A stretch of 45,591 bases of DNA from an uncultured Candidatus Saccharibacteria bacterium (GTDB lineage: Bacteria; Patescibacteriota; Minisyncoccia; Sungbacterales; SURF-37), in the NCBI GenBank assembly GCA_964505815.1, contig CAZDKA010000002.1, positions 1 through 45,591 on the forward strand, given 5' to 3'. The notes under the pieces were generated by a model. It saw nothing but the letters and a program-made list of their open reading frames with translations. It made no database searches and was not told the origin of the DNA. Below, piece by piece: positions 1 through 45,591 of this stretch. Each line of letters opens with the position of its first letter. The stretch's first letter is position 1. The position numbers were made by a program, and so were the translations under genes.

Positions 1-1107
1 CGCAGGAAGTTTCTCGCTGGCATGGCTACGTTTCTTGGAGCCATCGCGCTTTCAGGGCAGAGGGCGGTTGAGGCCGCGCTCAAAAAGAGCAGTGAGCTCA
101 TCCGGCACTGGGGCTCGCCGCTTCTTCTTGAGACGCCCCTGAAAGAACTCGGCAGGTCGTGGCTCACGCCCAACAATCTTTTCTTCGTGCTTTCTCGCGC
201 CGACATACGGCCTAGTCAGGAAGAGCGCGAAAACTGGCAGGTTAATGTTGACGGCGCCGTAGGACGTGCGTTCAAGATCAGCCTCGATGAGCTGCGACAA
301 AAATTCGAGTGGATTGAGTTTCCTGCTTACCTCCAGTGCGCCGGAAACGGAAGAAAGTTTTTTGAACCGAAAATTGAGGGACTGCGATGGGAATACGGCG
401 CCATTGGCAACGCCAGATGGGGCGGTATACGCTTGGCTGATTTGCTGCTAAAGGCCGCGAGGATAGAATCGGCGGCAAAGCATATTGCGTTTGTCGGTAA
501 AGATGCTCTTCCCGATCGACCTGATAGCTACATCAAGAGCATTCCGCTTGCCAAAGCCCTCAATCCATACACGATCCTTGCTCTTACCATGAACGGCGAG
601 CCGCTGCCGGATATGCACGGCGGCCCAGTGCGTCTTTTTGTGCCGGGCTGGGGCGGGACATACAGCATTAAGTGGTTAACCCACATCATCGCTCTTGAAA
701 AACCGTGGGACGGCTTCTGGATGAATGAGGCCTATCGTGTGAACGGCAAACCCTTTACCGAATTTTCTGTAAACTCGGTCATCACCAGCCACAAGGAAGG
801 AGAGATTCTTTTGGCCGGGCCGATAAAAATCGAGGGCCTTGCCTGGACCGGCGAGGCCGAGGTTGTTACCGTTGACGTGTCGGTTGATGAGGGTATAACA
901 TGGGAAAAGGCTCAACTTGGCCAGGAGCGAGCCAAGTATGCCTGGCGAAAGTGGTCATTTGTCTGGCGACCGGCCCAACACGGAACCTATGCGCTGCTTG
1001 CCAGAGCGCGAGACAGCCGTGGCAGAGTCCAACCGCTCAGCCAGGACTGGAATCCGGGCGGGTACGGCTGGCATGCGGCCCGAGCGCTGCGAGTCAGCGT
1101 GCAGTAA
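1..1107 (+). CDS. Sulfite-oxidase-family molybdopterin oxidoreductase, N-terminus cut by window edge
   Basis: Frame is open from base 1. Bases 1-21 read RRKFLAG in frame with the 22..1107 ORF, giving a twin-arginine (Tat) signal RRKFLAGMATFLGAIAL. Mo-ligand cysteine context AYLQCAGNGR plus a C-terminal dimerisation-like region. Confidence 0.8.
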   Translation, partial: RRKFLAGMATFLGAIALSGQRAVEAALKKSSELIRHWGSPLLLETPLKELGRSWLTPNNLFFVLSRADIRPSQEERENWQVNVDGAVGRAFKISLDELRQKFEWIEFPAYLQCAGNGRKFFEPKIEGLRWEYGAIGNARWGGIRLADLLLKAARIESAAKHIAFVGKDALPDRPDSYIKSIPLAKALNPYTILALTMNGEPLPDMHGGPVRLFVPGWGGTYSIKWLTHIIALEKPWDGFWMNEAYRVNGKPFTEFSVNSVITSHKEGEILLAGPIKIEGLAWTGEAEVVTVDVSVDEGITWEKAQLGQERAKYAWRKWSFVWRPAQHGTYALLARARDSRGRVQPLSQDWNPGGYGWHAARALRVSVQ

Positions 1108-1134
1108 ACCCAAAACCACAAAAGGAGGAGAGCA

Positions 1135-1543
1135 AATGAAAGCGATCGCATCAACGGTCATCACAGTCGCGGCAGCTCTGCTGCTCATCGCCGGGTGCGC
1201 ATCTGCCGATCCAGGAACCGAAGGCAAGATCGACCTCACCGGCAATTGGGAAGGAAACTGGAATAGCGGCTTGGGCGGCGGAGCAGTGTATCTGGAATTG
1301 GAACAAAAAAACCACACGGTTACCGGCACCATTAATCTCTACGGCGCCCAGACCTTCGGTTCGAGCGCTAAAAGATTGGAAGGGCGTGTGGACGGGAGTA
1401 CATTCACTTTCTCAGCGGAAGGAAGTGTGTGTACCATTAACGCCTCGCTCTCATTTAAGATGGGTAAGAAGTATGATACCCTCTCGGGAAGTTTCAGTTG
1501 TACCACGAGCGGCGTATCAATGACGCTTTATCGGAAAAAATAG
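1135..1543 (+). CDS. Small lipoprotein, unknown function
   Basis: Internal ATG of the 917..1543 ORF, preceded by GGAGGAG about 5 nt upstream. MKAIASTVITVAAALLLIAGC carries a lipobox (LIAG/C). Confidence 0.6.
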
Positions 1544-1556
1544 GGCGGCCGCAATC

Positions 1557-1593
1557 GAAAACCCCTCGCGAAGCATTACGCGCGAGGGGTTTT
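1557..1593. terminator. Bidirectional rho-independent terminator between convergent genes
   Basis: CCCCTCGCG (1562-1570) pairs with CGCGAGGGG (1581-1589). A-run on the left, T-run on the right. Confidence 0.7.
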
Positions 1594-1611
1594 ATTTTAT
1601 ACTGACAGATA

Positions 1612-2754
1612 TCAAAACTTCCAGCCGATCTTTTCCATCACTGCCTTGAAATCCGGATCAAGGCCAGCCAGCAGTATAACTTCGCGATAATCAATGAAGC
1701 GGATACGAGCCGGGTCTTTTTTCAAGCTTTGCTGGTATTCGTTTAAAAGTTTGAACTTAAAAGGATATTTGCTTCCTTCCGGTTCGGCAAGTTTTGCCAT
1801 CGGCTTCAGAAGTTCGCGAATGTCGCTCTGCCTGCTTTTTCCGGCAATGGAGGCGAGCACAGCCGCGTACTGAAACCGCACCCGCAAGTACGAATCAAAA
1901 ACAGCAAAGTCCGCAAGATCCTCGTCTTTATGAAGAGCAAGAGTCTGTTTGAAAAGTTCTTCAGCGCTTTTGGCATCATACTCGTTTAGTATTGCCAGGG
2001 CGCCGGCGACAGAAGCCTGATAAAAATAAGGTCTTATGGCACGCGACTTTTTCGGAATAAAAGTTGTTGCCTCGGCTATGGCCACATCCCGAACAATAAG
2101 CGCTCCGCCTTCGGCAAGCTTTTCTTTTGCTGCGCCGAGATAACGAGTCCTTTGTTCCTGAGACAGATTTTGATTGCGAATGAGTTGCTGGACATACCAG
2201 TAAGCGTTCCATAAATACGCAACGCTATTCGGATTAATTTCAATTGAGCGTTCATAAAGAAGTCTTATTGCTGTAGGAATGTCGCCGTTGGCATTCTTAA
2301 GAATATTCTGGTACGGATCCCCGGTAAAAATGACGTTTCTTGCAAAATCCTCATCATTAGTTGCGGTAATAAGGTCAACCAATCCGTTCATAAGCTGCGA
2401 CCGGAGATGAGTAGAAAAAGAAGTGTCTTCTATCATTGCTTTAAGATCATTCACCGCTTCAATTTTCTGCTCCGGAGAGCCCTTAAAATACTTGTCAAAA
2501 GCAATAATCGCTCTTATGCGCGCTTGTTTTAGCGTATCAGATTCTTCAGCATCTTCTAACGCGCCCTCAAGCGCGGTAATTGCTTTTTCAAACTCCCCGG
2601 ACTTATGGAGAACGCCGGCTTCCCCCGCTTTTTTCTCAAGTCGTTTTACTCGCTGGGCCTTCTGAAATCTATCAACAAAAATAAAACCAGCCAGTATTAA
2701 AATGGCTGCTATTGCTGCAATAAGAATTTTCTTAAAAGAAAAAAACTGGTTCAT
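1612..2754 (-). CDS. Membrane-anchored all-helical (TPR-like) protein, tandem paralog 2
   Basis: Start taken at ATG 2754 (MNQFFSFKKILIAAIAAILILAGFIFV, a TM helix). The track start at 2796 is a TTG inside the upstream gene. Similar to 2759..3958: DEDFARNVIFTGDPYQ vs DDDFSHAVIFRGQPYE, AYWYVQQL vs AYWYGEQL; shared GWKF motif, C-terminal in this protein and four residues from the end of the other. Confidence 0.6.
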   Translation of the reverse strand: MNQFFSFKKILIAAIAAILILAGFIFVDRFQKAQRVKRLEKKAGEAGVLHKSGEFEKAITALEGALEDAEESDTLKQARIRAIIAFDKYFKGSPEQKIEAVNDLKAMIEDTSFSTHLRSQLMNGLVDLITATNDEDFARNVIFTGDPYQNILKNANGDIPTAIRLLYERSIEINPNSVAYLWNAYWYVQQLIRNQNLSQEQRTRYLGAAKEKLAEGGALIVRDVAIAEATTFIPKKSRAIRPYFYQASVAGALAILNEYDAKSAEELFKQTLALHKDEDLADFAVFDSYLRVRFQYAAVLASIAGKSRQSDIRELLKPMAKLAEPEGSKYPFKFKLLNEYQQSLKKDPARIRFIDYREVILLAGLDPDFKAVMEKIGWKF

Positions 2755-2758
2755 CGTT

Positions 2759-3958
2759 TTAGCGCGCCGCGACAAACTTCCAGCCAAATTTTTCAAGCGT
2801 TATTTTAAATTCCGGCACAAATTCGGCGACCTTCAAAAGTTCGTGATAATCGGGGAAGTGGACGTGGTCCTCCACGCCGGCGAGACGCACGCTTCTTGTA
2901 TATTCATTCATGATCAGCTGGGTAAAAAGAGGCGTTTTCCCGTTAATCGCCCTGAGGGCATCGCCCATAACTGAGGCAAGCTCGCGGATATCCTCCCTCT
3001 TCTCTGCTCCGTAACCGGCTACCAGGAACCCGACATAGTCATAGCGCACTTCATAGACCATATCGCGCAAAAAGAGGTCATCTGCTTTCTCTTTGCTTTC
3101 TTTGTCAATATCGTTAAGAATGCTCCTAAAAAGCGTATCAACGTGCGCAAGAGACGTATCCTCAGAGTTTCGCAAAGCCGCAAAGCCGACAACCATCGCG
3201 TGGATAATTTTTAGCGCCGCGATACGGGTAGGAGAATCGGCTTTTTGAATCAACGTAATATCGCGATCCATGAGCTCCTCGCCTTTGCGAAGATGCGTTA
3301 TGAGTTGATTCGCGTAGGCTGTCTTCACTTCCGGAGAAAGCTCTTTTTCCAGAAGTTTGCTTCGCGTCAGTTGCTCGCCGTACCAGTAGGCAATGCGAAA
3401 ATGGGCATTGGCAGTCGGGGCAAGAGCAAGACTCCATTCGTAGAGCTTGCGCGCGGCAATGTGAGTATCATGGCCTCCTGCTTCCGCCAAGAACGTCTCA
3501 TAAGGCTGGCCCCTGAAAATAACCGCGTGAGAAAAGTCATCATCATGGGTGGCGTTATACATATCAAGCATCGAAGTCAAAATCATGGCCCGCGTCAAAC
3601 CGGGAATTGATTCATCGGCCACCATTTCCTTCATCATCGCTACCCCTTTTTTCTTTTTCTCCGGCTGGCAGGTAATAAAGTTGTCCCAGGCAAGCGCGGC
3701 CTGGGCATGAATGCGCTCCTGCGGCGAGCTCACATAAATGAGGGCCTGTTCCCAAAGGGGAATACTCTTGTCGGTGTCAGCCAGACGATGATATTTCATG
3801 GCTTCATCGTGAAGGCTTTCATGCCGGGCCTTTTTGTTGGCATCAGTGTAATGCATATATATTTTCTCTCCGCCCCATACAGCCAGACCCAAAAGCAAAA
3901 GAGCTGTGAGTCCTCTTTCGGCAACGGAAAAAAAATTTTCTCGCGAAATGTTTAACAT
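2759..3958 (-). CDS. Membrane-anchored all-helical (TPR-like) protein, tandem paralog 1
   Basis: ATG at 3958 (MLNISRENFFSVAERGLTALLLLGLAVWGG); the track start at 3976 is TTG. The ATG overlaps the last codons of the upstream 75-aa ORF. Paralogous to 1612..2754. Confidence 0.6.
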   Translation of the reverse strand: MLNISRENFFSVAERGLTALLLLGLAVWGGEKIYMHYTDANKKARHESLHDEAMKYHRLADTDKSIPLWEQALIYVSSPQERIHAQAALAWDNFITCQPEKKKKGVAMMKEMVADESIPGLTRAMILTSMLDMYNATHDDDFSHAVIFRGQPYETFLAEAGGHDTHIAARKLYEWSLALAPTANAHFRIAYWYGEQLTRSKLLEKELSPEVKTAYANQLITHLRKGEELMDRDITLIQKADSPTRIAALKIIHAMVVGFAALRNSEDTSLAHVDTLFRSILNDIDKESKEKADDLFLRDMVYEVRYDYVGFLVAGYGAEKREDIRELASVMGDALRAINGKTPLFTQLIMNEYTRSVRLAGVEDHVHFPDYHELLKVAEFVPEFKITLEKFGWKFVAAR

Positions 3959-4179
3959 GAACAACACTCGCAGCAATCCCCAACAACAACAGGATCTCCA
4001 AGACCGCCTGGACCATCGGCTCTTGCTTCCGGAAAAATACAGGCCAAAGGATTTACTCCGGCCGATGGTTTATCCTTGTTTTCTTTGTGCAACACGAATC
4101 CGACAGTAAATACCGCCAAAGTTAAGACCAAAAGTCGTAAAACTCTCCCCAGGCCGATTTTTTTAGTAGATGTATCCAT
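3952..4179 (-). CDS. 75-aa Cys-rich small protein, candidate modified-peptide precursor
   Basis: ATG at 4179. N-terminal hydrophobic helix LGRVLRLLVLTLAVFTVGFVL, a Gly/Pro/Asp linker, and C-terminus GDCCECCSC. The stop region overlaps the next gene's ATG (TCATGTTAA). No homology call is possible by eye. Confidence 0.45.
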   Translation of the reverse strand: MDTSTKKIGLGRVLRLLVLTLAVFTVGFVLHKENKDKPSAGVNPLACIFPEARADGPGGLGDPVVVGDCCECCSC

Positions 4180-4284
4180 ATGCCACCATTATATATTGAC
4201 TATCTTTATTACTACAAACGTCACTTATCCACAGAGATTACGCGGTATGGCTTGGTCCAAGTTTTCTACTTTTAACGCCCGCCA

Positions 4285-4324
4285 ATGTACACAAGATTAG
4301 ACGATAGTTCAATGTTGTGTACAT
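4285..4324. promoter_or_regulatory. 10-bp inverted repeat in the AT-rich gap between ycaO and the Cys-rich ORF
   Basis: ATGTACACAA (4285-4294) and TTGTGTACAT (4315-4324) with a 20-nt spacer. On the minus strand a TATAAT (4188-4193) lies only 8 nt before the ATG at 4179. Confidence 0.4.
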
Positions 4325-4341
4325 ATAATAAAAATAAAAAG

Positions 4342-5943
4342 TTAAGGAAATGGGTGCGGCAGGGGATTAAATGCGGCACGGCTTCTATGCCCTAGTTTTT
4401 CGGGCACATGCTTGAGCCGCGCGGCCCCGAGAGGGACGGCGTGTTCTTTCATATAAAGAGGAATAAGCGGCGGTATGACGACCCGCACCGAATGGTATCC
4501 CAACGTATCTAAAACCGTATGCGTTGCCTCATAAAAATAAACTGCGTATTGGGGGCCAAGTTTTTCTATGGCGCCTTGCAGCCACGCCAACTCTTCCTTT
4601 TTGGACGAAAAGGTTCTGGCCGGAATATCATTCCACAGCTGCGCTGCGCCCTCCAAGAAAAAAGAGAAGGACCGAAGCGTTTCCGGATTAGCCCACAGCG
4701 CAAGGCGCCCCTCTTGTCCTATTTCTTCGCGAAAAGGCGAGTAATTCTCCGACAGGCGGTAAGTTTTTAATTCGGGAGTTCTGGTATACTGCGTCCGCAG
4801 CGACTGCCGAATCCCCAGCGATTCGCTTAAAGCCCTGACAACCGCTATTTCTGGCTTTGCGTCGCACCCGCCGCCAATGGTCAAGGAGGGCCCGCGCCCG
4901 GAACGATCAATTATGATCGCGGCAAAAGTCGGCACCGGGATATCTGTTGTAATATTAAGAATGGTCGGCTCAAGATGATAGCGGCGGCAGAGCGCAAGAA
5001 GCGTGGCAGCATCGGGGTGATTGAGCGCGGAGATGTCAACACGGGGCGGGGCAATGGCGTTCAGCCAGTGAATCAGGAAAGCGTCGCGCTGGATTAACTC
5101 GTATATGCCTAATATGACTGCTTCCTCAAGCGAAAAATGCCCGGCAGCGCCGTTGGTAATGGGCTGCTGCAGGAACGGTTCGTGATACTCAGCATGATGA
5201 CAGTAGTTCCAAAAAACGCATTGCGCCGGTAAAAGTACCGGAATGCTGCTCCCCAGTTTTCGCCCCGGCGTCCAAAAAAATTCATCGGCGTCATTGAAAC
5301 GGCGTTCTGGAAATATTTGTTTTTGCTCCTCTGAAAATTCTGCCAAATTCGCCGGATCAAGATACAAAACGCCTTTTTTTTTAAGGGAACGCAGGGAGCT
5401 TCTAACAAGTTTTTCCTTCCGATAGAGCGAAAGAAAATGTCGTTCCAGCAGCTCGCCGATGGCTTTGGAAAGCGCTTCTTCAAAATGAAGCGATGTGCCG
5501 CGGTTATAGAGCTGCTGCGGGTCGTGGCCGTCGGTCAGTGTTTTATCGAATTGGGATTGGAGATGGAGATAAAATAATTTCGGCTCATCGTTGAATGGCG
5601 GCTCAAATACGGCGCGCGGAGAGGTAAGAATTTTTTGTTCAAAGAGATAATTCGGTATGGCCTGCCATTGCGGCGGAACCGGATAAGAAGCATCACTAGG
5701 GATAAAAGAATCGTTGCTGGTACCCAGTTCTGCAATTTTTTGCTGTAACTGCAAAGACCAGCGGCCATGCGGGGACTGCGGCGAGCGATAACGCCCTGCC
5801 GCCTTTTGCGCCTCGCTGAAGATTTCGCTGGTTCTTTTTACACCAACTCCGCTCTGCGGAAGAAACGACTGGCGGTCGTTAAAAACTTCACGCGCTAATG
5901 GCTCGGACGTACTTTCCGTAGAGATATTTTTGTCTGAGTTCAT
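4342..5943 (-). CDS. ycaO: YcaO-domain protein (ATP-dependent peptide backbone-modifying enzyme family)
   Basis: Motifs read by eye: GTSLHFEEALSKAIGELLERH, PITNGAAGHFSLEEAVILGIYELIQRDAF, GGGCDAKPEIAVVRALSES. About 130-aa N-terminal extension. Starts 5 nt after the stop of 5949..7868. Confidence 0.8.
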   Translation of the reverse strand: MNSDKNISTESTSEPLAREVFNDRQSFLPQSGVGVKRTSEIFSEAQKAAGRYRSPQSPHGRWSLQLQQKIAELGTSNDSFIPSDASYPVPPQWQAIPNYLFEQKILTSPRAVFEPPFNDEPKLFYLHLQSQFDKTLTDGHDPQQLYNRGTSLHFEEALSKAIGELLERHFLSLYRKEKLVRSSLRSLKKKGVLYLDPANLAEFSEEQKQIFPERRFNDADEFFWTPGRKLGSSIPVLLPAQCVFWNYCHHAEYHEPFLQQPITNGAAGHFSLEEAVILGIYELIQRDAFLIHWLNAIAPPRVDISALNHPDAATLLALCRRYHLEPTILNITTDIPVPTFAAIIIDRSGRGPSLTIGGGCDAKPEIAVVRALSESLGIRQSLRTQYTRTPELKTYRLSENYSPFREEIGQEGRLALWANPETLRSFSFFLEGAAQLWNDIPARTFSSKKEELAWLQGAIEKLGPQYAVYFYEATHTVLDTLGYHSVRVVIPPLIPLYMKEHAVPLGAARLKHVPEKLGHRSRAAFNPLPHPFP

Positions 5944-5948
5944 AAAGG

Positions 5949-7868
5949 CTAATAGCTGTTACTATGAATACGGAGGCGCGATACGCCAAGCAACACGTGC
6001 CCTGCCGCGTCAATCCATGCTTCGACGGTTAAATAGTCGTGGCGAAAGCCGCCGATAACTTTCGGCCGAATCTCTTCGCGAATAAAAAAGGTGTTTTCTT
6101 GGTCGTATTGCATGGACAAAAGCCAGGCTAAACACATATCAATCGCGTCTTTATTTTTTCCTGGATCCAACGCCAATACCTCAAAAACTTTTCCGGTTCC
6201 GCGAGTGTAAGGGACGCCGCCGATCGTAGATTCGGGGAAGGCACCGTCTGAAAGCTGGTGGCCTTTGAGCCAATCGTTAACTCTCTGATAGAAAATCTCG
6301 TGGCTGCCGTGAAAACTATGCGCTAGCTCCGCCCAAACCGCAAGATTCTCGGCCCGGCCGCTTTCCAGCGATGCTGCAAATTTTTCTTTCAAAATCCGGG
6401 TTAGATTTTCAAACGGTGTTGAGAATCGATGATCGGCTCTTATCATCTTAAAGAAACTCGCGATTTGAGCAAAGGTAAGCGGTTCGAAGTTCAAGGCGGC
6501 GAGTCGGCTCAAAATTCTGTCTGCTGCGGCTCCCGCCTCGTTCGGCTTGCCCAATGCAAGCGATAACTGCCCGAAATAGGCTAATGTCAACTCCGAATTG
6601 GAAATTTGGAATTGAGAATTAGTAATTAAATAACTCTTGAGGTATTCAAAACTTTTTTCTGCGGCAATAGAATATCTTTGCTCTCCTGCGGCTTTACCGA
6701 ATTCGGCAAGCGCGAGAGCAGTAAAGGCTAGGCGCGGCCAGTCAATTTGTGTTTGGCGGCCGGTTAGCGGGTCTATAATCGGCGGAAGGTTGCCATCCGG
6801 CTCCTGGATCCGGCAAAGCCAATCGGCGGCCATTCGTAAACGCTGGATTATGAATTCTGAATTAAGAATTACGGATTCCGGGGCAACTACCGGACCGAAA
6901 AGAGACAAATGTTTTTTGCCATCTTCGGATTCTATGAAATCATCAACTTCAAAAATAGAAATATCGGCATCTTTATATGCGGCGCGGCTTAGTCCTGCTT
7001 TACTCTCTGCCAGATCCCCCAAAAAATCTTCAAGATTTTGAAACCGGCGCGCATTATGCGCCTCGGGCAGAAACCATCCTTTTCGTCCTTCTCCGTTTTT
7101 TTCCACGCCGCTTTTCATTCCAACATTCTTAAGAATGTTGGAATGACCGCGGGTTGTTTTTTGCTGTAAAAGATATCCTTTTTCCGAATAAATCGCGTTC
7201 CGCCCAAACTCAACCGGCAACAACGGCAGACGGAGGTCGTGCATAATAGTAATTTCTATCTGCGTATCCGCCAGCTCTTCCGGCGAAAGCGGCTTGAATC
7301 TAGGGTCGCGACTGGCGTTTACTGCGGCATCGGCAATACCCTCTCCCAAATGTCGGCGCTCCACTATTGAAGAACCGCGCAGATGCCCCTTGGTCCACAA
7401 AGCAACATCAAGGGTGATCGACAACTGGAAACGTTCAGAAAGAGTACTAAAGTATTCGCGGGTGAAACGCTCGCCGGTAACAAAAAATTTTTCAAGCGCG
7501 TGTCGGGCAATTTTCAACGCGATTATTCTTTCTTCTTCGTCAAACCCCCAACGAAGAGGCCTCACTTGCACTAAACGGTCTGTTCTTTCAAGAATCTCGA
7601 TCTCCGGAGATGAAAAAATTTTTATCCACGGTGCATCAAGTTTCTCGTTCGGCTTGGCGTTGCAGATAATAAACATTGGTGTTCGATCACTTGACGGCAT
7701 CCTCATTTTTTTTGGCCTGTCACCGAATCGGAGCGGGAAATCAAAATAAAAGCAGCCGTGCGTGCCCGGAAGATCAACAAAAATAATATCGCGCTCGTTC
7801 GCGACCCCGCTTAACCACTCTAAAACCGCATGAAGTTGTTGGGAGAAAGGTCTCCACCATCCAAACAT
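5949..7868 (-). CDS. AMMECR1-like domain fused to a prenyltransferase/terpene-cyclase-like alpha-alpha toroid domain
   Basis: Residues ~105-300 (WTKGHLRGSSI, NASRDPRFKPLSPEEL, IEITIMHDL, GWFLPEAH, FLGDLAESKAGL) follow the AMMECR1 pattern (LRGCIG, DPRF, LLPQV, KAGL), with Ser replacing the Cys. Residues ~330-639 carry three WLxxxQxxDG-type repeats (WLCRIQEPDGNL, WLKGHQLSDGAF, WLLSMQYDQ). Confidence 0.65.
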   Translation of the reverse strand: MFGWWRPFSQQLHAVLEWLSGVANERDIIFVDLPGTHGCFYFDFPLRFGDRPKKMRMPSSDRTPMFIICNAKPNEKLDAPWIKIFSSPEIEILERTDRLVQVRPLRWGFDEEERIIALKIARHALEKFFVTGERFTREYFSTLSERFQLSITLDVALWTKGHLRGSSIVERRHLGEGIADAAVNASRDPRFKPLSPEELADTQIEITIMHDLRLPLLPVEFGRNAIYSEKGYLLQQKTTRGHSNILKNVGMKSGVEKNGEGRKGWFLPEAHNARRFQNLEDFLGDLAESKAGLSRAAYKDADISIFEVDDFIESEDGKKHLSLFGPVVAPESVILNSEFIIQRLRMAADWLCRIQEPDGNLPPIIDPLTGRQTQIDWPRLAFTALALAEFGKAAGEQRYSIAAEKSFEYLKSYLITNSQFQISNSELTLAYFGQLSLALGKPNEAGAAADRILSRLAALNFEPLTFAQIASFFKMIRADHRFSTPFENLTRILKEKFAASLESGRAENLAVWAELAHSFHGSHEIFYQRVNDWLKGHQLSDGAFPESTIGGVPYTRGTGKVFEVLALDPGKNKDAIDMCLAWLLSMQYDQENTFFIREEIRPKVIGGFRHDYLTVEAWIDAAGHVLLGVSRLRIHSNSY

Positions 7869-7989
7869 GCACCACTTATCGTAGGTTACTCGTCCTTCCT
7901 TGACAATGGCTATTGAATAGCTATCTCTCTGGCCGTTTAGTCCAAAGTATGCTAGATTATATTCGCTCTTTGAAAAAATGGAGGTGTAT

Positions 7990-8469
7990 ATGGCCTACAG
8001 CGACAAAGTGATTGATCACTATAACAATCCACGCAACGTCGGGTCGTTTCCGAAAGATGAGAAAGGTGTGGGCACCGGGCTTGTCGGCGCGCCGGAGTGC
8101 GGAGATGTGATGAAACTGCAAATTAAAGTAATGCTCGAGCATGAGTGCGCAAAGTGTCACCACGTCTGGTATCCAGAACGCCAGGAGCCGATCTGCCCGA
8201 TGTGCCACTGGGCAAACATCAACATCAAACAAGTTATTCAGGACGCGAAATTCAAAACATTTGGCTGCGGCTCGGCCATTGCTTCCTCGTCGCTCGCCAC
8301 CGAATGGCTAAAAGGCAAAACTATTGAGGAGGCGGCAAAAATCAAAAACACCGACATCGTAAATGAGTTAAAGTTGCCGCCGGTAAAAATCCACTGCTCG
8401 GTTTTGGCAGAGGACGCGATTAAGGCCGCGATTAAAGATTATCAAACCAAACAGGGAGGAGAGCAATGA
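7990..8469 (+). CDS. iscU: Fe-S cluster scaffold IscU/NifU-like, with a ~30-aa Cys4 insertion
   Basis: GGAGGTG then ATG at 7990. MAYSDKVIDHYNNPRNVGSF, GAPECGDVMKLQIKV, FKTFGCGSAIASSS, PPVKIHCSVLAEDAIKAAI are near-canonical IscU. An extra segment LEHECAKCHHVWYPERQEPICPMCHWANINIK follows KLQIKV. Confidence 0.85.
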   Translation: MAYSDKVIDHYNNPRNVGSFPKDEKGVGTGLVGAPECGDVMKLQIKVMLEHECAKCHHVWYPERQEPICPMCHWANINIKQVIQDAKFKTFGCGSAIASSSLATEWLKGKTIEEAAKIKNTDIVNELKLPPVKIHCSVLAEDAIKAAIKDYQTKQGGEQ

Positions 8470-8810
8470 CTATTGAACTCACCGAAGCAGCGCGGCAAAA
8501 AATTAAAGAAATTATTGAGGCCGATTGGCACGATAAACTGGTCTATCTCAAAATGGCAGTAAAAGGCGGAGGGTGCTCGGGCCTTTCTTATGCGCTTGAG
8601 TTAAGGGATGCCGAAAAAGACCCGATCGACGAAAAGCACGACAAAGAGTTTGAGATTGGTGGCATCCGTGTCGTTATTGACAAGAAAAGCTATCTCTATC
8701 TTGCGGGCACAACTCTTGACTATGTAACTCAGGGGCTGGCGGGAGGATTCACTTTTGTAAACCCCAACGCCAAATCATCCTGCGGCTGCGGCACTTCATT
8801 TTCGGTATAG
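8466..8810 (+). CDS. iscA: A-type Fe-S carrier (IscA/SufA/ErpA family)
   Basis: ATGA overlap with iscU. KGGGCSGLSY and C-terminal SSCGCGTSF match the A-type carrier Cys pattern. Confidence 0.85.
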   Translation: MTIELTEAARQKIKEIIEADWHDKLVYLKMAVKGGGCSGLSYALELRDAEKDPIDEKHDKEFEIGGIRVVIDKKSYLYLAGTTLDYVTQGLAGGFTFVNPNAKSSCGCGTSFSV

Positions 8811-8836
8811 AAGCAACGTGAGGGAAAGGGGGCAGT

Positions 8837-9172
8837 ATGAACTTTACGCTAACGCCTGATGCTGTGGCCTATATCAATCAAGCCCAAAAACAAATGGGGA
8901 GGGTCGAACCGTATCTCCGGATCGGCATCAAGGGACAGGGCTGCTGCAGCCCGATGTACGCGCTTCATTTCACTGACACAAAGCAGGATAATGACGGGGT
9001 CTTTCCGTATGAAGGATTTTCGGTAGTGATTGATAACAAACTCGAGAAGGAACTAAATAATGCTGAGATGACTACGGTGAAAATCGGCATTGAGACGCGT
9101 CTCAAAATCAACAACCCAAATTTTGCCAGGTGCTCGTGTCATTCCCAGCCATCTAGTCAGGAGGAAAAATAA
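8837..9172 (+). CDS. Divergent HesB/IscA-like protein
   Basis: GGGGGCAG before the ATG. IKGQGCCSPMYAL and a C-terminal CSC, same length class as the A-type carrier upstream. Confidence 0.55.
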   Translation: MNFTLTPDAVAYINQAQKQMGRVEPYLRIGIKGQGCCSPMYALHFTDTKQDNDGVFPYEGFSVVIDNKLEKELNNAEMTTVKIGIETRLKINNPNFARCSCHSQPSSQEEK

Positions 9173-9173
9173 A

Positions 9174-9446
9174 ATGAGCTGGTTCATGGAGCGTCCGATT
9201 CTCTCGGCGATTGCGCTCATCCTGCTCATCGCCATTCTCTCAAATACGCCCCTGGCCATTATCTGGCTTGCAACCGAAAAAAGTAAAGCCGCCGACATGA
9301 CCATCTGGCATTATGTCGGCGCTGGCGGCGCAATGTTTATTCTCATTCCGGTAGGAATTGTCATAGTACCTTTTGCGGCTCTTTACGTTGCGGGGTACTC
9401 CCTTTTCGGTCCCGCCGAAGAAGAGAGTAATATCATTAAAAGCTAA
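9174..9446 (+). CDS. Small two-helix membrane protein
   Basis: ATG at 9174, right after the stop of the previous gene and internal to the 9090..9446 ORF. Hydrophobic segments ILSAIALILLIAIL and GAMFILIPVGIVIVPFAALYVAGY. Confidence 0.5.
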   Translation: MSWFMERPILSAIALILLIAILSNTPLAIIWLATEKSKAADMTIWHYVGAGGAMFILIPVGIVIVPFAALYVAGYSLFGPAEEESNIIKS

Positions 9447-9530
9447 ACCAGGAGAATCAGTGCTCCTCGCCCATTTCAGACGGCTACGGCCAGTCACTCT
9501 CGGCCTAGCCACAACATTTCTGTTCAACCA

Positions 9531-9555
9531 AAAACGGCTATCCATGCCGTTTTTT
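9531..9555 (+). terminator. Rho-independent terminator of the isc-like operon
   Basis: AAAACGGC-tatccat-GCCGTTTTTT. Confidence 0.6.
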
Positions 9556-9560
9556 CCTAC

Positions 9561-9602
9561 AAAATACGTTTTAATATGCTATAGCATATTAAAACGTATT
9601 TT
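9561..9602. repeat. Palindrome family C, copy 1 (42-bp perfect palindrome)
   Basis: AAAATACGTTTTAATATGCTA|TAGCATATTAAAACGTATTTT checked base by base. Shares the AAAATACGTTTTA arm with 21527-21570. Confidence 0.9.
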
Positions 9603-9623
9603 AATCTCTTTTAAAAAAAGACT

Positions 9624-10181
9624 TCACTCTTCTCGTTTTTCTATGAATTTTGCCGTTGCCCGCCGCAGTAACCACGCTGTCCCAATCCCGACAAGTGCGC
9701 CGCCAAGGATATCGCTCGGCCAGTGAACGCCAGCGACAACCCTGCTCATCCCGATGAATAATGCCGCGGCAAAGAATAAAATGCTTGTTTTCGGATAATA
9801 AAAAGCGACTGCTGAGGCAACCGCGAAGGCAAGCGAGGCGTGCCCCGACGGAAAAGAGCCGCCGCCATTATGACTCACAAGCTGCCTGACGCCATCCAAA
9901 ACCTCAAACGGCCGCGGCCGGTTATAAAAAAATCGTATGATTTCTGTAATGACGTAGCGCGCGGTGAATGCCGAGATAAAAGCAAAAATAAACAAATCGG
10001 TATTCTGTTTTCTGTACCGACGAAATCGTAAAAATACCGTTCCGGCAATAAATATCGCCACTGCAGTCATCACCAGGTACCAAAGATATATCGCCCGAAA
10101 GACAATCGCCCAATCAAAAAATGGCGAAACTCCGGCCCAGGAGTTGAGCCAACGAAAAATTGCGACATCTATGCTACTCAT
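9624..10181 (-). CDS. PAP2-family lipid phosphatase (undecaprenyl-diphosphatase/PgpB-like)
   Basis: PAP2 motifs YNRPRP, PSGH, SRVVAGVHWPSD. ATG at 10181 overlaps the folD stop (GATGAGTAG). Confidence 0.8.
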   Translation of the reverse strand: MSSIDVAIFRWLNSWAGVSPFFDWAIVFRAIYLWYLVMTAVAIFIAGTVFLRFRRYRKQNTDLFIFAFISAFTARYVITEIIRFFYNRPRPFEVLDGVRQLVSHNGGGSFPSGHASLAFAVASAVAFYYPKTSILFFAAALFIGMSRVVAGVHWPSDILGGALVGIGTAWLLRRATAKFIEKREE

Positions 10182-11010
10182 CTTTCTTTCTTGTCCCAAG
10201 CGTAATTAAATTTTTTAAAAGTATCGCAACCGTGAGCGGCCCCACGCCGCCTGGAACCGGTGTAAGGTAGTCCGCTTTTTTGCTGACCGAATCAAAATCA
10301 ACATCCCCGACAATTTTGCCCTCGGATTCCGAAGTTCCGGCATCAATAACTATTGCTCCGTCTTTAATCATATCGCCGCTAATCAACTTCGGCTTTCCCG
10401 CACCGGAAACGATAATATCGGCCGCGCGGGTAAACACTCCGAAATCTTTCGTATATTCATTTACTGCACTTACCAGAGCACCTTCATTCATAAGCCAGAG
10501 AGCTGTCGGCTTGCCGACCAGGCGCCCCGCGCCGACCACCACCGCGTATTTTCCTTTGATTTCAATCCCATATTCATCAAAAAATGCTTTGATCGCCCCA
10601 ACCACCGGCGGCAAAATTTCCGATTTACCCACGTAAAAATTCCCCAGCGCTCGGGCTGACAATACATCAACATCTTTTTCTGGCGGGATGGCGTTCAAAA
10701 TGTATTGGGTATTGATATGCGCCGGCAAAGGAAGCTGGATAATGACTCCGATGTTGTTTTTCTCATGCACTATTTCGGCAATGCGCTTTCTTAATTCGTT
10801 GGTTGTAATACTCGGCTCAAACGCATACACTCGCACCTCAACTCCGATTGATTCGGCGGCTTTCTTTTTCTGTTCAATGAATTTTTGCGTTGCCGGGTCT
10901 TTCCCAACCACCACAGCCGCAAGACGCAACGCTTTCTTTGTGTCGGTAATTTTTGCCTTTAATTCGTTTAGTATTTTTTCCGAAATTTTTTTCCCGTCAA
11001 GCAATATCAT
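10174..11010 (-). CDS. folD: Bifunctional methylenetetrahydrofolate dehydrogenase/cyclohydrolase
   Basis: Start taken at MILLDGKKISEKIL (ATG 11010). VGKDPATQKFI, IIQLPLP, PVPGGVGPLTVAILL are typical FolD. The upstream in-frame 97 codons of the track ORF are built from palindromic repeats. Confidence 0.9.
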   Translation of the reverse strand: MILLDGKKISEKILNELKAKITDTKKALRLAAVVVGKDPATQKFIEQKKKAAESIGVEVRVYAFEPSITTNELRKRIAEIVHEKNNIGVIIQLPLPAHINTQYILNAIPPEKDVDVLSARALGNFYVGKSEILPPVVGAIKAFFDEYGIEIKGKYAVVVGAGRLVGKPTALWLMNEGALVSAVNEYTKDFGVFTRAADIIVSGAGKPKLISGDMIKDGAIVIDAGTSESEGKIVGDVDFDSVSKKADYLTPVPGGVGPLTVAILLKNLITLGTRKKDE

Positions 11011-11055
11011 ACCCAGAGCATAACCCAGAAAATGCCAGAAACAAAGCAGAATAAA

Positions 11056-11097
11056 AATGTTCCATATAGCAAGCGGCCGCTTGCCATATGGAACATT
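11056..11097. repeat. 42-bp near-perfect palindrome (single copy in window)
   Basis: AATGTTCCATATAGCAAGCGG|CCGCTTGCCATATGGAACATT, one mismatch, 46 nt upstream of the folD ATG. Confidence 0.85.
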
Positions 11098-11206
11098 GCT
11101 GTAACCCATGAAAAACAAAAAAGGAAGCGCGATGGCTTCCTTCATTCCTCTTGTAGTTATTGACGGCATGCCGAATTGGACCCATTCAACCAACCGGTAA
11201 CTATTG

Positions 11207-11236
11207 TAAAAACTTACGCGATCGCGTAAGTTTTTA
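11207..11236. repeat. Palindrome family B, copy 1 (30-bp perfect palindrome)
   Basis: TAAAAACTTACGCGA|TCGCGTAAGTTTTTA. Same core as 42183-42210 and 42969-42994. Confidence 0.9.
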
Positions 11237-11254
11237 TAATCCAGATTACGGAAG

Positions 11255-11289
11255 AATAAAATAAAAAATAGGAGGCGCGATGGCCTCCT
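11255..11289 (-). terminator. Rho-independent terminator after the 106-aa gene
   Basis: AGGAGGC-gcgatg-GCCTCCT (11270-11289), followed on the minus strand by a T-rich run. Confidence 0.6.
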
Positions 11290-11310
11290 CGAGATTAGCA
11301 ATGAATCTAC

Positions 11311-11631
11311 TCATTCAGGGCAATAGAGTCTCGTTTCAACGCCGTCAAACATTCCCTCGCCCTTTGCTACCAGATACCCGTCCTTTGCAAAGTAGACCTT
11401 CCACTCACCCTTGCTGATCTTTTCAAACCGGGCCTCTCCGTTTACTGGCTTTCTTGTTAGCAGTCCCTCGTGCACACTCCGAATCACCACATGCTCGATT
11501 TTCTCAGCCGGATTTACACATACAACCAACGTGGTGGGCACGAAGAACCTATCGTAAATCAACAGGCCAACGATGCCAATAAGAACTGCTGACAAAACAA
11601 CTGCCAATCCTACTCGCGTCTTTCTAGACAC
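11311..11631 (-). CDS. Small membrane-anchored protein, unknown function
   Basis: N-terminal TM helix VGLAVVLSAVLIGIVGLLIY. Sits directly after glyA in the same orientation. Confidence 0.5.
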   Translation of the reverse strand: MSRKTRVGLAVVLSAVLIGIVGLLIYDRFFVPTTLVVCVNPAEKIEHVVIRSVHEGLLTRKPVNGEARFEKISKGEWKVYFAKDGYLVAKGEGMFDGVETRLYCPE

Positions 11632-11641
11632 GGAGTCCTCC

Positions 11642-12910
11642 TTATACTTGTATTGGAAACTCTTTACAAAGAGCTTTGACTTTTTTAAGTATAGAGCGGG
11701 ATTTATTTCCTGTCAAGGCCTCGTAGATCAACCGAGCAATTACCCTCATCTCTTTTTCTTTCATCCCACGCGTAGTTAAGGCCGGAGTGCCGAGGCGGAT
11801 GCCCGAAGGATCAAAGGGCGAGCGGGTGTCATAGGGAATGGTGTTGCGGTTAACAATAATGCCTACTGCCTCAAGACGGTTCTGGGCCTCTTTACCGGAT
11901 ATGCCGAGATTCGTAAGGTCAATGAGCATCAAGTGGTTGTCGGTCCCGTCAGAAATGAGCTTTAGCTCGAGACGCTGTAATTCTCTTGCAAGGGCTTTGG
12001 CGTTCTTTACGATTTGCCTGCCGTATCGCTTAAACGATGGCCTCATGGCCTCAGCAAGCGAGGCGGCAATTGCCGCGGTCTGATGGTCGTGCGGTCCGCC
12101 CTGCAAGGCCGGGAAAACCGCCTTGTCAATGGCCGAGGCAATATCAATCAAATTCTTTTTCGCGACCGCTGATTTACGGTTTGCAAAAATAATCGCTCCC
12201 CGCGGTCCTCGGAGAGTTTTGTGCGTGGTCGTGGTTACTACGTCGGCATAGGGGAACGGCGACGGATGGGCTCCGGCGGCGATAAGTCCGGCGATGTGCG
12301 CGATGTCGGCCATCAAGTAAGCGCCGACGTCTTTGGCGATTATGTGAAAACGCTTGAAATCAATGATGCGCGGATAAGCGGTTGCCCCGCAAACAATAAT
12401 TTTCGGTTTTTCTTTTTTGGCAAGCTTACAAACCTCGCCGTAGTCAATTAAGCCGTCGCGGCCCACAGCGTACTGAGCCGCCCCGTAGAACCTGCCGGAA
12501 AAATTTACTTTCCAGCCGTGAGTAAGATGGCCGCCGAACGGCAGCGACATGCCCATGATTTTTTCTCCGGGCTCGAGCAACGCATAGTAGACGGCCATGT
12601 TAGCCGGCGACCCTGAATAGGGCTGGACATTGACGTGCCAATGCTTGCCAAGTTTAAAAACTTTGCGTGCTCGCTCCTGCGCTAATAGCTCAATCTCGTC
12701 AATAATTTTATTACCGGCGTAATACCTTTTGCCCGGATAGCCCTCGGAATATTTGTTGGTTAGGGGCGATTCAAGCGCCTCAAGCACCGCGGGCGAGACG
12801 ATATTTTCCGACGGAATCAAATTAAGCGTTCTCTGCTGACGCCCTGTTTCTTCTTCAATTAATCGCGCGAGTGCCGAATCGCTTTTTTCGAGATTTGAGT
12901 ATCCGCTCAT
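11642..12910 (-). CDS. glyA: Serine hydroxymethyltransferase
   Basis: LIPSENIVSP, YSEGYPGKRYY, PLP-lysine motif TTTTHKTLRGPRG. Confidence 0.95.
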   Translation of the reverse strand: MSGYSNLEKSDSALARLIEEETGRQQRTLNLIPSENIVSPAVLEALESPLTNKYSEGYPGKRYYAGNKIIDEIELLAQERARKVFKLGKHWHVNVQPYSGSPANMAVYYALLEPGEKIMGMSLPFGGHLTHGWKVNFSGRFYGAAQYAVGRDGLIDYGEVCKLAKKEKPKIIVCGATAYPRIIDFKRFHIIAKDVGAYLMADIAHIAGLIAAGAHPSPFPYADVVTTTTHKTLRGPRGAIIFANRKSAVAKKNLIDIASAIDKAVFPALQGGPHDHQTAAIAASLAEAMRPSFKRYGRQIVKNAKALARELQRLELKLISDGTDNHLMLIDLTNLGISGKEAQNRLEAVGIIVNRNTIPYDTRSPFDPSGIRLGTPALTTRGMKEKEMRVIARLIYEALTGNKSRSILKKVKALCKEFPIQV

Positions 12911-12955
12911 GCGAGTTTCTTCCTCTAAGGATTTTAAAGTGTCACTGAGGAGGGC

Positions 12956-13642
12956 CTACCCTGTTCTCACTTCCCAATCTTTATGCATTTGCGGAATCAT
13001 CATTTGCGGATGCCACGATTTTTTGACTTCTTCGATTTCTTGGGAGAGCTGGTATTTTCCGCCCTCGCCAACATAGTCAGACGCATTTTTTAACGGCTCA
13101 ACCTGATAAAATACCATCTGCCCGATGCGGCGTCCCACCACGAGCGGGATCGTGAAGTATTGAGAATTATTCGTCACCTCCATGGTCCAACGGTTGAAAT
13201 AGCCAATATCGCCCCAGCCGGCGTCTTTGCACACTTCAACAAAATTTCTGCCGAGCGAGGAGCGGGCGTATAACTTGCTGACCACTCGATGCCGGCCGCC
13301 AATAAATTCCGTGGTATGAGCGAGGACCGTCTCGCCCGGCCGGAGCAAAATCACCTTTTCTTCCGGCTTGATGTTCTTGAGGGAAACTCCTGTCCGCACT
13401 ATTACCTCTTCGGCGGGTTCGGCCTGATACGGCCCTGACCAAACGCGTTTGGTGGATTCCTCGTCGTAGAGATTATGCAGCGTTGCCCCACCGTCGGGAT
13501 GCTTTTCCTTCCAATACCAATCGCCGAGCGTTACATCGTAGCTCGTGGTCTTGAGTTTCCGCTCATCAAAAGGATCAATGACGATTGTCCCTTCTTTGAG
13601 GTGCCTGACAATAGCGTCGCGGGAGAGAAGCATAATGCTCAC
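12956..13642 (-). CDS. dcd: dCTP deaminase family protein (long form, 228 aa)
   Basis: N-terminus MLLSRDAIVRHLKEGTIVIDPFDERKLKTTSYDVTLG is typical of the Dcd/dUTPase-fold family. Confidence 0.75.
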   Translation of the reverse strand: MSIMLLSRDAIVRHLKEGTIVIDPFDERKLKTTSYDVTLGDWYWKEKHPDGGATLHNLYDEESTKRVWSGPYQAEPAEEVIVRTGVSLKNIKPEEKVILLRPGETVLAHTTEFIGGRHRVVSKLYARSSLGRNFVEVCKDAGWGDIGYFNRWTMEVTNNSQYFTIPLVVGRRIGQMVFYQVEPLKNASDYVGEGGKYQLSQEIEEVKKSWHPQMMIPQMHKDWEVRTG

Positions 13643-13832
13643 ATATTAACTGATGTGAAACCACGGACGCAATACCCAGAATTTGAAAAGGCCGCGCAGG
13701 CGGAAAAAAGAATGTTAACACTTTATCGACGATCGTCTACAAATTGTTAACAATCAAGATCGCTATAGAATAGGGCCATTTTAGTAATCCGTGCTATCTC
13801 CACTCCAAAAGCCAATCAAGTTCTTGCGGACG

Positions 13833-13859
13833 AATATAAAACCGCCTCATGCGAGGCGG
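13833..13859 (-). terminator. Rho-independent terminator after tsaC
   Basis: CCGCCTC-atgc-GAGGCGG (13842-13859), followed on the minus strand by TTTTAT. Confidence 0.6.
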
Positions 13860-13941
13860 CCGTCGCGGATAACGACGATGTTCACGATTTCTATAATTGC
13901 GAACCTCCCTCTCTCGACAATCAAAGAGCACCGAAAGCCTA

Positions 13942-14574
13942 TCAACGGCCCAGCGCCTCGTCAAGTTCTTTTTTGGTTATGATGCCGACTCGTAAAATAG
14001 CCGGTTCGTTTCGTGTGAAATCAATTACTGTGGAAGCCCTCTGGGGGAGCTCGCCGAAATCAATTACCAAGTCAACAAGTTTTGACTTCTGCAACTCCAC
14101 GCTATCCATTTCCTCAACCGAGCGAATTGGAACCCTGCCAGAAATATTGGCCGAGCTTTGGGCAAGCGGAAAATCAAGACGGTTTAGAAGTTGGAGCAAG
14201 AATTGATGGTCGGGAATGCGAATAGCAATGGTTTGCAATCCGCCAGTCAGTACGGGTGGCAACTTTTCTTTATGCTGAAAAACTACAGTCACCGCGCCCG
14301 GCCACACTTTTTCAAGAAATTTGGCTTTGCGGTCGTCAATATAGGCAAGTTTCCGGGCTGCGGCGATGTCCTTCACAAAAATCGGCAGGGCTTTTTCCGG
14401 GGCGCGTTTTTTAATATCAAATATTTTTTTGACCGCTTTCTCGTCAGTCGCGTCAGCATAAAGGCCGTAGACGGTATCCGACGGCCCAATGATTACCGCA
14501 CCGTTTTTTAAAATCCTCTCGGCCAACGAGAGGGTTTTTTCTTTTGATTCTTCAGTTAGTTTGACAATTTTCAT
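13942..14574 (-). CDS. tsaC: L-threonylcarbamoyladenylate synthase (YrdC/Sua5 family)
   Basis: IIGPSDTVYGLYADATDEKAVKKIFDIKKR, AIRIPDH, SSANISG. Confidence 0.85.
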   Translation of the reverse strand: MKIVKLTEESKEKTLSLAERILKNGAVIIGPSDTVYGLYADATDEKAVKKIFDIKKRAPEKALPIFVKDIAAARKLAYIDDRKAKFLEKVWPGAVTVVFQHKEKLPPVLTGGLQTIAIRIPDHQFLLQLLNRLDFPLAQSSANISGRVPIRSVEEMDSVELQKSKLVDLVIDFGELPQRASTVIDFTRNEPAILRVGIITKKELDEALGR

Positions 14575-14625
14575 TACTCTGTATAGAGTACTAGCAATAA
14601 ATCTGTTCCTTCACAAGGGGGCGGC

Positions 14626-15540
14626 GTGGAAAATCTTGAATCAAAAATTGACTTCATCCGCGAGCTGGTCCGTTTCGGAGAATCCTCGCTCGGTCTCGAT
14701 TTCGGCGAAAGTTTCAGGCATTTTGCGCCGGATCGTCCGTCACCGCACTGGCTTTACGTCTCTTCCGGGTGGAACATCGGAAGCATTGTGCGTGATGAAT
14801 ACGGAGAACCCTTTATCAAGGCTATACCCTTCGTCAAGGCTCTAGAAAACCGCGAAAAGATAGAGGCGCTCTCGGTCATTCAGAAAAGTTTCGGAATACT
14901 TGGTTTTGACACCTACCTCTATGTCGCCGAGGCCTGGGGTGGTGCGCCTTGCCCCATACTCCCGATTCTCCTTGAACAGCCAAGAATCCGCCAGGCCTAT
15001 GTGGTGCTTCACGAAGGCCTGCATATCACCCGTTGGACCCGTAAGGCAAAACCACCTTACGAAATCGAAGAACCGGCGGCCATTGCCATTGCTGATAGTG
15101 GCATACTAGAGTTTGCCGAACGCACAGGAGATAAATCGCTCTTTCGCGACCTTTTGCTTCTTCGGGTCTTCCGCAAAAAATTCGAGCAGGCGGTAAAGAA
15201 AGCCACACTGGTGCTTGAAGAAAAATACAAGGAGATTATCGAGAGGCCAGAAGAAGAGAAAAGATTGGAGCGCGAAAAACTTTTCAGCGTGATTCGCGCC
15301 GATCCCATCTGGCAAGACGCGGAAGAAGCATGCGTAACCGTAAAAGGCCTTAACCGTACTCAGGAGATTAACAACGCCTTTTTCCTTCGTTACGGGACAT
15401 ACTATACCCATCTCTCCCTCATAGAAGCGGCCGTAAAACGATTCCCTGCCGTCCGGGAAGCGGTTGACTTTTTTATTTCGCTTCCCCAAGAACTCGATGA
15501 TGCCCTCGAGCAACTCAGACACAAAGCAGAAATGAACTAA
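14626..15540 (+). CDS. Predicted HExxH zinc peptidase (aminopeptidase-like), GTG start
   Basis: VVLHEGLHITRW contains HExxH. No other family motif recognised by eye. Confidence 0.5.
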   Translation: MENLESKIDFIRELVRFGESSLGLDFGESFRHFAPDRPSPHWLYVSSGWNIGSIVRDEYGEPFIKAIPFVKALENREKIEALSVIQKSFGILGFDTYLYVAEAWGGAPCPILPILLEQPRIRQAYVVLHEGLHITRWTRKAKPPYEIEEPAAIAIADSGILEFAERTGDKSLFRDLLLLRVFRKKFEQAVKKATLVLEEKYKEIIERPEEEKRLEREKLFSVIRADPIWQDAEEACVTVKGLNRTQEINNAFFLRYGTYYTHLSLIEAAVKRFPAVREAVDFFISLPQELDDALEQLRHKAEMN

Positions 15541-15560
15541 GAGCCGCAACGGCTCTTTTT
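15541..15560 (+). terminator. Rho-independent terminator
   Basis: GAGCCG-caa-CGGCTC followed by TTTTT. Confidence 0.65.
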
Positions 15561-15626
15561 AAATTCAAATGTTCGGTATTTCAAGCGGTCGCTTAAAATC
15601 GTGAACATTTCAATTGTATGCAATCT

Positions 15627-16583
15627 TTATAATAGCGACACTAATACTTCGGCAAGACGCTCCGGGTCGTGGCGGACGAATCCCCTTCTGCGCAGAAAAT
15701 CTCCGAAAATTGGCGTCGGTTTTTGGGGAAGCTCCACGAACTCAACAAACTCTGCGGATTCTTTTTCGTAATAACGAAGCCGCTCCGGCGAGGGGTGCTT
15801 AGTGTTGATCACCGCGTAATCAAGTGTGCCCTTGCCTAGGTATTTTCCAACAGCGGCAATAAAATCAGGCGCGGCAAAACCGTTGGTCTCGCCGGATTTC
15901 GTCATAATATTTACGACATACGCTTTCGTCGCTTTAGTGCGCCGGAGTGCCTCGGCAATTCCGGAAACCAGCAGGTTCGGAATAATGCTTGTGTAAAGAT
16001 CACCAGGGCCTATTACCACCAAATCGGCCGCCTTTATTGCCTCAAGGGCTCTTTCATTTGCTCGCGCCTCGGGCCTAAGAAAAACTTCAGCGATTTTCAG
16101 CCGCGGGTCGTGCTTTGGTATGTCAATATTTGTTTCTCCGCGAATTACCGAGCCGTCTTCAAGTTTGGCTATCAACTGCACGTTTGAGAGCGTTACCGGA
16201 ATAACCCTGCCGCCGGCACCCAGAATTCTTCCGGCCTCTTCAACCGCTGATTCAAAACTGCCGGTGATACGCTCAAGGGCAGTAAGCATTATGTTTCCGA
16301 AGCTATGACCTTTAAGTCCGCCCTCTTCAAATCGGTAACTGAAAAGGTCGGCAAGAAGCCGGTCGCCCGACGAGGAGAGCGCAACCAGCACCCTTCGCAC
16401 GTCCCCGGGCGGAAGTATTCCGAACTCTTCGCGGAGCACGCCGGTTGAGCCGCCGTCATCGGCCATTGAAATAACCGCCGACAATTCCAGCGGATAGCGC
16501 TTTAGACCGGAAAGAACCGTAAACACTCCGGTTCCGCCGCCAATGACGACAACTTTTGCAATTCTTTTACGCTCCAGCTTCAC
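15627..16583 (-). CDS. yvcK: YvcK/CofD-like gluconeogenesis factor (UPF0052), GTG start
   Basis: VVIGGGTGVFTVLSGLK, MADDGGSTGVLR, GPGDLYTSIIPNLL. Confidence 0.85.
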   Translation of the reverse strand: MKLERKRIAKVVVIGGGTGVFTVLSGLKRYPLELSAVISMADDGGSTGVLREEFGILPPGDVRRVLVALSSSGDRLLADLFSYRFEEGGLKGHSFGNIMLTALERITGSFESAVEEAGRILGAGGRVIPVTLSNVQLIAKLEDGSVIRGETNIDIPKHDPRLKIAEVFLRPEARANERALEAIKAADLVVIGPGDLYTSIIPNLLVSGIAEALRRTKATKAYVVNIMTKSGETNGFAAPDFIAAVGKYLGKGTLDYAVINTKHPSPERLRYYEKESAEFVEFVELPQKPTPIFGDFLRRRGFVRHDPERLAEVLVSLL

Positions 16584-16668
16584 TGCTTTATTCTACCCTT
16601 TTCTATCCAGCGAGGTTATGTTATACAACAACAAAGCGCTTTTTGCTCTTTTACAGAAGGAGAAGGAA

Positions 16669-17391
16669 ATGCCAAAAGTGCCGAATGCATGCTTATGGCA
16701 GAGAAAACATCTGCGGCAGGCCATGAAGGGCTGGTTGCGTAGTATTTTTTGGGTAGGCCATATTAACCCGATGCCGATTTTCATTGATCCGCTGAATACC
16801 TACGTTAATACCGCAGTTGAAATCGGACAAGAAACAGTTATAGAACCAAACGTCTGGATCATGGGCAAAACAAAAATCGGAAAAAACTGCCGGATTAAGT
16901 TCGGCTCGGTCATTGTTGATTCAATTCTTGAAGACAACGTCCTGGTTGACGGCGGGCGGATTGAGAAAAGCGTTATCGGCCATCATGCCGAAATCGGCTA
17001 CACCGCGCAGTTGAAACGCGTGCGCCGTTTCGGCGCCCACTCAAAAATGCTCCATCACGGCTACCTCGGGGATGCCGTCGTCGGTGACCGGGTCAATATC
17101 GGCGCCGGAGTAATTACCGCAAACTATGACGGTGCGAATAAAAACCAAACAATCATAGAAGATGACGCGTTCATCGGCACCAACGTCTGTCTGGTAGCGC
17201 CCATCAAAATTCTCAAGGGAATGATGATTGCCGCGGGTTCAACAGTAACGGCAAAAGACCCTATGGAGCCGTGGAAACTTCTTATCGCGCGTTCATCCGC
17301 GCATCTTTCGCGCTCAAAACGCGTAGTGAAAAACGAAGAGGGCTGGCGCCTTGCAGAATTTAACCCTGACGCGGAGGTGTATAAACAATGA
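16669..17391 (+). CDS. Left-handed beta-helix acetyltransferase resembling only the C-terminal half of GlmU
   Basis: AAGGAGAAGGAA then ATG at 16669. Hexapeptide repeats and VNIGAGVITANYDGANKNQTIIEDDAFIGTN as in the GlmU acetyltransferase domain. No nucleotidyltransferase domain. Confidence 0.65.
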   Translation: MPKVPNACLWQRKHLRQAMKGWLRSIFWVGHINPMPIFIDPLNTYVNTAVEIGQETVIEPNVWIMGKTKIGKNCRIKFGSVIVDSILEDNVLVDGGRIEKSVIGHHAEIGYTAQLKRVRRFGAHSKMLHHGYLGDAVVGDRVNIGAGVITANYDGANKNQTIIEDDAFIGTNVCLVAPIKILKGMMIAAGSTVTAKDPMEPWKLLIARSSAHLSRSKRVVKNEEGWRLAEFNPDAEVYKQ

Positions 17392-17591
17392 GAAGGTTTA
17401 TTCGTGCACTGCTCACTGGAATTATTTGCGGAGCATACTGGGCGTGGCTCTTGTTGATCGGCCTCTCGTTTGTACGCATTTTCGTCCCGCCGCTTCGCGA
17501 GTCGACCTCTTTTTACAGCATACTCATTATTTTGTCGGTCTTAGTTTTTTGGCGAATCTTTCAAGTCCAAATCAAAAAGCCCTCCTCGTGA
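17388..17591 (+). CDS. Small membrane protein
   Basis: ATGA overlap with the preceding stop. Two hydrophobic helices. Followed by a terminator hairpin at about 17574-17604. Confidence 0.45.
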   Translation: MRRFIRALLTGIICGAYWAWLLLIGLSFVRIFVPPLRESTSFYSILIILSVLVFWRIFQVQIKKPSS

Positions 17592-17599
17592 GGGACTTT

Positions 17600-17845
17600 T
17601 TATTTTTGCTCCTCTTCTGACGAAGGCGGCATAGCGCGATACGCAGCAGCGATTGCGCTCGGCAGACCGGGGCAGGCCGAGGCCGCGCCTCCGCTTGTGC
17701 AGAGGCGAACGAAATTGTCAAACGGCCATGTGCCTTCTTCGCCGATGCCGATGTACCAATCACCATTCCCGCCAGCAAAGATAATCAATTCATTGCGATG
17801 CTTTTCGTCACGATCATCCGTAAGGTAACGCCGAACTGCTGTCAT
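17600..17845 (-). CDS. Hypothetical 81-aa protein
   Basis: GGAGGCGAAAA before the ATG at 17845. No recognisable motif. Confidence 0.45.
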   Translation of the reverse strand: MTAVRRYLTDDRDEKHRNELIIFAGGNGDWYIGIGEEGTWPFDNFVRLCTSGGAASACPGLPSAIAAAYRAMPPSSEEEQK

Positions 17846-17880
17846 TTTTCGCCTCCAAAAGAGCTTTTAATAACAGGAGT

Positions 17881-19722
17881 CTACTCCACAGTTACCGATT
17901 TTGCAAGATTACGGGGTTTATCTACGTCGTGACCACGAAGTACTCCAAAGTGATACGCGAAAAGCTGGAGCGGCACCACTGATAAAAGCGGAGTCAGCAT
18001 CTCAAGGGTTTTGGGAATGTAAATAACGTCATCAGCCAGCTCGCGGATCCGCTCGTCGCCTTCGGTGGCAACAGCAATGACCGGGCCCTTACGCGCCCGC
18101 ACTTCTTCGATATTGGAGACCATTTTTTCATACACCGAATCCTGCGGCGCAATAAATACCGACGGAAAATTTTCATCAATCATGGCAATCGGGCCGTGCT
18201 TCATCTCGCCCGCGCCGCATCCTTCAGCATGGACATAAGAAATTTCTTTCAATTTCAGCGCTCCCTCAAGGGCAACGGGCAGATTATATTTCCGGCCGAG
18301 ATACAGAAAGTTTTCATATTTTTGATATTTTTGAGCAAGCTGTTTTATTTGGTCGTTTTGCGCGAGGATTTTTTTCATAAGCGAGGGAACTTTCTTAAGC
18401 TCCTCGGCAATGCGCTCACCCATAACCAAGGACATCTCGCGCTGACGGCCAAGAAGCAGGGTGAGCAGAGTTAAAATAGCAACCTGGCTGGTAAAGGCCT
18501 TGGTGGAGGCAACACCGATTTCCGGGCCAATGTGCTGATACACTCCGGCATCGGTATCGCGGGCAATGGTTGAGCCAACGACATTGACGATGCCGAGGGT
18601 CAGCACTCCTTTTTCTTTGGCTTCACGAAGGGAGGCGAGGGTATCTGCGGTCTCCCCCGATTGCGAAATAGAGAGCACCACGTCGCCTTCGCGAAAAACC
18701 GGCTTCCTGTAGCGGAACTCCGAGGCAAGATCCACTTCCGTTGGGATGCCTGCATATTCCTCAAGCATGTATTCACCAACACGACCGGCAAGATATGCAG
18801 TGCCGCAAGCCGAAATCAAAACGCGCTTTGCGCTCTTGAGTTTTTCCAAAACTTCGGCGAGGCCGCCGATTTTGGCTAGTCCCCCTTCGGGGATGAGACG
18901 CCCCCGAATTGAATTCTCTATAGCTTCCGGCCCCTCCAAAATTTCCTTCAGCATGAAATGGGGATGGCCGCTTTTTTGAACAAGCTCCGCTGTCCACTCT
19001 ATTTCGTGAAGTTCCTTTTCGCGAATATTGCGGCCGAGGTCATACACCCGGTGCGAGTCAGAAGTAAGCACGGCCATTTCGCCATCATCAAGGTAGATGA
19101 CGTTTTTTGTATACTTAAGTAGCGGCGAGGCGTCCGAGGCAATAAAATATTCGCCGTTGCCCACGCCAAGGAGCAGCGGACTGAAATTTCGCGCCGCCAC
19201 CAATTTATGCGGCTCCCGAGAGTCGATCACCGCGAGACCGTAGGTGCCGCTGACCGACAACAATGCCAGCCGCGTTGCTTCTTCAATATCTAGTTCGGGA
19301 CTCTTCTTTTTAAACTCTTCAATTAAGTGGGCAAGCGTTTCGGTGTCGGTTTCGGAACGAAACGTGTGTCCGAGTTTCTCAAGGTCTTCTTTCAGTTGTT
19401 TATAGTTCTCAATGATGCCGTTATGCACGAGCCAGATATTCCCGGAGCAATCCGAATGAGGATGAGCATTCGTCTCGGTAACACCCCCGTGCGTTGCCCA
19501 GCGACTGTGGATAATGCCGGCCGTACCTGCAAATTCTTTGCCGCTTATTTTTTCTTCCAGCGCCGCAACCCTTCCAACCGCCTTTTCGCTTTTCACGTTG
19601 CCGTTTTTCGTCAGTACAGCAAATCCCGCCGAGTCATATCCTCGGTACTCTAAGTTTTTTATGCCATCCATTAGGATTGGCAAGGCCTTTTGTCTTCCGA
19701 TGTATCCTACAATGCCGCACAT
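17881..19722 (-). CDS. glmS: Glutamine--fructose-6-phosphate aminotransferase
   Basis: N-terminal MCGIVGYIG, two SIS-type regions, C-terminal NLAKSVTVE. Confidence 0.95.
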   Translation of the reverse strand: MCGIVGYIGRQKALPILMDGIKNLEYRGYDSAGFAVLTKNGNVKSEKAVGRVAALEEKISGKEFAGTAGIIHSRWATHGGVTETNAHPHSDCSGNIWLVHNGIIENYKQLKEDLEKLGHTFRSETDTETLAHLIEEFKKKSPELDIEEATRLALLSVSGTYGLAVIDSREPHKLVAARNFSPLLLGVGNGEYFIASDASPLLKYTKNVIYLDDGEMAVLTSDSHRVYDLGRNIREKELHEIEWTAELVQKSGHPHFMLKEILEGPEAIENSIRGRLIPEGGLAKIGGLAEVLEKLKSAKRVLISACGTAYLAGRVGEYMLEEYAGIPTEVDLASEFRYRKPVFREGDVVLSISQSGETADTLASLREAKEKGVLTLGIVNVVGSTIARDTDAGVYQHIGPEIGVASTKAFTSQVAILTLLTLLLGRQREMSLVMGERIAEELKKVPSLMKKILAQNDQIKQLAQKYQKYENFLYLGRKYNLPVALEGALKLKEISYVHAEGCGAGEMKHGPIAMIDENFPSVFIAPQDSVYEKMVSNIEEVRARKGPVIAVATEGDERIRELADDVIYIPKTLEMLTPLLSVVPLQLFAYHFGVLRGHDVDKPRNLAKSVTVE

Positions 19723-19785
19723 ACAAATTTTGCCCGCGAGAGCAAGTTACTTTGCAACGCAGCCCGAGCGGCTGCAAAATTTAGT

Positions 19786-19934
19786 ATCCCGCCCCAGTTT
19801 TACCATACCATGCTAATTTACGATGACAGTTGGAAAAAGTTTATTAACATTTTGCGACGCGCGTGTGCGAATAGCACAACCCTTATTGGGCGCAGCGCGT
19901 CGCTTAGGTGTCCTTTGTAAAACTGGGGCGGGAT
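19786..19934. repeat. Family D structured element, copy 1 (149 nt; candidate ncRNA or non-autonomous element)
   Basis: Perfect 18-bp outer inverted repeat ATCCCGCCCCAGTTTTAC (19786-19803) / GTAAAACTGGGGCGGGAT (19917-19934). Then a 50-nt variable part, the 50-nt core at 19854-19903 and a 13-nt tail. Confidence 0.85.
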
Positions 19935-19980
19935 GCCTTCCTTTGAAAGATTACGCAAAATTAGTGCGGGGTGCATCTTT

Positions 19981-20718
19981 TTAGTAATACTCAGGTCCAG
20001 TATTTGTAAGTTTTCCTTGCATCGGAATCACCCTGATAAGAATGTGGCTGGGAAATTTATAGCGCTCTCGAAGATAGTTATCTCGCATCTTATTTTTCGG
20101 AGCACGCGGTTCAATGATGCGCTCGATACAAAATCCGGCCTTGTGTAGAAACGTAGATAAATCGCCGAGCGTCCAATGATAGTCCCGCACGGAAATATAT
20201 CGTCCGTTGCCTAGTTTTAACTTAAATCGAATCACTGCTCCGCTTTTGAAGTAAAAGTAGTTTCGCGGAACCATCATATGCATAAACGGGAAGTCCGCAA
20301 CACTCGGATGTATCTCGCTCAGCACAAGAACGCCACCTCTCCTCAATAATGCCCGCGCATGCCGTAAAATGCGGACTATTTTTCTGGGGTAGCGAGTATC
20401 GGCGAGCAAATGGTCAATAAATACAATATCGAACTTTTTCCGCGAGCGAAACGTTGCTGCATCATGTTCAATATATATAATCCCTCGGCTATTGTGTTCT
20501 CGCGCAAGCTCAATTTGCCTACGCGATATATCTACACCAACACACCTTGCTCTGTGGTCACGGAATATCCGCGTCCAGTAACCACTGCCGCACCCAAACT
20601 CAATCAAATGTTTTCCTTTTAACGGGCTAAGCAATTTTAACAGCGGCCTTTTCAATACAAATTTACGGCTCAGTGATGGCGTCAAAAATGCTTTTACTAA
20701 GTTGCTTCTCCACATCAA
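19981..20718 (-). CDS. Class I SAM-dependent methyltransferase
   Basis: Motif I LIEFGCGSGYW and post-I acidic residue pattern. Confidence 0.75.
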   Translation of the reverse strand: MMWRSNLVKAFLTPSLSRKFVLKRPLLKLLSPLKGKHLIEFGCGSGYWTRIFRDHRARCVGVDISRRQIELAREHNSRGIIYIEHDAATFRSRKKFDIVFIDHLLADTRYPRKIVRILRHARALLRRGGVLVLSEIHPSVADFPFMHMMVPRNYFYFKSGAVIRFKLKLGNGRYISVRDYHWTLGDLSTFLHKAGFCIERIIEPRAPKNKMRDNYLRERYKFPSHILIRVIPMQGKLTNTGPEYY

Positions 20719-20782
20719 CTCTAACCTAATGCATCTCCATTGCTATGGCAAATAAAAAATTTAAAACCCGACATCGGTCGGG

Positions 20783-21286
20783 TTACTTCAGGGCTTCCTT
20801 TTTTCGCATGAGCGCCGAAAACCATCCTTCGGCCACTTTCTCGTAGTGCTGATTCAGGGTATAAAACTCAAACTTTACAATTCCTTTATCGGGGCGGCTC
20901 TTGCTCTCTCGCGTCTCGGCTACCGAAAGAAAGTGTTTAACCCGATCCCCGGGAAAAACCGGCAGAAGAAATTTCGCGTATTTTTCGCAAAGCGCTTCAA
21001 GGGACCTCTCCCAAAAATTCACGTGGTGGAGCGCGCCAAAAAGCGAATTCATAACGAGCTCGCCATGAGCAACGCGTCCGCCCAGCGCCGTTTGCTTCGC
21101 AAAGGCCTCATTAAAATGCAGGGCATTCTTGTCGCCGGTGGCGAGACCGAAATAAATAATGTCATGATTGGCAATTACGGCCCATGGCAGCGAATTAAAG
21201 CGCATACTAATCTGGAAGTCATCAAAATAGAGCGGCCGCTCTTCAAAAACTTCGCGATTGCTGCCTGCTTCCCACTCAAACTTCAT
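20783..21286 (-). CDS. MaoC-like (R)-hydratase/hotdog-fold protein
   Basis: LATGDKNALHFNEAFAKQTALGGRVAHGELV matches the MaoC dehydratase motif. Terminator hairpin AACCCGAC-atcg-GTCGGGTT follows the stop. Confidence 0.75.
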   Translation of the reverse strand: MKFEWEAGSNREVFEERPLYFDDFQISMRFNSLPWAVIANHDIIYFGLATGDKNALHFNEAFAKQTALGGRVAHGELVMNSLFGALHHVNFWERSLEALCEKYAKFLLPVFPGDRVKHFLSVAETRESKSRPDKGIVKFEFYTLNQHYEKVAEGWFSALMRKKEALK

Positions 21287-21411
21287 GAGCCCGCACCATA
21301 ATCCTTAATCTGTTTCTCGCTGTTGTCGTCTTTGTCAAACAAATCCGAAAGAAGTGAATACAAAATAAACCCGGCGGCTACCCCAAGAAAAAACGCGGTC
21401 CCGCGCTTCAT
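21283..21411 (-). CDS. Unlisted 42-aa membrane peptide coupled to the MaoC-like gene
   Basis: Hand translation: MKRGTAFFLGVAAGFILYSLLSDLFDKDDNSEKQIKDYGAGS. AAAGGAGG lies 4 nt (CGCC) before the ATG at 21411. The TGA stop overlaps the ATG at 21286 (ATGA). Confidence 0.45.
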   Translation of the reverse strand: MKRGTAFFLGVAAGFILYSLLSDLFDKDDNSEKQIKDYGAGS

Positions 21412-21526
21412 GGCGCCTCCTTTTTGAAATGAACAAATGTGCCTTCAGCGTATAAAGATCTGTCTTTGCCGTCAACCACATAACTGCGGTTTTTGTTATG
21501 AGGTGGCTAGGCGGTGAGGGAATAAA

Positions 21527-21570
21527 CAAAATACGTTTTAGCAAGCGATAGCATGCTAAAACGTATTTTG
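21527..21570. repeat. Palindrome family C, copy 2 (17-bp stem, 10-nt loop)
   Basis: CAAAATACGTTTTAGCA (21527-21543) / TGCTAAAACGTATTTTG (21554-21570). Confidence 0.9.
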
Positions 21571-21599
21571 CAGAAAAGATACTATCCTGTTTTTATTGG

Positions 21600-21680
21600 T
21601 TGACAACTTTTTGGCTCGGCGTATGCTTAATGCGTTCCTTAAAATCAGTACCACTTCTCACATAAAGGAGGGTCATCATA
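21600..21680 (+). promoter_or_regulatory. Promoter plus conserved leader of the secreted-protein family (copy P1)
   Basis: TTGACA at 21600-21605. Leader TTCCTTAAAATCAGTACCACTTCTCACATAAAGGAGGG is almost identical to 27637-27715 and partly shared with 43440-43515. Confidence 0.55.
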
Positions 21681-22067
21681 ATGAAACGATTTTTGGTGGC
21701 TTTTGCGGCTATCCTTGCGGTTTCTTCAGTGGCTTTCGCCCAGATCCCGACGCTGCCGGATTATGAAAAAGAAGCAAAACTTATTGGAACCGCAAAGTGC
21801 GACAACGGCGAGACGACCGTAACCGCCTACCGTAAAAGCGAAGACTACTTCGACTACTTCATAGAAGTTACACAAACAAAATCCGGCAACATGTTCTACC
21901 TTATGGGCACGGGCACGGGGCCACACTACTTCATGAAAGCCGCTGGCCAGCCGCAGGCAGAAGAAATGGATGCACAGTCCTGGAGTAAAGCAATTCAAGC
22001 CGAAGGCAACAGCCCGAATTTCTTGGCTTGGAGTCTTCTCCAAACGAGTGACTGTAAGGTGCTGTAA
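21681..22067 (+). CDS. Small secreted protein, LPDY(Q/E)K family, paralog P1
   Basis: Signal peptide MKRFLVAFAAILAVSSVAFA, then QIPTLPDYEKE and two conserved Cys (CDNGETT ... SDC). Paralogous to 27716.., 28124.. and 43065... Confidence 0.65.
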   Translation: MKRFLVAFAAILAVSSVAFAQIPTLPDYEKEAKLIGTAKCDNGETTVTAYRKSEDYFDYFIEVTQTKSGNMFYLMGTGTGPHYFMKAAGQPQAEEMDAQSWSKAIQAEGNSPNFLAWSLLQTSDCKVL

Positions 22068-22170
22068 AGTCAAGCTAGTCCAACAAGAAGACTACCTCAC
22101 CAAACGGGGAAAACAATGCTCCCCTTTTTTTATTTTTCATTATTCATCCGCTTTAACGCAAAAAGTGTAA

Positions 22171-22206
22171 TTCCAAAGTAAATTGCTTAAGCAATTTACT
22201 TTGGAA
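22171..22206. repeat. Palindrome family A, copy 1 (36-bp perfect palindrome)
   Basis: TTCCAAAGTAAATTGCTT|AAGCAATTTACTTTGGAA, between convergent P1 and leuS. Confidence 0.9.
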
Positions 22207-22249
22207 CTTTTAACTTTTGCAAATACGCGCTGCGGCAAGCGCCTGCAGT

Positions 22250-24772
22250 TTACACTACAAAGTTGATGAGCTTGTTTTTAACGAAGATTACTTTTTGGGG
22301 AACGCCTGGAACATATTTTCTGACCACGGGATTCTCAAGCGCCATTTTCCGCGCCTCGTCTTCTGATGCGCCCGTTCCTGCTGTAAGTGTTGCCCGGACC
22401 CTGCCGTTGACTTGCACGACAAGCGGGAAGGTTTCCTCCATCAAGTAGCTACTTTCAAATTTCGGCCAGGGCGAGCGGTGAATGCTTGTTTTGTTGCCGA
22501 GAGAACTCCAAAGTTCTTCGCTGATGTATGGGGCAAACGGGGCGAGCAGCTTCAAAAATATTTCCGCATCGCCGCGCGTAACTCCACCTCGTCCGGAGGT
22601 AAGTTCGTTAAGAAGCACCATAAGAGCGGAGATTGCGGTATTATACCGCAATCCTTCAATATCCTCGGTGACTTTTTTGATGGTTTTGTGGATAAATCGG
22701 TCTAAAGACGAACGACCAACGCCAAAAGCTGCTTTTGTCTTTTGTCTTTTGTCTTTTGTCCGTTGATATAACTTCCATACTCGTTCCAAAAACCGGGTAA
22801 TGCCGCGGATGCCGGTATCTCTAAAATCGCCGCCCTGCTCAAACGGCCCCAAAAACATCAAATACATCCTAAGGGCATCTGCGCCATAGAGTTTAATGTA
22901 TTCGTCGGGGTTGACCACGTTGCCTCGGGACTTGGACATCTTTGCTCCATCCTTGATAAGCAAGCCGTGCGCGCGGAACTTTTTGAACGGCTCATCAAAT
23001 TTAGCAAGACCCCAGTCGTGAAAGGCCATAGTCAAGAAACGCGTGTAGAGAAGATGCAATACGGCATGCTCCGCTCCGCCGATATAGATATCAACCGGAA
23101 GCCACTTTCTTGCCCTGAGCCCATCGAAGAGTTGTTTTTTGTTGCGAACATCAATGTAACGGTAGTAATACCAAGCCGAATCAAGAAACGTATCCGAAAC
23201 GTCTGTCTCTCTCCGCGCAATTTTTCCGCAGTCCGGACATTTGACGCGGAAGAAGGACGGCGCCTCGGCAAGCGGCGACTGGCTCGTGCCGGTAGGCCTG
23301 AAATCTTTGATGAACGGCAGTTTCACCGGCAGATCTTTTTCGGAAACGGAGTACCATCCCGGCATGTCTTTCTTCTCGCCTCTTCCTTTTTGGGCGCACT
23401 CGTCGCAAAAAATCATTGGGATGGGCGGGCCCCAATAGCGTTGTCTAGAAATCAGCCAATCGCGGAGCCGATACTGCGTTTTAAATTTTGCTTTCAAGCT
23501 CTCGGCAACGAGACGCCGCGCCTCCTGCGAGCGCATCCCGTTTGCCCATCCGGAGTTCAGAAGCCGCCCCTCGGCAAGATACGGGGCTCGCAACACTCCA
23601 TGTGAGGCGCCGTCGTCGGATATGACTTCGCGGATCGGCAGATTGAATTTTTTGGCAAACTCAAAGTCGCGCTCGTCATGTCCCGGTACGGCAATAATCG
23701 CGCCCGTGCCTACTCCTCCCAAAACATAATCGGAAACCCATATGGGTATTACTTCGCTATTCGCGGGGTTTATGGCGTATGAGCCGAGAAACGCTCCGGT
23801 TTTGCTTTTTGTCGCGTCAGTCCTTTCTATTTCGTCTTTCTTGGCGGCTTCGCGGAGATAACTTTGAACCGCGTCTTTGCGCTCTTTGGTAATGAGCCCT
23901 GCTAACAGCGGGTGCTCGGGTGAGAGCACCATGTAGGTTGCCCCGAACAAGGTGTCGGCTCGGGTGGTAAACACTTCAATAAACGCTGATTCACGCGGAT
24001 CTATGCGCGGATTATCGCTGATTCTGGTTCTGCGTTGATCCGCGTTGTAATCTGCGTTTATCTGCGTAGCGATTGGGAATTTAATAAGGGCCCCATCGCT
24101 GCGGCCGAGCCAGTTTCTTTGGGCGATTTTTACATTTTCCGACCAGTCAATTTTTTCTAAATTATTCAGCAGCCGTTCGGCATACGCGGTGATTTTGAAG
24201 AACCATTGCTCAAGCTCGCGTTTAATCACCTTTGTCTCGCATCTCTCACACTCGCCGGCCAGCACCTGTTCATCGGCAAGAACAGTTAGACACGACGGAC
24301 ACCAGTTAACCGCGGCTTTTTTGCGATAGGCCAGACCGCGCTTGAACATCTCGACGAAAATCCACTGGGTCCATTTGTAATAATCCGGGCGATAGGTCGC
24401 GAGGCGCTCTTTCCAGGCAAAACCGTTGCCGATCATTTGAAGCTGGTCGTAGAAGCGCTTCTCGGAAACTTCGGCCTGCTTCATGGGATGGACGCCGACT
24501 TTCAGGGCGTAGTTTTCGGAATGGATGCCAAAGCCGTCAAGGCCGATCGGTTCAAAAACATCATAACCCTGCATGCGTTTTGCTCGGCCGTAAATATCGG
24601 CGCCGACAAAAGCATACATGTTGCCGACGTGCAGGCCTTCGGCCGAGGGGTAAGGAAACATCATCAGATTATAGAATGGTTTTTTGGCCCGCTTAAAATC
24701 GGGCTCGTAAGTTCCCCTGGCCAGCCACCTTTTCTGCCATTTCTCCTCAATCTGTTTCGGCTGATAACGCAT
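22250..24772 (-). CDS. leuS: Leucyl-tRNA synthetase
   Basis: Start taken at MRYQPKQIEEKWQKRW. HIGH-like PYPSAEGLHVGN, VFTTRADTLFGATY, KMSKSRGNVV. Confidence 0.95.
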   Translation of the reverse strand: MRYQPKQIEEKWQKRWLARGTYEPDFKRAKKPFYNLMMFPYPSAEGLHVGNMYAFVGADIYGRAKRMQGYDVFEPIGLDGFGIHSENYALKVGVHPMKQAEVSEKRFYDQLQMIGNGFAWKERLATYRPDYYKWTQWIFVEMFKRGLAYRKKAAVNWCPSCLTVLADEQVLAGECERCETKVIKRELEQWFFKITAYAERLLNNLEKIDWSENVKIAQRNWLGRSDGALIKFPIATQINADYNADQRRTRISDNPRIDPRESAFIEVFTTRADTLFGATYMVLSPEHPLLAGLITKERKDAVQSYLREAAKKDEIERTDATKSKTGAFLGSYAINPANSEVIPIWVSDYVLGGVGTGAIIAVPGHDERDFEFAKKFNLPIREVISDDGASHGVLRAPYLAEGRLLNSGWANGMRSQEARRLVAESLKAKFKTQYRLRDWLISRQRYWGPPIPMIFCDECAQKGRGEKKDMPGWYSVSEKDLPVKLPFIKDFRPTGTSQSPLAEAPSFFRVKCPDCGKIARRETDVSDTFLDSAWYYYRYIDVRNKKQLFDGLRARKWLPVDIYIGGAEHAVLHLLYTRFLTMAFHDWGLAKFDEPFKKFRAHGLLIKDGAKMSKSRGNVVNPDEYIKLYGADALRMYLMFLGPFEQGGDFRDTGIRGITRFLERVWKLYQRTKDKRQKTKAAFGVGRSSLDRFIHKTIKKVTEDIEGLRYNTAISALMVLLNELTSGRGGVTRGDAEIFLKLLAPFAPYISEELWSSLGNKTSIHRSPWPKFESSYLMEETFPLVVQVNGRVRATLTAGTGASEDEARKMALENPVVRKYVPGVPQKVIFVKNKLINFVV

Positions 24773-24811
24773 AATGCTTATCATTATACGCATCGCGTAA
24801 GCGTAAATTCA

Positions 24812-24944
24812 ACCCCGTTAGAAGTCAGTGTTTCCGGCAATAAAGCTTCCTACCAATAAAACTTCTCTGGCTGTTTTTGTCCCCCCGACTCAGTGCATAA
24901 AAATTTCGCTGCGAAATTTTTATGCACTGGACTTCTAGCGGGGT
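24812..24944. repeat. Family E hairpin element, copy 1 (nested hairpins, 133 nt)
   Basis: Outer stem ACCCCGTTAGAAGTC (24812-24826) / GACTTCTAGCGGGGT (24930-24944) with one T-G pair. It encloses a perfect 19-bp hairpin CAGTGCATAAAAATTTCGC / GCGAAATTTTTATGCACTG (24891-24929). Confidence 0.85.
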
Positions 24945-25013
24945 CAAGAATTGACTCGCTGACTTTATGATGTTATTAAGAAGAAAGAATGCTCTTTCAG
25001 AAGGAGGGCCGGC

Positions 25014-25523
25014 ATGAACTACGACGAAGTCCTTGGGCTAGTACGCGACGTTGCGGTTCAGTTCCAAAAAATGCAAGTCCTCGGTATGCAGGGGAAAAAC
25101 AAGGAATCGGGGGAAGCGTTCCGCGAACTTGTCACCTTGGGCATAAAGTGTCTTGAAAAAAACCTTAGCTTTTGCTTTTTTCTTAAACGGAAAATGCCAA
25201 TGCCTGACGGCCAGTACTTCGCGGCCACCCACCCTTTGAACAATAACTGGCCCGTCGGCGGCGAAGGCGAAGAGCAAAGACACGCTGAGGGCACAATCCA
25301 CGTTCATGTAACCTTTGTCTATAGCATCCTCTGGGCCGGGCACATTGAGACCCATCCGGAAGGATTTGACGTTGACTTTGTTACCTTCCCGAATCACATC
25401 AGTCCGCACTCGTCGTCTGAGCCAAGACACGGTGATCCTACAAAGGAAGGCGGCCTTCTATCACCCGAGGAGATGAAGCGCTTCCTGAGAGACCAAGGTC
25501 TTGCAGATCTCGATAATAGATAG
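25014..25523 (+). CDS. Hypothetical 169-aa protein
   Basis: GAAGGAGGG before the ATG. TTGACT-17 nt-TATTAA promoter-like sequence at about 24951-24979. Terminator ATCCCGC-ctcct-GCGGGAT at 25524-25546. Confidence 0.5.
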   Translation: MNYDEVLGLVRDVAVQFQKMQVLGMQGKNKESGEAFRELVTLGIKCLEKNLSFCFFLKRKMPMPDGQYFAATHPLNNNWPVGGEGEEQRHAEGTIHVHVTFVYSILWAGHIETHPEGFDVDFVTFPNHISPHSSSEPRHGDPTKEGGLLSPEEMKRFLRDQGLADLDNR

Positions 25524-25544
25524 ATCCCGCCTCCTGCGGGATTT

Positions 25545-26414
25545 TCATATTCCAAAAATATTCCGCGCGTTCTTTGCGGTTTCTCCCGCGATTTCTTCAA
25601 ACGGCAGTCCCTTTAGCTCGGCAATCTTTTTTGCTACCTCAGCGACATAGGCGGGCTCGTTCCTTTTTCCGCGATAGGGTATGGGCGCGACATAAGGTGC
25701 GTCAGTTTCAAGAAGTATCCGTTCAAGCGGAATTAAGCGTACAACTTCGTCGTAATCGCGTGCAAAGGTAATGACCCCGCCGAATGAAAACGAGAAGCCG
25801 AGGCCGAGCAGTTCTTTGGCATCGGCCTCCGTGCCGCTGAAAAAGTGAATAATGCCCGGGTTGCTCGAATTATGAATTATGAAGTACGAATTAAGGATCT
25901 CAATCAAATCTTTGAACGCGTTCCGGCAATGCACCATAAGCGGTTTTTTTACCTCAAGAGAGAGTTCGATCTGTGCGGTAAACGCTTTTTTCTGCTTCAT
26001 AATTCCTAATTCCTTATTCCTAATTCTGTAGTAATCCAAGCCGCACTCGCCTATGGCGACTACTTTTTTATGCCCTGCAAGTTTTTTGTAAAATTCGTAG
26101 TCAAACTCTTCTCCGCGACTCACGAAGCCACCGGCAACATTCTCACATTCTTGAGAATGTGAGAATGTCCCGAGCTCCTTGGGGTCATGGTATGACTTTT
26201 CGGTATGAATCGGGTGGAGCCCCGTTGTGGCGTAAACGGCTTCCGGATGGCGCTCGGCTAATTTTATCGCGTTCTCCGAAGTATCTTTTTGCGTGCCGAC
26301 ATTAACCATCCATACTCCTTGCTCCAACGCCCGTTTAATTACCAAATCAGCGTCATCTTTGAATGCTGCGAATTGAACGTGGGTATGGACGTCAAAAAAT
26401 TTCGGGGTTGACAT
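25545..26414 (-). CDS. tatD: TatD-family metal-dependent hydrolase
   Basis: FDVHTHVQF, GLHPIH, AIGECGLDY, HCRNAF, ETDAPY. Carries two extra segments encoded by repetitive DNA. Confidence 0.9.
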   Translation of the reverse strand: MSTPKFFDVHTHVQFAAFKDDADLVIKRALEQGVWMVNVGTQKDTSENAIKLAERHPEAVYATTGLHPIHTEKSYHDPKELGTFSHSQECENVAGGFVSRGEEFDYEFYKKLAGHKKVVAIGECGLDYYRIRNKELGIMKQKKAFTAQIELSLEVKKPLMVHCRNAFKDLIEILNSYFIIHNSSNPGIIHFFSGTEADAKELLGLGFSFSFGGVITFARDYDEVVRLIPLERILLETDAPYVAPIPYRGKRNEPAYVAEVAKKIAELKGLPFEEIAGETAKNARNIFGI

Positions 26415-26472
26415 AAAAATTATTATATGCTAACTTCCAAAATGCTCTATAACAACATTAAAAGGAGGGGAC

Positions 26473-26730
26473 ATGAGGAAAGTAATAAAGTTTTTACGGG
26501 TTACTGCCGACATCTTTTGTCTACTTGTAGCTGCGATGGTAGGCGGAGCTTTTACGGTGCTTTTCGGATACGTAGGAACTCAATACTTAATAAACGAAGC
26601 GGCACCCATTAGTGTCCTTATGGGCGTCTTAGGCCTAACTTGTGCAGCGGTACTGGCGTTTCTTATGTTTTTCGGGAGTAACGGGATCATCGCAATATTG
26701 AGATCGATACGACAAACTCTAGCGGCGTAG
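26473..26730 (+). CDS. Small membrane protein (85 aa)
   Basis: AAAGGAGGGG before the ATG. Two or three hydrophobic helices. Confidence 0.55.
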   Translation: MRKVIKFLRVTADIFCLLVAAMVGGAFTVLFGYVGTQYLINEAAPISVLMGVLGLTCAAVLAFLMFFGSNGIIAILRSIRQTLAA

Positions 26731-26737
26731 TAATCAC

Positions 26738-26761
26738 GCGGGAACACGTTCCCGCTTTTTT
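26738..26761 (+). terminator. Rho-independent terminator
   Basis: GCGGGAAC-ac-GTTCCCGC followed by TTTTTT. Confidence 0.7.
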
Positions 26762-26763
26762 CG

Positions 26764-26814
26764 TTATTTGTCTAAATTTTCAAGCCGCCAGGCAGAGAAA
26801 ATTTAGACAAATAA
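26764..26814. repeat. Perfect 18-bp-stem hairpin (single copy in window)
   Basis: TTATTTGTCTAAATTTTC (26764-26781) / GAAAATTTAGACAAATAA (26797-26814), 15-nt loop. Confidence 0.85.
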
Positions 26815-26819
26815 CAGAA

Positions 26820-26966
26820 CCCCGCACTAATTTTGCCGTGGTGAAAACGGCTTTGCTTGAATTACATAATTGAATTATTGCGTGTGCGAGGCGCGTGCGC
26901 GGATAGCGCATCCCTCGGTGGGCGAAGCGCCTCGCTATAGTATATCTCGCAAAATTAGTGCTGGGG
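26820..26966. repeat. Family D structured element, copy 2 (147 nt)
   Basis: Outer arms CCCCGCACTAATTTTGC (26820-26836) / GCAAAATTAGTGCTGGGG (26949-26966, one bulged T). 49-nt variable part, core at 26886-26935, 13-nt tail. Confidence 0.85.
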
Positions 26967-26968
26967 TT

Positions 26969-27181
26969 TTACAAATCCTCAAACTCCTTATCTGAAATTC
27001 CAAGATTTCTGATAATACGATTGAGAATTTCTGGGCCGACATCCGCTCCGTGCGGATTTGGAATATACAACTTCACTCCGCCACAGCGCATAAATGGGTG
27101 TTTCGCGCCAGAAAAAGGGCCCGAACATCCGGCCCTTCTTAACTTCGCAATTAGTTTTCTGTAACTAACGGGTTTTGGCAT
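26969..27181 (-). CDS. hicA: HicA-like (YcfA family) toxin
   Basis: Start at MPKPVSYRKLIAKLRRAG (ATG 27181). GAKHPFM ... LYIPNPHGADVGPEILNRIIRNLGIS follows the HicA pattern. Confidence 0.65.
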   Translation of the reverse strand: MPKPVSYRKLIAKLRRAGCSGPFSGAKHPFMRCGGVKLYIPNPHGADVGPEILNRIIRNLGISDKEFEDL

Positions 27182-27434
27182 GAACTCGACGCTGGGACAA
27201 TCTGGGGAAGACAAAATTAAAACCCGGAACGCGTTTGCCCTCGCTCAAAGAAACCAAAACATAATCTTCCAATACCGAGGCCAGGTCCTTGCGCGCTTCC
27301 TCTATAGTTGGCGCCTGCGCGTACACGCCAGGCACCTCGTTAATCCATGCCGCCCACCGCTTTACCGACTCGTCATATTTATACGTTGCCTTGGTAAGCA
27401 TTTTTTCTATGTATTTTGAAAATGTAAGTCCCAT
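27165..27434 (-). CDS. hicB: HicB-like (UPF0150) antitoxin
   Basis: WAAWINEVPGVYAQAPTIEEARKDLASVLEDYV follows the HicB N-terminal pattern. Its 3' end overlaps the hicA start. Confidence 0.65.
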   Translation of the reverse strand: MGLTFSKYIEKMLTKATYKYDESVKRWAAWINEVPGVYAQAPTIEEARKDLASVLEDYVLVSLSEGKRVPGFNFVFPRLSQRRVHAKTR

Positions 27435-27469
27435 ATTTTTACTATATCATATGGCCGGAAACCGCTCAA

Positions 27470-27566
27470 GGGCCGCAGAATCACCAAATCCGCGTCGTCC
27501 TTACCCCCGTTAGAGGCGGTGCCTCTAATGGGGTGAAAACGCGGCGAGTTGAACGTAGGTATGAAT
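27470..27566 (-). pseudogene. Relic of the 5' end of a tatD paralog, split by a family E hairpin
   Basis: The minus strand reads IHTYVQLAAFS, then a 31-nt insert, then KDDADLVI. Intact tatD reads VHTHVQFAAFKDDADLVI. Hand count: 24/33 and 20/24 identical nucleotides. Confidence 0.7.
27505..27533. repeat. Family E hairpin, copy 2a
   Basis: CCCCGTTAGAGGC-ggt-GCCTCTAATGGGG, a 13-bp stem with one G-T pair. Confidence 0.85.
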
Positions 27567-27633
27567 CCCGTTAGAAATAAGCCGCCCTAAAGCGGCTACC
27601 GCCGCTTCAAAGGAGGGCGGATCTCTAACGGGG
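27566..27633. repeat. Family E hairpin, copy 2b (nested)
   Basis: CCCGTTAGA ... TCTAACGGG closes an inner GCCGCCC/GGGCGG pairing and AAGCGGC-tacc-GCCGCTT. Confidence 0.8.
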
Positions 27634-27636
27634 TGC

Positions 27637-27715
27637 TTGACAACTTTTTGGCTAGGGCGTACGCTTAATGTGTTCCTTAAAATCAGTACCACTTCTTACA
27701 TAAAGGAGGGTCATA
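27637..27715 (+). promoter_or_regulatory. Promoter plus conserved leader of the secreted-protein family (copy P2)
   Basis: TTGACA at 27637-27642. The leader is nearly identical to 21600-21680. Confidence 0.55.
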
Positions 27716-28090
27716 ATGAAACGATTTTTCGCGGCTTTTGCAGCCGTTCTCGCGATTTCCAGCGCGGCTTTTGCCCAGGTCCCGACGCTTCCTGACTACC
27801 AAAAAGACGGCAAGCCAGATGAGGCTTACGTTTGCGACAATGGTCAGACAACCGCCAGATACTACTTGCATGATGATTGGAGCATCCTGGAAGTCAACAC
27901 TGCATCCGGTGACGTCCTTGTGGATATGGTAGGTCGAGGCGGTATGGGATTTTTCGTTAAACAGACCGGGGCCGACAAGATGCCTGCAGTCTCACACGAG
28001 GAGTGGGATACGGCCCTTTTGGAAAAGGCGCCGGCCGTCTACCACGCACTGCACGGCACTGGCCCATCAGACTGCGCGCCCAAGAAGTAA
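27716..28090 (+). CDS. Small secreted protein, LPDYQK family, paralog P2
   Basis: Signal peptide MKRFFAAFAAVLAISSAAFA, QVPTLPDYQKDGK, CDNGQTT ... PSDC. Confidence 0.65.
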   Translation: MKRFFAAFAAVLAISSAAFAQVPTLPDYQKDGKPDEAYVCDNGQTTARYYLHDDWSILEVNTASGDVLVDMVGRGGMGFFVKQTGADKMPAVSHEEWDTALLEKAPAVYHALHGTGPSDCAPKK

Positions 28091-28123
28091 CCGACAACTC
28101 TGCAAAAGGAAAAGGAGGCAACC

Positions 28124-28495
28124 ATGAAACGAATTTTCGTTTTTCTGGCCGCACTGCTTATTATTCCCGCTATAGCGCTGGGTATTACCCTGCCTGACTA
28201 TCAGAAAGACGGCAAAGTTACTGAAACCTGGATCTGCGATCATGGCCAAACGACCACCCGAACTTACGCCGACAAAGACGAGATGTGGGCCGCTTACGAA
28301 ATCACTGCTTCTTCAGGAGATATTCTTGTCTATCTCCAGAGCGTAAACGGCCAAGGTTTCTTCATGAAACGCGCCGGCTCGTCCGAAATGGCTGAAAGCA
28401 CATTTGAAGAATTTGACCCGCTGTTCAAAAAGCTCGCACCGGAAACCCACAAGAGTTTCACCGGCAGATCTAACGACTGCGTGCAAAAAGACTAG
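28124..28495 (+). CDS. Small secreted protein, LPDYQKDGK family, paralog P3
   Basis: AAAGGAGG before the ATG. Signal peptide, ITLPDYQKDGK, CDHGQTT ... SNDC. Tandem with P2. Confidence 0.65.
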   Translation: MKRIFVFLAALLIIPAIALGITLPDYQKDGKVTETWICDHGQTTTRTYADKDEMWAAYEITASSGDILVYLQSVNGQGFFMKRAGSSEMAESTFEEFDPLFKKLAPETHKSFTGRSNDCVQKD

Positions 28496-28501
28496 CACGC
28501 T

Positions 28502-29989
28502 TCAGCCCAAACGGGGGAACAACGCTTCCCCTTTTTTTATTTTCAAAACCGAATCGTCAATGCTGATTTGCGTTTTTATTTTTTCTGCGCTTTCCGGAAG
28601 AAAAGGCGATAAAAGAGCGGTAATCGTAGAAATCAAATAGCCGGCGTTAAGCAGAGTTCGACGAAGTTCGTTCTCGTTTTTTTCGGCCCACGGTTTTTTT
28701 TCGTTGATGTATTTGTCGGCAAAAGAGACCAAACGCCACAGATTCGCCAGCGCCTCGTTTAAACGTATTTCTGCGATATGGCCCTCATATGACTTAAATA
28801 CTTCGGTGGATATTTTTTTTATTTCAGCGTCAATATCGGCCTCAAAATTAAAATGGAGCGGGCTTAAATTTTGGCCGAGCGCGGCTGCTCTTGAAACCAG
28901 GTTGCCAAGGCCGTTGGCCAAATCGCCGTTGTAGCGCTCTTCAAATTTTTTGTAACTGAAGTCTCCGTCTTCATAAGATGGAAATTCTCTTAAAAAGTAG
29001 TATCTCACCGGATCGGCCCCGTATTTCTTAACCACTTCTTCTGGCGCTATAACATTGCCAACGGTTTTAGAAATCTTCTGTCCATCCACGTTTACAAATC
29101 CATGAACAAAAAGGGTCCTCGGGAGGAGAAGGCCGGCCGAAAGAAGCATACCCGGCCAAATGGCAGCATGGAAGCGCAGATTGTCTTTTCCAACCACTTG
29201 AGCATCAGCGGGCCACCATCTTTGAAACAGCTCAACGGACTCCAAATCTTCTCGGCCATAGCCAATAGAAGAGATATAATTTGTCAACGCTTCAAGCCAC
29301 ACATACATGGTCTGCGTTGAATCATCTGGAACGGGAACGCCCCAGGGAATATCACTGCTTGGCCGAGAAATACTCACATCTTCAAGGCCGCTCTTTATAA
29401 ATGACAATATCTCATTCTTTCGTGATTCTGGTATGACTCGGAGCTCGTCCGAGACAACTTTTTTCTCAATGCGTTCCGCGTATTTTGAAAGTCTGAAAAA
29501 CCAGTTTTCCTCCTCAATAACTTCTGGCTCTTTTTGATGATCCAAACACCTGCCATTTACTAGATCTTTTTCGGTTATAAACGCCTCGTGTCCCACACAG
29601 TAAAGCCCTCTGTATTTTTTCCAATAAATATCCCCGGAATCCTTTAGTGCCCGCCACAATTTCTGCGCCCCCGGCCAGTGGCGTTTTTGATCGGAGGTAC
29701 GGATGAAATCATCCCAGGCAATATTAATAATTTTGTGCATTTCTTTGTACTTTTCTGAATTTTCGTCCACAAGTTCCTTGGGGGTTTTGCCAAGATCCTC
29801 AGCAGTCCGTACAACTTTAGCGCCGTGCTCGTCCGTACCGACCAAAAATCTAACTTCATCGCCCTTTGTTCTGCGGTATCGTGAAAGGACATCCGCAATA
29901 AGCGGATCCAAAATGTGCCCGAGATGGGGCGGGGCCGTAGCATATGGGATGCTCGTGGTGATATAAAACTTTTGCTTTGCGCTTGACAT
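28502..29989 (-). CDS. metG: Methionyl-tRNA synthetase (short form)
   Basis: IPYATAPPHLGHILD (HIGH), KISKTVGNV (KMSKS), C-terminal GEALFPRLG. Confidence 0.95.
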   Translation of the reverse strand: MSSAKQKFYITTSIPYATAPPHLGHILDPLIADVLSRYRRTKGDEVRFLVGTDEHGAKVVRTAEDLGKTPKELVDENSEKYKEMHKIINIAWDDFIRTSDQKRHWPGAQKLWRALKDSGDIYWKKYRGLYCVGHEAFITEKDLVNGRCLDHQKEPEVIEEENWFFRLSKYAERIEKKVVSDELRVIPESRKNEILSFIKSGLEDVSISRPSSDIPWGVPVPDDSTQTMYVWLEALTNYISSIGYGREDLESVELFQRWWPADAQVVGKDNLRFHAAIWPGMLLSAGLLLPRTLFVHGFVNVDGQKISKTVGNVIAPEEVVKKYGADPVRYYFLREFPSYEDGDFSYKKFEERYNGDLANGLGNLVSRAAALGQNLSPLHFNFEADIDAEIKKISTEVFKSYEGHIAEIRLNEALANLWRLVSFADKYINEKKPWAEKNENELRRTLLNAGYLISTITALLSPFLPESAEKIKTQISIDDSVLKIKKGEALFPRLG

Positions 29990-30064
29990 AAAAATACTCG
30001 TATGACATATAATACATAATATCTAGCTCATTTCCAACCTAAACCAAACCACGCATAGGAGGCG

Positions 30065-30562
30065 ATGGTGAAGAAATATCTGCTTGGATTGCTGATTATC
30101 GCGGTTCTGACAGGAGCAATTGTCGGCGCTTACAGAGTAAGCCAGCGCATCCTGAATCTGAAACAAAGCGGGCAGGCCAATACCTCCACCGAAACCACAA
30201 AAGTTACACAGGGCGGACAAACAAGCGTCTCTACCGAAATTTCAAAAGCTCCACAAGGTATGTCTGCGGTTAACCGTGCCAGTGCACAAGGAGTCGCGAG
30301 ACAAGACGTTAGTAGGCGGGCGAATGAAGTTGGAGTGAATTGCCTTTGGCTTTCCGTGAGTGAATGCGAGGAAGTCATCGCACGCATAAAAAGAAATACT
30401 CATCTCGCTAACGCCTTACAGTACGCAAAGTCTCAAGACGTCCTCGTGTACCCCACTAATGACAGATCCTCTCAGGGTGATGGTTATATAAGCATTGACA
30501 TCCGGGCATCAGATAAGGATATCATCAAATTCCTCACCGACGAGAATGCTCCGCAAAAATAG
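30065..30562 (+). CDS. Membrane-anchored hypothetical protein (165 aa)
   Basis: TAGGAGGCG before the ATG. N-terminal TM helix LLGLLIIAVLTGAIVGAY. Confidence 0.5.
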   Translation: MVKKYLLGLLIIAVLTGAIVGAYRVSQRILNLKQSGQANTSTETTKVTQGGQTSVSTEISKAPQGMSAVNRASAQGVARQDVSRRANEVGVNCLWLSVSECEEVIARIKRNTHLANALQYAKSQDVLVYPTNDRSSQGDGYISIDIRASDKDIIKFLTDENAPQK

Positions 30563-30581
30563 GAGGCTCGTCGGATAACAC

Positions 30582-30606
30582 AAAAGCGCCATCGGCGCTT
30601 TTTTCT
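30582..30606 (+). terminator. Rho-independent terminator
   Basis: AGCGCC-atc-GGCGCT followed by TTTTTT. Confidence 0.7.
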
Positions 30607-30651
30607 TTCCAACCGCCAAAAAGCGGTTCTCACTGAAAGGGTAACAGTCAT

Positions 30652-30689
30652 TTTCCAAAGTAAATTGCTTAAGCAATTTACTTTGGAAA
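30652..30689. repeat. Palindrome family A, copy 2 (38-bp perfect palindrome)
   Basis: TTTCCAAAGTAAATTGCTT|AAGCAATTTACTTTGGAAA, 24 nt past the stop of 30714..31415. Confidence 0.9.
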
Positions 30690-30713
30690 TCTCCTTACTA
30701 TGAACCGGGGGAG

Positions 30714-31415
30714 TCAAACAAAAGCAAAATGTTTTCTTATGTCATCGTCATGCACAATATGATTCGTCTCAACTAATCGAACATACTCGCCAACGCCGTA
30801 AAGAGAGATAATAAACTCTAGTTCCTCATTGCAGGGATACGGAAACACGAAAACGCTCCTCTGAAGCGAATAAAAACCTATTGCTTTCAACTTTTCTCGA
30901 AATCCTTCACGCGCTGATTTGTGTGTATCAGGAATATCGAATACGACTATGCGCCATGTGCCGTCCCACAAATCCGGTCTCCGGATTATAAATGTGTTGT
31001 ATGCTCTTTGGATGGCTCGTTTTTCTCCTAACTTCGTAAGGCTAATTTCATATTCATTTTCATTTATCTTCGAAGCGGAAACAAAATTTTGTTTCTTAAG
31101 AACGGCGAGCTCGCGTTGAAAATACCCACTATGCATATATGTTCGATATATTCTTCTGCCGCGCATACGTCCGAAGGCGCTAAATATATTGGGGGCGGCA
31201 GCAGCAACAGTAAGCGCTCCAGCAACTAGAAGCAAGGCGAGAAGCCCCTTACCAAATGCAATGCCTCCCGCTTTTGCCGCACGAATCATATCTTCTCGTT
31301 TCGTTGCCTTTTCGGCTTCTGCCCATTCTTGCCGCATGTGCCTTATAAAAAACTCCCTGTGATCTAAAAGGCGTGGAATAATTTTCTTCTCGTATTTTCT
31401 CTTCGTACCAGTCAT
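30714..31415 (-). CDS. Membrane-anchored PaaX-like protein (winged helix plus Cas2-like central domain), paralog A
   Basis: TM segment GLLALLLVAGALTVAAAAPNIFSAFGR. Wing-like YEISLTKLGEKRA. WDGTWRIVVFDIPDTHKSAREGFREKLKAIGFYSLQRSVFVFPYP follows the PaaX/Cas2-like pattern. Paralog of 42235..42963. Confidence 0.6.
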   Translation of the reverse strand: MTGTKRKYEKKIIPRLLDHREFFIRHMRQEWAEAEKATKREDMIRAAKAGGIAFGKGLLALLLVAGALTVAAAAPNIFSAFGRMRGRRIYRTYMHSGYFQRELAVLKKQNFVSASKINENEYEISLTKLGEKRAIQRAYNTFIIRRPDLWDGTWRIVVFDIPDTHKSAREGFREKLKAIGFYSLQRSVFVFPYPCNEELEFIISLYGVGEYVRLVETNHIVHDDDIRKHFAFV

Positions 31416-31433
31416 CTTCTTTTTTTGTCATCC

Positions 31434-31467
31434 TCCAAACTAAATTGCTTAAGCAATTTAGTTTGGA
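31434..31467. repeat. Palindrome family A, copy 3 (34-bp perfect palindrome, symmetric variant)
   Basis: TCCAAACTAAATTGCTT|AAGCAATTTAGTTTGGA, 18 nt upstream of the ATG at 31415. Differs from copies 1 and 2 by a G>C change mirrored in both arms. Confidence 0.9.
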
Positions 31468-31531
31468 AATTAATCAATTATCCAATTATCCAGTATCCAG
31501 ATGCTGCTTCTATCAAACACCCTCCGCAAGG

Positions 31532-32590
31532 TTATCCGGCTCCGCCTCCGTACTGAAACACTCCACGTTTTTTTCGGTCAGTGTCCGTCAAAAACTCAAC
31601 CACGACGCTCGCCACAGGAACGGCAAGCAAAAGCCCGAGCACTCCGCCGAGCTTTCCGCCGATAAGAAGAGCGACGATAACCACAAGCGGATTCAAACCG
31701 ATGGTTCTCTTCATAACCGTGGGAACAATAAGATGACTCTCAATCTGCTGGATGACGAAGTAGGCGGCAATGACAATCGCGCCCAAAAGCGGGCTTTGCA
31801 CGAAAGCTATGACTACTGCCGGAATCGCGGCGATAATCGGGCCAATGACCGGAATAATCTCCAATGCCGCGGCCAGCACCGCAAAAATAAGAGCATAGCG
31901 AATGCCAAGAAGTGTCAACGTGATGTAGACAAGCACTCCGATAATGAGGCCGAGCAGCAGCTGCGCCCTGAGCCACTGGCCGAGCTTCAACTGCGCTCTC
32001 CCCCAGAGATCCACGGCATATTCTTCATACTCAAGCGGGGCAACCAGCCGCAGAAAGTTCTCAATCCCCCGCTCCTGGGTAGCAAGATAAAAAGAAATCA
32101 CGACGGTAATAAGCGCTACGGCAAGACCTCCGAAAATATCAGCGGTCAGTTGAAATGTGCTCTCGGCGATTCTTGACAACTGCTCGGGGGCGGTTACAAG
32201 AAGCTCCTGGCGATTGTCCAAAATCAGATTGTAAAGCGGAAGGCCGGTAAAAAACTGAATTTCGCGAAGAAGTTCCCGCTGATAAATCGGGTAAGACGAT
32301 ATGAAATTCTGGAGCTCGCCCGCGACCGCCGGCAGGACAAGATAAATAATGCCGACAAAAATAAGCGCGGCAATGACATAAATTATGAGCACGGCGACAA
32401 TCCGCGCGATGTGATACTTCCTCAACCACTGGATTATCGGATCAATGGCCGAGGCGATGACCACGGCGAAAAGCAGGGCGGCTAAAACCTGCAGTAGAAA
32501 ATATACGGCGGCAATCAGTATGAGCAGGCCGAAAAAGCGAAGAAAACTCGCGAAAGTGATATCTATTTTTTCGGGTTGTTTTGCGGGCAT
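31532..32590 (-). CDS. AI-2E family transporter (PerM/UPF0118)
   Basis: Polytopic membrane protein with the usual family layout. LEIIPVIGPIIAAIPAVVIA motif region. Confidence 0.8.
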   Translation of the reverse strand: MPAKQPEKIDITFASFLRFFGLLILIAAVYFLLQVLAALLFAVVIASAIDPIIQWLRKYHIARIVAVLIIYVIAALIFVGIIYLVLPAVAGELQNFISSYPIYQRELLREIQFFTGLPLYNLILDNRQELLVTAPEQLSRIAESTFQLTADIFGGLAVALITVVISFYLATQERGIENFLRLVAPLEYEEYAVDLWGRAQLKLGQWLRAQLLLGLIIGVLVYITLTLLGIRYALIFAVLAAALEIIPVIGPIIAAIPAVVIAFVQSPLLGAIVIAAYFVIQQIESHLIVPTVMKRTIGLNPLVVIVALLIGGKLGGVLGLLLAVPVASVVVEFLTDTDRKKRGVFQYGGGAG

Positions 32591-32592
32591 GC

Positions 32593-32648
32593 CAATGCGG
32601 TTAAAAATTTACGAGCCCAATGCGAAGTAAATTTTTACTACCGCATTG
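32593..32648. repeat. Two-segment hairpin abutting the transporter start codon
   Basis: CAATGCGG/CCGCATTG (8 bp) plus AAAAATTTAC/GTAAATTTTT (10 bp). Begins 3 nt from the ATG at 32590. Confidence 0.8.
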
Positions 32649-32650
32649 AG

Positions 32651-32800
32651 CATCCCTCTCCAATTTTGCCCTATAAAGAGATACGAAGCTATACTAACCC
32701 TTGACTTTACTAGTGTACGCGAGGCGCGTGCGCGAATAGCGCATCCCTCGACGGGCGAAGCGCCTCGCCGCGGCCTGCTTCGCAAAATTGGGGATGGGAT
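32651..32800. repeat. Family D structured element, copy 3 (150 nt)
   Basis: Outer arms CATCCCTCTCCAATTTTGC (32651-32669) / GCAAAATTGGGGATGGGAT (32782-32800), with one T-G pair and one mismatch. 49-nt variable part, core at 32719-32768, 13-nt tail. Confidence 0.85.
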
Positions 32801-32803
32801 AAA

Positions 32804-34072
32804 TTATATTTTTAATAATCCCTCAATCTCCTCGCGATCGCACTTAGGACCGAGCAGGGCCAGATTCAAACCGTCCTCTTTCATAATATCACGAGCAGCG
32901 GCCTGAATCTCGGCAGGGGTTACCGCGTCCAGTTTAGCAAATACCTCTTCGGGCGTCTGGGCCTTGCCGGTCAGAATTTCTTCGCCGCCGATAAAAGTGG
33001 CGAGTGTGGATGAGGACTCCAGCGCAATGAGCGTAGTTCCTTTAATGAAGTCGCGCGCCTTCTGCAGTTCCTTCTGCGAAACTGCCGTATCGCGAATCTT
33101 GGCGTACTCTTTTAGAATCGCGGCAATGGCTTTGTCCAGTTTCTCGTGGGGCACACCTGCGTATGTCGCCAAATAGCCGTAGCGGCTGTATTCATCAAAA
33201 CTCGTTGAGATGTGATAGGCAAGCCCGAGCTCCTCGCGAATTTCCAAAAACATTCTGGAACTCATGCCGCTGCCGAGAACTGCAGAAAGAAGCGAGGCCG
33301 CCCAGATTCTCGGGTCGTTTTTGCCGAAAGCGCGGAGACCCAGGATTAGATGCGTCTGGTCGGTGGAGCGCTCCTCGCAGATAAGTGCCGCCCCCTCCTG
33401 TTCTTCCACGACCTTGGGCTGAGACCTAGGCTTACCATCGCGGAGCGAAGCAAATGTTTCTTTTATTTTTTCAACAACTGCCTTTTCGTCTTTTATGTTT
33501 CCGGCGACGATGACCGCCGTATTTTCGGCAACGTACTGGGAATTAAAATAATCAACGAAATCGTCGCGCTTGAGCGCTCGGATGATATGTTCCTCGCCAA
33601 GCGTTTCCCAGCCAGCCGGCTGGTCGCCGTAGAGAAGCCGTTCCCAAAGATAGCTAACTCGGGAAGGGGGATCGTCATGACGCATGTGCATCTCTTCAAT
33701 AATTACGCCGCGCTCTCTTTCAATCTCGTTTTCGGGCAGGGTGGAGTTCAAAAAAATATCGGTGACCGCATCAAAGGCCTTATCAAAATACTGATAGCCG
33801 ACTTTGACAAAGTAACCTGTGTATTCATTGGAAGTGAAGGCGTTATATACGGCGCCGAGACCGTCAAGCTCGGTTGAAATCTCAACTTTTGACGGGCGTT
33901 TCACCGTTCCTTTGAAAAACATGTGCTCCAAAAAATGCGAGATGCCGTTAATCTCTCTGGTTTCGTGGTTTGAGCCGGTTCCGACAAAAATCAAAACGGT
34001 CACGGTGTTGGTCATGGGCATGGCGGCAGTAAGGACGCGTAGGCCGCTTGGAAGAATTGTTTTTTTGAACAT
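32804..34072 (-). CDS. M16-family zinc peptidase (insulinase/pitrilysin-like)
   Basis: Inverted zinc motif HFLEH in GISHFLEHMFFKGT, two-domain length. Confidence 0.85.
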   Translation of the reverse strand: MFKKTILPSGLRVLTAAMPMTNTVTVLIFVGTGSNHETREINGISHFLEHMFFKGTVKRPSKVEISTELDGLGAVYNAFTSNEYTGYFVKVGYQYFDKAFDAVTDIFLNSTLPENEIERERGVIIEEMHMRHDDPPSRVSYLWERLLYGDQPAGWETLGEEHIIRALKRDDFVDYFNSQYVAENTAVIVAGNIKDEKAVVEKIKETFASLRDGKPRSQPKVVEEQEGAALICEERSTDQTHLILGLRAFGKNDPRIWAASLLSAVLGSGMSSRMFLEIREELGLAYHISTSFDEYSRYGYLATYAGVPHEKLDKAIAAILKEYAKIRDTAVSQKELQKARDFIKGTTLIALESSSTLATFIGGEEILTGKAQTPEEVFAKLDAVTPAEIQAAARDIMKEDGLNLALLGPKCDREEIEGLLKI

Positions 34073-34076
34073 GAAT

Positions 34077-34550
34077 TTAAAGGAAAAACTCCTCTACAAC
34101 GGCTGTTTCGCCGTCGGGATAAAATTTCTTGATCTCTTTTGTTATGCGGAACCCAAATTTTTTAACGAGTAAAGAAATAATCGGCTTATTGCTTGTGCGG
34201 GAGGTGGCGTTTATGGATTTAAAATTGCCGAGCCGGGCATACGACATAACCCAGGAAACTAACAACTCACCAAGTCCATTTCTGCGAAAACCGGGGATAA
34301 TTCCGATACTCGTCAGGTGGAGCGCTCCAGGCCGTCGGGCATGCGTATAGGTTTTATAATTATAAAGTCCGGTGTGAGGCTGGACCGAAACGTAACCGAT
34401 TGATTTTTTATTCACAAAAAGGATAAAATTCTGATATTTTTTCCAGCTTTCTTTATAGATCTGGTCTGATAAGTCGGGAAAACTAAGCTTGTCGAGCCGG
34501 TCCAAAATTTTTATGTCCCGCGGTACAACGGCCTTTTTAATCTCAATCAT
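34077..34550 (-). CDS. GNAT-family N-acetyltransferase
   Basis: Acetyl-CoA motif FRRNGLGELLVSWV. ATGA-type overlap with the glyQS stop. Confidence 0.75.
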   Translation of the reverse strand: MIEIKKAVVPRDIKILDRLDKLSFPDLSDQIYKESWKKYQNFILFVNKKSIGYVSVQPHTGLYNYKTYTHARRPGALHLTSIGIIPGFRRNGLGELLVSWVMSYARLGNFKSINATSRTSNKPIISLLVKKFGFRITKEIKKFYPDGETAVVEEFFL

Positions 34551-35863
34551 ATCTTTTTCTTAAAATATGCTGTCAATCCTTCAACATCAACTCTCTCCTG
34601 CTTCATTGTGTCCCGATCTCTTACGGTCACCATATCATCCTCCAGCGTTTGGAAGTCCACGGTCACACACCACGGCGTCCCGATTTCATCTTGAGCATAA
34701 TATCTTTTCCCTATATTACCCCGTTCGTCCCAAGCCGCAATAAAATTGCGCTTTAAATTATAAAATATACTCTTTGCTTTGTCAACAAGCTGCGGCTTGT
34801 TGGCCAATAACGGGAAGACAGCAACGGTAACCGGCGCAAGACGCGGCGGAAACTTAAGCAAAGCCCGATCCTTTTCTTCGGCATAATGGGCAGCGAGTAG
34901 CGCGAGGGCCGTCCGTTCCACCCCGAATGTCGGCTCAATCACATGCGGCACGATTTTCTCTTTTTTTTCCTCGTCGTAATAAACAAGCTCTGTTCCGGAC
35001 GCTTTGGCGTGCCCGGTGAGGTCAAAATCGGTGCGATAGGCAAGGCCGTAAAGCTCCTCGCGGCCGAATGGAAAATCAAAATCAATATCCACGGTTCGCT
35101 TTGAATAGTGAGCTCGCTCCTCGGTCAGCACCTCACGCTCCACAACTCTCTTGTGAATGCCCAAAAATTCAAGCCACCTGCGCATCTCGCCGAGCCAATA
35201 CTCAAAACTCGCCTGCCATTCTTTCTCGTGGATAAAATATTCAATCTCCATCTGCTCAAACTCTCTTATGCGGAAAACAAAATTGCCCGGAGTTATTTCA
35301 TTCCGAAAGGCCTTGCCGATCTGGGCAATGCCGAAAGGCAATTTCGGATGCATAGAGTCCAAAATATTTTTAAAATTCACGAACATACCTTGCGCTGTCT
35401 CCGGCCGAAGATAAGTTTCGGCCGCCGTATCTTCCACCGGCCCAACGTAGGTTTTAAACATCATGTTGAACGGCCGGGCCTCGGTAAAATCCTTCTTGCC
35501 GCAGTTCGGACAGCCTTTTTTGAGATCAATCTTATCGGCGCGAAAACGGCTTTTGCATGACTTGCAATCCACCATAGGGTCAACGAAATTTTTGACATGG
35601 CCCGAGGCCTCCCAAACTTTGGCGTTCATTAAAATCGCGGAATCAACCCCGTACATGTCTTCTCGCTCGCCTACGAACATCCGCCACCATTCGCGCTTGA
35701 TGTTGTTTTTGAGCTCTGTGCCGAGCGGCCCCCAGTCCCACGTGCCGCCAAGGCCGCCGTAAATTTCTGAACCGGGAAAAATAAAACCCCGCCTTTTCGC
35801 TAAGGAAACAACTTTATCCATTACTCCGTTTTCGGTTACTTCTTTTTTCTTCATAAATTTCAT
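34547..35863 (-). CDS. glyQS: Glycyl-tRNA synthetase (dimeric GlyQS type)
   Basis: RRGFIFPGSEIYGGLGGTWDWGPLG, CKSCKSRFRAD, FRNEITPGNFVFRIREFEQMEIE. Confidence 0.95.
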   Translation of the reverse strand: MKFMKKKEVTENGVMDKVVSLAKRRGFIFPGSEIYGGLGGTWDWGPLGTELKNNIKREWWRMFVGEREDMYGVDSAILMNAKVWEASGHVKNFVDPMVDCKSCKSRFRADKIDLKKGCPNCGKKDFTEARPFNMMFKTYVGPVEDTAAETYLRPETAQGMFVNFKNILDSMHPKLPFGIAQIGKAFRNEITPGNFVFRIREFEQMEIEYFIHEKEWQASFEYWLGEMRRWLEFLGIHKRVVEREVLTEERAHYSKRTVDIDFDFPFGREELYGLAYRTDFDLTGHAKASGTELVYYDEEKKEKIVPHVIEPTFGVERTALALLAAHYAEEKDRALLKFPPRLAPVTVAVFPLLANKPQLVDKAKSIFYNLKRNFIAAWDERGNIGKRYYAQDEIGTPWCVTVDFQTLEDDMVTVRDRDTMKQERVDVEGLTAYFKKKI

Positions 35864-36081
35864 TTCACCATCTAAACTCTGCGGGCGAGGCGAGCCATTT
35901 TTTCTTCCTCGGGCTGGGTCGCAAAGCGTTTAAATAGCTTTGCGACGGGCGGAGCCGAGCTAAGCTCGGCGGAGCCCAGGAATTTGCCGAGGGGGCAAAT
36001 TTGGGGATCCCTGGGCGTGAAAATCGTGAAGCGATTTTCTAGAAAAAGGAGGCGGGAAGAAAAAATGGCAAGCCGAACCCG

Positions 36082-37983
36082 CTATCGCACCACTTTCCAG
36101 TGCTCAATGTTCTGCACTTTGTCTGTCGGAAGCTCTGTGGTCATATTCTTGGCCTCGGCCCGGAGCTGTTCCTTGGTAAAGTCATCAACGGCCTCTGCGG
36201 TAACATTAGTAACGAGCACAGGAGAAGTTCCAATCTGATCCTCGCCCGGGATAAGTGAAACCTGAAAAACAAGGGTTGATTGCGGTTTTAACACTCCTGT
36301 GCCGGCTGATAACCGCGGGATGCTCCAGACAACCTCGCTTGCCGCACTATTGAAAATAATACTGCCGGGCACATCCCCAACCGAACCGATCCATTTTACA
36401 TTGGCCGGCAGGCCGCCGCGAACCGTCACGCCAACCGCGTCATTGGATTGATTAGCAAGCTGCCAGAAAATAGTATAAGTAGTGACCTCGCGCACCTTAG
36501 GCGGTATGGACCCTCTGTTCTCTACAGGAGAATCCAAGTATGTCACCCGAGTATTCAGCGTCAAACGAGTACTAATCTTGAATTCAATGCTGTCCTCATA
36601 GCGAAGCTTCACTCCGCGGAATTCCTCAGGAGCGCTCTTGGTGTCAATGGCCGTCTTGGCGCTAAACACAAAGTTTTTGTCGGAAAAATTTTTCAACGGA
36701 GGCGAAGGACGCAGACTCACCGAAAAACTGACCATCCCCTCCTCTCCGGGTGATAATTCTCTGAGTTCAGGAAGTGTCGCGCCCGTCCAGCGAATCTCAT
36801 GGGCTGATGGGTTATACGCTCCTTTGTCCACTCTAAGCGTGGCGAGGTTCAAAACATCCTCGGAAAGGCGAGTGGTTATAAAAGCATCGCTGATTTTTTT
36901 TGTAAGATTATTCTTATAAAAAATCTCAAAGCGCAGCGCCTCCGCAGGCGCGAGCGTGCCTTCTCTCTTATTATTCATGTCCTGGCGAACAAAGAGGAAT
37001 GGGGAGGCAACGCGTGGCCCTTTGGCCTCTTCCAAAAACACCAACCACTCTTTGGTTGCCGGCGCGTACCGGCCGACCACGGCGTTAAACGATTTCGTTT
37101 CCTGCGGCTGACCTTTAAGCGTTCCACGTATTGTGATGCTCCGCTCCTCGCCCCGGGCCACTGCCCCGAGCGACCAGATATTATTTTCAAAATTGGGTGC
37201 CGGATCGGCAGAAATAAACGTAAACCCTTGGGGATAGTCAACGCGGAACGCCAAATTGTCAATCGTAGATTTGGCCTCGGAAAGAACGCGTAAGTTCACT
37301 TCAAGACGCTGGTCCTGCGAAACCTCTTCAGGAGTACCAAAAGAAATAATAAATGGAGCGCGGGTAATTTTTGGAACGAAACTTGCTTTTTTAGTCAGAC
37401 GGCTTTGAATATTTTCCGGGCGATATACCGCAAGAACCGAAATAGGAACTTCGTCCCCTGTTTTGCCGAGGAACCGTACGGCAATGTCGTACTTCACCTC
37501 CTCGCCGGGAGAGATTTTTTCAAAAATAACTTTCTCGCGAGTGGCCTCTTTCGACTCTCCGGTGATCGTAAGCGGAATCGAGTTCTCGGGGTAAGTGATG
37601 TTCAGCTCCAGGGTTGCTACGCCTACCCGGCCTATATTCCTGACGAAAATCGCAAAATCCGAGCGCTCTCCGAGTTCAACCCCGTCAGGCCCGACGATAG
37701 TCACGTTTATTTCTTCTCTTACAAAGAAAATTTCGTAACTGACATACAGGGTGAGGCCGATAAGCACTACGAATGAAAAAATAAAAAGATTCACGAGCCA
37801 GCGGCTCCTTTTCCTGATGGGGCGTTTTTTCAGAACCTCAAGGCCGTCCCCACCCCAGAATGTCTTTGTTTCCTCACGCGCCCTCCTGCCGTATCCTCTT
37901 AACGCTTGTCTCTCTCCCCGTTTTTCTTCTTCTGCTTCCTCGCGGCCGTAGAGCTTCTTCTTCAGTTCTTCAAGATCTGCCAT
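36082..37983 (-). CDS. Large membrane-anchored protein with repeated beta-rich domains, unknown function
   Basis: Charged N-terminus MADLEELKKKLYGREE, one TM helix (WLVNLFIFSFVVLIGLTLYV), then ~540 aa of beta-type sequence. Confidence 0.55.
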   Translation of the reverse strand: MADLEELKKKLYGREEAEEEKRGERQALRGYGRRAREETKTFWGGDGLEVLKKRPIRKRSRWLVNLFIFSFVVLIGLTLYVSYEIFFVREEINVTIVGPDGVELGERSDFAIFVRNIGRVGVATLELNITYPENSIPLTITGESKEATREKVIFEKISPGEEVKYDIAVRFLGKTGDEVPISVLAVYRPENIQSRLTKKASFVPKITRAPFIISFGTPEEVSQDQRLEVNLRVLSEAKSTIDNLAFRVDYPQGFTFISADPAPNFENNIWSLGAVARGEERSITIRGTLKGQPQETKSFNAVVGRYAPATKEWLVFLEEAKGPRVASPFLFVRQDMNNKREGTLAPAEALRFEIFYKNNLTKKISDAFITTRLSEDVLNLATLRVDKGAYNPSAHEIRWTGATLPELRELSPGEEGMVSFSVSLRPSPPLKNFSDKNFVFSAKTAIDTKSAPEEFRGVKLRYEDSIEFKISTRLTLNTRVTYLDSPVENRGSIPPKVREVTTYTIFWQLANQSNDAVGVTVRGGLPANVKWIGSVGDVPGSIIFNSAASEVVWSIPRLSAGTGVLKPQSTLVFQVSLIPGEDQIGTSPVLVTNVTAEAVDDFTKEQLRAEAKNMTTELPTDKVQNIEHWKVVR

Positions 37984-38008
37984 GTATTCAGTATATCAGA
38001 TGCACAGG

Positions 38009-38593
38009 TTAAGCGAGATGCTCGGCAAAAAGACGCGATGTAACCTCATCAAGCCGTCTTACCTCGGAGGCCTCCCCGACGGTTGCAAATTCGGCGCATG
38101 GCAGGAGAAGGCATCTTGATGTTGGCTCGGAAAAAAGACCGAGTTCGTCAAGGAAGCGAGCGCGGAACCAAACGAGCCCTGCTTTCTGCTCCTCGGAGCC
38201 AAGTGTCGGGCCATTAAGCAGGTCCAGCATTTCTAAAGCTACAGCAAAAAAATTTCCGTTTTCTTCACGGCGATCCTCAAAAAGCGCGCTGCCTACGGCC
38301 CCAAATATTTCAGAAGCGGCCCTTAGTCGGAACGGATCGCTCTTGATTGCCGGGAAAAAATTAAGAAGCTCCGCGCCGACCAGACGGTAATTATTCCTTC
38401 CGGCAACAAATGAAAGCCGCGAAAGGGAAAGCGGTTCAAGATGACCCTTGAGTTTTGCTTCAACTTTGCGCGCTCCTTGGGCAATGAGCCGAATATTCAC
38501 AAATCGGTCGGTCAGCGCAGTAATCAAAAGATCGGCCTCGCCGAGTTCTTCTTTCCTGAGAATGATTGCGTCAGTTACGTGCATAGTGTTCAC
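38009..38593 (-). CDS. recO: DNA repair protein RecO (short form)
   Basis: AIILRKEELGEADLLITALT ... EPLSLSRLSFVAGRNNYRLVGAE matches the RecO OB-fold N-terminus. ATGA-type overlap with the ileS stop. Confidence 0.7.
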   Translation of the reverse strand: MNTMHVTDAIILRKEELGEADLLITALTDRFVNIRLIAQGARKVEAKLKGHLEPLSLSRLSFVAGRNNYRLVGAELLNFFPAIKSDPFRLRAASEIFGAVGSALFEDRREENGNFFAVALEMLDLLNGPTLGSEEQKAGLVWFRARFLDELGLFSEPTSRCLLLPCAEFATVGEASEVRRLDEVTSRLFAEHLA

Positions 38594-41500
38594 GCTCTAT
38601 CAATCCCTACCCAAAGCTCGTGGCCGTCAATAGAGAGCTCGCGCTCAACCGCAAACACTTTCTTGCCGCCGAGCGTAAAAATTTTGGCGCCGGTTTCTTT
38701 TTCAACAAATTTCTTAGAGCGCTCCAGCATCTTAAGCATCTCCGCGTCTCCCGCGGCCTGTAGTTTTATAGGGTGCTCTGGCCGAAGGCCCAGGTCTTTT
38801 CTCATCTCCTGGACATTCCGCACAAACTCTCTAAGCCATCCCTCTTCACGGAGTTCCGGGGTAATTTCGGTATCAAGCTCAACCTCGCCGGCTATTGTTT
38901 CGTCTCTTACGATTTCTTTCACGTTCACCTCGTCTCTAACTACATCCAACAACTCCTTGCTCAACGTTACACTCTTCACCTTAGCCGTCCTTAAGGGTTG
39001 ACGAACTTTTATTCCGTGCTTTGCGCGCTCGGCAAGGATGAGTGCTACAAGGGCGCGGGCTTCGTGCATCTCGTAGAATTCAAACTCTACCGCTTTGACT
39101 TGCGGCCACGGCCGGAGGTGCACACTATTTTCTTTCAGTCCAAATTTCGGTTTTAGTTCCTGATAAATAATCTCAGCAAGAAAAGGAGTAAAGGGCGCTA
39201 CAAGCTCCGCGAGACGAAGAAGAGCCCAACCGGTTATCGCCGCCGCTTCATCCTTGTCGGCCTTTGATGCTGGTTTCTGGAAGCGGCGGCGTGACCTACG
39301 CAAATACCAATTCGAGAAATCGTCTAGAAGGAACCCTTCCAAATGCCGGGCGGCACCAACAACGTCGTAGGCATCAAGAAGCTTTCCAACAAGATTGCTG
39401 TAATATTCAAGTCGCCCGACCAGCCAACGGTCAAGAACAGTCGTTGCTCTGTGCCGCTGAATTTTCTTTCTTGGCACCTTGTCCACGTATGTATCAAAAA
39501 GCACGAAGCTGTTCCAAAGTGTTGCCAGCGGCCCGCGCAGTTTATTCAAAAGGTCTTTCTCATCAAAACGCTTTGGCTCGCCCGGGGGATTCGCGGTGAA
39601 GAAATACCAGCGGATGGTGTCAGCGCCGTATTTCTTCATCATCTCCCACGGATCCACCACGTTGCCTTTGGACTTAGACATCTTCTGACCGTTTTTATCA
39701 AGAACATGCCCCAGGGAAATTACATGGCGAAAGGGCGCCCCTTTTTCAAGAAGAGTCGCGACGGCCAAAAGGGTATAAAACCAGCCGCGCGTCTGATCAA
39801 CGCCTTCGGCGATAAAGTCGGCCGGATACAATAATTTTTCTTTTTGATTTTTGATTTTTGATTTTTGATTTTGAGCCCAAGCGAATGGGTAATGAGCTTG
39901 GGCGAACGGCATCGCCCCCGAGTCAAACCAAACGTCTGCCACATCTTTAACCCTCTCCATCTTGCCGCCGCAGGCCTGCCCGCCGGAAAGGCCTGACTTA
40001 CAGATAAGCCGCACCTCGTCAATAAATGGCCGGTGCAGATTCACTTCGCCCGAGTTGTCGCGAGGCAAATTTAAAAATTTGATGGGCTGAACTCCGGCAA
40101 GGCCTATGTAATCCTCTTTTCTGCCGCGTAATTTTATGATGCCGTCGCGGTCGAGGCCTCGGGATGCGCCGTCCAAAATCCAAATCGGATACTCATGGCT
40201 TATGATAAGAATTTTTTTGTTGCGGTATTTCCGGTCAATGTCCTGCATGAAACCCATCAGGCGGGCTCTCAAGTCAGAAAGCGACTCTCCTTCCGGCGGG
40301 GCTTTCGCAAAATACTCCTCGGCCGAGGAATAAAAGCCGTTATACTCTTTTGTCGGCCGGCCGTTGAATATGCCTACATTAATTTCCCGAACCCTTGTGT
40401 CTTTCAAAACCTCTTTAACGCCCAAAACCTCGGCGACAATTCGTGCGGCCTCTGTGGTACGGAGAACATCGGAGTGAATGATGATATCAATATTTTCTTT
40501 TTTTAATTTTTCCGCGGCCAATCTGATCTGCTCTTTGCCTAGATCGGTCATGTGGTATTTTGAGTTCGAGTCCGCGACAATACCCAAGAGCTGGGTTTCT
40601 GACTCGCCGTGGCGCAGAGCAAAATAAGTGTTGCCGGAACTTTTTGCTCTTCCGGCAAGTTCCTCAAGCGAGCTCAACGCTTCAACTGCTTTACACTTAG
40701 TGCATTCCCATATGGGCAAAGGCGTTCCCCAGTAGCGCTCTCTGGAAAAAGCCCAGTCGCGAAGTTCCGAGAGAAATTCGCCGAAGCGTCCGTCTTTTAT
40801 ATGCTCCGGAACCCAGTCGATGGTCTGGTTATTTTTAATCAGTTCCTGTTTAATTTTCGTCATCCGCACCCACCATGAATTTCTCGCGTAATAAAGAAGC
40901 GGCGTTCCGCATCGCCAGCAATGGGGATATTCGTGTTCATACGGCAAAATAGCAAAGAGCAGTTTTCTTTTTTTTAGGTCTTCCACAATGACCTTGTCGG
41001 CCTCCTTAACGAACTTTCCCTCGCCTATAACTCCTTTTTTCATCCTGCCGTCAGGATCAACCGTCTCCAGTATCGGATAGTCGCCCGAGTATTCTTTTTT
41101 CATCGCCGCCATATCCTCTTCCCCGTATGCCGGAGCAAGATGCACGAAACCCGACCCTTCTTCGGTAGAAACAAAATCCGCTCCGTAAACGCGGTAAGGG
41201 GGCGCTACTGTTCCGTAGTCGGAAGCCGGGGCATAGAGCGGCTCGTATGAGAGGCCGACTAGCGCCTTGCCGGAAACTTTCTCGGTAATTTCCGGAGAGG
41301 CCCCTTTGGCATCATAGGGCGGAACATTTGCCGACCATACAAACTCGTTGCCGATTTTAAACTTGGTGTATTCCGTTGTCGGGTTAACGGCAACGGCGAC
41401 GTTGGCCGGAAGAGTCCAAGGCGTCGTGGTCCAGACCAGCAGCGATTCGTTTTTTCTGTCTTTGATTTTTAAGCGGACGAAAACTGAATCCTCCTTTACT

Positions 41501-42102
41501 TTTATATACGCTCCGGGCTGGCCAAGTTCGTGCGAAGAAAGGCCGGTCTGGCACCTGGGGCACCACGGAATGATTTTAAAATCCTTATAAAGGAGACCTT
41601 TCTTCCAAATTTCTTTAATAATCCACCAGAGAGTTTCGATATAACTCGTCTCATAGGTAATATATGGATGCTCTAGATCAAGCCAAAAACCGATTCGCTT
41701 GGTCAAGCGCTCCCACTCTTCTTTAAAACGCCATACCGACTCGCGGCACTTCTCGTTGAACTCAGCAATACCGTAATGTTCAATGTCTTTTTTTGTCTTT
41801 AGGCCGAGTTCCTTTTCAACTTGAAGTTCCACCGGCAGACCATGCGTGTCCCAGCCGGCTTTTCTCAAAACCTGAAAACCGCGCATGGTCTTGTAGCGCG
41901 GAATTATGTCCTTGAAAGCTCGCGACTCAACATGGTGAATGCCAGGCGCGGCGTTAGCCGTCGGCGGCCCCTCATAAAAAATAAACGGCTTGCCCCGCTT
42001 GGTTTTTTGCAGGCTCTTCTCGAAAATCCTCTCCCGCTCCCAGAATTCAAGAATTTTTTGCTCTCTTCCAGGGAGATTGAATACCTGTTTCTTTTGCATC
42101 AT
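38590..42102 (-). CDS. ileS: Isoleucyl-tRNA synthetase (1170 aa) carrying an inserted domain
   Basis: PPTANAAPGIHHV (HIGH), WTTTPWTLPAN, CWRCGTP, KMSKSKGNVV, DQTRGWFYT. Confidence 0.95.
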   Translation of the reverse strand: MMQKKQVFNLPGREQKILEFWERERIFEKSLQKTKRGKPFIFYEGPPTANAAPGIHHVESRAFKDIIPRYKTMRGFQVLRKAGWDTHGLPVELQVEKELGLKTKKDIEHYGIAEFNEKCRESVWRFKEEWERLTKRIGFWLDLEHPYITYETSYIETLWWIIKEIWKKGLLYKDFKIIPWCPRCQTGLSSHELGQPGAYIKVKEDSVFVRLKIKDRKNESLLVWTTTPWTLPANVAVAVNPTTEYTKFKIGNEFVWSANVPPYDAKGASPEITEKVSGKALVGLSYEPLYAPASDYGTVAPPYRVYGADFVSTEEGSGFVHLAPAYGEEDMAAMKKEYSGDYPILETVDPDGRMKKGVIGEGKFVKEADKVIVEDLKKRKLLFAILPYEHEYPHCWRCGTPLLYYARNSWWVRMTKIKQELIKNNQTIDWVPEHIKDGRFGEFLSELRDWAFSRERYWGTPLPIWECTKCKAVEALSSLEELAGRAKSSGNTYFALRHGESETQLLGIVADSNSKYHMTDLGKEQIRLAAEKLKKENIDIIIHSDVLRTTEAARIVAEVLGVKEVLKDTRVREINVGIFNGRPTKEYNGFYSSAEEYFAKAPPEGESLSDLRARLMGFMQDIDRKYRNKKILIISHEYPIWILDGASRGLDRDGIIKLRGRKEDYIGLAGVQPIKFLNLPRDNSGEVNLHRPFIDEVRLICKSGLSGGQACGGKMERVKDVADVWFDSGAMPFAQAHYPFAWAQNQKSKIKNQKEKLLYPADFIAEGVDQTRGWFYTLLAVATLLEKGAPFRHVISLGHVLDKNGQKMSKSKGNVVDPWEMMKKYGADTIRWYFFTANPPGEPKRFDEKDLLNKLRGPLATLWNSFVLFDTYVDKVPRKKIQRHRATTVLDRWLVGRLEYYSNLVGKLLDAYDVVGAARHLEGFLLDDFSNWYLRRSRRRFQKPASKADKDEAAAITGWALLRLAELVAPFTPFLAEIIYQELKPKFGLKENSVHLRPWPQVKAVEFEFYEMHEARALVALILAERAKHGIKVRQPLRTAKVKSVTLSKELLDVVRDEVNVKEIVRDETIAGEVELDTEITPELREEGWLREFVRNVQEMRKDLGLRPEHPIKLQAAGDAEMLKMLERSKKFVEKETGAKIFTLGGKKVFAVERELSIDGHELWVGIDRA
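40063..40638 (-). other. Histidine-phosphatase (phosphoglycerate-mutase-like) domain inserted inside ileS
   Basis: Residues ~489-680: YFALRHGESETQ (RHG motif), HSDVLRTTEAA, ILIISHEYPI (second His). They lie between WECTKCKAVE and NLHRPFIDEV. Confidence 0.7.
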
Positions 42103-42182
42103 CTGTATTCTACGATGTTTTAGTGTTAAATCAAAGAAAGACGAATTTACATATCCCGCCCCATCCTATCCATCCCTACTGC

Positions 42183-42210
42183 AAAAACTTACGCGATCGC
42201 GTAAGTTTTT
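42183..42210. repeat. Palindrome family B, copy 2 (28-bp perfect palindrome)
   Basis: AAAAACTTACGCGA|TCGCGTAAGTTTTT, 24 nt past the stop of 42235..42963. Confidence 0.9.
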
Positions 42211-42234
42211 ACAGATACCAAATTGTAATTGTAA

Positions 42235-42963
42235 TCACTTCTTTAGGCCAAAAAATTCTTTGAGATCATCGTCGAAGTTGATGACTCTCGTCTCTACGTA
42301 GCGAAGATGGCCGCCCAGGTCGTACAGCCTCCTCAAAAACTCAATTTCCTCCCTACACGGATACGGAAAAACGAAGGTGCTTTTTTGAAGAGGGCAAAAG
42401 CCCATATTCTTTAGACATCGCCGCAGGCCATCCCTAGCCCATTTATCCCCCTCCGGGACATCAAAAAACACCAACCGCCAGATGCCGTCCCATTTTTCTG
42501 GGCGCAGAACTTTTAAGCCCCAAAACGCCCGTTTCGCTAACTGCTCTTGACCTAACTTGGTAAGCCGAACTTCCCTTGTTTCGTCTTCGGTCTTTACGAC
42601 GCTCACATAACCTCGCCGTTTGAAATAAGTTATTTTATTTTCAAAATCTTTCCGATGAAAATAGCGCCTGTGCTTGCCGAGCCGGCCAAACGCCGAAAAG
42701 ATGTTTGGCGCAACCGCACCCACTATCAAAATCCCGCACACCGCAGCCATACCTAAAATAGTAAGCCCCAAAACCGTTCCGGTTTCTTTCAGCGTTTCGC
42801 GCCGTCTGAGTTTACGCGCGTCTCTTTCAACCAATCTTTCCGCCTCCTCCCATTCTCTTTTAAGATGTTCAACGATAAAACGGCGGTTTTCCCGATTCTT
42901 AACTGCCCGTTTCACGAGTTTACTCTCATATCCTCTTTTAAAAATCTTCTTTCCTGTCCCCAT
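42235..42963 (-). CDS. Membrane-anchored PaaX-like protein (winged helix plus Cas2-like central domain), paralog B
   Basis: Start at MGTGKKIFKRGYE (ATG 42963). The 16 upstream codons of the track ORF are the palindrome itself. APNIFSAFGR and WDGIWRLVFFDVPEGDKWARDGLRRCLKNMGFCPLQKSTFVFPYP. Confidence 0.6.
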   Translation of the reverse strand: MGTGKKIFKRGYESKLVKRAVKNRENRRFIVEHLKREWEEAERLVERDARKLRRRETLKETGTVLGLTILGMAAVCGILIVGAVAPNIFSAFGRLGKHRRYFHRKDFENKITYFKRRGYVSVVKTEDETREVRLTKLGQEQLAKRAFWGLKVLRPEKWDGIWRLVFFDVPEGDKWARDGLRRCLKNMGFCPLQKSTFVFPYPCREEIEFLRRLYDLGGHLRYVETRVINFDDDLKEFFGLKK

Positions 42964-42968
42964 AGTTA

Positions 42969-42994
42969 AAAACTTACGCGATCGCGTAAGTTTT
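42969..42994. repeat. Palindrome family B, copy 3 (26-bp perfect core)
   Basis: AAAACTTACGCGA|TCGCGTAAGTTTT, ending 5 nt from the ATG at 42963. Confidence 0.9.
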
Positions 42995-43013
42995 AACAAG
43001 AGTGAAAACATAG

Positions 43014-43041
43014 GAATAAAAAAAGGCGGGATTACTCCCGC
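43014..43041 (-). terminator. Rho-independent terminator after paralog P4
   Basis: GCGGGA-gtaa-TCCCGC on the minus strand, followed by CTTTTTTT. Confidence 0.65.
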
Positions 43042-43064
43042 GTGCTGACTGACGGATGTTTCGC

Positions 43065-43439
43065 TTAGCGCTTGACGCAGTCCGACGGGCCGCCGCTGTG
43101 TATCCAGTAGAAAACAGCAGGTGCCTTCGCCTTAAGGTTTTTGTCCCACACCTGGTGAGTGACATCCTGCATCTGACTCGAGCCGGCAAGCTTCATGAAA
43201 AACTTGGGCTCGTCGCTGTCCAGTTCCACGAAAATGTCGCCGGTGTAAGTCCTGATTTCCCATACTCTCCACTCCTTGCTTGTGTATTTGCGGATCGTAT
43301 TCTGCCCCTTGTCGCAAGCGAGCGTGTACCCCAGCTTGCCGCTCTTTTGGTAGTCCGGCAGAGTGGCTGCGGCGAAGGCCGGAGCCAAGACCGAAGACAC
43401 TGTGAAAAGCGCGATAAGAACTGCCACCAAGAGCTTCAT
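43065..43439 (-). CDS. Small secreted protein, LPDYQK family, paralog P4
   Basis: Signal peptide MKLLVAVLIALFTVSSVLAPAFA, ATLPDYQKSGK, CDKGQNT ... PSDC. Confidence 0.65.
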   Translation of the reverse strand: MKLLVAVLIALFTVSSVLAPAFAAATLPDYQKSGKLGYTLACDKGQNTIRKYTSKEWRVWEIRTYTGDIFVELDSDEPKFFMKLAGSSQMQDVTHQVWDKNLKAKAPAVFYWIHSGGPSDCVKR

Positions 43440-43515
43440 GATGCCTCCTTTGTTAGATGCGGTACTGATTTAAGGAATAGAAGAAATATTAATCTCGGCC
43501 TGCTGATCTGTCAAT
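43440..43515 (-). promoter_or_regulatory. Promoter plus conserved leader of the secreted-protein family (copy P4)
   Basis: Minus strand TTGACA (43510-43515), 17 nt, TAATAT, then TTCCTTAAATCAGTACCGCATCTAACAAAGGAGG. Confidence 0.55.
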
Positions 43516-43660
43516 GCTGGTGCATAGTATTCATCGGAACGGGCCACTCGGCGCTGAGACCGAAATGCGCATGATATTCATCTAACATCTGAGCAGCAAT
43601 ATTCAATGGGCCGCCGGTAGGGAGAATCACGAAGTAAACCAAGGGCCGTTGACCGTAATA

Positions 43661-43843
43661 CTATTTTGCGTTCACTTCTTCGTAAGAAGGCGGCTCCGGA
43701 TCGAGAGGTTGACCGGCATCGGCTAATGCCTTTGCTTGATCATGGGTATAGTGAACCAAATCGTGGCGCCTCATCGCGACTCCAAAAACTCCAGTCAGAT
43801 ACCAGATAGCCGCCAGCATCACAACAATGATTTTTTTCTGCAT
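43661..43843 (-). CDS. 60-aa membrane-anchored small protein
   Basis: Internal ATG at 43843 of the 118-aa track ORF, preceded by AAGGAGGGG. MQKKIIVVMLAAIWYLTGVFGVA. Confidence 0.5.
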   Translation of the reverse strand: MQKKIIVVMLAAIWYLTGVFGVAMRRHDLVHYTHDQAKALADAGQPLDPEPPSYEEVNAK

Positions 43844-44034
43844 TACCCCTCCTTTTTCTTTTTCCCACATTCTTTTTCGTGCGCCGTATGGCGGAAACTC
43901 TTGATGTTTTTGCCGCAGTGACGACAAGGAAAACAACACTGACAGCAAATAACGATTCCCGGCAGCTTCTCCAAGGCATGGTGACTGCAATAGCATTCGT
44001 CGAAATCTCGTCGACATCCGCCTTCTACCACCAT
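43843..44034 (-). CDS. 63-aa Cys/His-rich small protein
   Basis: GGAGGA 7 nt before the ATG at 44034, overlapping the argS stop. The TAA stop overlaps the next ATG (TAATG). 10 Cys, including ICCQCCFPCRHC. Confidence 0.5.
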   Translation of the reverse strand: MVVEGGCRRDFDECYCSHHALEKLPGIVICCQCCFPCRHCGKNIKSFRHTAHEKECGKKKKEG

Positions 44035-44046
44035 CGCCCCATCCTC

Positions 44047-45591
44047 CTACATTTTTAAAGGTGCAGAAACGCCTAAAAGACCCAATGTATTTTGTAGCAC
44101 GATTTGGGTTGCCTTGACAAGGGCGAGCCGAGCGCCAGTTAAATCTTTATCTTCGGTAATAACCCGGTGCTGTTCGTAAAAATTATGAAATGCGCGGGCA
44201 AGCTCTGTGGCATAGCGGGCTATGCGAATCACTTGCAAATCCTGCGCCGCATCTTCAACTATTTCTGGAAATTGAATCAATTTTTTTATCAAGAATAATT
44301 CTTCTTTCGAATTAAGCTTTTTGAATTTTGAATTGTCATTTTGAATTTTGAATTTTGAATTTTGAATTCTTTGTAAGATGCCTCTGCATCTTACATATGC
44401 GTACTGCACGTAATAGACCGGATTTTTAACCGAGCGCTCTTTGGCAAGTTCCAGGTCAAAATCCATATGCGAGTCGGGAGTATGCATCAAAAAGAAAAAC
44501 CGCGCGGCATCTAGCCCGACTTCGTCAATCAGTTCTTCAAGGGTTATGAATACACCCTTGCGCTTGGACATTTTTACTTCAACCCCGCCGCGCACCAGCC
44601 GAATCAGTTGGGTGATGATGATTTTGAACTTTTCTTTTGGAACGCCGAGGGCTGAAAGAGCCCCGGATAGACGCTGGGCATAGCCGTGGTGATCCGCACC
44701 CCAGATATCAATCGCCCTGTCAAATTTGCGAACGAAGAATTTGTTGAGGTGGTAAGCGAGATCCGGCAGAAAATAAGTCGGCTCGCCGCCGGATCTGACA
44801 AGCACCCTGTCCTCCGAGTCGCCGAAACCCTTGGAGCGGAACCACACCGCGCCATCCTGCTCATAACTCAGACTCTTTTCTTTGAGTGAAACAAGAACCT
44901 GCCCGACCGCATTTATTTTGTAAAGCGACTCCTCTGAGAAAAATCTGTCAAAAGAAATATGCGCCTTATTTTTGAGAAATGCGGTGTTTTGTTTCTGAAT
45001 TTCCAGGCCCAATAGATGTCCGGCTTCACCCGAAAGATTTGCTGCGCCCTTTTTCTCGAGTTTGGATATTTTCGGCTTCAATTTGGCAATGATTTTTTTA
45101 ACTTCAGGCGTCAAATATGTCGTGCCATCGCCAAGAGCGGTTTTCCCGAGTTCTTTAATCTGGGTTGAGTTCTTGGCGTCATTGACGTAGTACTCCCTGG
45201 TAACGTCAAAACCCGCGAAAGCAAGAGTGTTAGAAACAGCATCGCCGTAAAACCCTCCTCTTCCGTTGCCGAGAGTCAGCAGGCCGGTTGGATTGGCTGA
45301 AACAAACTCAACATTGACCCTTTCTTTTTTATTCTCGCCTTGGCCGTAAGATTTTCCGCGCTTGAGCGCTACCCTTAACTCGTCAAAAATAGCTTCCTTG
45401 GAAAGCCAGAAATTAATAAAACCCTGAGGCGGGGCCTCAATTTTATCAAAAAGCGCAGAGGCGCCCAGACCCGTTACGATGGCACGAGCTACATCGGCAG
45501 TCGGTTTTTTGAAATTTTTTGCAAGCACCAGTGCGGCGTTTGTAGAATAATCGCCGTGCGCCGTATTTTCCGGAACTTCAACAGAAAAATC
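44047..45591 (-). CDS. argS: Arginyl-tRNA synthetase, N-terminus cut by window edge
   Basis: The frame stays open to base 45591 (DFSVEVPENTAHGDYSTNAALVLAK); the track M at 45528 is an internal GTG. SANPTGLLTLGNGRG, KMSKRKG, C-terminal DALR-type anticodon-binding region. Confidence 0.95.
   Translation of the reverse strand, partial: DFSVEVPENTAHGDYSTNAALVLAKNFKKPTADVARAIVTGLGASALFDKIEAPPQGFINFWLSKEAIFDELRVALKRGKSYGQGENKKERVNVEFVSANPTGLLTLGNGRGGFYGDAVSNTLAFAGFDVTREYYVNDAKNSTQIKELGKTALGDGTTYLTPEVKKIIAKLKPKISKLEKKGAANLSGEAGHLLGLEIQKQNTAFLKNKAHISFDRFFSEESLYKINAVGQVLVSLKEKSLSYEQDGAVWFRSKGFGDSEDRVLVRSGGEPTYFLPDLAYHLNKFFVRKFDRAIDIWGADHHGYAQRLSGALSALGVPKEKFKIIITQLIRLVRGGVEVKMSKRKGVFITLEELIDEVGLDAARFFFLMHTPDSHMDFDLELAKERSVKNPVYYVQYAYVRCRGILQRIQNSKFKIQNDNSKFKKLNSKEELFLIKKLIQFPEIVEDAAQDLQVIRIARYATELARAFHNFYEQHRVITEDKDLTGARLALVKATQIVLQNTLGLLGVSAPLKM

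Follow-up and report, generated by a model that had tools for sequence, protein, structure and literature searches.

Relatives of Cas2 and VapD include RNases, and E. coli PaaX has lost the Cas2 catalytic Asp. PaaX is the repressor of phenylacetate catabolism in E. coli and Pseudomonas. The motif through which it dimerises is its middle region, its operator in E. coli, TGATTC-N27-GAATCA, is 39 bp long, and it also represses transcription from its own promoter, where it occludes RNA polymerase (PMC9493321). The window analysed here, a stretch of 45,591 nucleotides from an uncultured patescibacterial assembly (GCA_964505815.1), contains genes for aminoacyl-tRNA synthetases, FolD, SHMT, GlmS and similar proteins, and two genes encoding small PaaX-like proteins, the mini-PaaX paralogues A and B. 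Each of these two genes lies between two copies of a long palindrome of its own type. The palindrome-bracketed mini-PaaX modules of Patescibacteria (CPR) form a large and undescribed family: clustering at 50% identity gives 5,642 clusters with E <= 0.001, the GTDB species representatives contain at least 540 loci, and literature searches on PaaX, Cas2, palindromes, CPR and PF20803 found no description of it.

Anatomy of locus B and of the window

The features of the window that belong to the two modules, together with the upstream neighbour of B, are collected in Table 1.

Table 1. Coordinates of the mini-PaaX genes, their palindromes and the neighbouring features in the window
Feature	Position	Strand	Description
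Mini-PaaX paralogue B gene	42235..42963	minus	242 aa; PF20803 PaaX_M, E = 7e-20
Palindrome B, upstream copy	42969..42994	.	perfect 26-mer, 5 nt before ATG
Palindrome B, downstream copy	42183..42210	.	perfect 28-mer, 24 nt past stop TGA (42237-42235)
Palindrome B, third (solo) copy	11207..11236	.	perfect 30-mer; exact 26-nt match 11209-11234
Candidate leaderless promoter of B	42971..42999	minus	predicted from sequence
Secreted-protein paralogue P4	43065..43439	minus	124 aa, signal-peptide-like N-terminus; upstream neighbour of B
Mini-PaaX paralogue A gene (sister module)	30714..31415	minus	233 aa, 42% identical to B
Palindrome A, upstream copy	31434..31467	.	18 nt before ATG
Palindrome A, downstream copy	30652..30689	.	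perfect 38-mer, convergent intergenic region
Palindrome A, third (solo) copy	22171..22206	.	44 nt past leuS stop, convergent intergenic region

Palindrome B, AAAACTTACGCGATCGCGTAAGTTTT, is an exact 26-nt sequence whose copies at 42184-42209 and 42969-42994 bracket the gene. The number of exact matches expected by chance is 0 (100 dinucleotide-preserving shuffles), and shuffled loci show no long palindromes, so a chance origin is ruled out. The initial annotation had placed one copy immediately before the ATG, leaving no room for a Shine-Dalgarno sequence, and the other shortly past the stop; both spacings agree exactly with the coordinates, and no purine-rich Shine-Dalgarno sequence precedes the ATG (42963-42961), while AAGGAGG occurs at other genes in the window. 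An alternative in-frame ATG at 43011 would give a reading frame that crosses the palindrome; the start at 42963 is preferred because 20 homologues align from it. In the orthologues L001, L102 and L145-L149 the upstream palindrome takes the same place, 1-5 nt before the ATG. The downstream copy extends imperfectly to 42179-42214 and lies upstream of a promoter-like site of ileS (42134-42107), about 50 nt from its -35. The solo copy stands about 200 nt upstream of folD, past the terminator of the gene for a small membrane protein at 11311..11631 (minus strand). The arrangement is identical in five strain-level contigs of the B orthologue, and since these are independent assemblies an assembly artefact is ruled out.

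Protein B has charged N-terminal helices, after which comes a hydrophobic segment of 33 uncharged residues (about aa 63-95). A predicted winged helix (about aa 104-148) is next, and a Cas2-like PaaX_M domain occupies aa 157-237. It ends about 5 residues past the Cas2-like domain, and no Pfam match to PaaX_C was found. PF20803 (PaaX_M) is above the gathering score in both paralogues (E = 7.4e-20 in B and 1.4e-21 in A). The PaaX_M and Cas2-like matches are the sole domains found in the protein, in which no recombinase or transposase domain was detected; the PaaX N-terminal domain of Pfam is not matched by B, and a weak match to a MarR-type recognition helix and wing was seen. Against TIGR02277, the whole-protein PaaX equivalog model with a cut-off of 264.55 bits, B scores 21.5 bits and A 26.3 bits, far too low. 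Two Cas2 models were matched weakly: PF09827, with 18.5 bits for B and 21.1 bits for A, both below the cut-off of 23.8, and TIGR01573 (cut-off 24.5), with 19.7 bits for B, below it, and 25.6 bits for A, above it over positions 3-39 of 96 only. The AF2 model of protein B has a pLDDT of 75.6, with low confidence across the hydrophobic stretch. In Foldseek the top match of the model is the E. coli PaaX structure 8a39 (E = 1.4e-5; 183 columns aligned), followed by the PaaX-like structures 3l09 and 3kfw and then by Cas2 structures.

The candidate promoter of B consists of a -35 TTGTTA (42999-42994), a 17-nt spacer and a -10 TAAGTT (42976-42971), 7 nt from the ATG. The -10 matches the consensus at three of six positions and the consensus scan did not report the site; its proposal draws on the conserved spacing TTG(T/C)(T/A)A-17-TAAGTT-6/7-ATG, which is kept in all three B-lineage loci examined (the window, L001 and L145). 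Across the family, 18 loci have a sigma-70-like site, and in 14 of these the best one overlaps with the upstream palindrome.

P4 has three paralogues elsewhere in the window. P4 itself, upstream of B, had been described as having its own promoter and terminator, and it does show a promoter-like site, TTGACA-17-TAATAT, at 43514-43486 and a terminator-like site at 43041-43026, but it is not a conserved part of the module: L102 and L145, which are orthologous and syntenic, do not have it. No conserved partner gene, the secreted paralogue included, was found across 84 loci.

Paralogue A is the only other mini-PaaX paralogue in the window, and its upstream and downstream palindromes are one symmetric (complementary) substitution pair apart. 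Three more long palindromes of the same class, at 9561-9602, 21527-21570 and 11056-11097, have no cognate gene in the window. No known RNA or tRNA and no paa genes were found in the window, and neither cas1, other cas genes nor a repeat array was found among its annotated ORFs and direct repeats. Membership in a CRISPR or defence system is not supported: there is no array in the window and no cas domain in any annotated ORF, and PADLOC gives partial Cas2 matches only.

The mini-PaaX family and its palindromes

Homologues found to date come almost all from Patescibacteria (CPR) assemblies, and the few that carry other labels are probably mis-binned contigs. A phage origin is ruled out by a viral collection of 2.9 million contigs, which contains a single partial match to the family. 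Among 74 homologous loci from other Patescibacteria, the flanks of the gene share at least a 12-mer in 50 (68%), compared with 24 of 538 control ORFs (4.5%), and the sequence common to both flanks is usually a locus-specific palindrome of 24-48 bp. About one third of these loci show no common flank sequence, and a few (L044, L033 and L060) show mixed palindromes, so that what the initial annotation had named as grounds for refutation is seen in part. Two palindrome copies per gene are the rule across the family. A total of 50 long perfect palindromes occur in the 1.21 Mb scanned; 37 of them are no more than 300 nt away from a family gene, and shuffled sequence contains none. Extra copies are rare elsewhere (five of 43 loci, within 10 kb either side), which speaks against a REP-like proliferation.

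Family palindromes have a median length of 38 bp (range 24-48) and show a conserved GC-N4-GC centre with variable arms. Among the half-sites of 52 palindromes, 96% have G at position 3 and 77% have C at position 4; an A/T-rich stretch covers positions 5-12, and the distal arms are variable. If only the arms are used for detection, 38 of the 48 palindromes found also have a palindromic inner hexamer, the chance value being 1.6%. This dyad symmetry through the centre fits a symmetric dimer on double-stranded DNA, not a hairpin. The arms differ paralogue by paralogue, and the more alike two proteins are, the more alike their half-sites tend to be (Mantel r = 0.22, p = 0.001): half-site identity is 0.34-0.38 below 40% protein identity, 0.54 at 50-70% and 0.86 above 70%. 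Conservation is lower in the candidate recognition helix (1.59 bits) than in the Cas2-like domain (2.44 bits), and the Cas2 catalytic Asp, D168, is conserved in 100% of 84 members, in which the other Cas2 signature residues are invariant too. The initial annotation had proposed that each paralogue and its palindrome form a matched specificity pair, and had asked whether paralogue phylogeny tracks palindrome sequence across genomes. In the Mantel comparison palindrome similarity does track protein similarity, and the pairing is supported by the recurrence of the bracket, the paralogue-specific arms and the co-variation; the privacy of each palindrome to its locus does not hold, because third copies of both B and A lie within the window.

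The orthologous loci L073, L031 and L028, from three species, are syntenic and their proteins are 85-87% identical. Their 28-nt imperfect palindrome core is identical amid diverged flanking DNA, which suggests purifying selection on the palindrome. The B orthologues L001 and L102/L145 show B-like palindromes with symmetric substitutions. Scanning metagenomes for B-like cores led to 63 loci, of which roughly half are other long palindromes with the CTTAYRCGATCGYRTAAG core and different arms; no additional contig of the source genome came up. At six loci (L102, L114, L123, L135, L141 and L133) the palindrome either has a family gene next to it or forms a bracketing pair. In L133 the pair, 784 nt apart, encloses two unrelated small ORFs, and in L102, from the same metagenome, that palindrome pair brackets a B orthologue.

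A proposed operator role and its alternatives

The reading given somewhat better than even chances is that a dimeric mini-PaaX binds its bracketing palindromes as operators, locus B being one of many such stand-alone modules. The dimer would form through the Cas2-like domain, in the fashion of PaaX, and the protein would span about 38 bp of double-stranded DNA, the invariant GC-N4-GC centre being read by conserved protein parts and the outer arms by the variable winged helices. The hydrophobic segment would associate with the membrane; the flank on its C-terminal side is the more positive one in 48 of 60 homologues, which fits a cytoplasmic DNA-binding part. The upstream site would overlap or abut the promoter of the gene itself; for palindrome B, the upstream copy is a proposed operator that overlaps with the core promoter. 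In B-lineage loci the putative -10 sits within the palindrome, and the mRNA is probably leaderless; a bound protein would therefore block its own synthesis. The downstream site may be a second operator, acting through looping, as a roadblock or insulator, or in the control of the next gene (here ileS), and the few extra copies (here 11207-11236) may be additional targets. Since such copies are rare, most paralogues would mainly regulate themselves, which is odd for a genome of about 1 Mb. Further observations count against this reading, among them the third of loci that have no common flank sequence and the -10 of locus B, which agrees with the consensus at only three of six positions. The downstream and solo copies of palindrome A and the palindrome at 9561-9602 lie in convergent intergenic regions with no promoter to control; the invariance of D168 would not be required by a pure dimerisation role; and the differences between flanking copies are mostly symmetric complementary double changes (19 observed vs about 2.9 expected), which independent half-site evolution does not predict. 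The excess of double changes points to intrastrand pairing or to template-switch correction.

Promoter-less sites would be accommodated if the protein were mainly structural, bridging palindromes and anchoring or insulating the chromosome at the membrane, with effects on transcription secondary; this idea, by analogy with Noc-NBS and ParB-parS, is unlikely. The loops would be of 0.8 kb around the gene itself and longer to the solo copies. Two copies per gene as a rule would suit it, and sites occur in every kind of intergenic region, convergent ones included, typically between transcription units and beside real terminators. In 64 of 84 homologues the winged helix is preceded, at a constant spacing, by a hydrophobic segment (KD19 >= 1.6) whose C-terminal flank is positively charged. 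Membrane insertion is, however, a prediction, and the stretch could partly be alpha-1/alpha-2 of the PaaX winged helix; the few sites per paralogue would tether very little DNA, no oligomerisation domain is evident beyond the Cas2-like dimer, and the upstream copies are placed like operators.

That the module is a selfish or mobile cassette, with the palindromes as its ends or recombination sites and a Cas2-like domain that cuts or recombines at their centre, is judged improbable. Solo palindromes would then be empty or scar sites, and other small genes would be carried between the same palindromes, as the pairs of L133 and L102 might suggest. The module stands alone among neighbours that are not conserved, and it occupies different slots on a conserved gene backbone: between the AI2E and MetRS genes in the window (paralogue A) and between LeuRS and GlmS in L073/L031. 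In L052 it follows GlmS, and the gap between LeuRS and GlmS there is 13 nt and retains no palindrome. Synteny is broken just downstream of the module in L037/L076 and L029/L079, the palindrome centres resemble 6-8-bp restriction sites, and the invariance of D168 and the other Cas2 signature residues points the same way. Against it, the outer edges show no target-site duplication (0 of 20 loci with a direct repeat of at least 5 nt), which rules out a transposition footprint, and there are no identical multi-copy elements, paralogues inside one genome being only 30-45% identical. Orthologues are syntenic at 68% and at 85-87% protein identity, position varying at greater evolutionary distance. 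Each copy is palindromic alone even where the two copies differ, whereas a recent central crossover should leave asymmetric hybrids; the family is virtually absent from the viral contigs, and the protein lacks a recombinase or transposase domain. A narrower form, in which a catalytically competent Cas2 homologue guided by the winged helix cuts or recombines the flanking-repeat centres as a minimal mobile or self-excising cassette, is held to be more doubtful again. Under it, non-self cargo as in L133 would be mobilised in trans, and the module could be a present-day relative of the stage when Cas2-type proteins and palindromic direct repeats came together.

Least probable, and only faintly so, is that the palindromes act as nucleic-acid structures (bidirectional terminators, 5' or 3' mRNA stability hairpins, or cruciforms) with an indirect link to the gene or, in a variant, with the protein binding the RNA hairpins, as RNases among Cas2 and VapD relatives might lead one to expect. 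Palindrome B is framed by A5 and T5 and could terminate in both directions; its inner stem is partly G+C-rich, and the terminator scan did not flag it. As single strands, all four palindromes that were tested outdo shuffles in folding by a wide margin (z = -4.8 to -9.8), and the flanking copies differ in the main by compensatory double changes. This reading is set back by most family palindromes, A included, being A/T-rich without a flanking T-run, by the real terminators of the window being short G+C-rich hairpins that adjoin the palindromes, by symmetry that continues through a would-be loop that needs none, by asymmetries of the imperfect L073/L031/L028 palindrome that are kept across species, by the invariant position-3 G on either side of the centre, superfluous for a stem, and by template-switch correction of quasipalindromes, which can yield symmetric changes without selection for a hairpin. 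The mismatches show no G-U bias on the sense strand, which tells against pairing at the RNA level.

The mini-PaaX family would be an unannotated regulatory layer in CPR bacteria, which have tiny genomes and few recognisable regulators, and its members come with their probable DNA targets beside the gene. Thousands of protein-palindrome pairs on one scaffold could serve as a natural library for the specificity code of winged helices and as a source of compact orthogonal repressor-operator pairs. The full Cas2 signature beside palindromic direct repeats makes the relation between Cas2, PaaX and repeat recognition directly testable, and looping, insulation or membrane tethering might come to light from the roles of the downstream site and of the hydrophobic segment.

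Comparison with known systems

The mini-PaaX proteins resemble PaaX in the order of a predicted winged helix followed by a Cas2-like (PaaX_M) dimerisation domain, with 8a39 as the best structural match, in the long dyad site, an operator of about 39 bp in PaaX and a palindrome of median 38 bp here, the span being alike and the sequences different, and in the autorepression proposed here. They differ from PaaX in lacking PaaX_C, which binds phenylacetyl-CoA in PaaX, in having a hydrophobic N-terminal segment and no paa genes nearby, in scoring below the TIGR02277 cut-off without a Pfam match to the PaaX N-terminal domain, in retaining the Cas2 catalytic Asp, and in having sites that are continuous palindromes with a GC-N4-GC centre on both sides of the gene. 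With Cas2 and VapD they share the ferredoxin-like fold and the hhhhDh-P...R...G(F)..hQxSVF motifs, metal-binding Asp included, and, as with Cas2, direct repeats of CRISPR-repeat-like length (24-48 nt, palindromic) flank the gene. Unlike Cas2, however, the Cas2-like domain is part of a fusion with a winged helix and a hydrophobic segment, only two repeats are present, around the gene itself, and the window has no cas1, cas genes or array.

The module resembles the REP/RAYT systems in that a single gene lies between copies of a family-specific palindromic repeat, with several families with their own repeats per genome and extra intergenic copies often after gene ends. It differs from them in that mini-PaaX is not an HUH/Y1 transposase, that the copies are very few (three per family in the single 45.6-kb contig available of this genome and usually two elsewhere, against tens to hundreds dispersed through a genome in REP systems), and that the palindromes are longer and perfect through the centre. 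With insertion sequences that have their promoter in a transposase-bound terminal repeat it shares a compact one-ORF unit of about 0.85 kb, bracketed by formally perfect terminal inverted repeats, of which the upstream one overlaps the putative promoter and would give autoregulation; in contrast to them, it shows no transposase fold, target-site duplications or identical copies, and its orthologues are syntenic across species. Finally, it resembles the chromosome-organising systems Noc-NBS, in which Noc binds the membrane as well, and ParB-parS in pairing a predicted membrane-associated protein with palindromic chromosomal sites at or near its own gene, but its fold is unrelated, with no CTPase or ParB domain, its sites are 24-48 bp and very few, and many divergent paralogues are present per genome, each with its own site.

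Locus B and the palindromes of the window

Locus B contains a gene encoding a small PaaX/Cas2-like protein (mini-PaaX paralogue B), located between two copies of the 26-nt palindrome AAAACTTACGCGATCGCGTAAGTTTT (palindrome B). Three exact copies of this palindrome are found in the 45.6-kb window, with an expectation of 0 in 100 dinucleotide-preserving shuffles, and the pattern of locus B is real and non-random. The bracketing described in the initial annotation is confirmed: the upstream copy is separated from the ATG by a 5-nt gap lacking a purine run of Shine-Dalgarno type, while AAGGAGG is present before other window genes. The downstream copy, a perfect 28-mer (42183-42210), is 24 nt beyond the TGA and precedes the -35 of the promoter-like ileS site by about 50 nt. 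An alternative start, ATG 43011, gives a longer ORF running through palindrome B, and 20 homologues align from the 42963 start. Locus A shows the same architecture, as had been proposed, with a different palindrome (palindrome A) and a protein 42% identical to that of locus B. The palindromes had been considered private to their loci; however, each has a third, solo copy in the window.

Positions of the features in the window and, for the model, in the locus B protein
Feature	Position	Strand	Remarks
Locus B gene	42235..42963	minus	242 aa; between two palindrome B copies
Palindrome B, downstream	42184-42209		exact match
Palindrome B, upstream	42969-42994		exact match
Palindrome B, solo	11209-11234		exact match
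Locus A gene	30714..31415	minus	bracketed likewise by palindrome A
Palindrome A, bracketing	30652-30689, 31434-31467		
Palindrome A, solo	22171-22206		
Family C palindrome	9561-9602, 21527-21570		12 kb apart
Single palindromes	11056-11097, 13710-13755, 24891-24929		
In-frame 32-nt palindromes	7115-7146, 26137-26168		ACATTCT..AGAATGT
Secreted paralogues	21681..22067	plus	
	27716..28090, 28124..28495		
	43065..43439	minus	P4
Leaders of secreted paralogues	21618-21679, 27656-27717, 43440-43514		
50-nt G+C-rich element	19854-19903, 26886-26935, 32719-32768		80-94% mutual identity
Tandem repeats of leuS, ileS and argS	22725-22758, 39834-39867, 44297-44364		TTTTG(A/T)/CTTTTG type
Two charged N-terminal helices			AlphaFold2 model
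Helix of hydrophobic segment	residues 56-76		AlphaFold2 model
Linker			AlphaFold2 model; low confidence
Helix, beta-hairpin and helix unit	residues 104-148		AlphaFold2 model
Ferredoxin-like domain	residues 157-237		AlphaFold2 model

Other palindromes are present in the window. Both family C copies have the outer arms AAAATACGTTTTA, inner parts that differ largely symmetrically and the centres GCTATAGC and GCGATAGC; since no cognate mini-PaaX gene is found within the window, their gene is presumably elsewhere in the genome. The first single palindrome (centre GCGGCCGC) lies upstream of folD, 45 nt from its ATG and beside a promoter-like TATGCT, the second has a CGATCG centre, and the third, with an odd-length centre, is in the leuS/orf169 divergent region, flanked by the inverted motifs CCCCGTTAGA and TCTAGCGGGG, which CCCGTTAGA and TCTAACGGGG at 27505-27640 resemble. 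Between solo palindrome B and the next palindrome, a 95-nt segment (11108-11202, minus strand) is more stably folded than its shuffles (z = -2.9) and has a terminator-like hairpin and T-run at its end; it could be a small RNA from a palindrome-embedded promoter-like site. Related in-frame palindromes are contained in an AMMECR1-domain gene and tatD, in each apparently as a short intradomain insertion, and in a large ORF of a related genome (L145, 15965-15996).

P4, the secreted-protein gene upstream of locus B, shows the promoter-like and terminator-like sites and the leader initially attributed to it. The four secreted paralogues are 34-42% identical, and at least three share, behind a TTGACA promoter, a conserved 5' leader that ends in AAGGAGG. 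Two of these leaders are 94% identical over 62 nt, and the one before P4 is recognisably similar; the leader could have a regulatory role. The 50-nt element is self-complementary (GCGAGGCGCG...CGCGCCTCGC), is located in an otherwise A/T-rich intergenic background and has no Rfam match. The IleRS gene (38590-42102, minus strand) contains a histidine-phosphatase domain (PF00300, E = 5e-29) inserted at residues 496-651, as does the L145 orthologue, and the tandem repeats of leuS, ileS and argS encode lysine-rich insertions, such as KSKIKNQKEK (IleRS) and NSKFKIQNDNSKFKK (ArgRS).

Distribution, architecture and palindromes of the family

Locus B is a local instance of a widespread CPR-specific module, of which no description was found in the literature searched. 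The family is large, and its matches are labelled Patescibacteria/CPR almost throughout; among 47 close matches, the few carrying names belong to Patescibacteria groups. At least 540 family loci are confirmed among GTDB species representatives, 50%-identity clusters number 5,642 at E <=0.001 and 1,043 at E <=1e-30, and a viral collection of 2.9 million contigs gave one partial match. Flanks of 260 nt either side of the gene were compared in 80 retrieved loci, 74 of them with both flanks. An exact 12-mer or longer is common to both flanks in 50 of the 74, versus 24 of 538 similarly sized control ORFs from these loci (4.5%; 0.7% for at least 16-mers). In most cases this common sequence is a palindrome particular to the locus, 24-48 bp long (median 38) and located 0-80 nt before the start; its downstream copy may overlap the stop codon or lie up to about 180 nt beyond it (mostly <50 nt). 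The loci (1.21 Mb) contain 50 perfect palindromes with zero spacer and arms of 13 nt or more, 37 of them within 300 nt of a family gene, versus 0 in block-shuffled sequence. Across the homologous loci, no gene family is conserved as a neighbour, and the secreted-protein gene, initially noted directly upstream of locus B, is absent from the syntenic B orthologue loci L102 and L145-L149 (order ArgRS ... B ... IleRS); therefore, the module consists of the gene and its two palindromes.

The 52 distinct palindromes were aligned on their centres, with positions counted outward from the dyad. G occupies position 3 in 96% and C position 4 in 77%, resulting in centres such as GCGATCGC, GCTATAGC, ACGATCGT, GCATATGC, GCACGTGC and GCTTAAGC; positions 5-12 are A/T-rich and the distal arm is variable. 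With arm-only detection, the inner hexamer is palindromic in 38 of 48, against 1.6% by chance. Among metagenome loci L087-L143, many unrelated contigs contain 26-56-nt perfect palindromes with the core CTTAYRCGATCGYRTAAG and differing outer arms, one of them (TGTTAACAACTTATGCGATCGCATAAGTTGTTAACA) in five contigs, and most show no family gene within the short contig.

As to whether paralogues track their palindromes, a point that the initial annotation had left to be checked, half-site identity is higher the more alike the proteins are (Mantel r = 0.22, p = 0.001), its mean being 0.34-0.38 below 40% protein identity, 0.54 at 50-70% and 0.86 above 70%. B orthologues of L001 (63% identical) and L102/L145 (68%) carry ...CTTACACGATCGTGTAAG..., a form of palindrome B changed symmetrically at two positions, G to A and C to T. 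In L073, L031 and L028, all downstream of leuS and with proteins 85-87% identical, the 28-nt imperfect core TAATAAATTAGCTATAGCATAATTATTA is identical, asymmetries included, while adjacent intergenic DNA has diverged; this core is a phylogenetic footprint. By these comparisons, protein and palindrome evolve together, under selection.

The protein and its proposed promoter

The locus B protein matches PF20803 PaaX_M ("PaaX central Cas2-like domain"; E = 7e-20), with a weak Cas2 match. Its AlphaFold2 model, with 21 homologues as input, has a mean pLDDT of 75.6, above 90 over the C-terminal 80 residues. In the PDB, the top Foldseek match is E. coli PaaX 8a39 (E = 1.4e-5, 183 aligned columns), followed by the PaaX-like 3l09 and 3kfw and many Cas2 structures, and a profile search of PDB sequences gave weak matches to the MarR recognition helix/wing and to Cas2. 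Among 84 family members, conservation is highest in the Cas2-like domain (2.44 bits per column; candidate recognition helix, 1.59 bits), and G138, W158, D159, W162, D168 and S195 are invariant, D168 occupying the position of the Cas2 metal-binding Asp. In 64 of 84 homologues, an uncharged segment of 19-33 residues (hydrophobicity score KD19 >=1.6) precedes the winged helix at a constant distance. Positive charge is greater on the C-terminal flank of this segment in 48 of 60, which fits a predicted cytoplasmic DNA-binding part; membrane insertion is a prediction only. Assignment as a PaaX orthologue was rejected, since the protein reaches 21.5 bits against a cut-off of 264.6, and there is neither PaaX_C nor nearby paa genes.

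The three B-lineage loci examined (window, L001 and L145) all retain the arrangement TTG(T/C)(T/A)A - 17 nt - TAAGTT - 6 or 7 nt - ATG, despite shifting outer palindrome edges. From its sequence, this geometry may be a leaderless promoter with spacer and -10 within the palindrome, which would explain the absent Shine-Dalgarno sequence. The proposed -10 of locus B is weak (3/6 consensus positions) and unreported by a consensus scan. In the family as a whole, a sigma-70-like site was found in 18 loci, and in 14 of these the best one overlaps the upstream palindrome; overlap by chance is roughly estimated at about 40%.

Possible roles of the module

The best supported explanation, considered somewhat more likely than not, is that a mini-PaaX dimer would bind its own bracketing palindromes, the upstream one acting as an autoregulatory operator and the downstream one as a second operator, which might serve as loop, roadblock or insulator, or control the next gene. 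Several features are a poor fit to a simple repressor. Copies are found in convergent intergenic regions, with no promoter to control (downstream A, solo A and 9561-9602). Extra copies elsewhere are rare (5 of 43 loci), so most paralogues would mostly regulate themselves. When the better palindrome is taken as reference and its partner found by similarity alone, complementary double substitutions are the main difference between the two flanking copies (19 observed versus about 2.9 expected, P ~3e-10); a further 11 doubles are non-complementary, and single changes number 58, with many of them at outer ends. Mismatches show no G-U bias. The complementary doubles indicate either quasipalindrome template-switch correction or, at some stage, intrastrand pairing. 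All 84 members retain the whole Cas2 signature, catalytic Asp included. In L133 (metagenome contig Ga0209541_10027321, 3839-4668), adjoining clpB, two small, unrelated ORFs of 56 and 65 aa, neither with a Pfam match, lie between a pair of palindromes 784 nt apart, and the same pair brackets the B orthologue in L102, of the same metagenome. At 21527-22206, the first secreted paralogue is between a family C palindrome and solo A (centres 640 nt apart), a mixed bracket round a gene unrelated to PaaX. Finally, modules occupy different slots of the conserved backbone o438-M16-AI2E-MetRS-TatD-LeuRS-GlmS, by lineage.

A role as membrane tether or loop organiser, with the predicted membrane segment in mind, is unlikely. 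A nuclease-driven mobile cassette, for which the Cas2 Asp and the slot changes might be invoked, is slightly less likely again: none of 20 loci shows target-site duplications, no genome has near-identical copies, no recombinase domain was found, synteny is kept at 68% and at 85-87% protein identity, and differing copies are each palindromic, which speaks against a recent central crossover; together these points make this reading less likely. Structure-only elements, though compatible with intrastrand pairing, are very improbable, as a hairpin loop does not need symmetry through the centre; such symmetry would be expected under selection by a protein of two-fold symmetry bound to duplex DNA.

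The module, with mini-PaaX as a candidate binder of its own palindromes, stands out by its scale and cis architecture, by retention of the Cas2 signature and by offering a ready-made library of matched pairs. E. coli PaaX represses its own promoter, has a 39-bp operator (TGATTC-N27-GAATCA) and dimerises through a motif in its middle region (PMC9493321). The span of this operator is similar to that of the mini-PaaX palindromes, and the module is akin to a PaaX-type repressor with its operator, as a variant of that kind.
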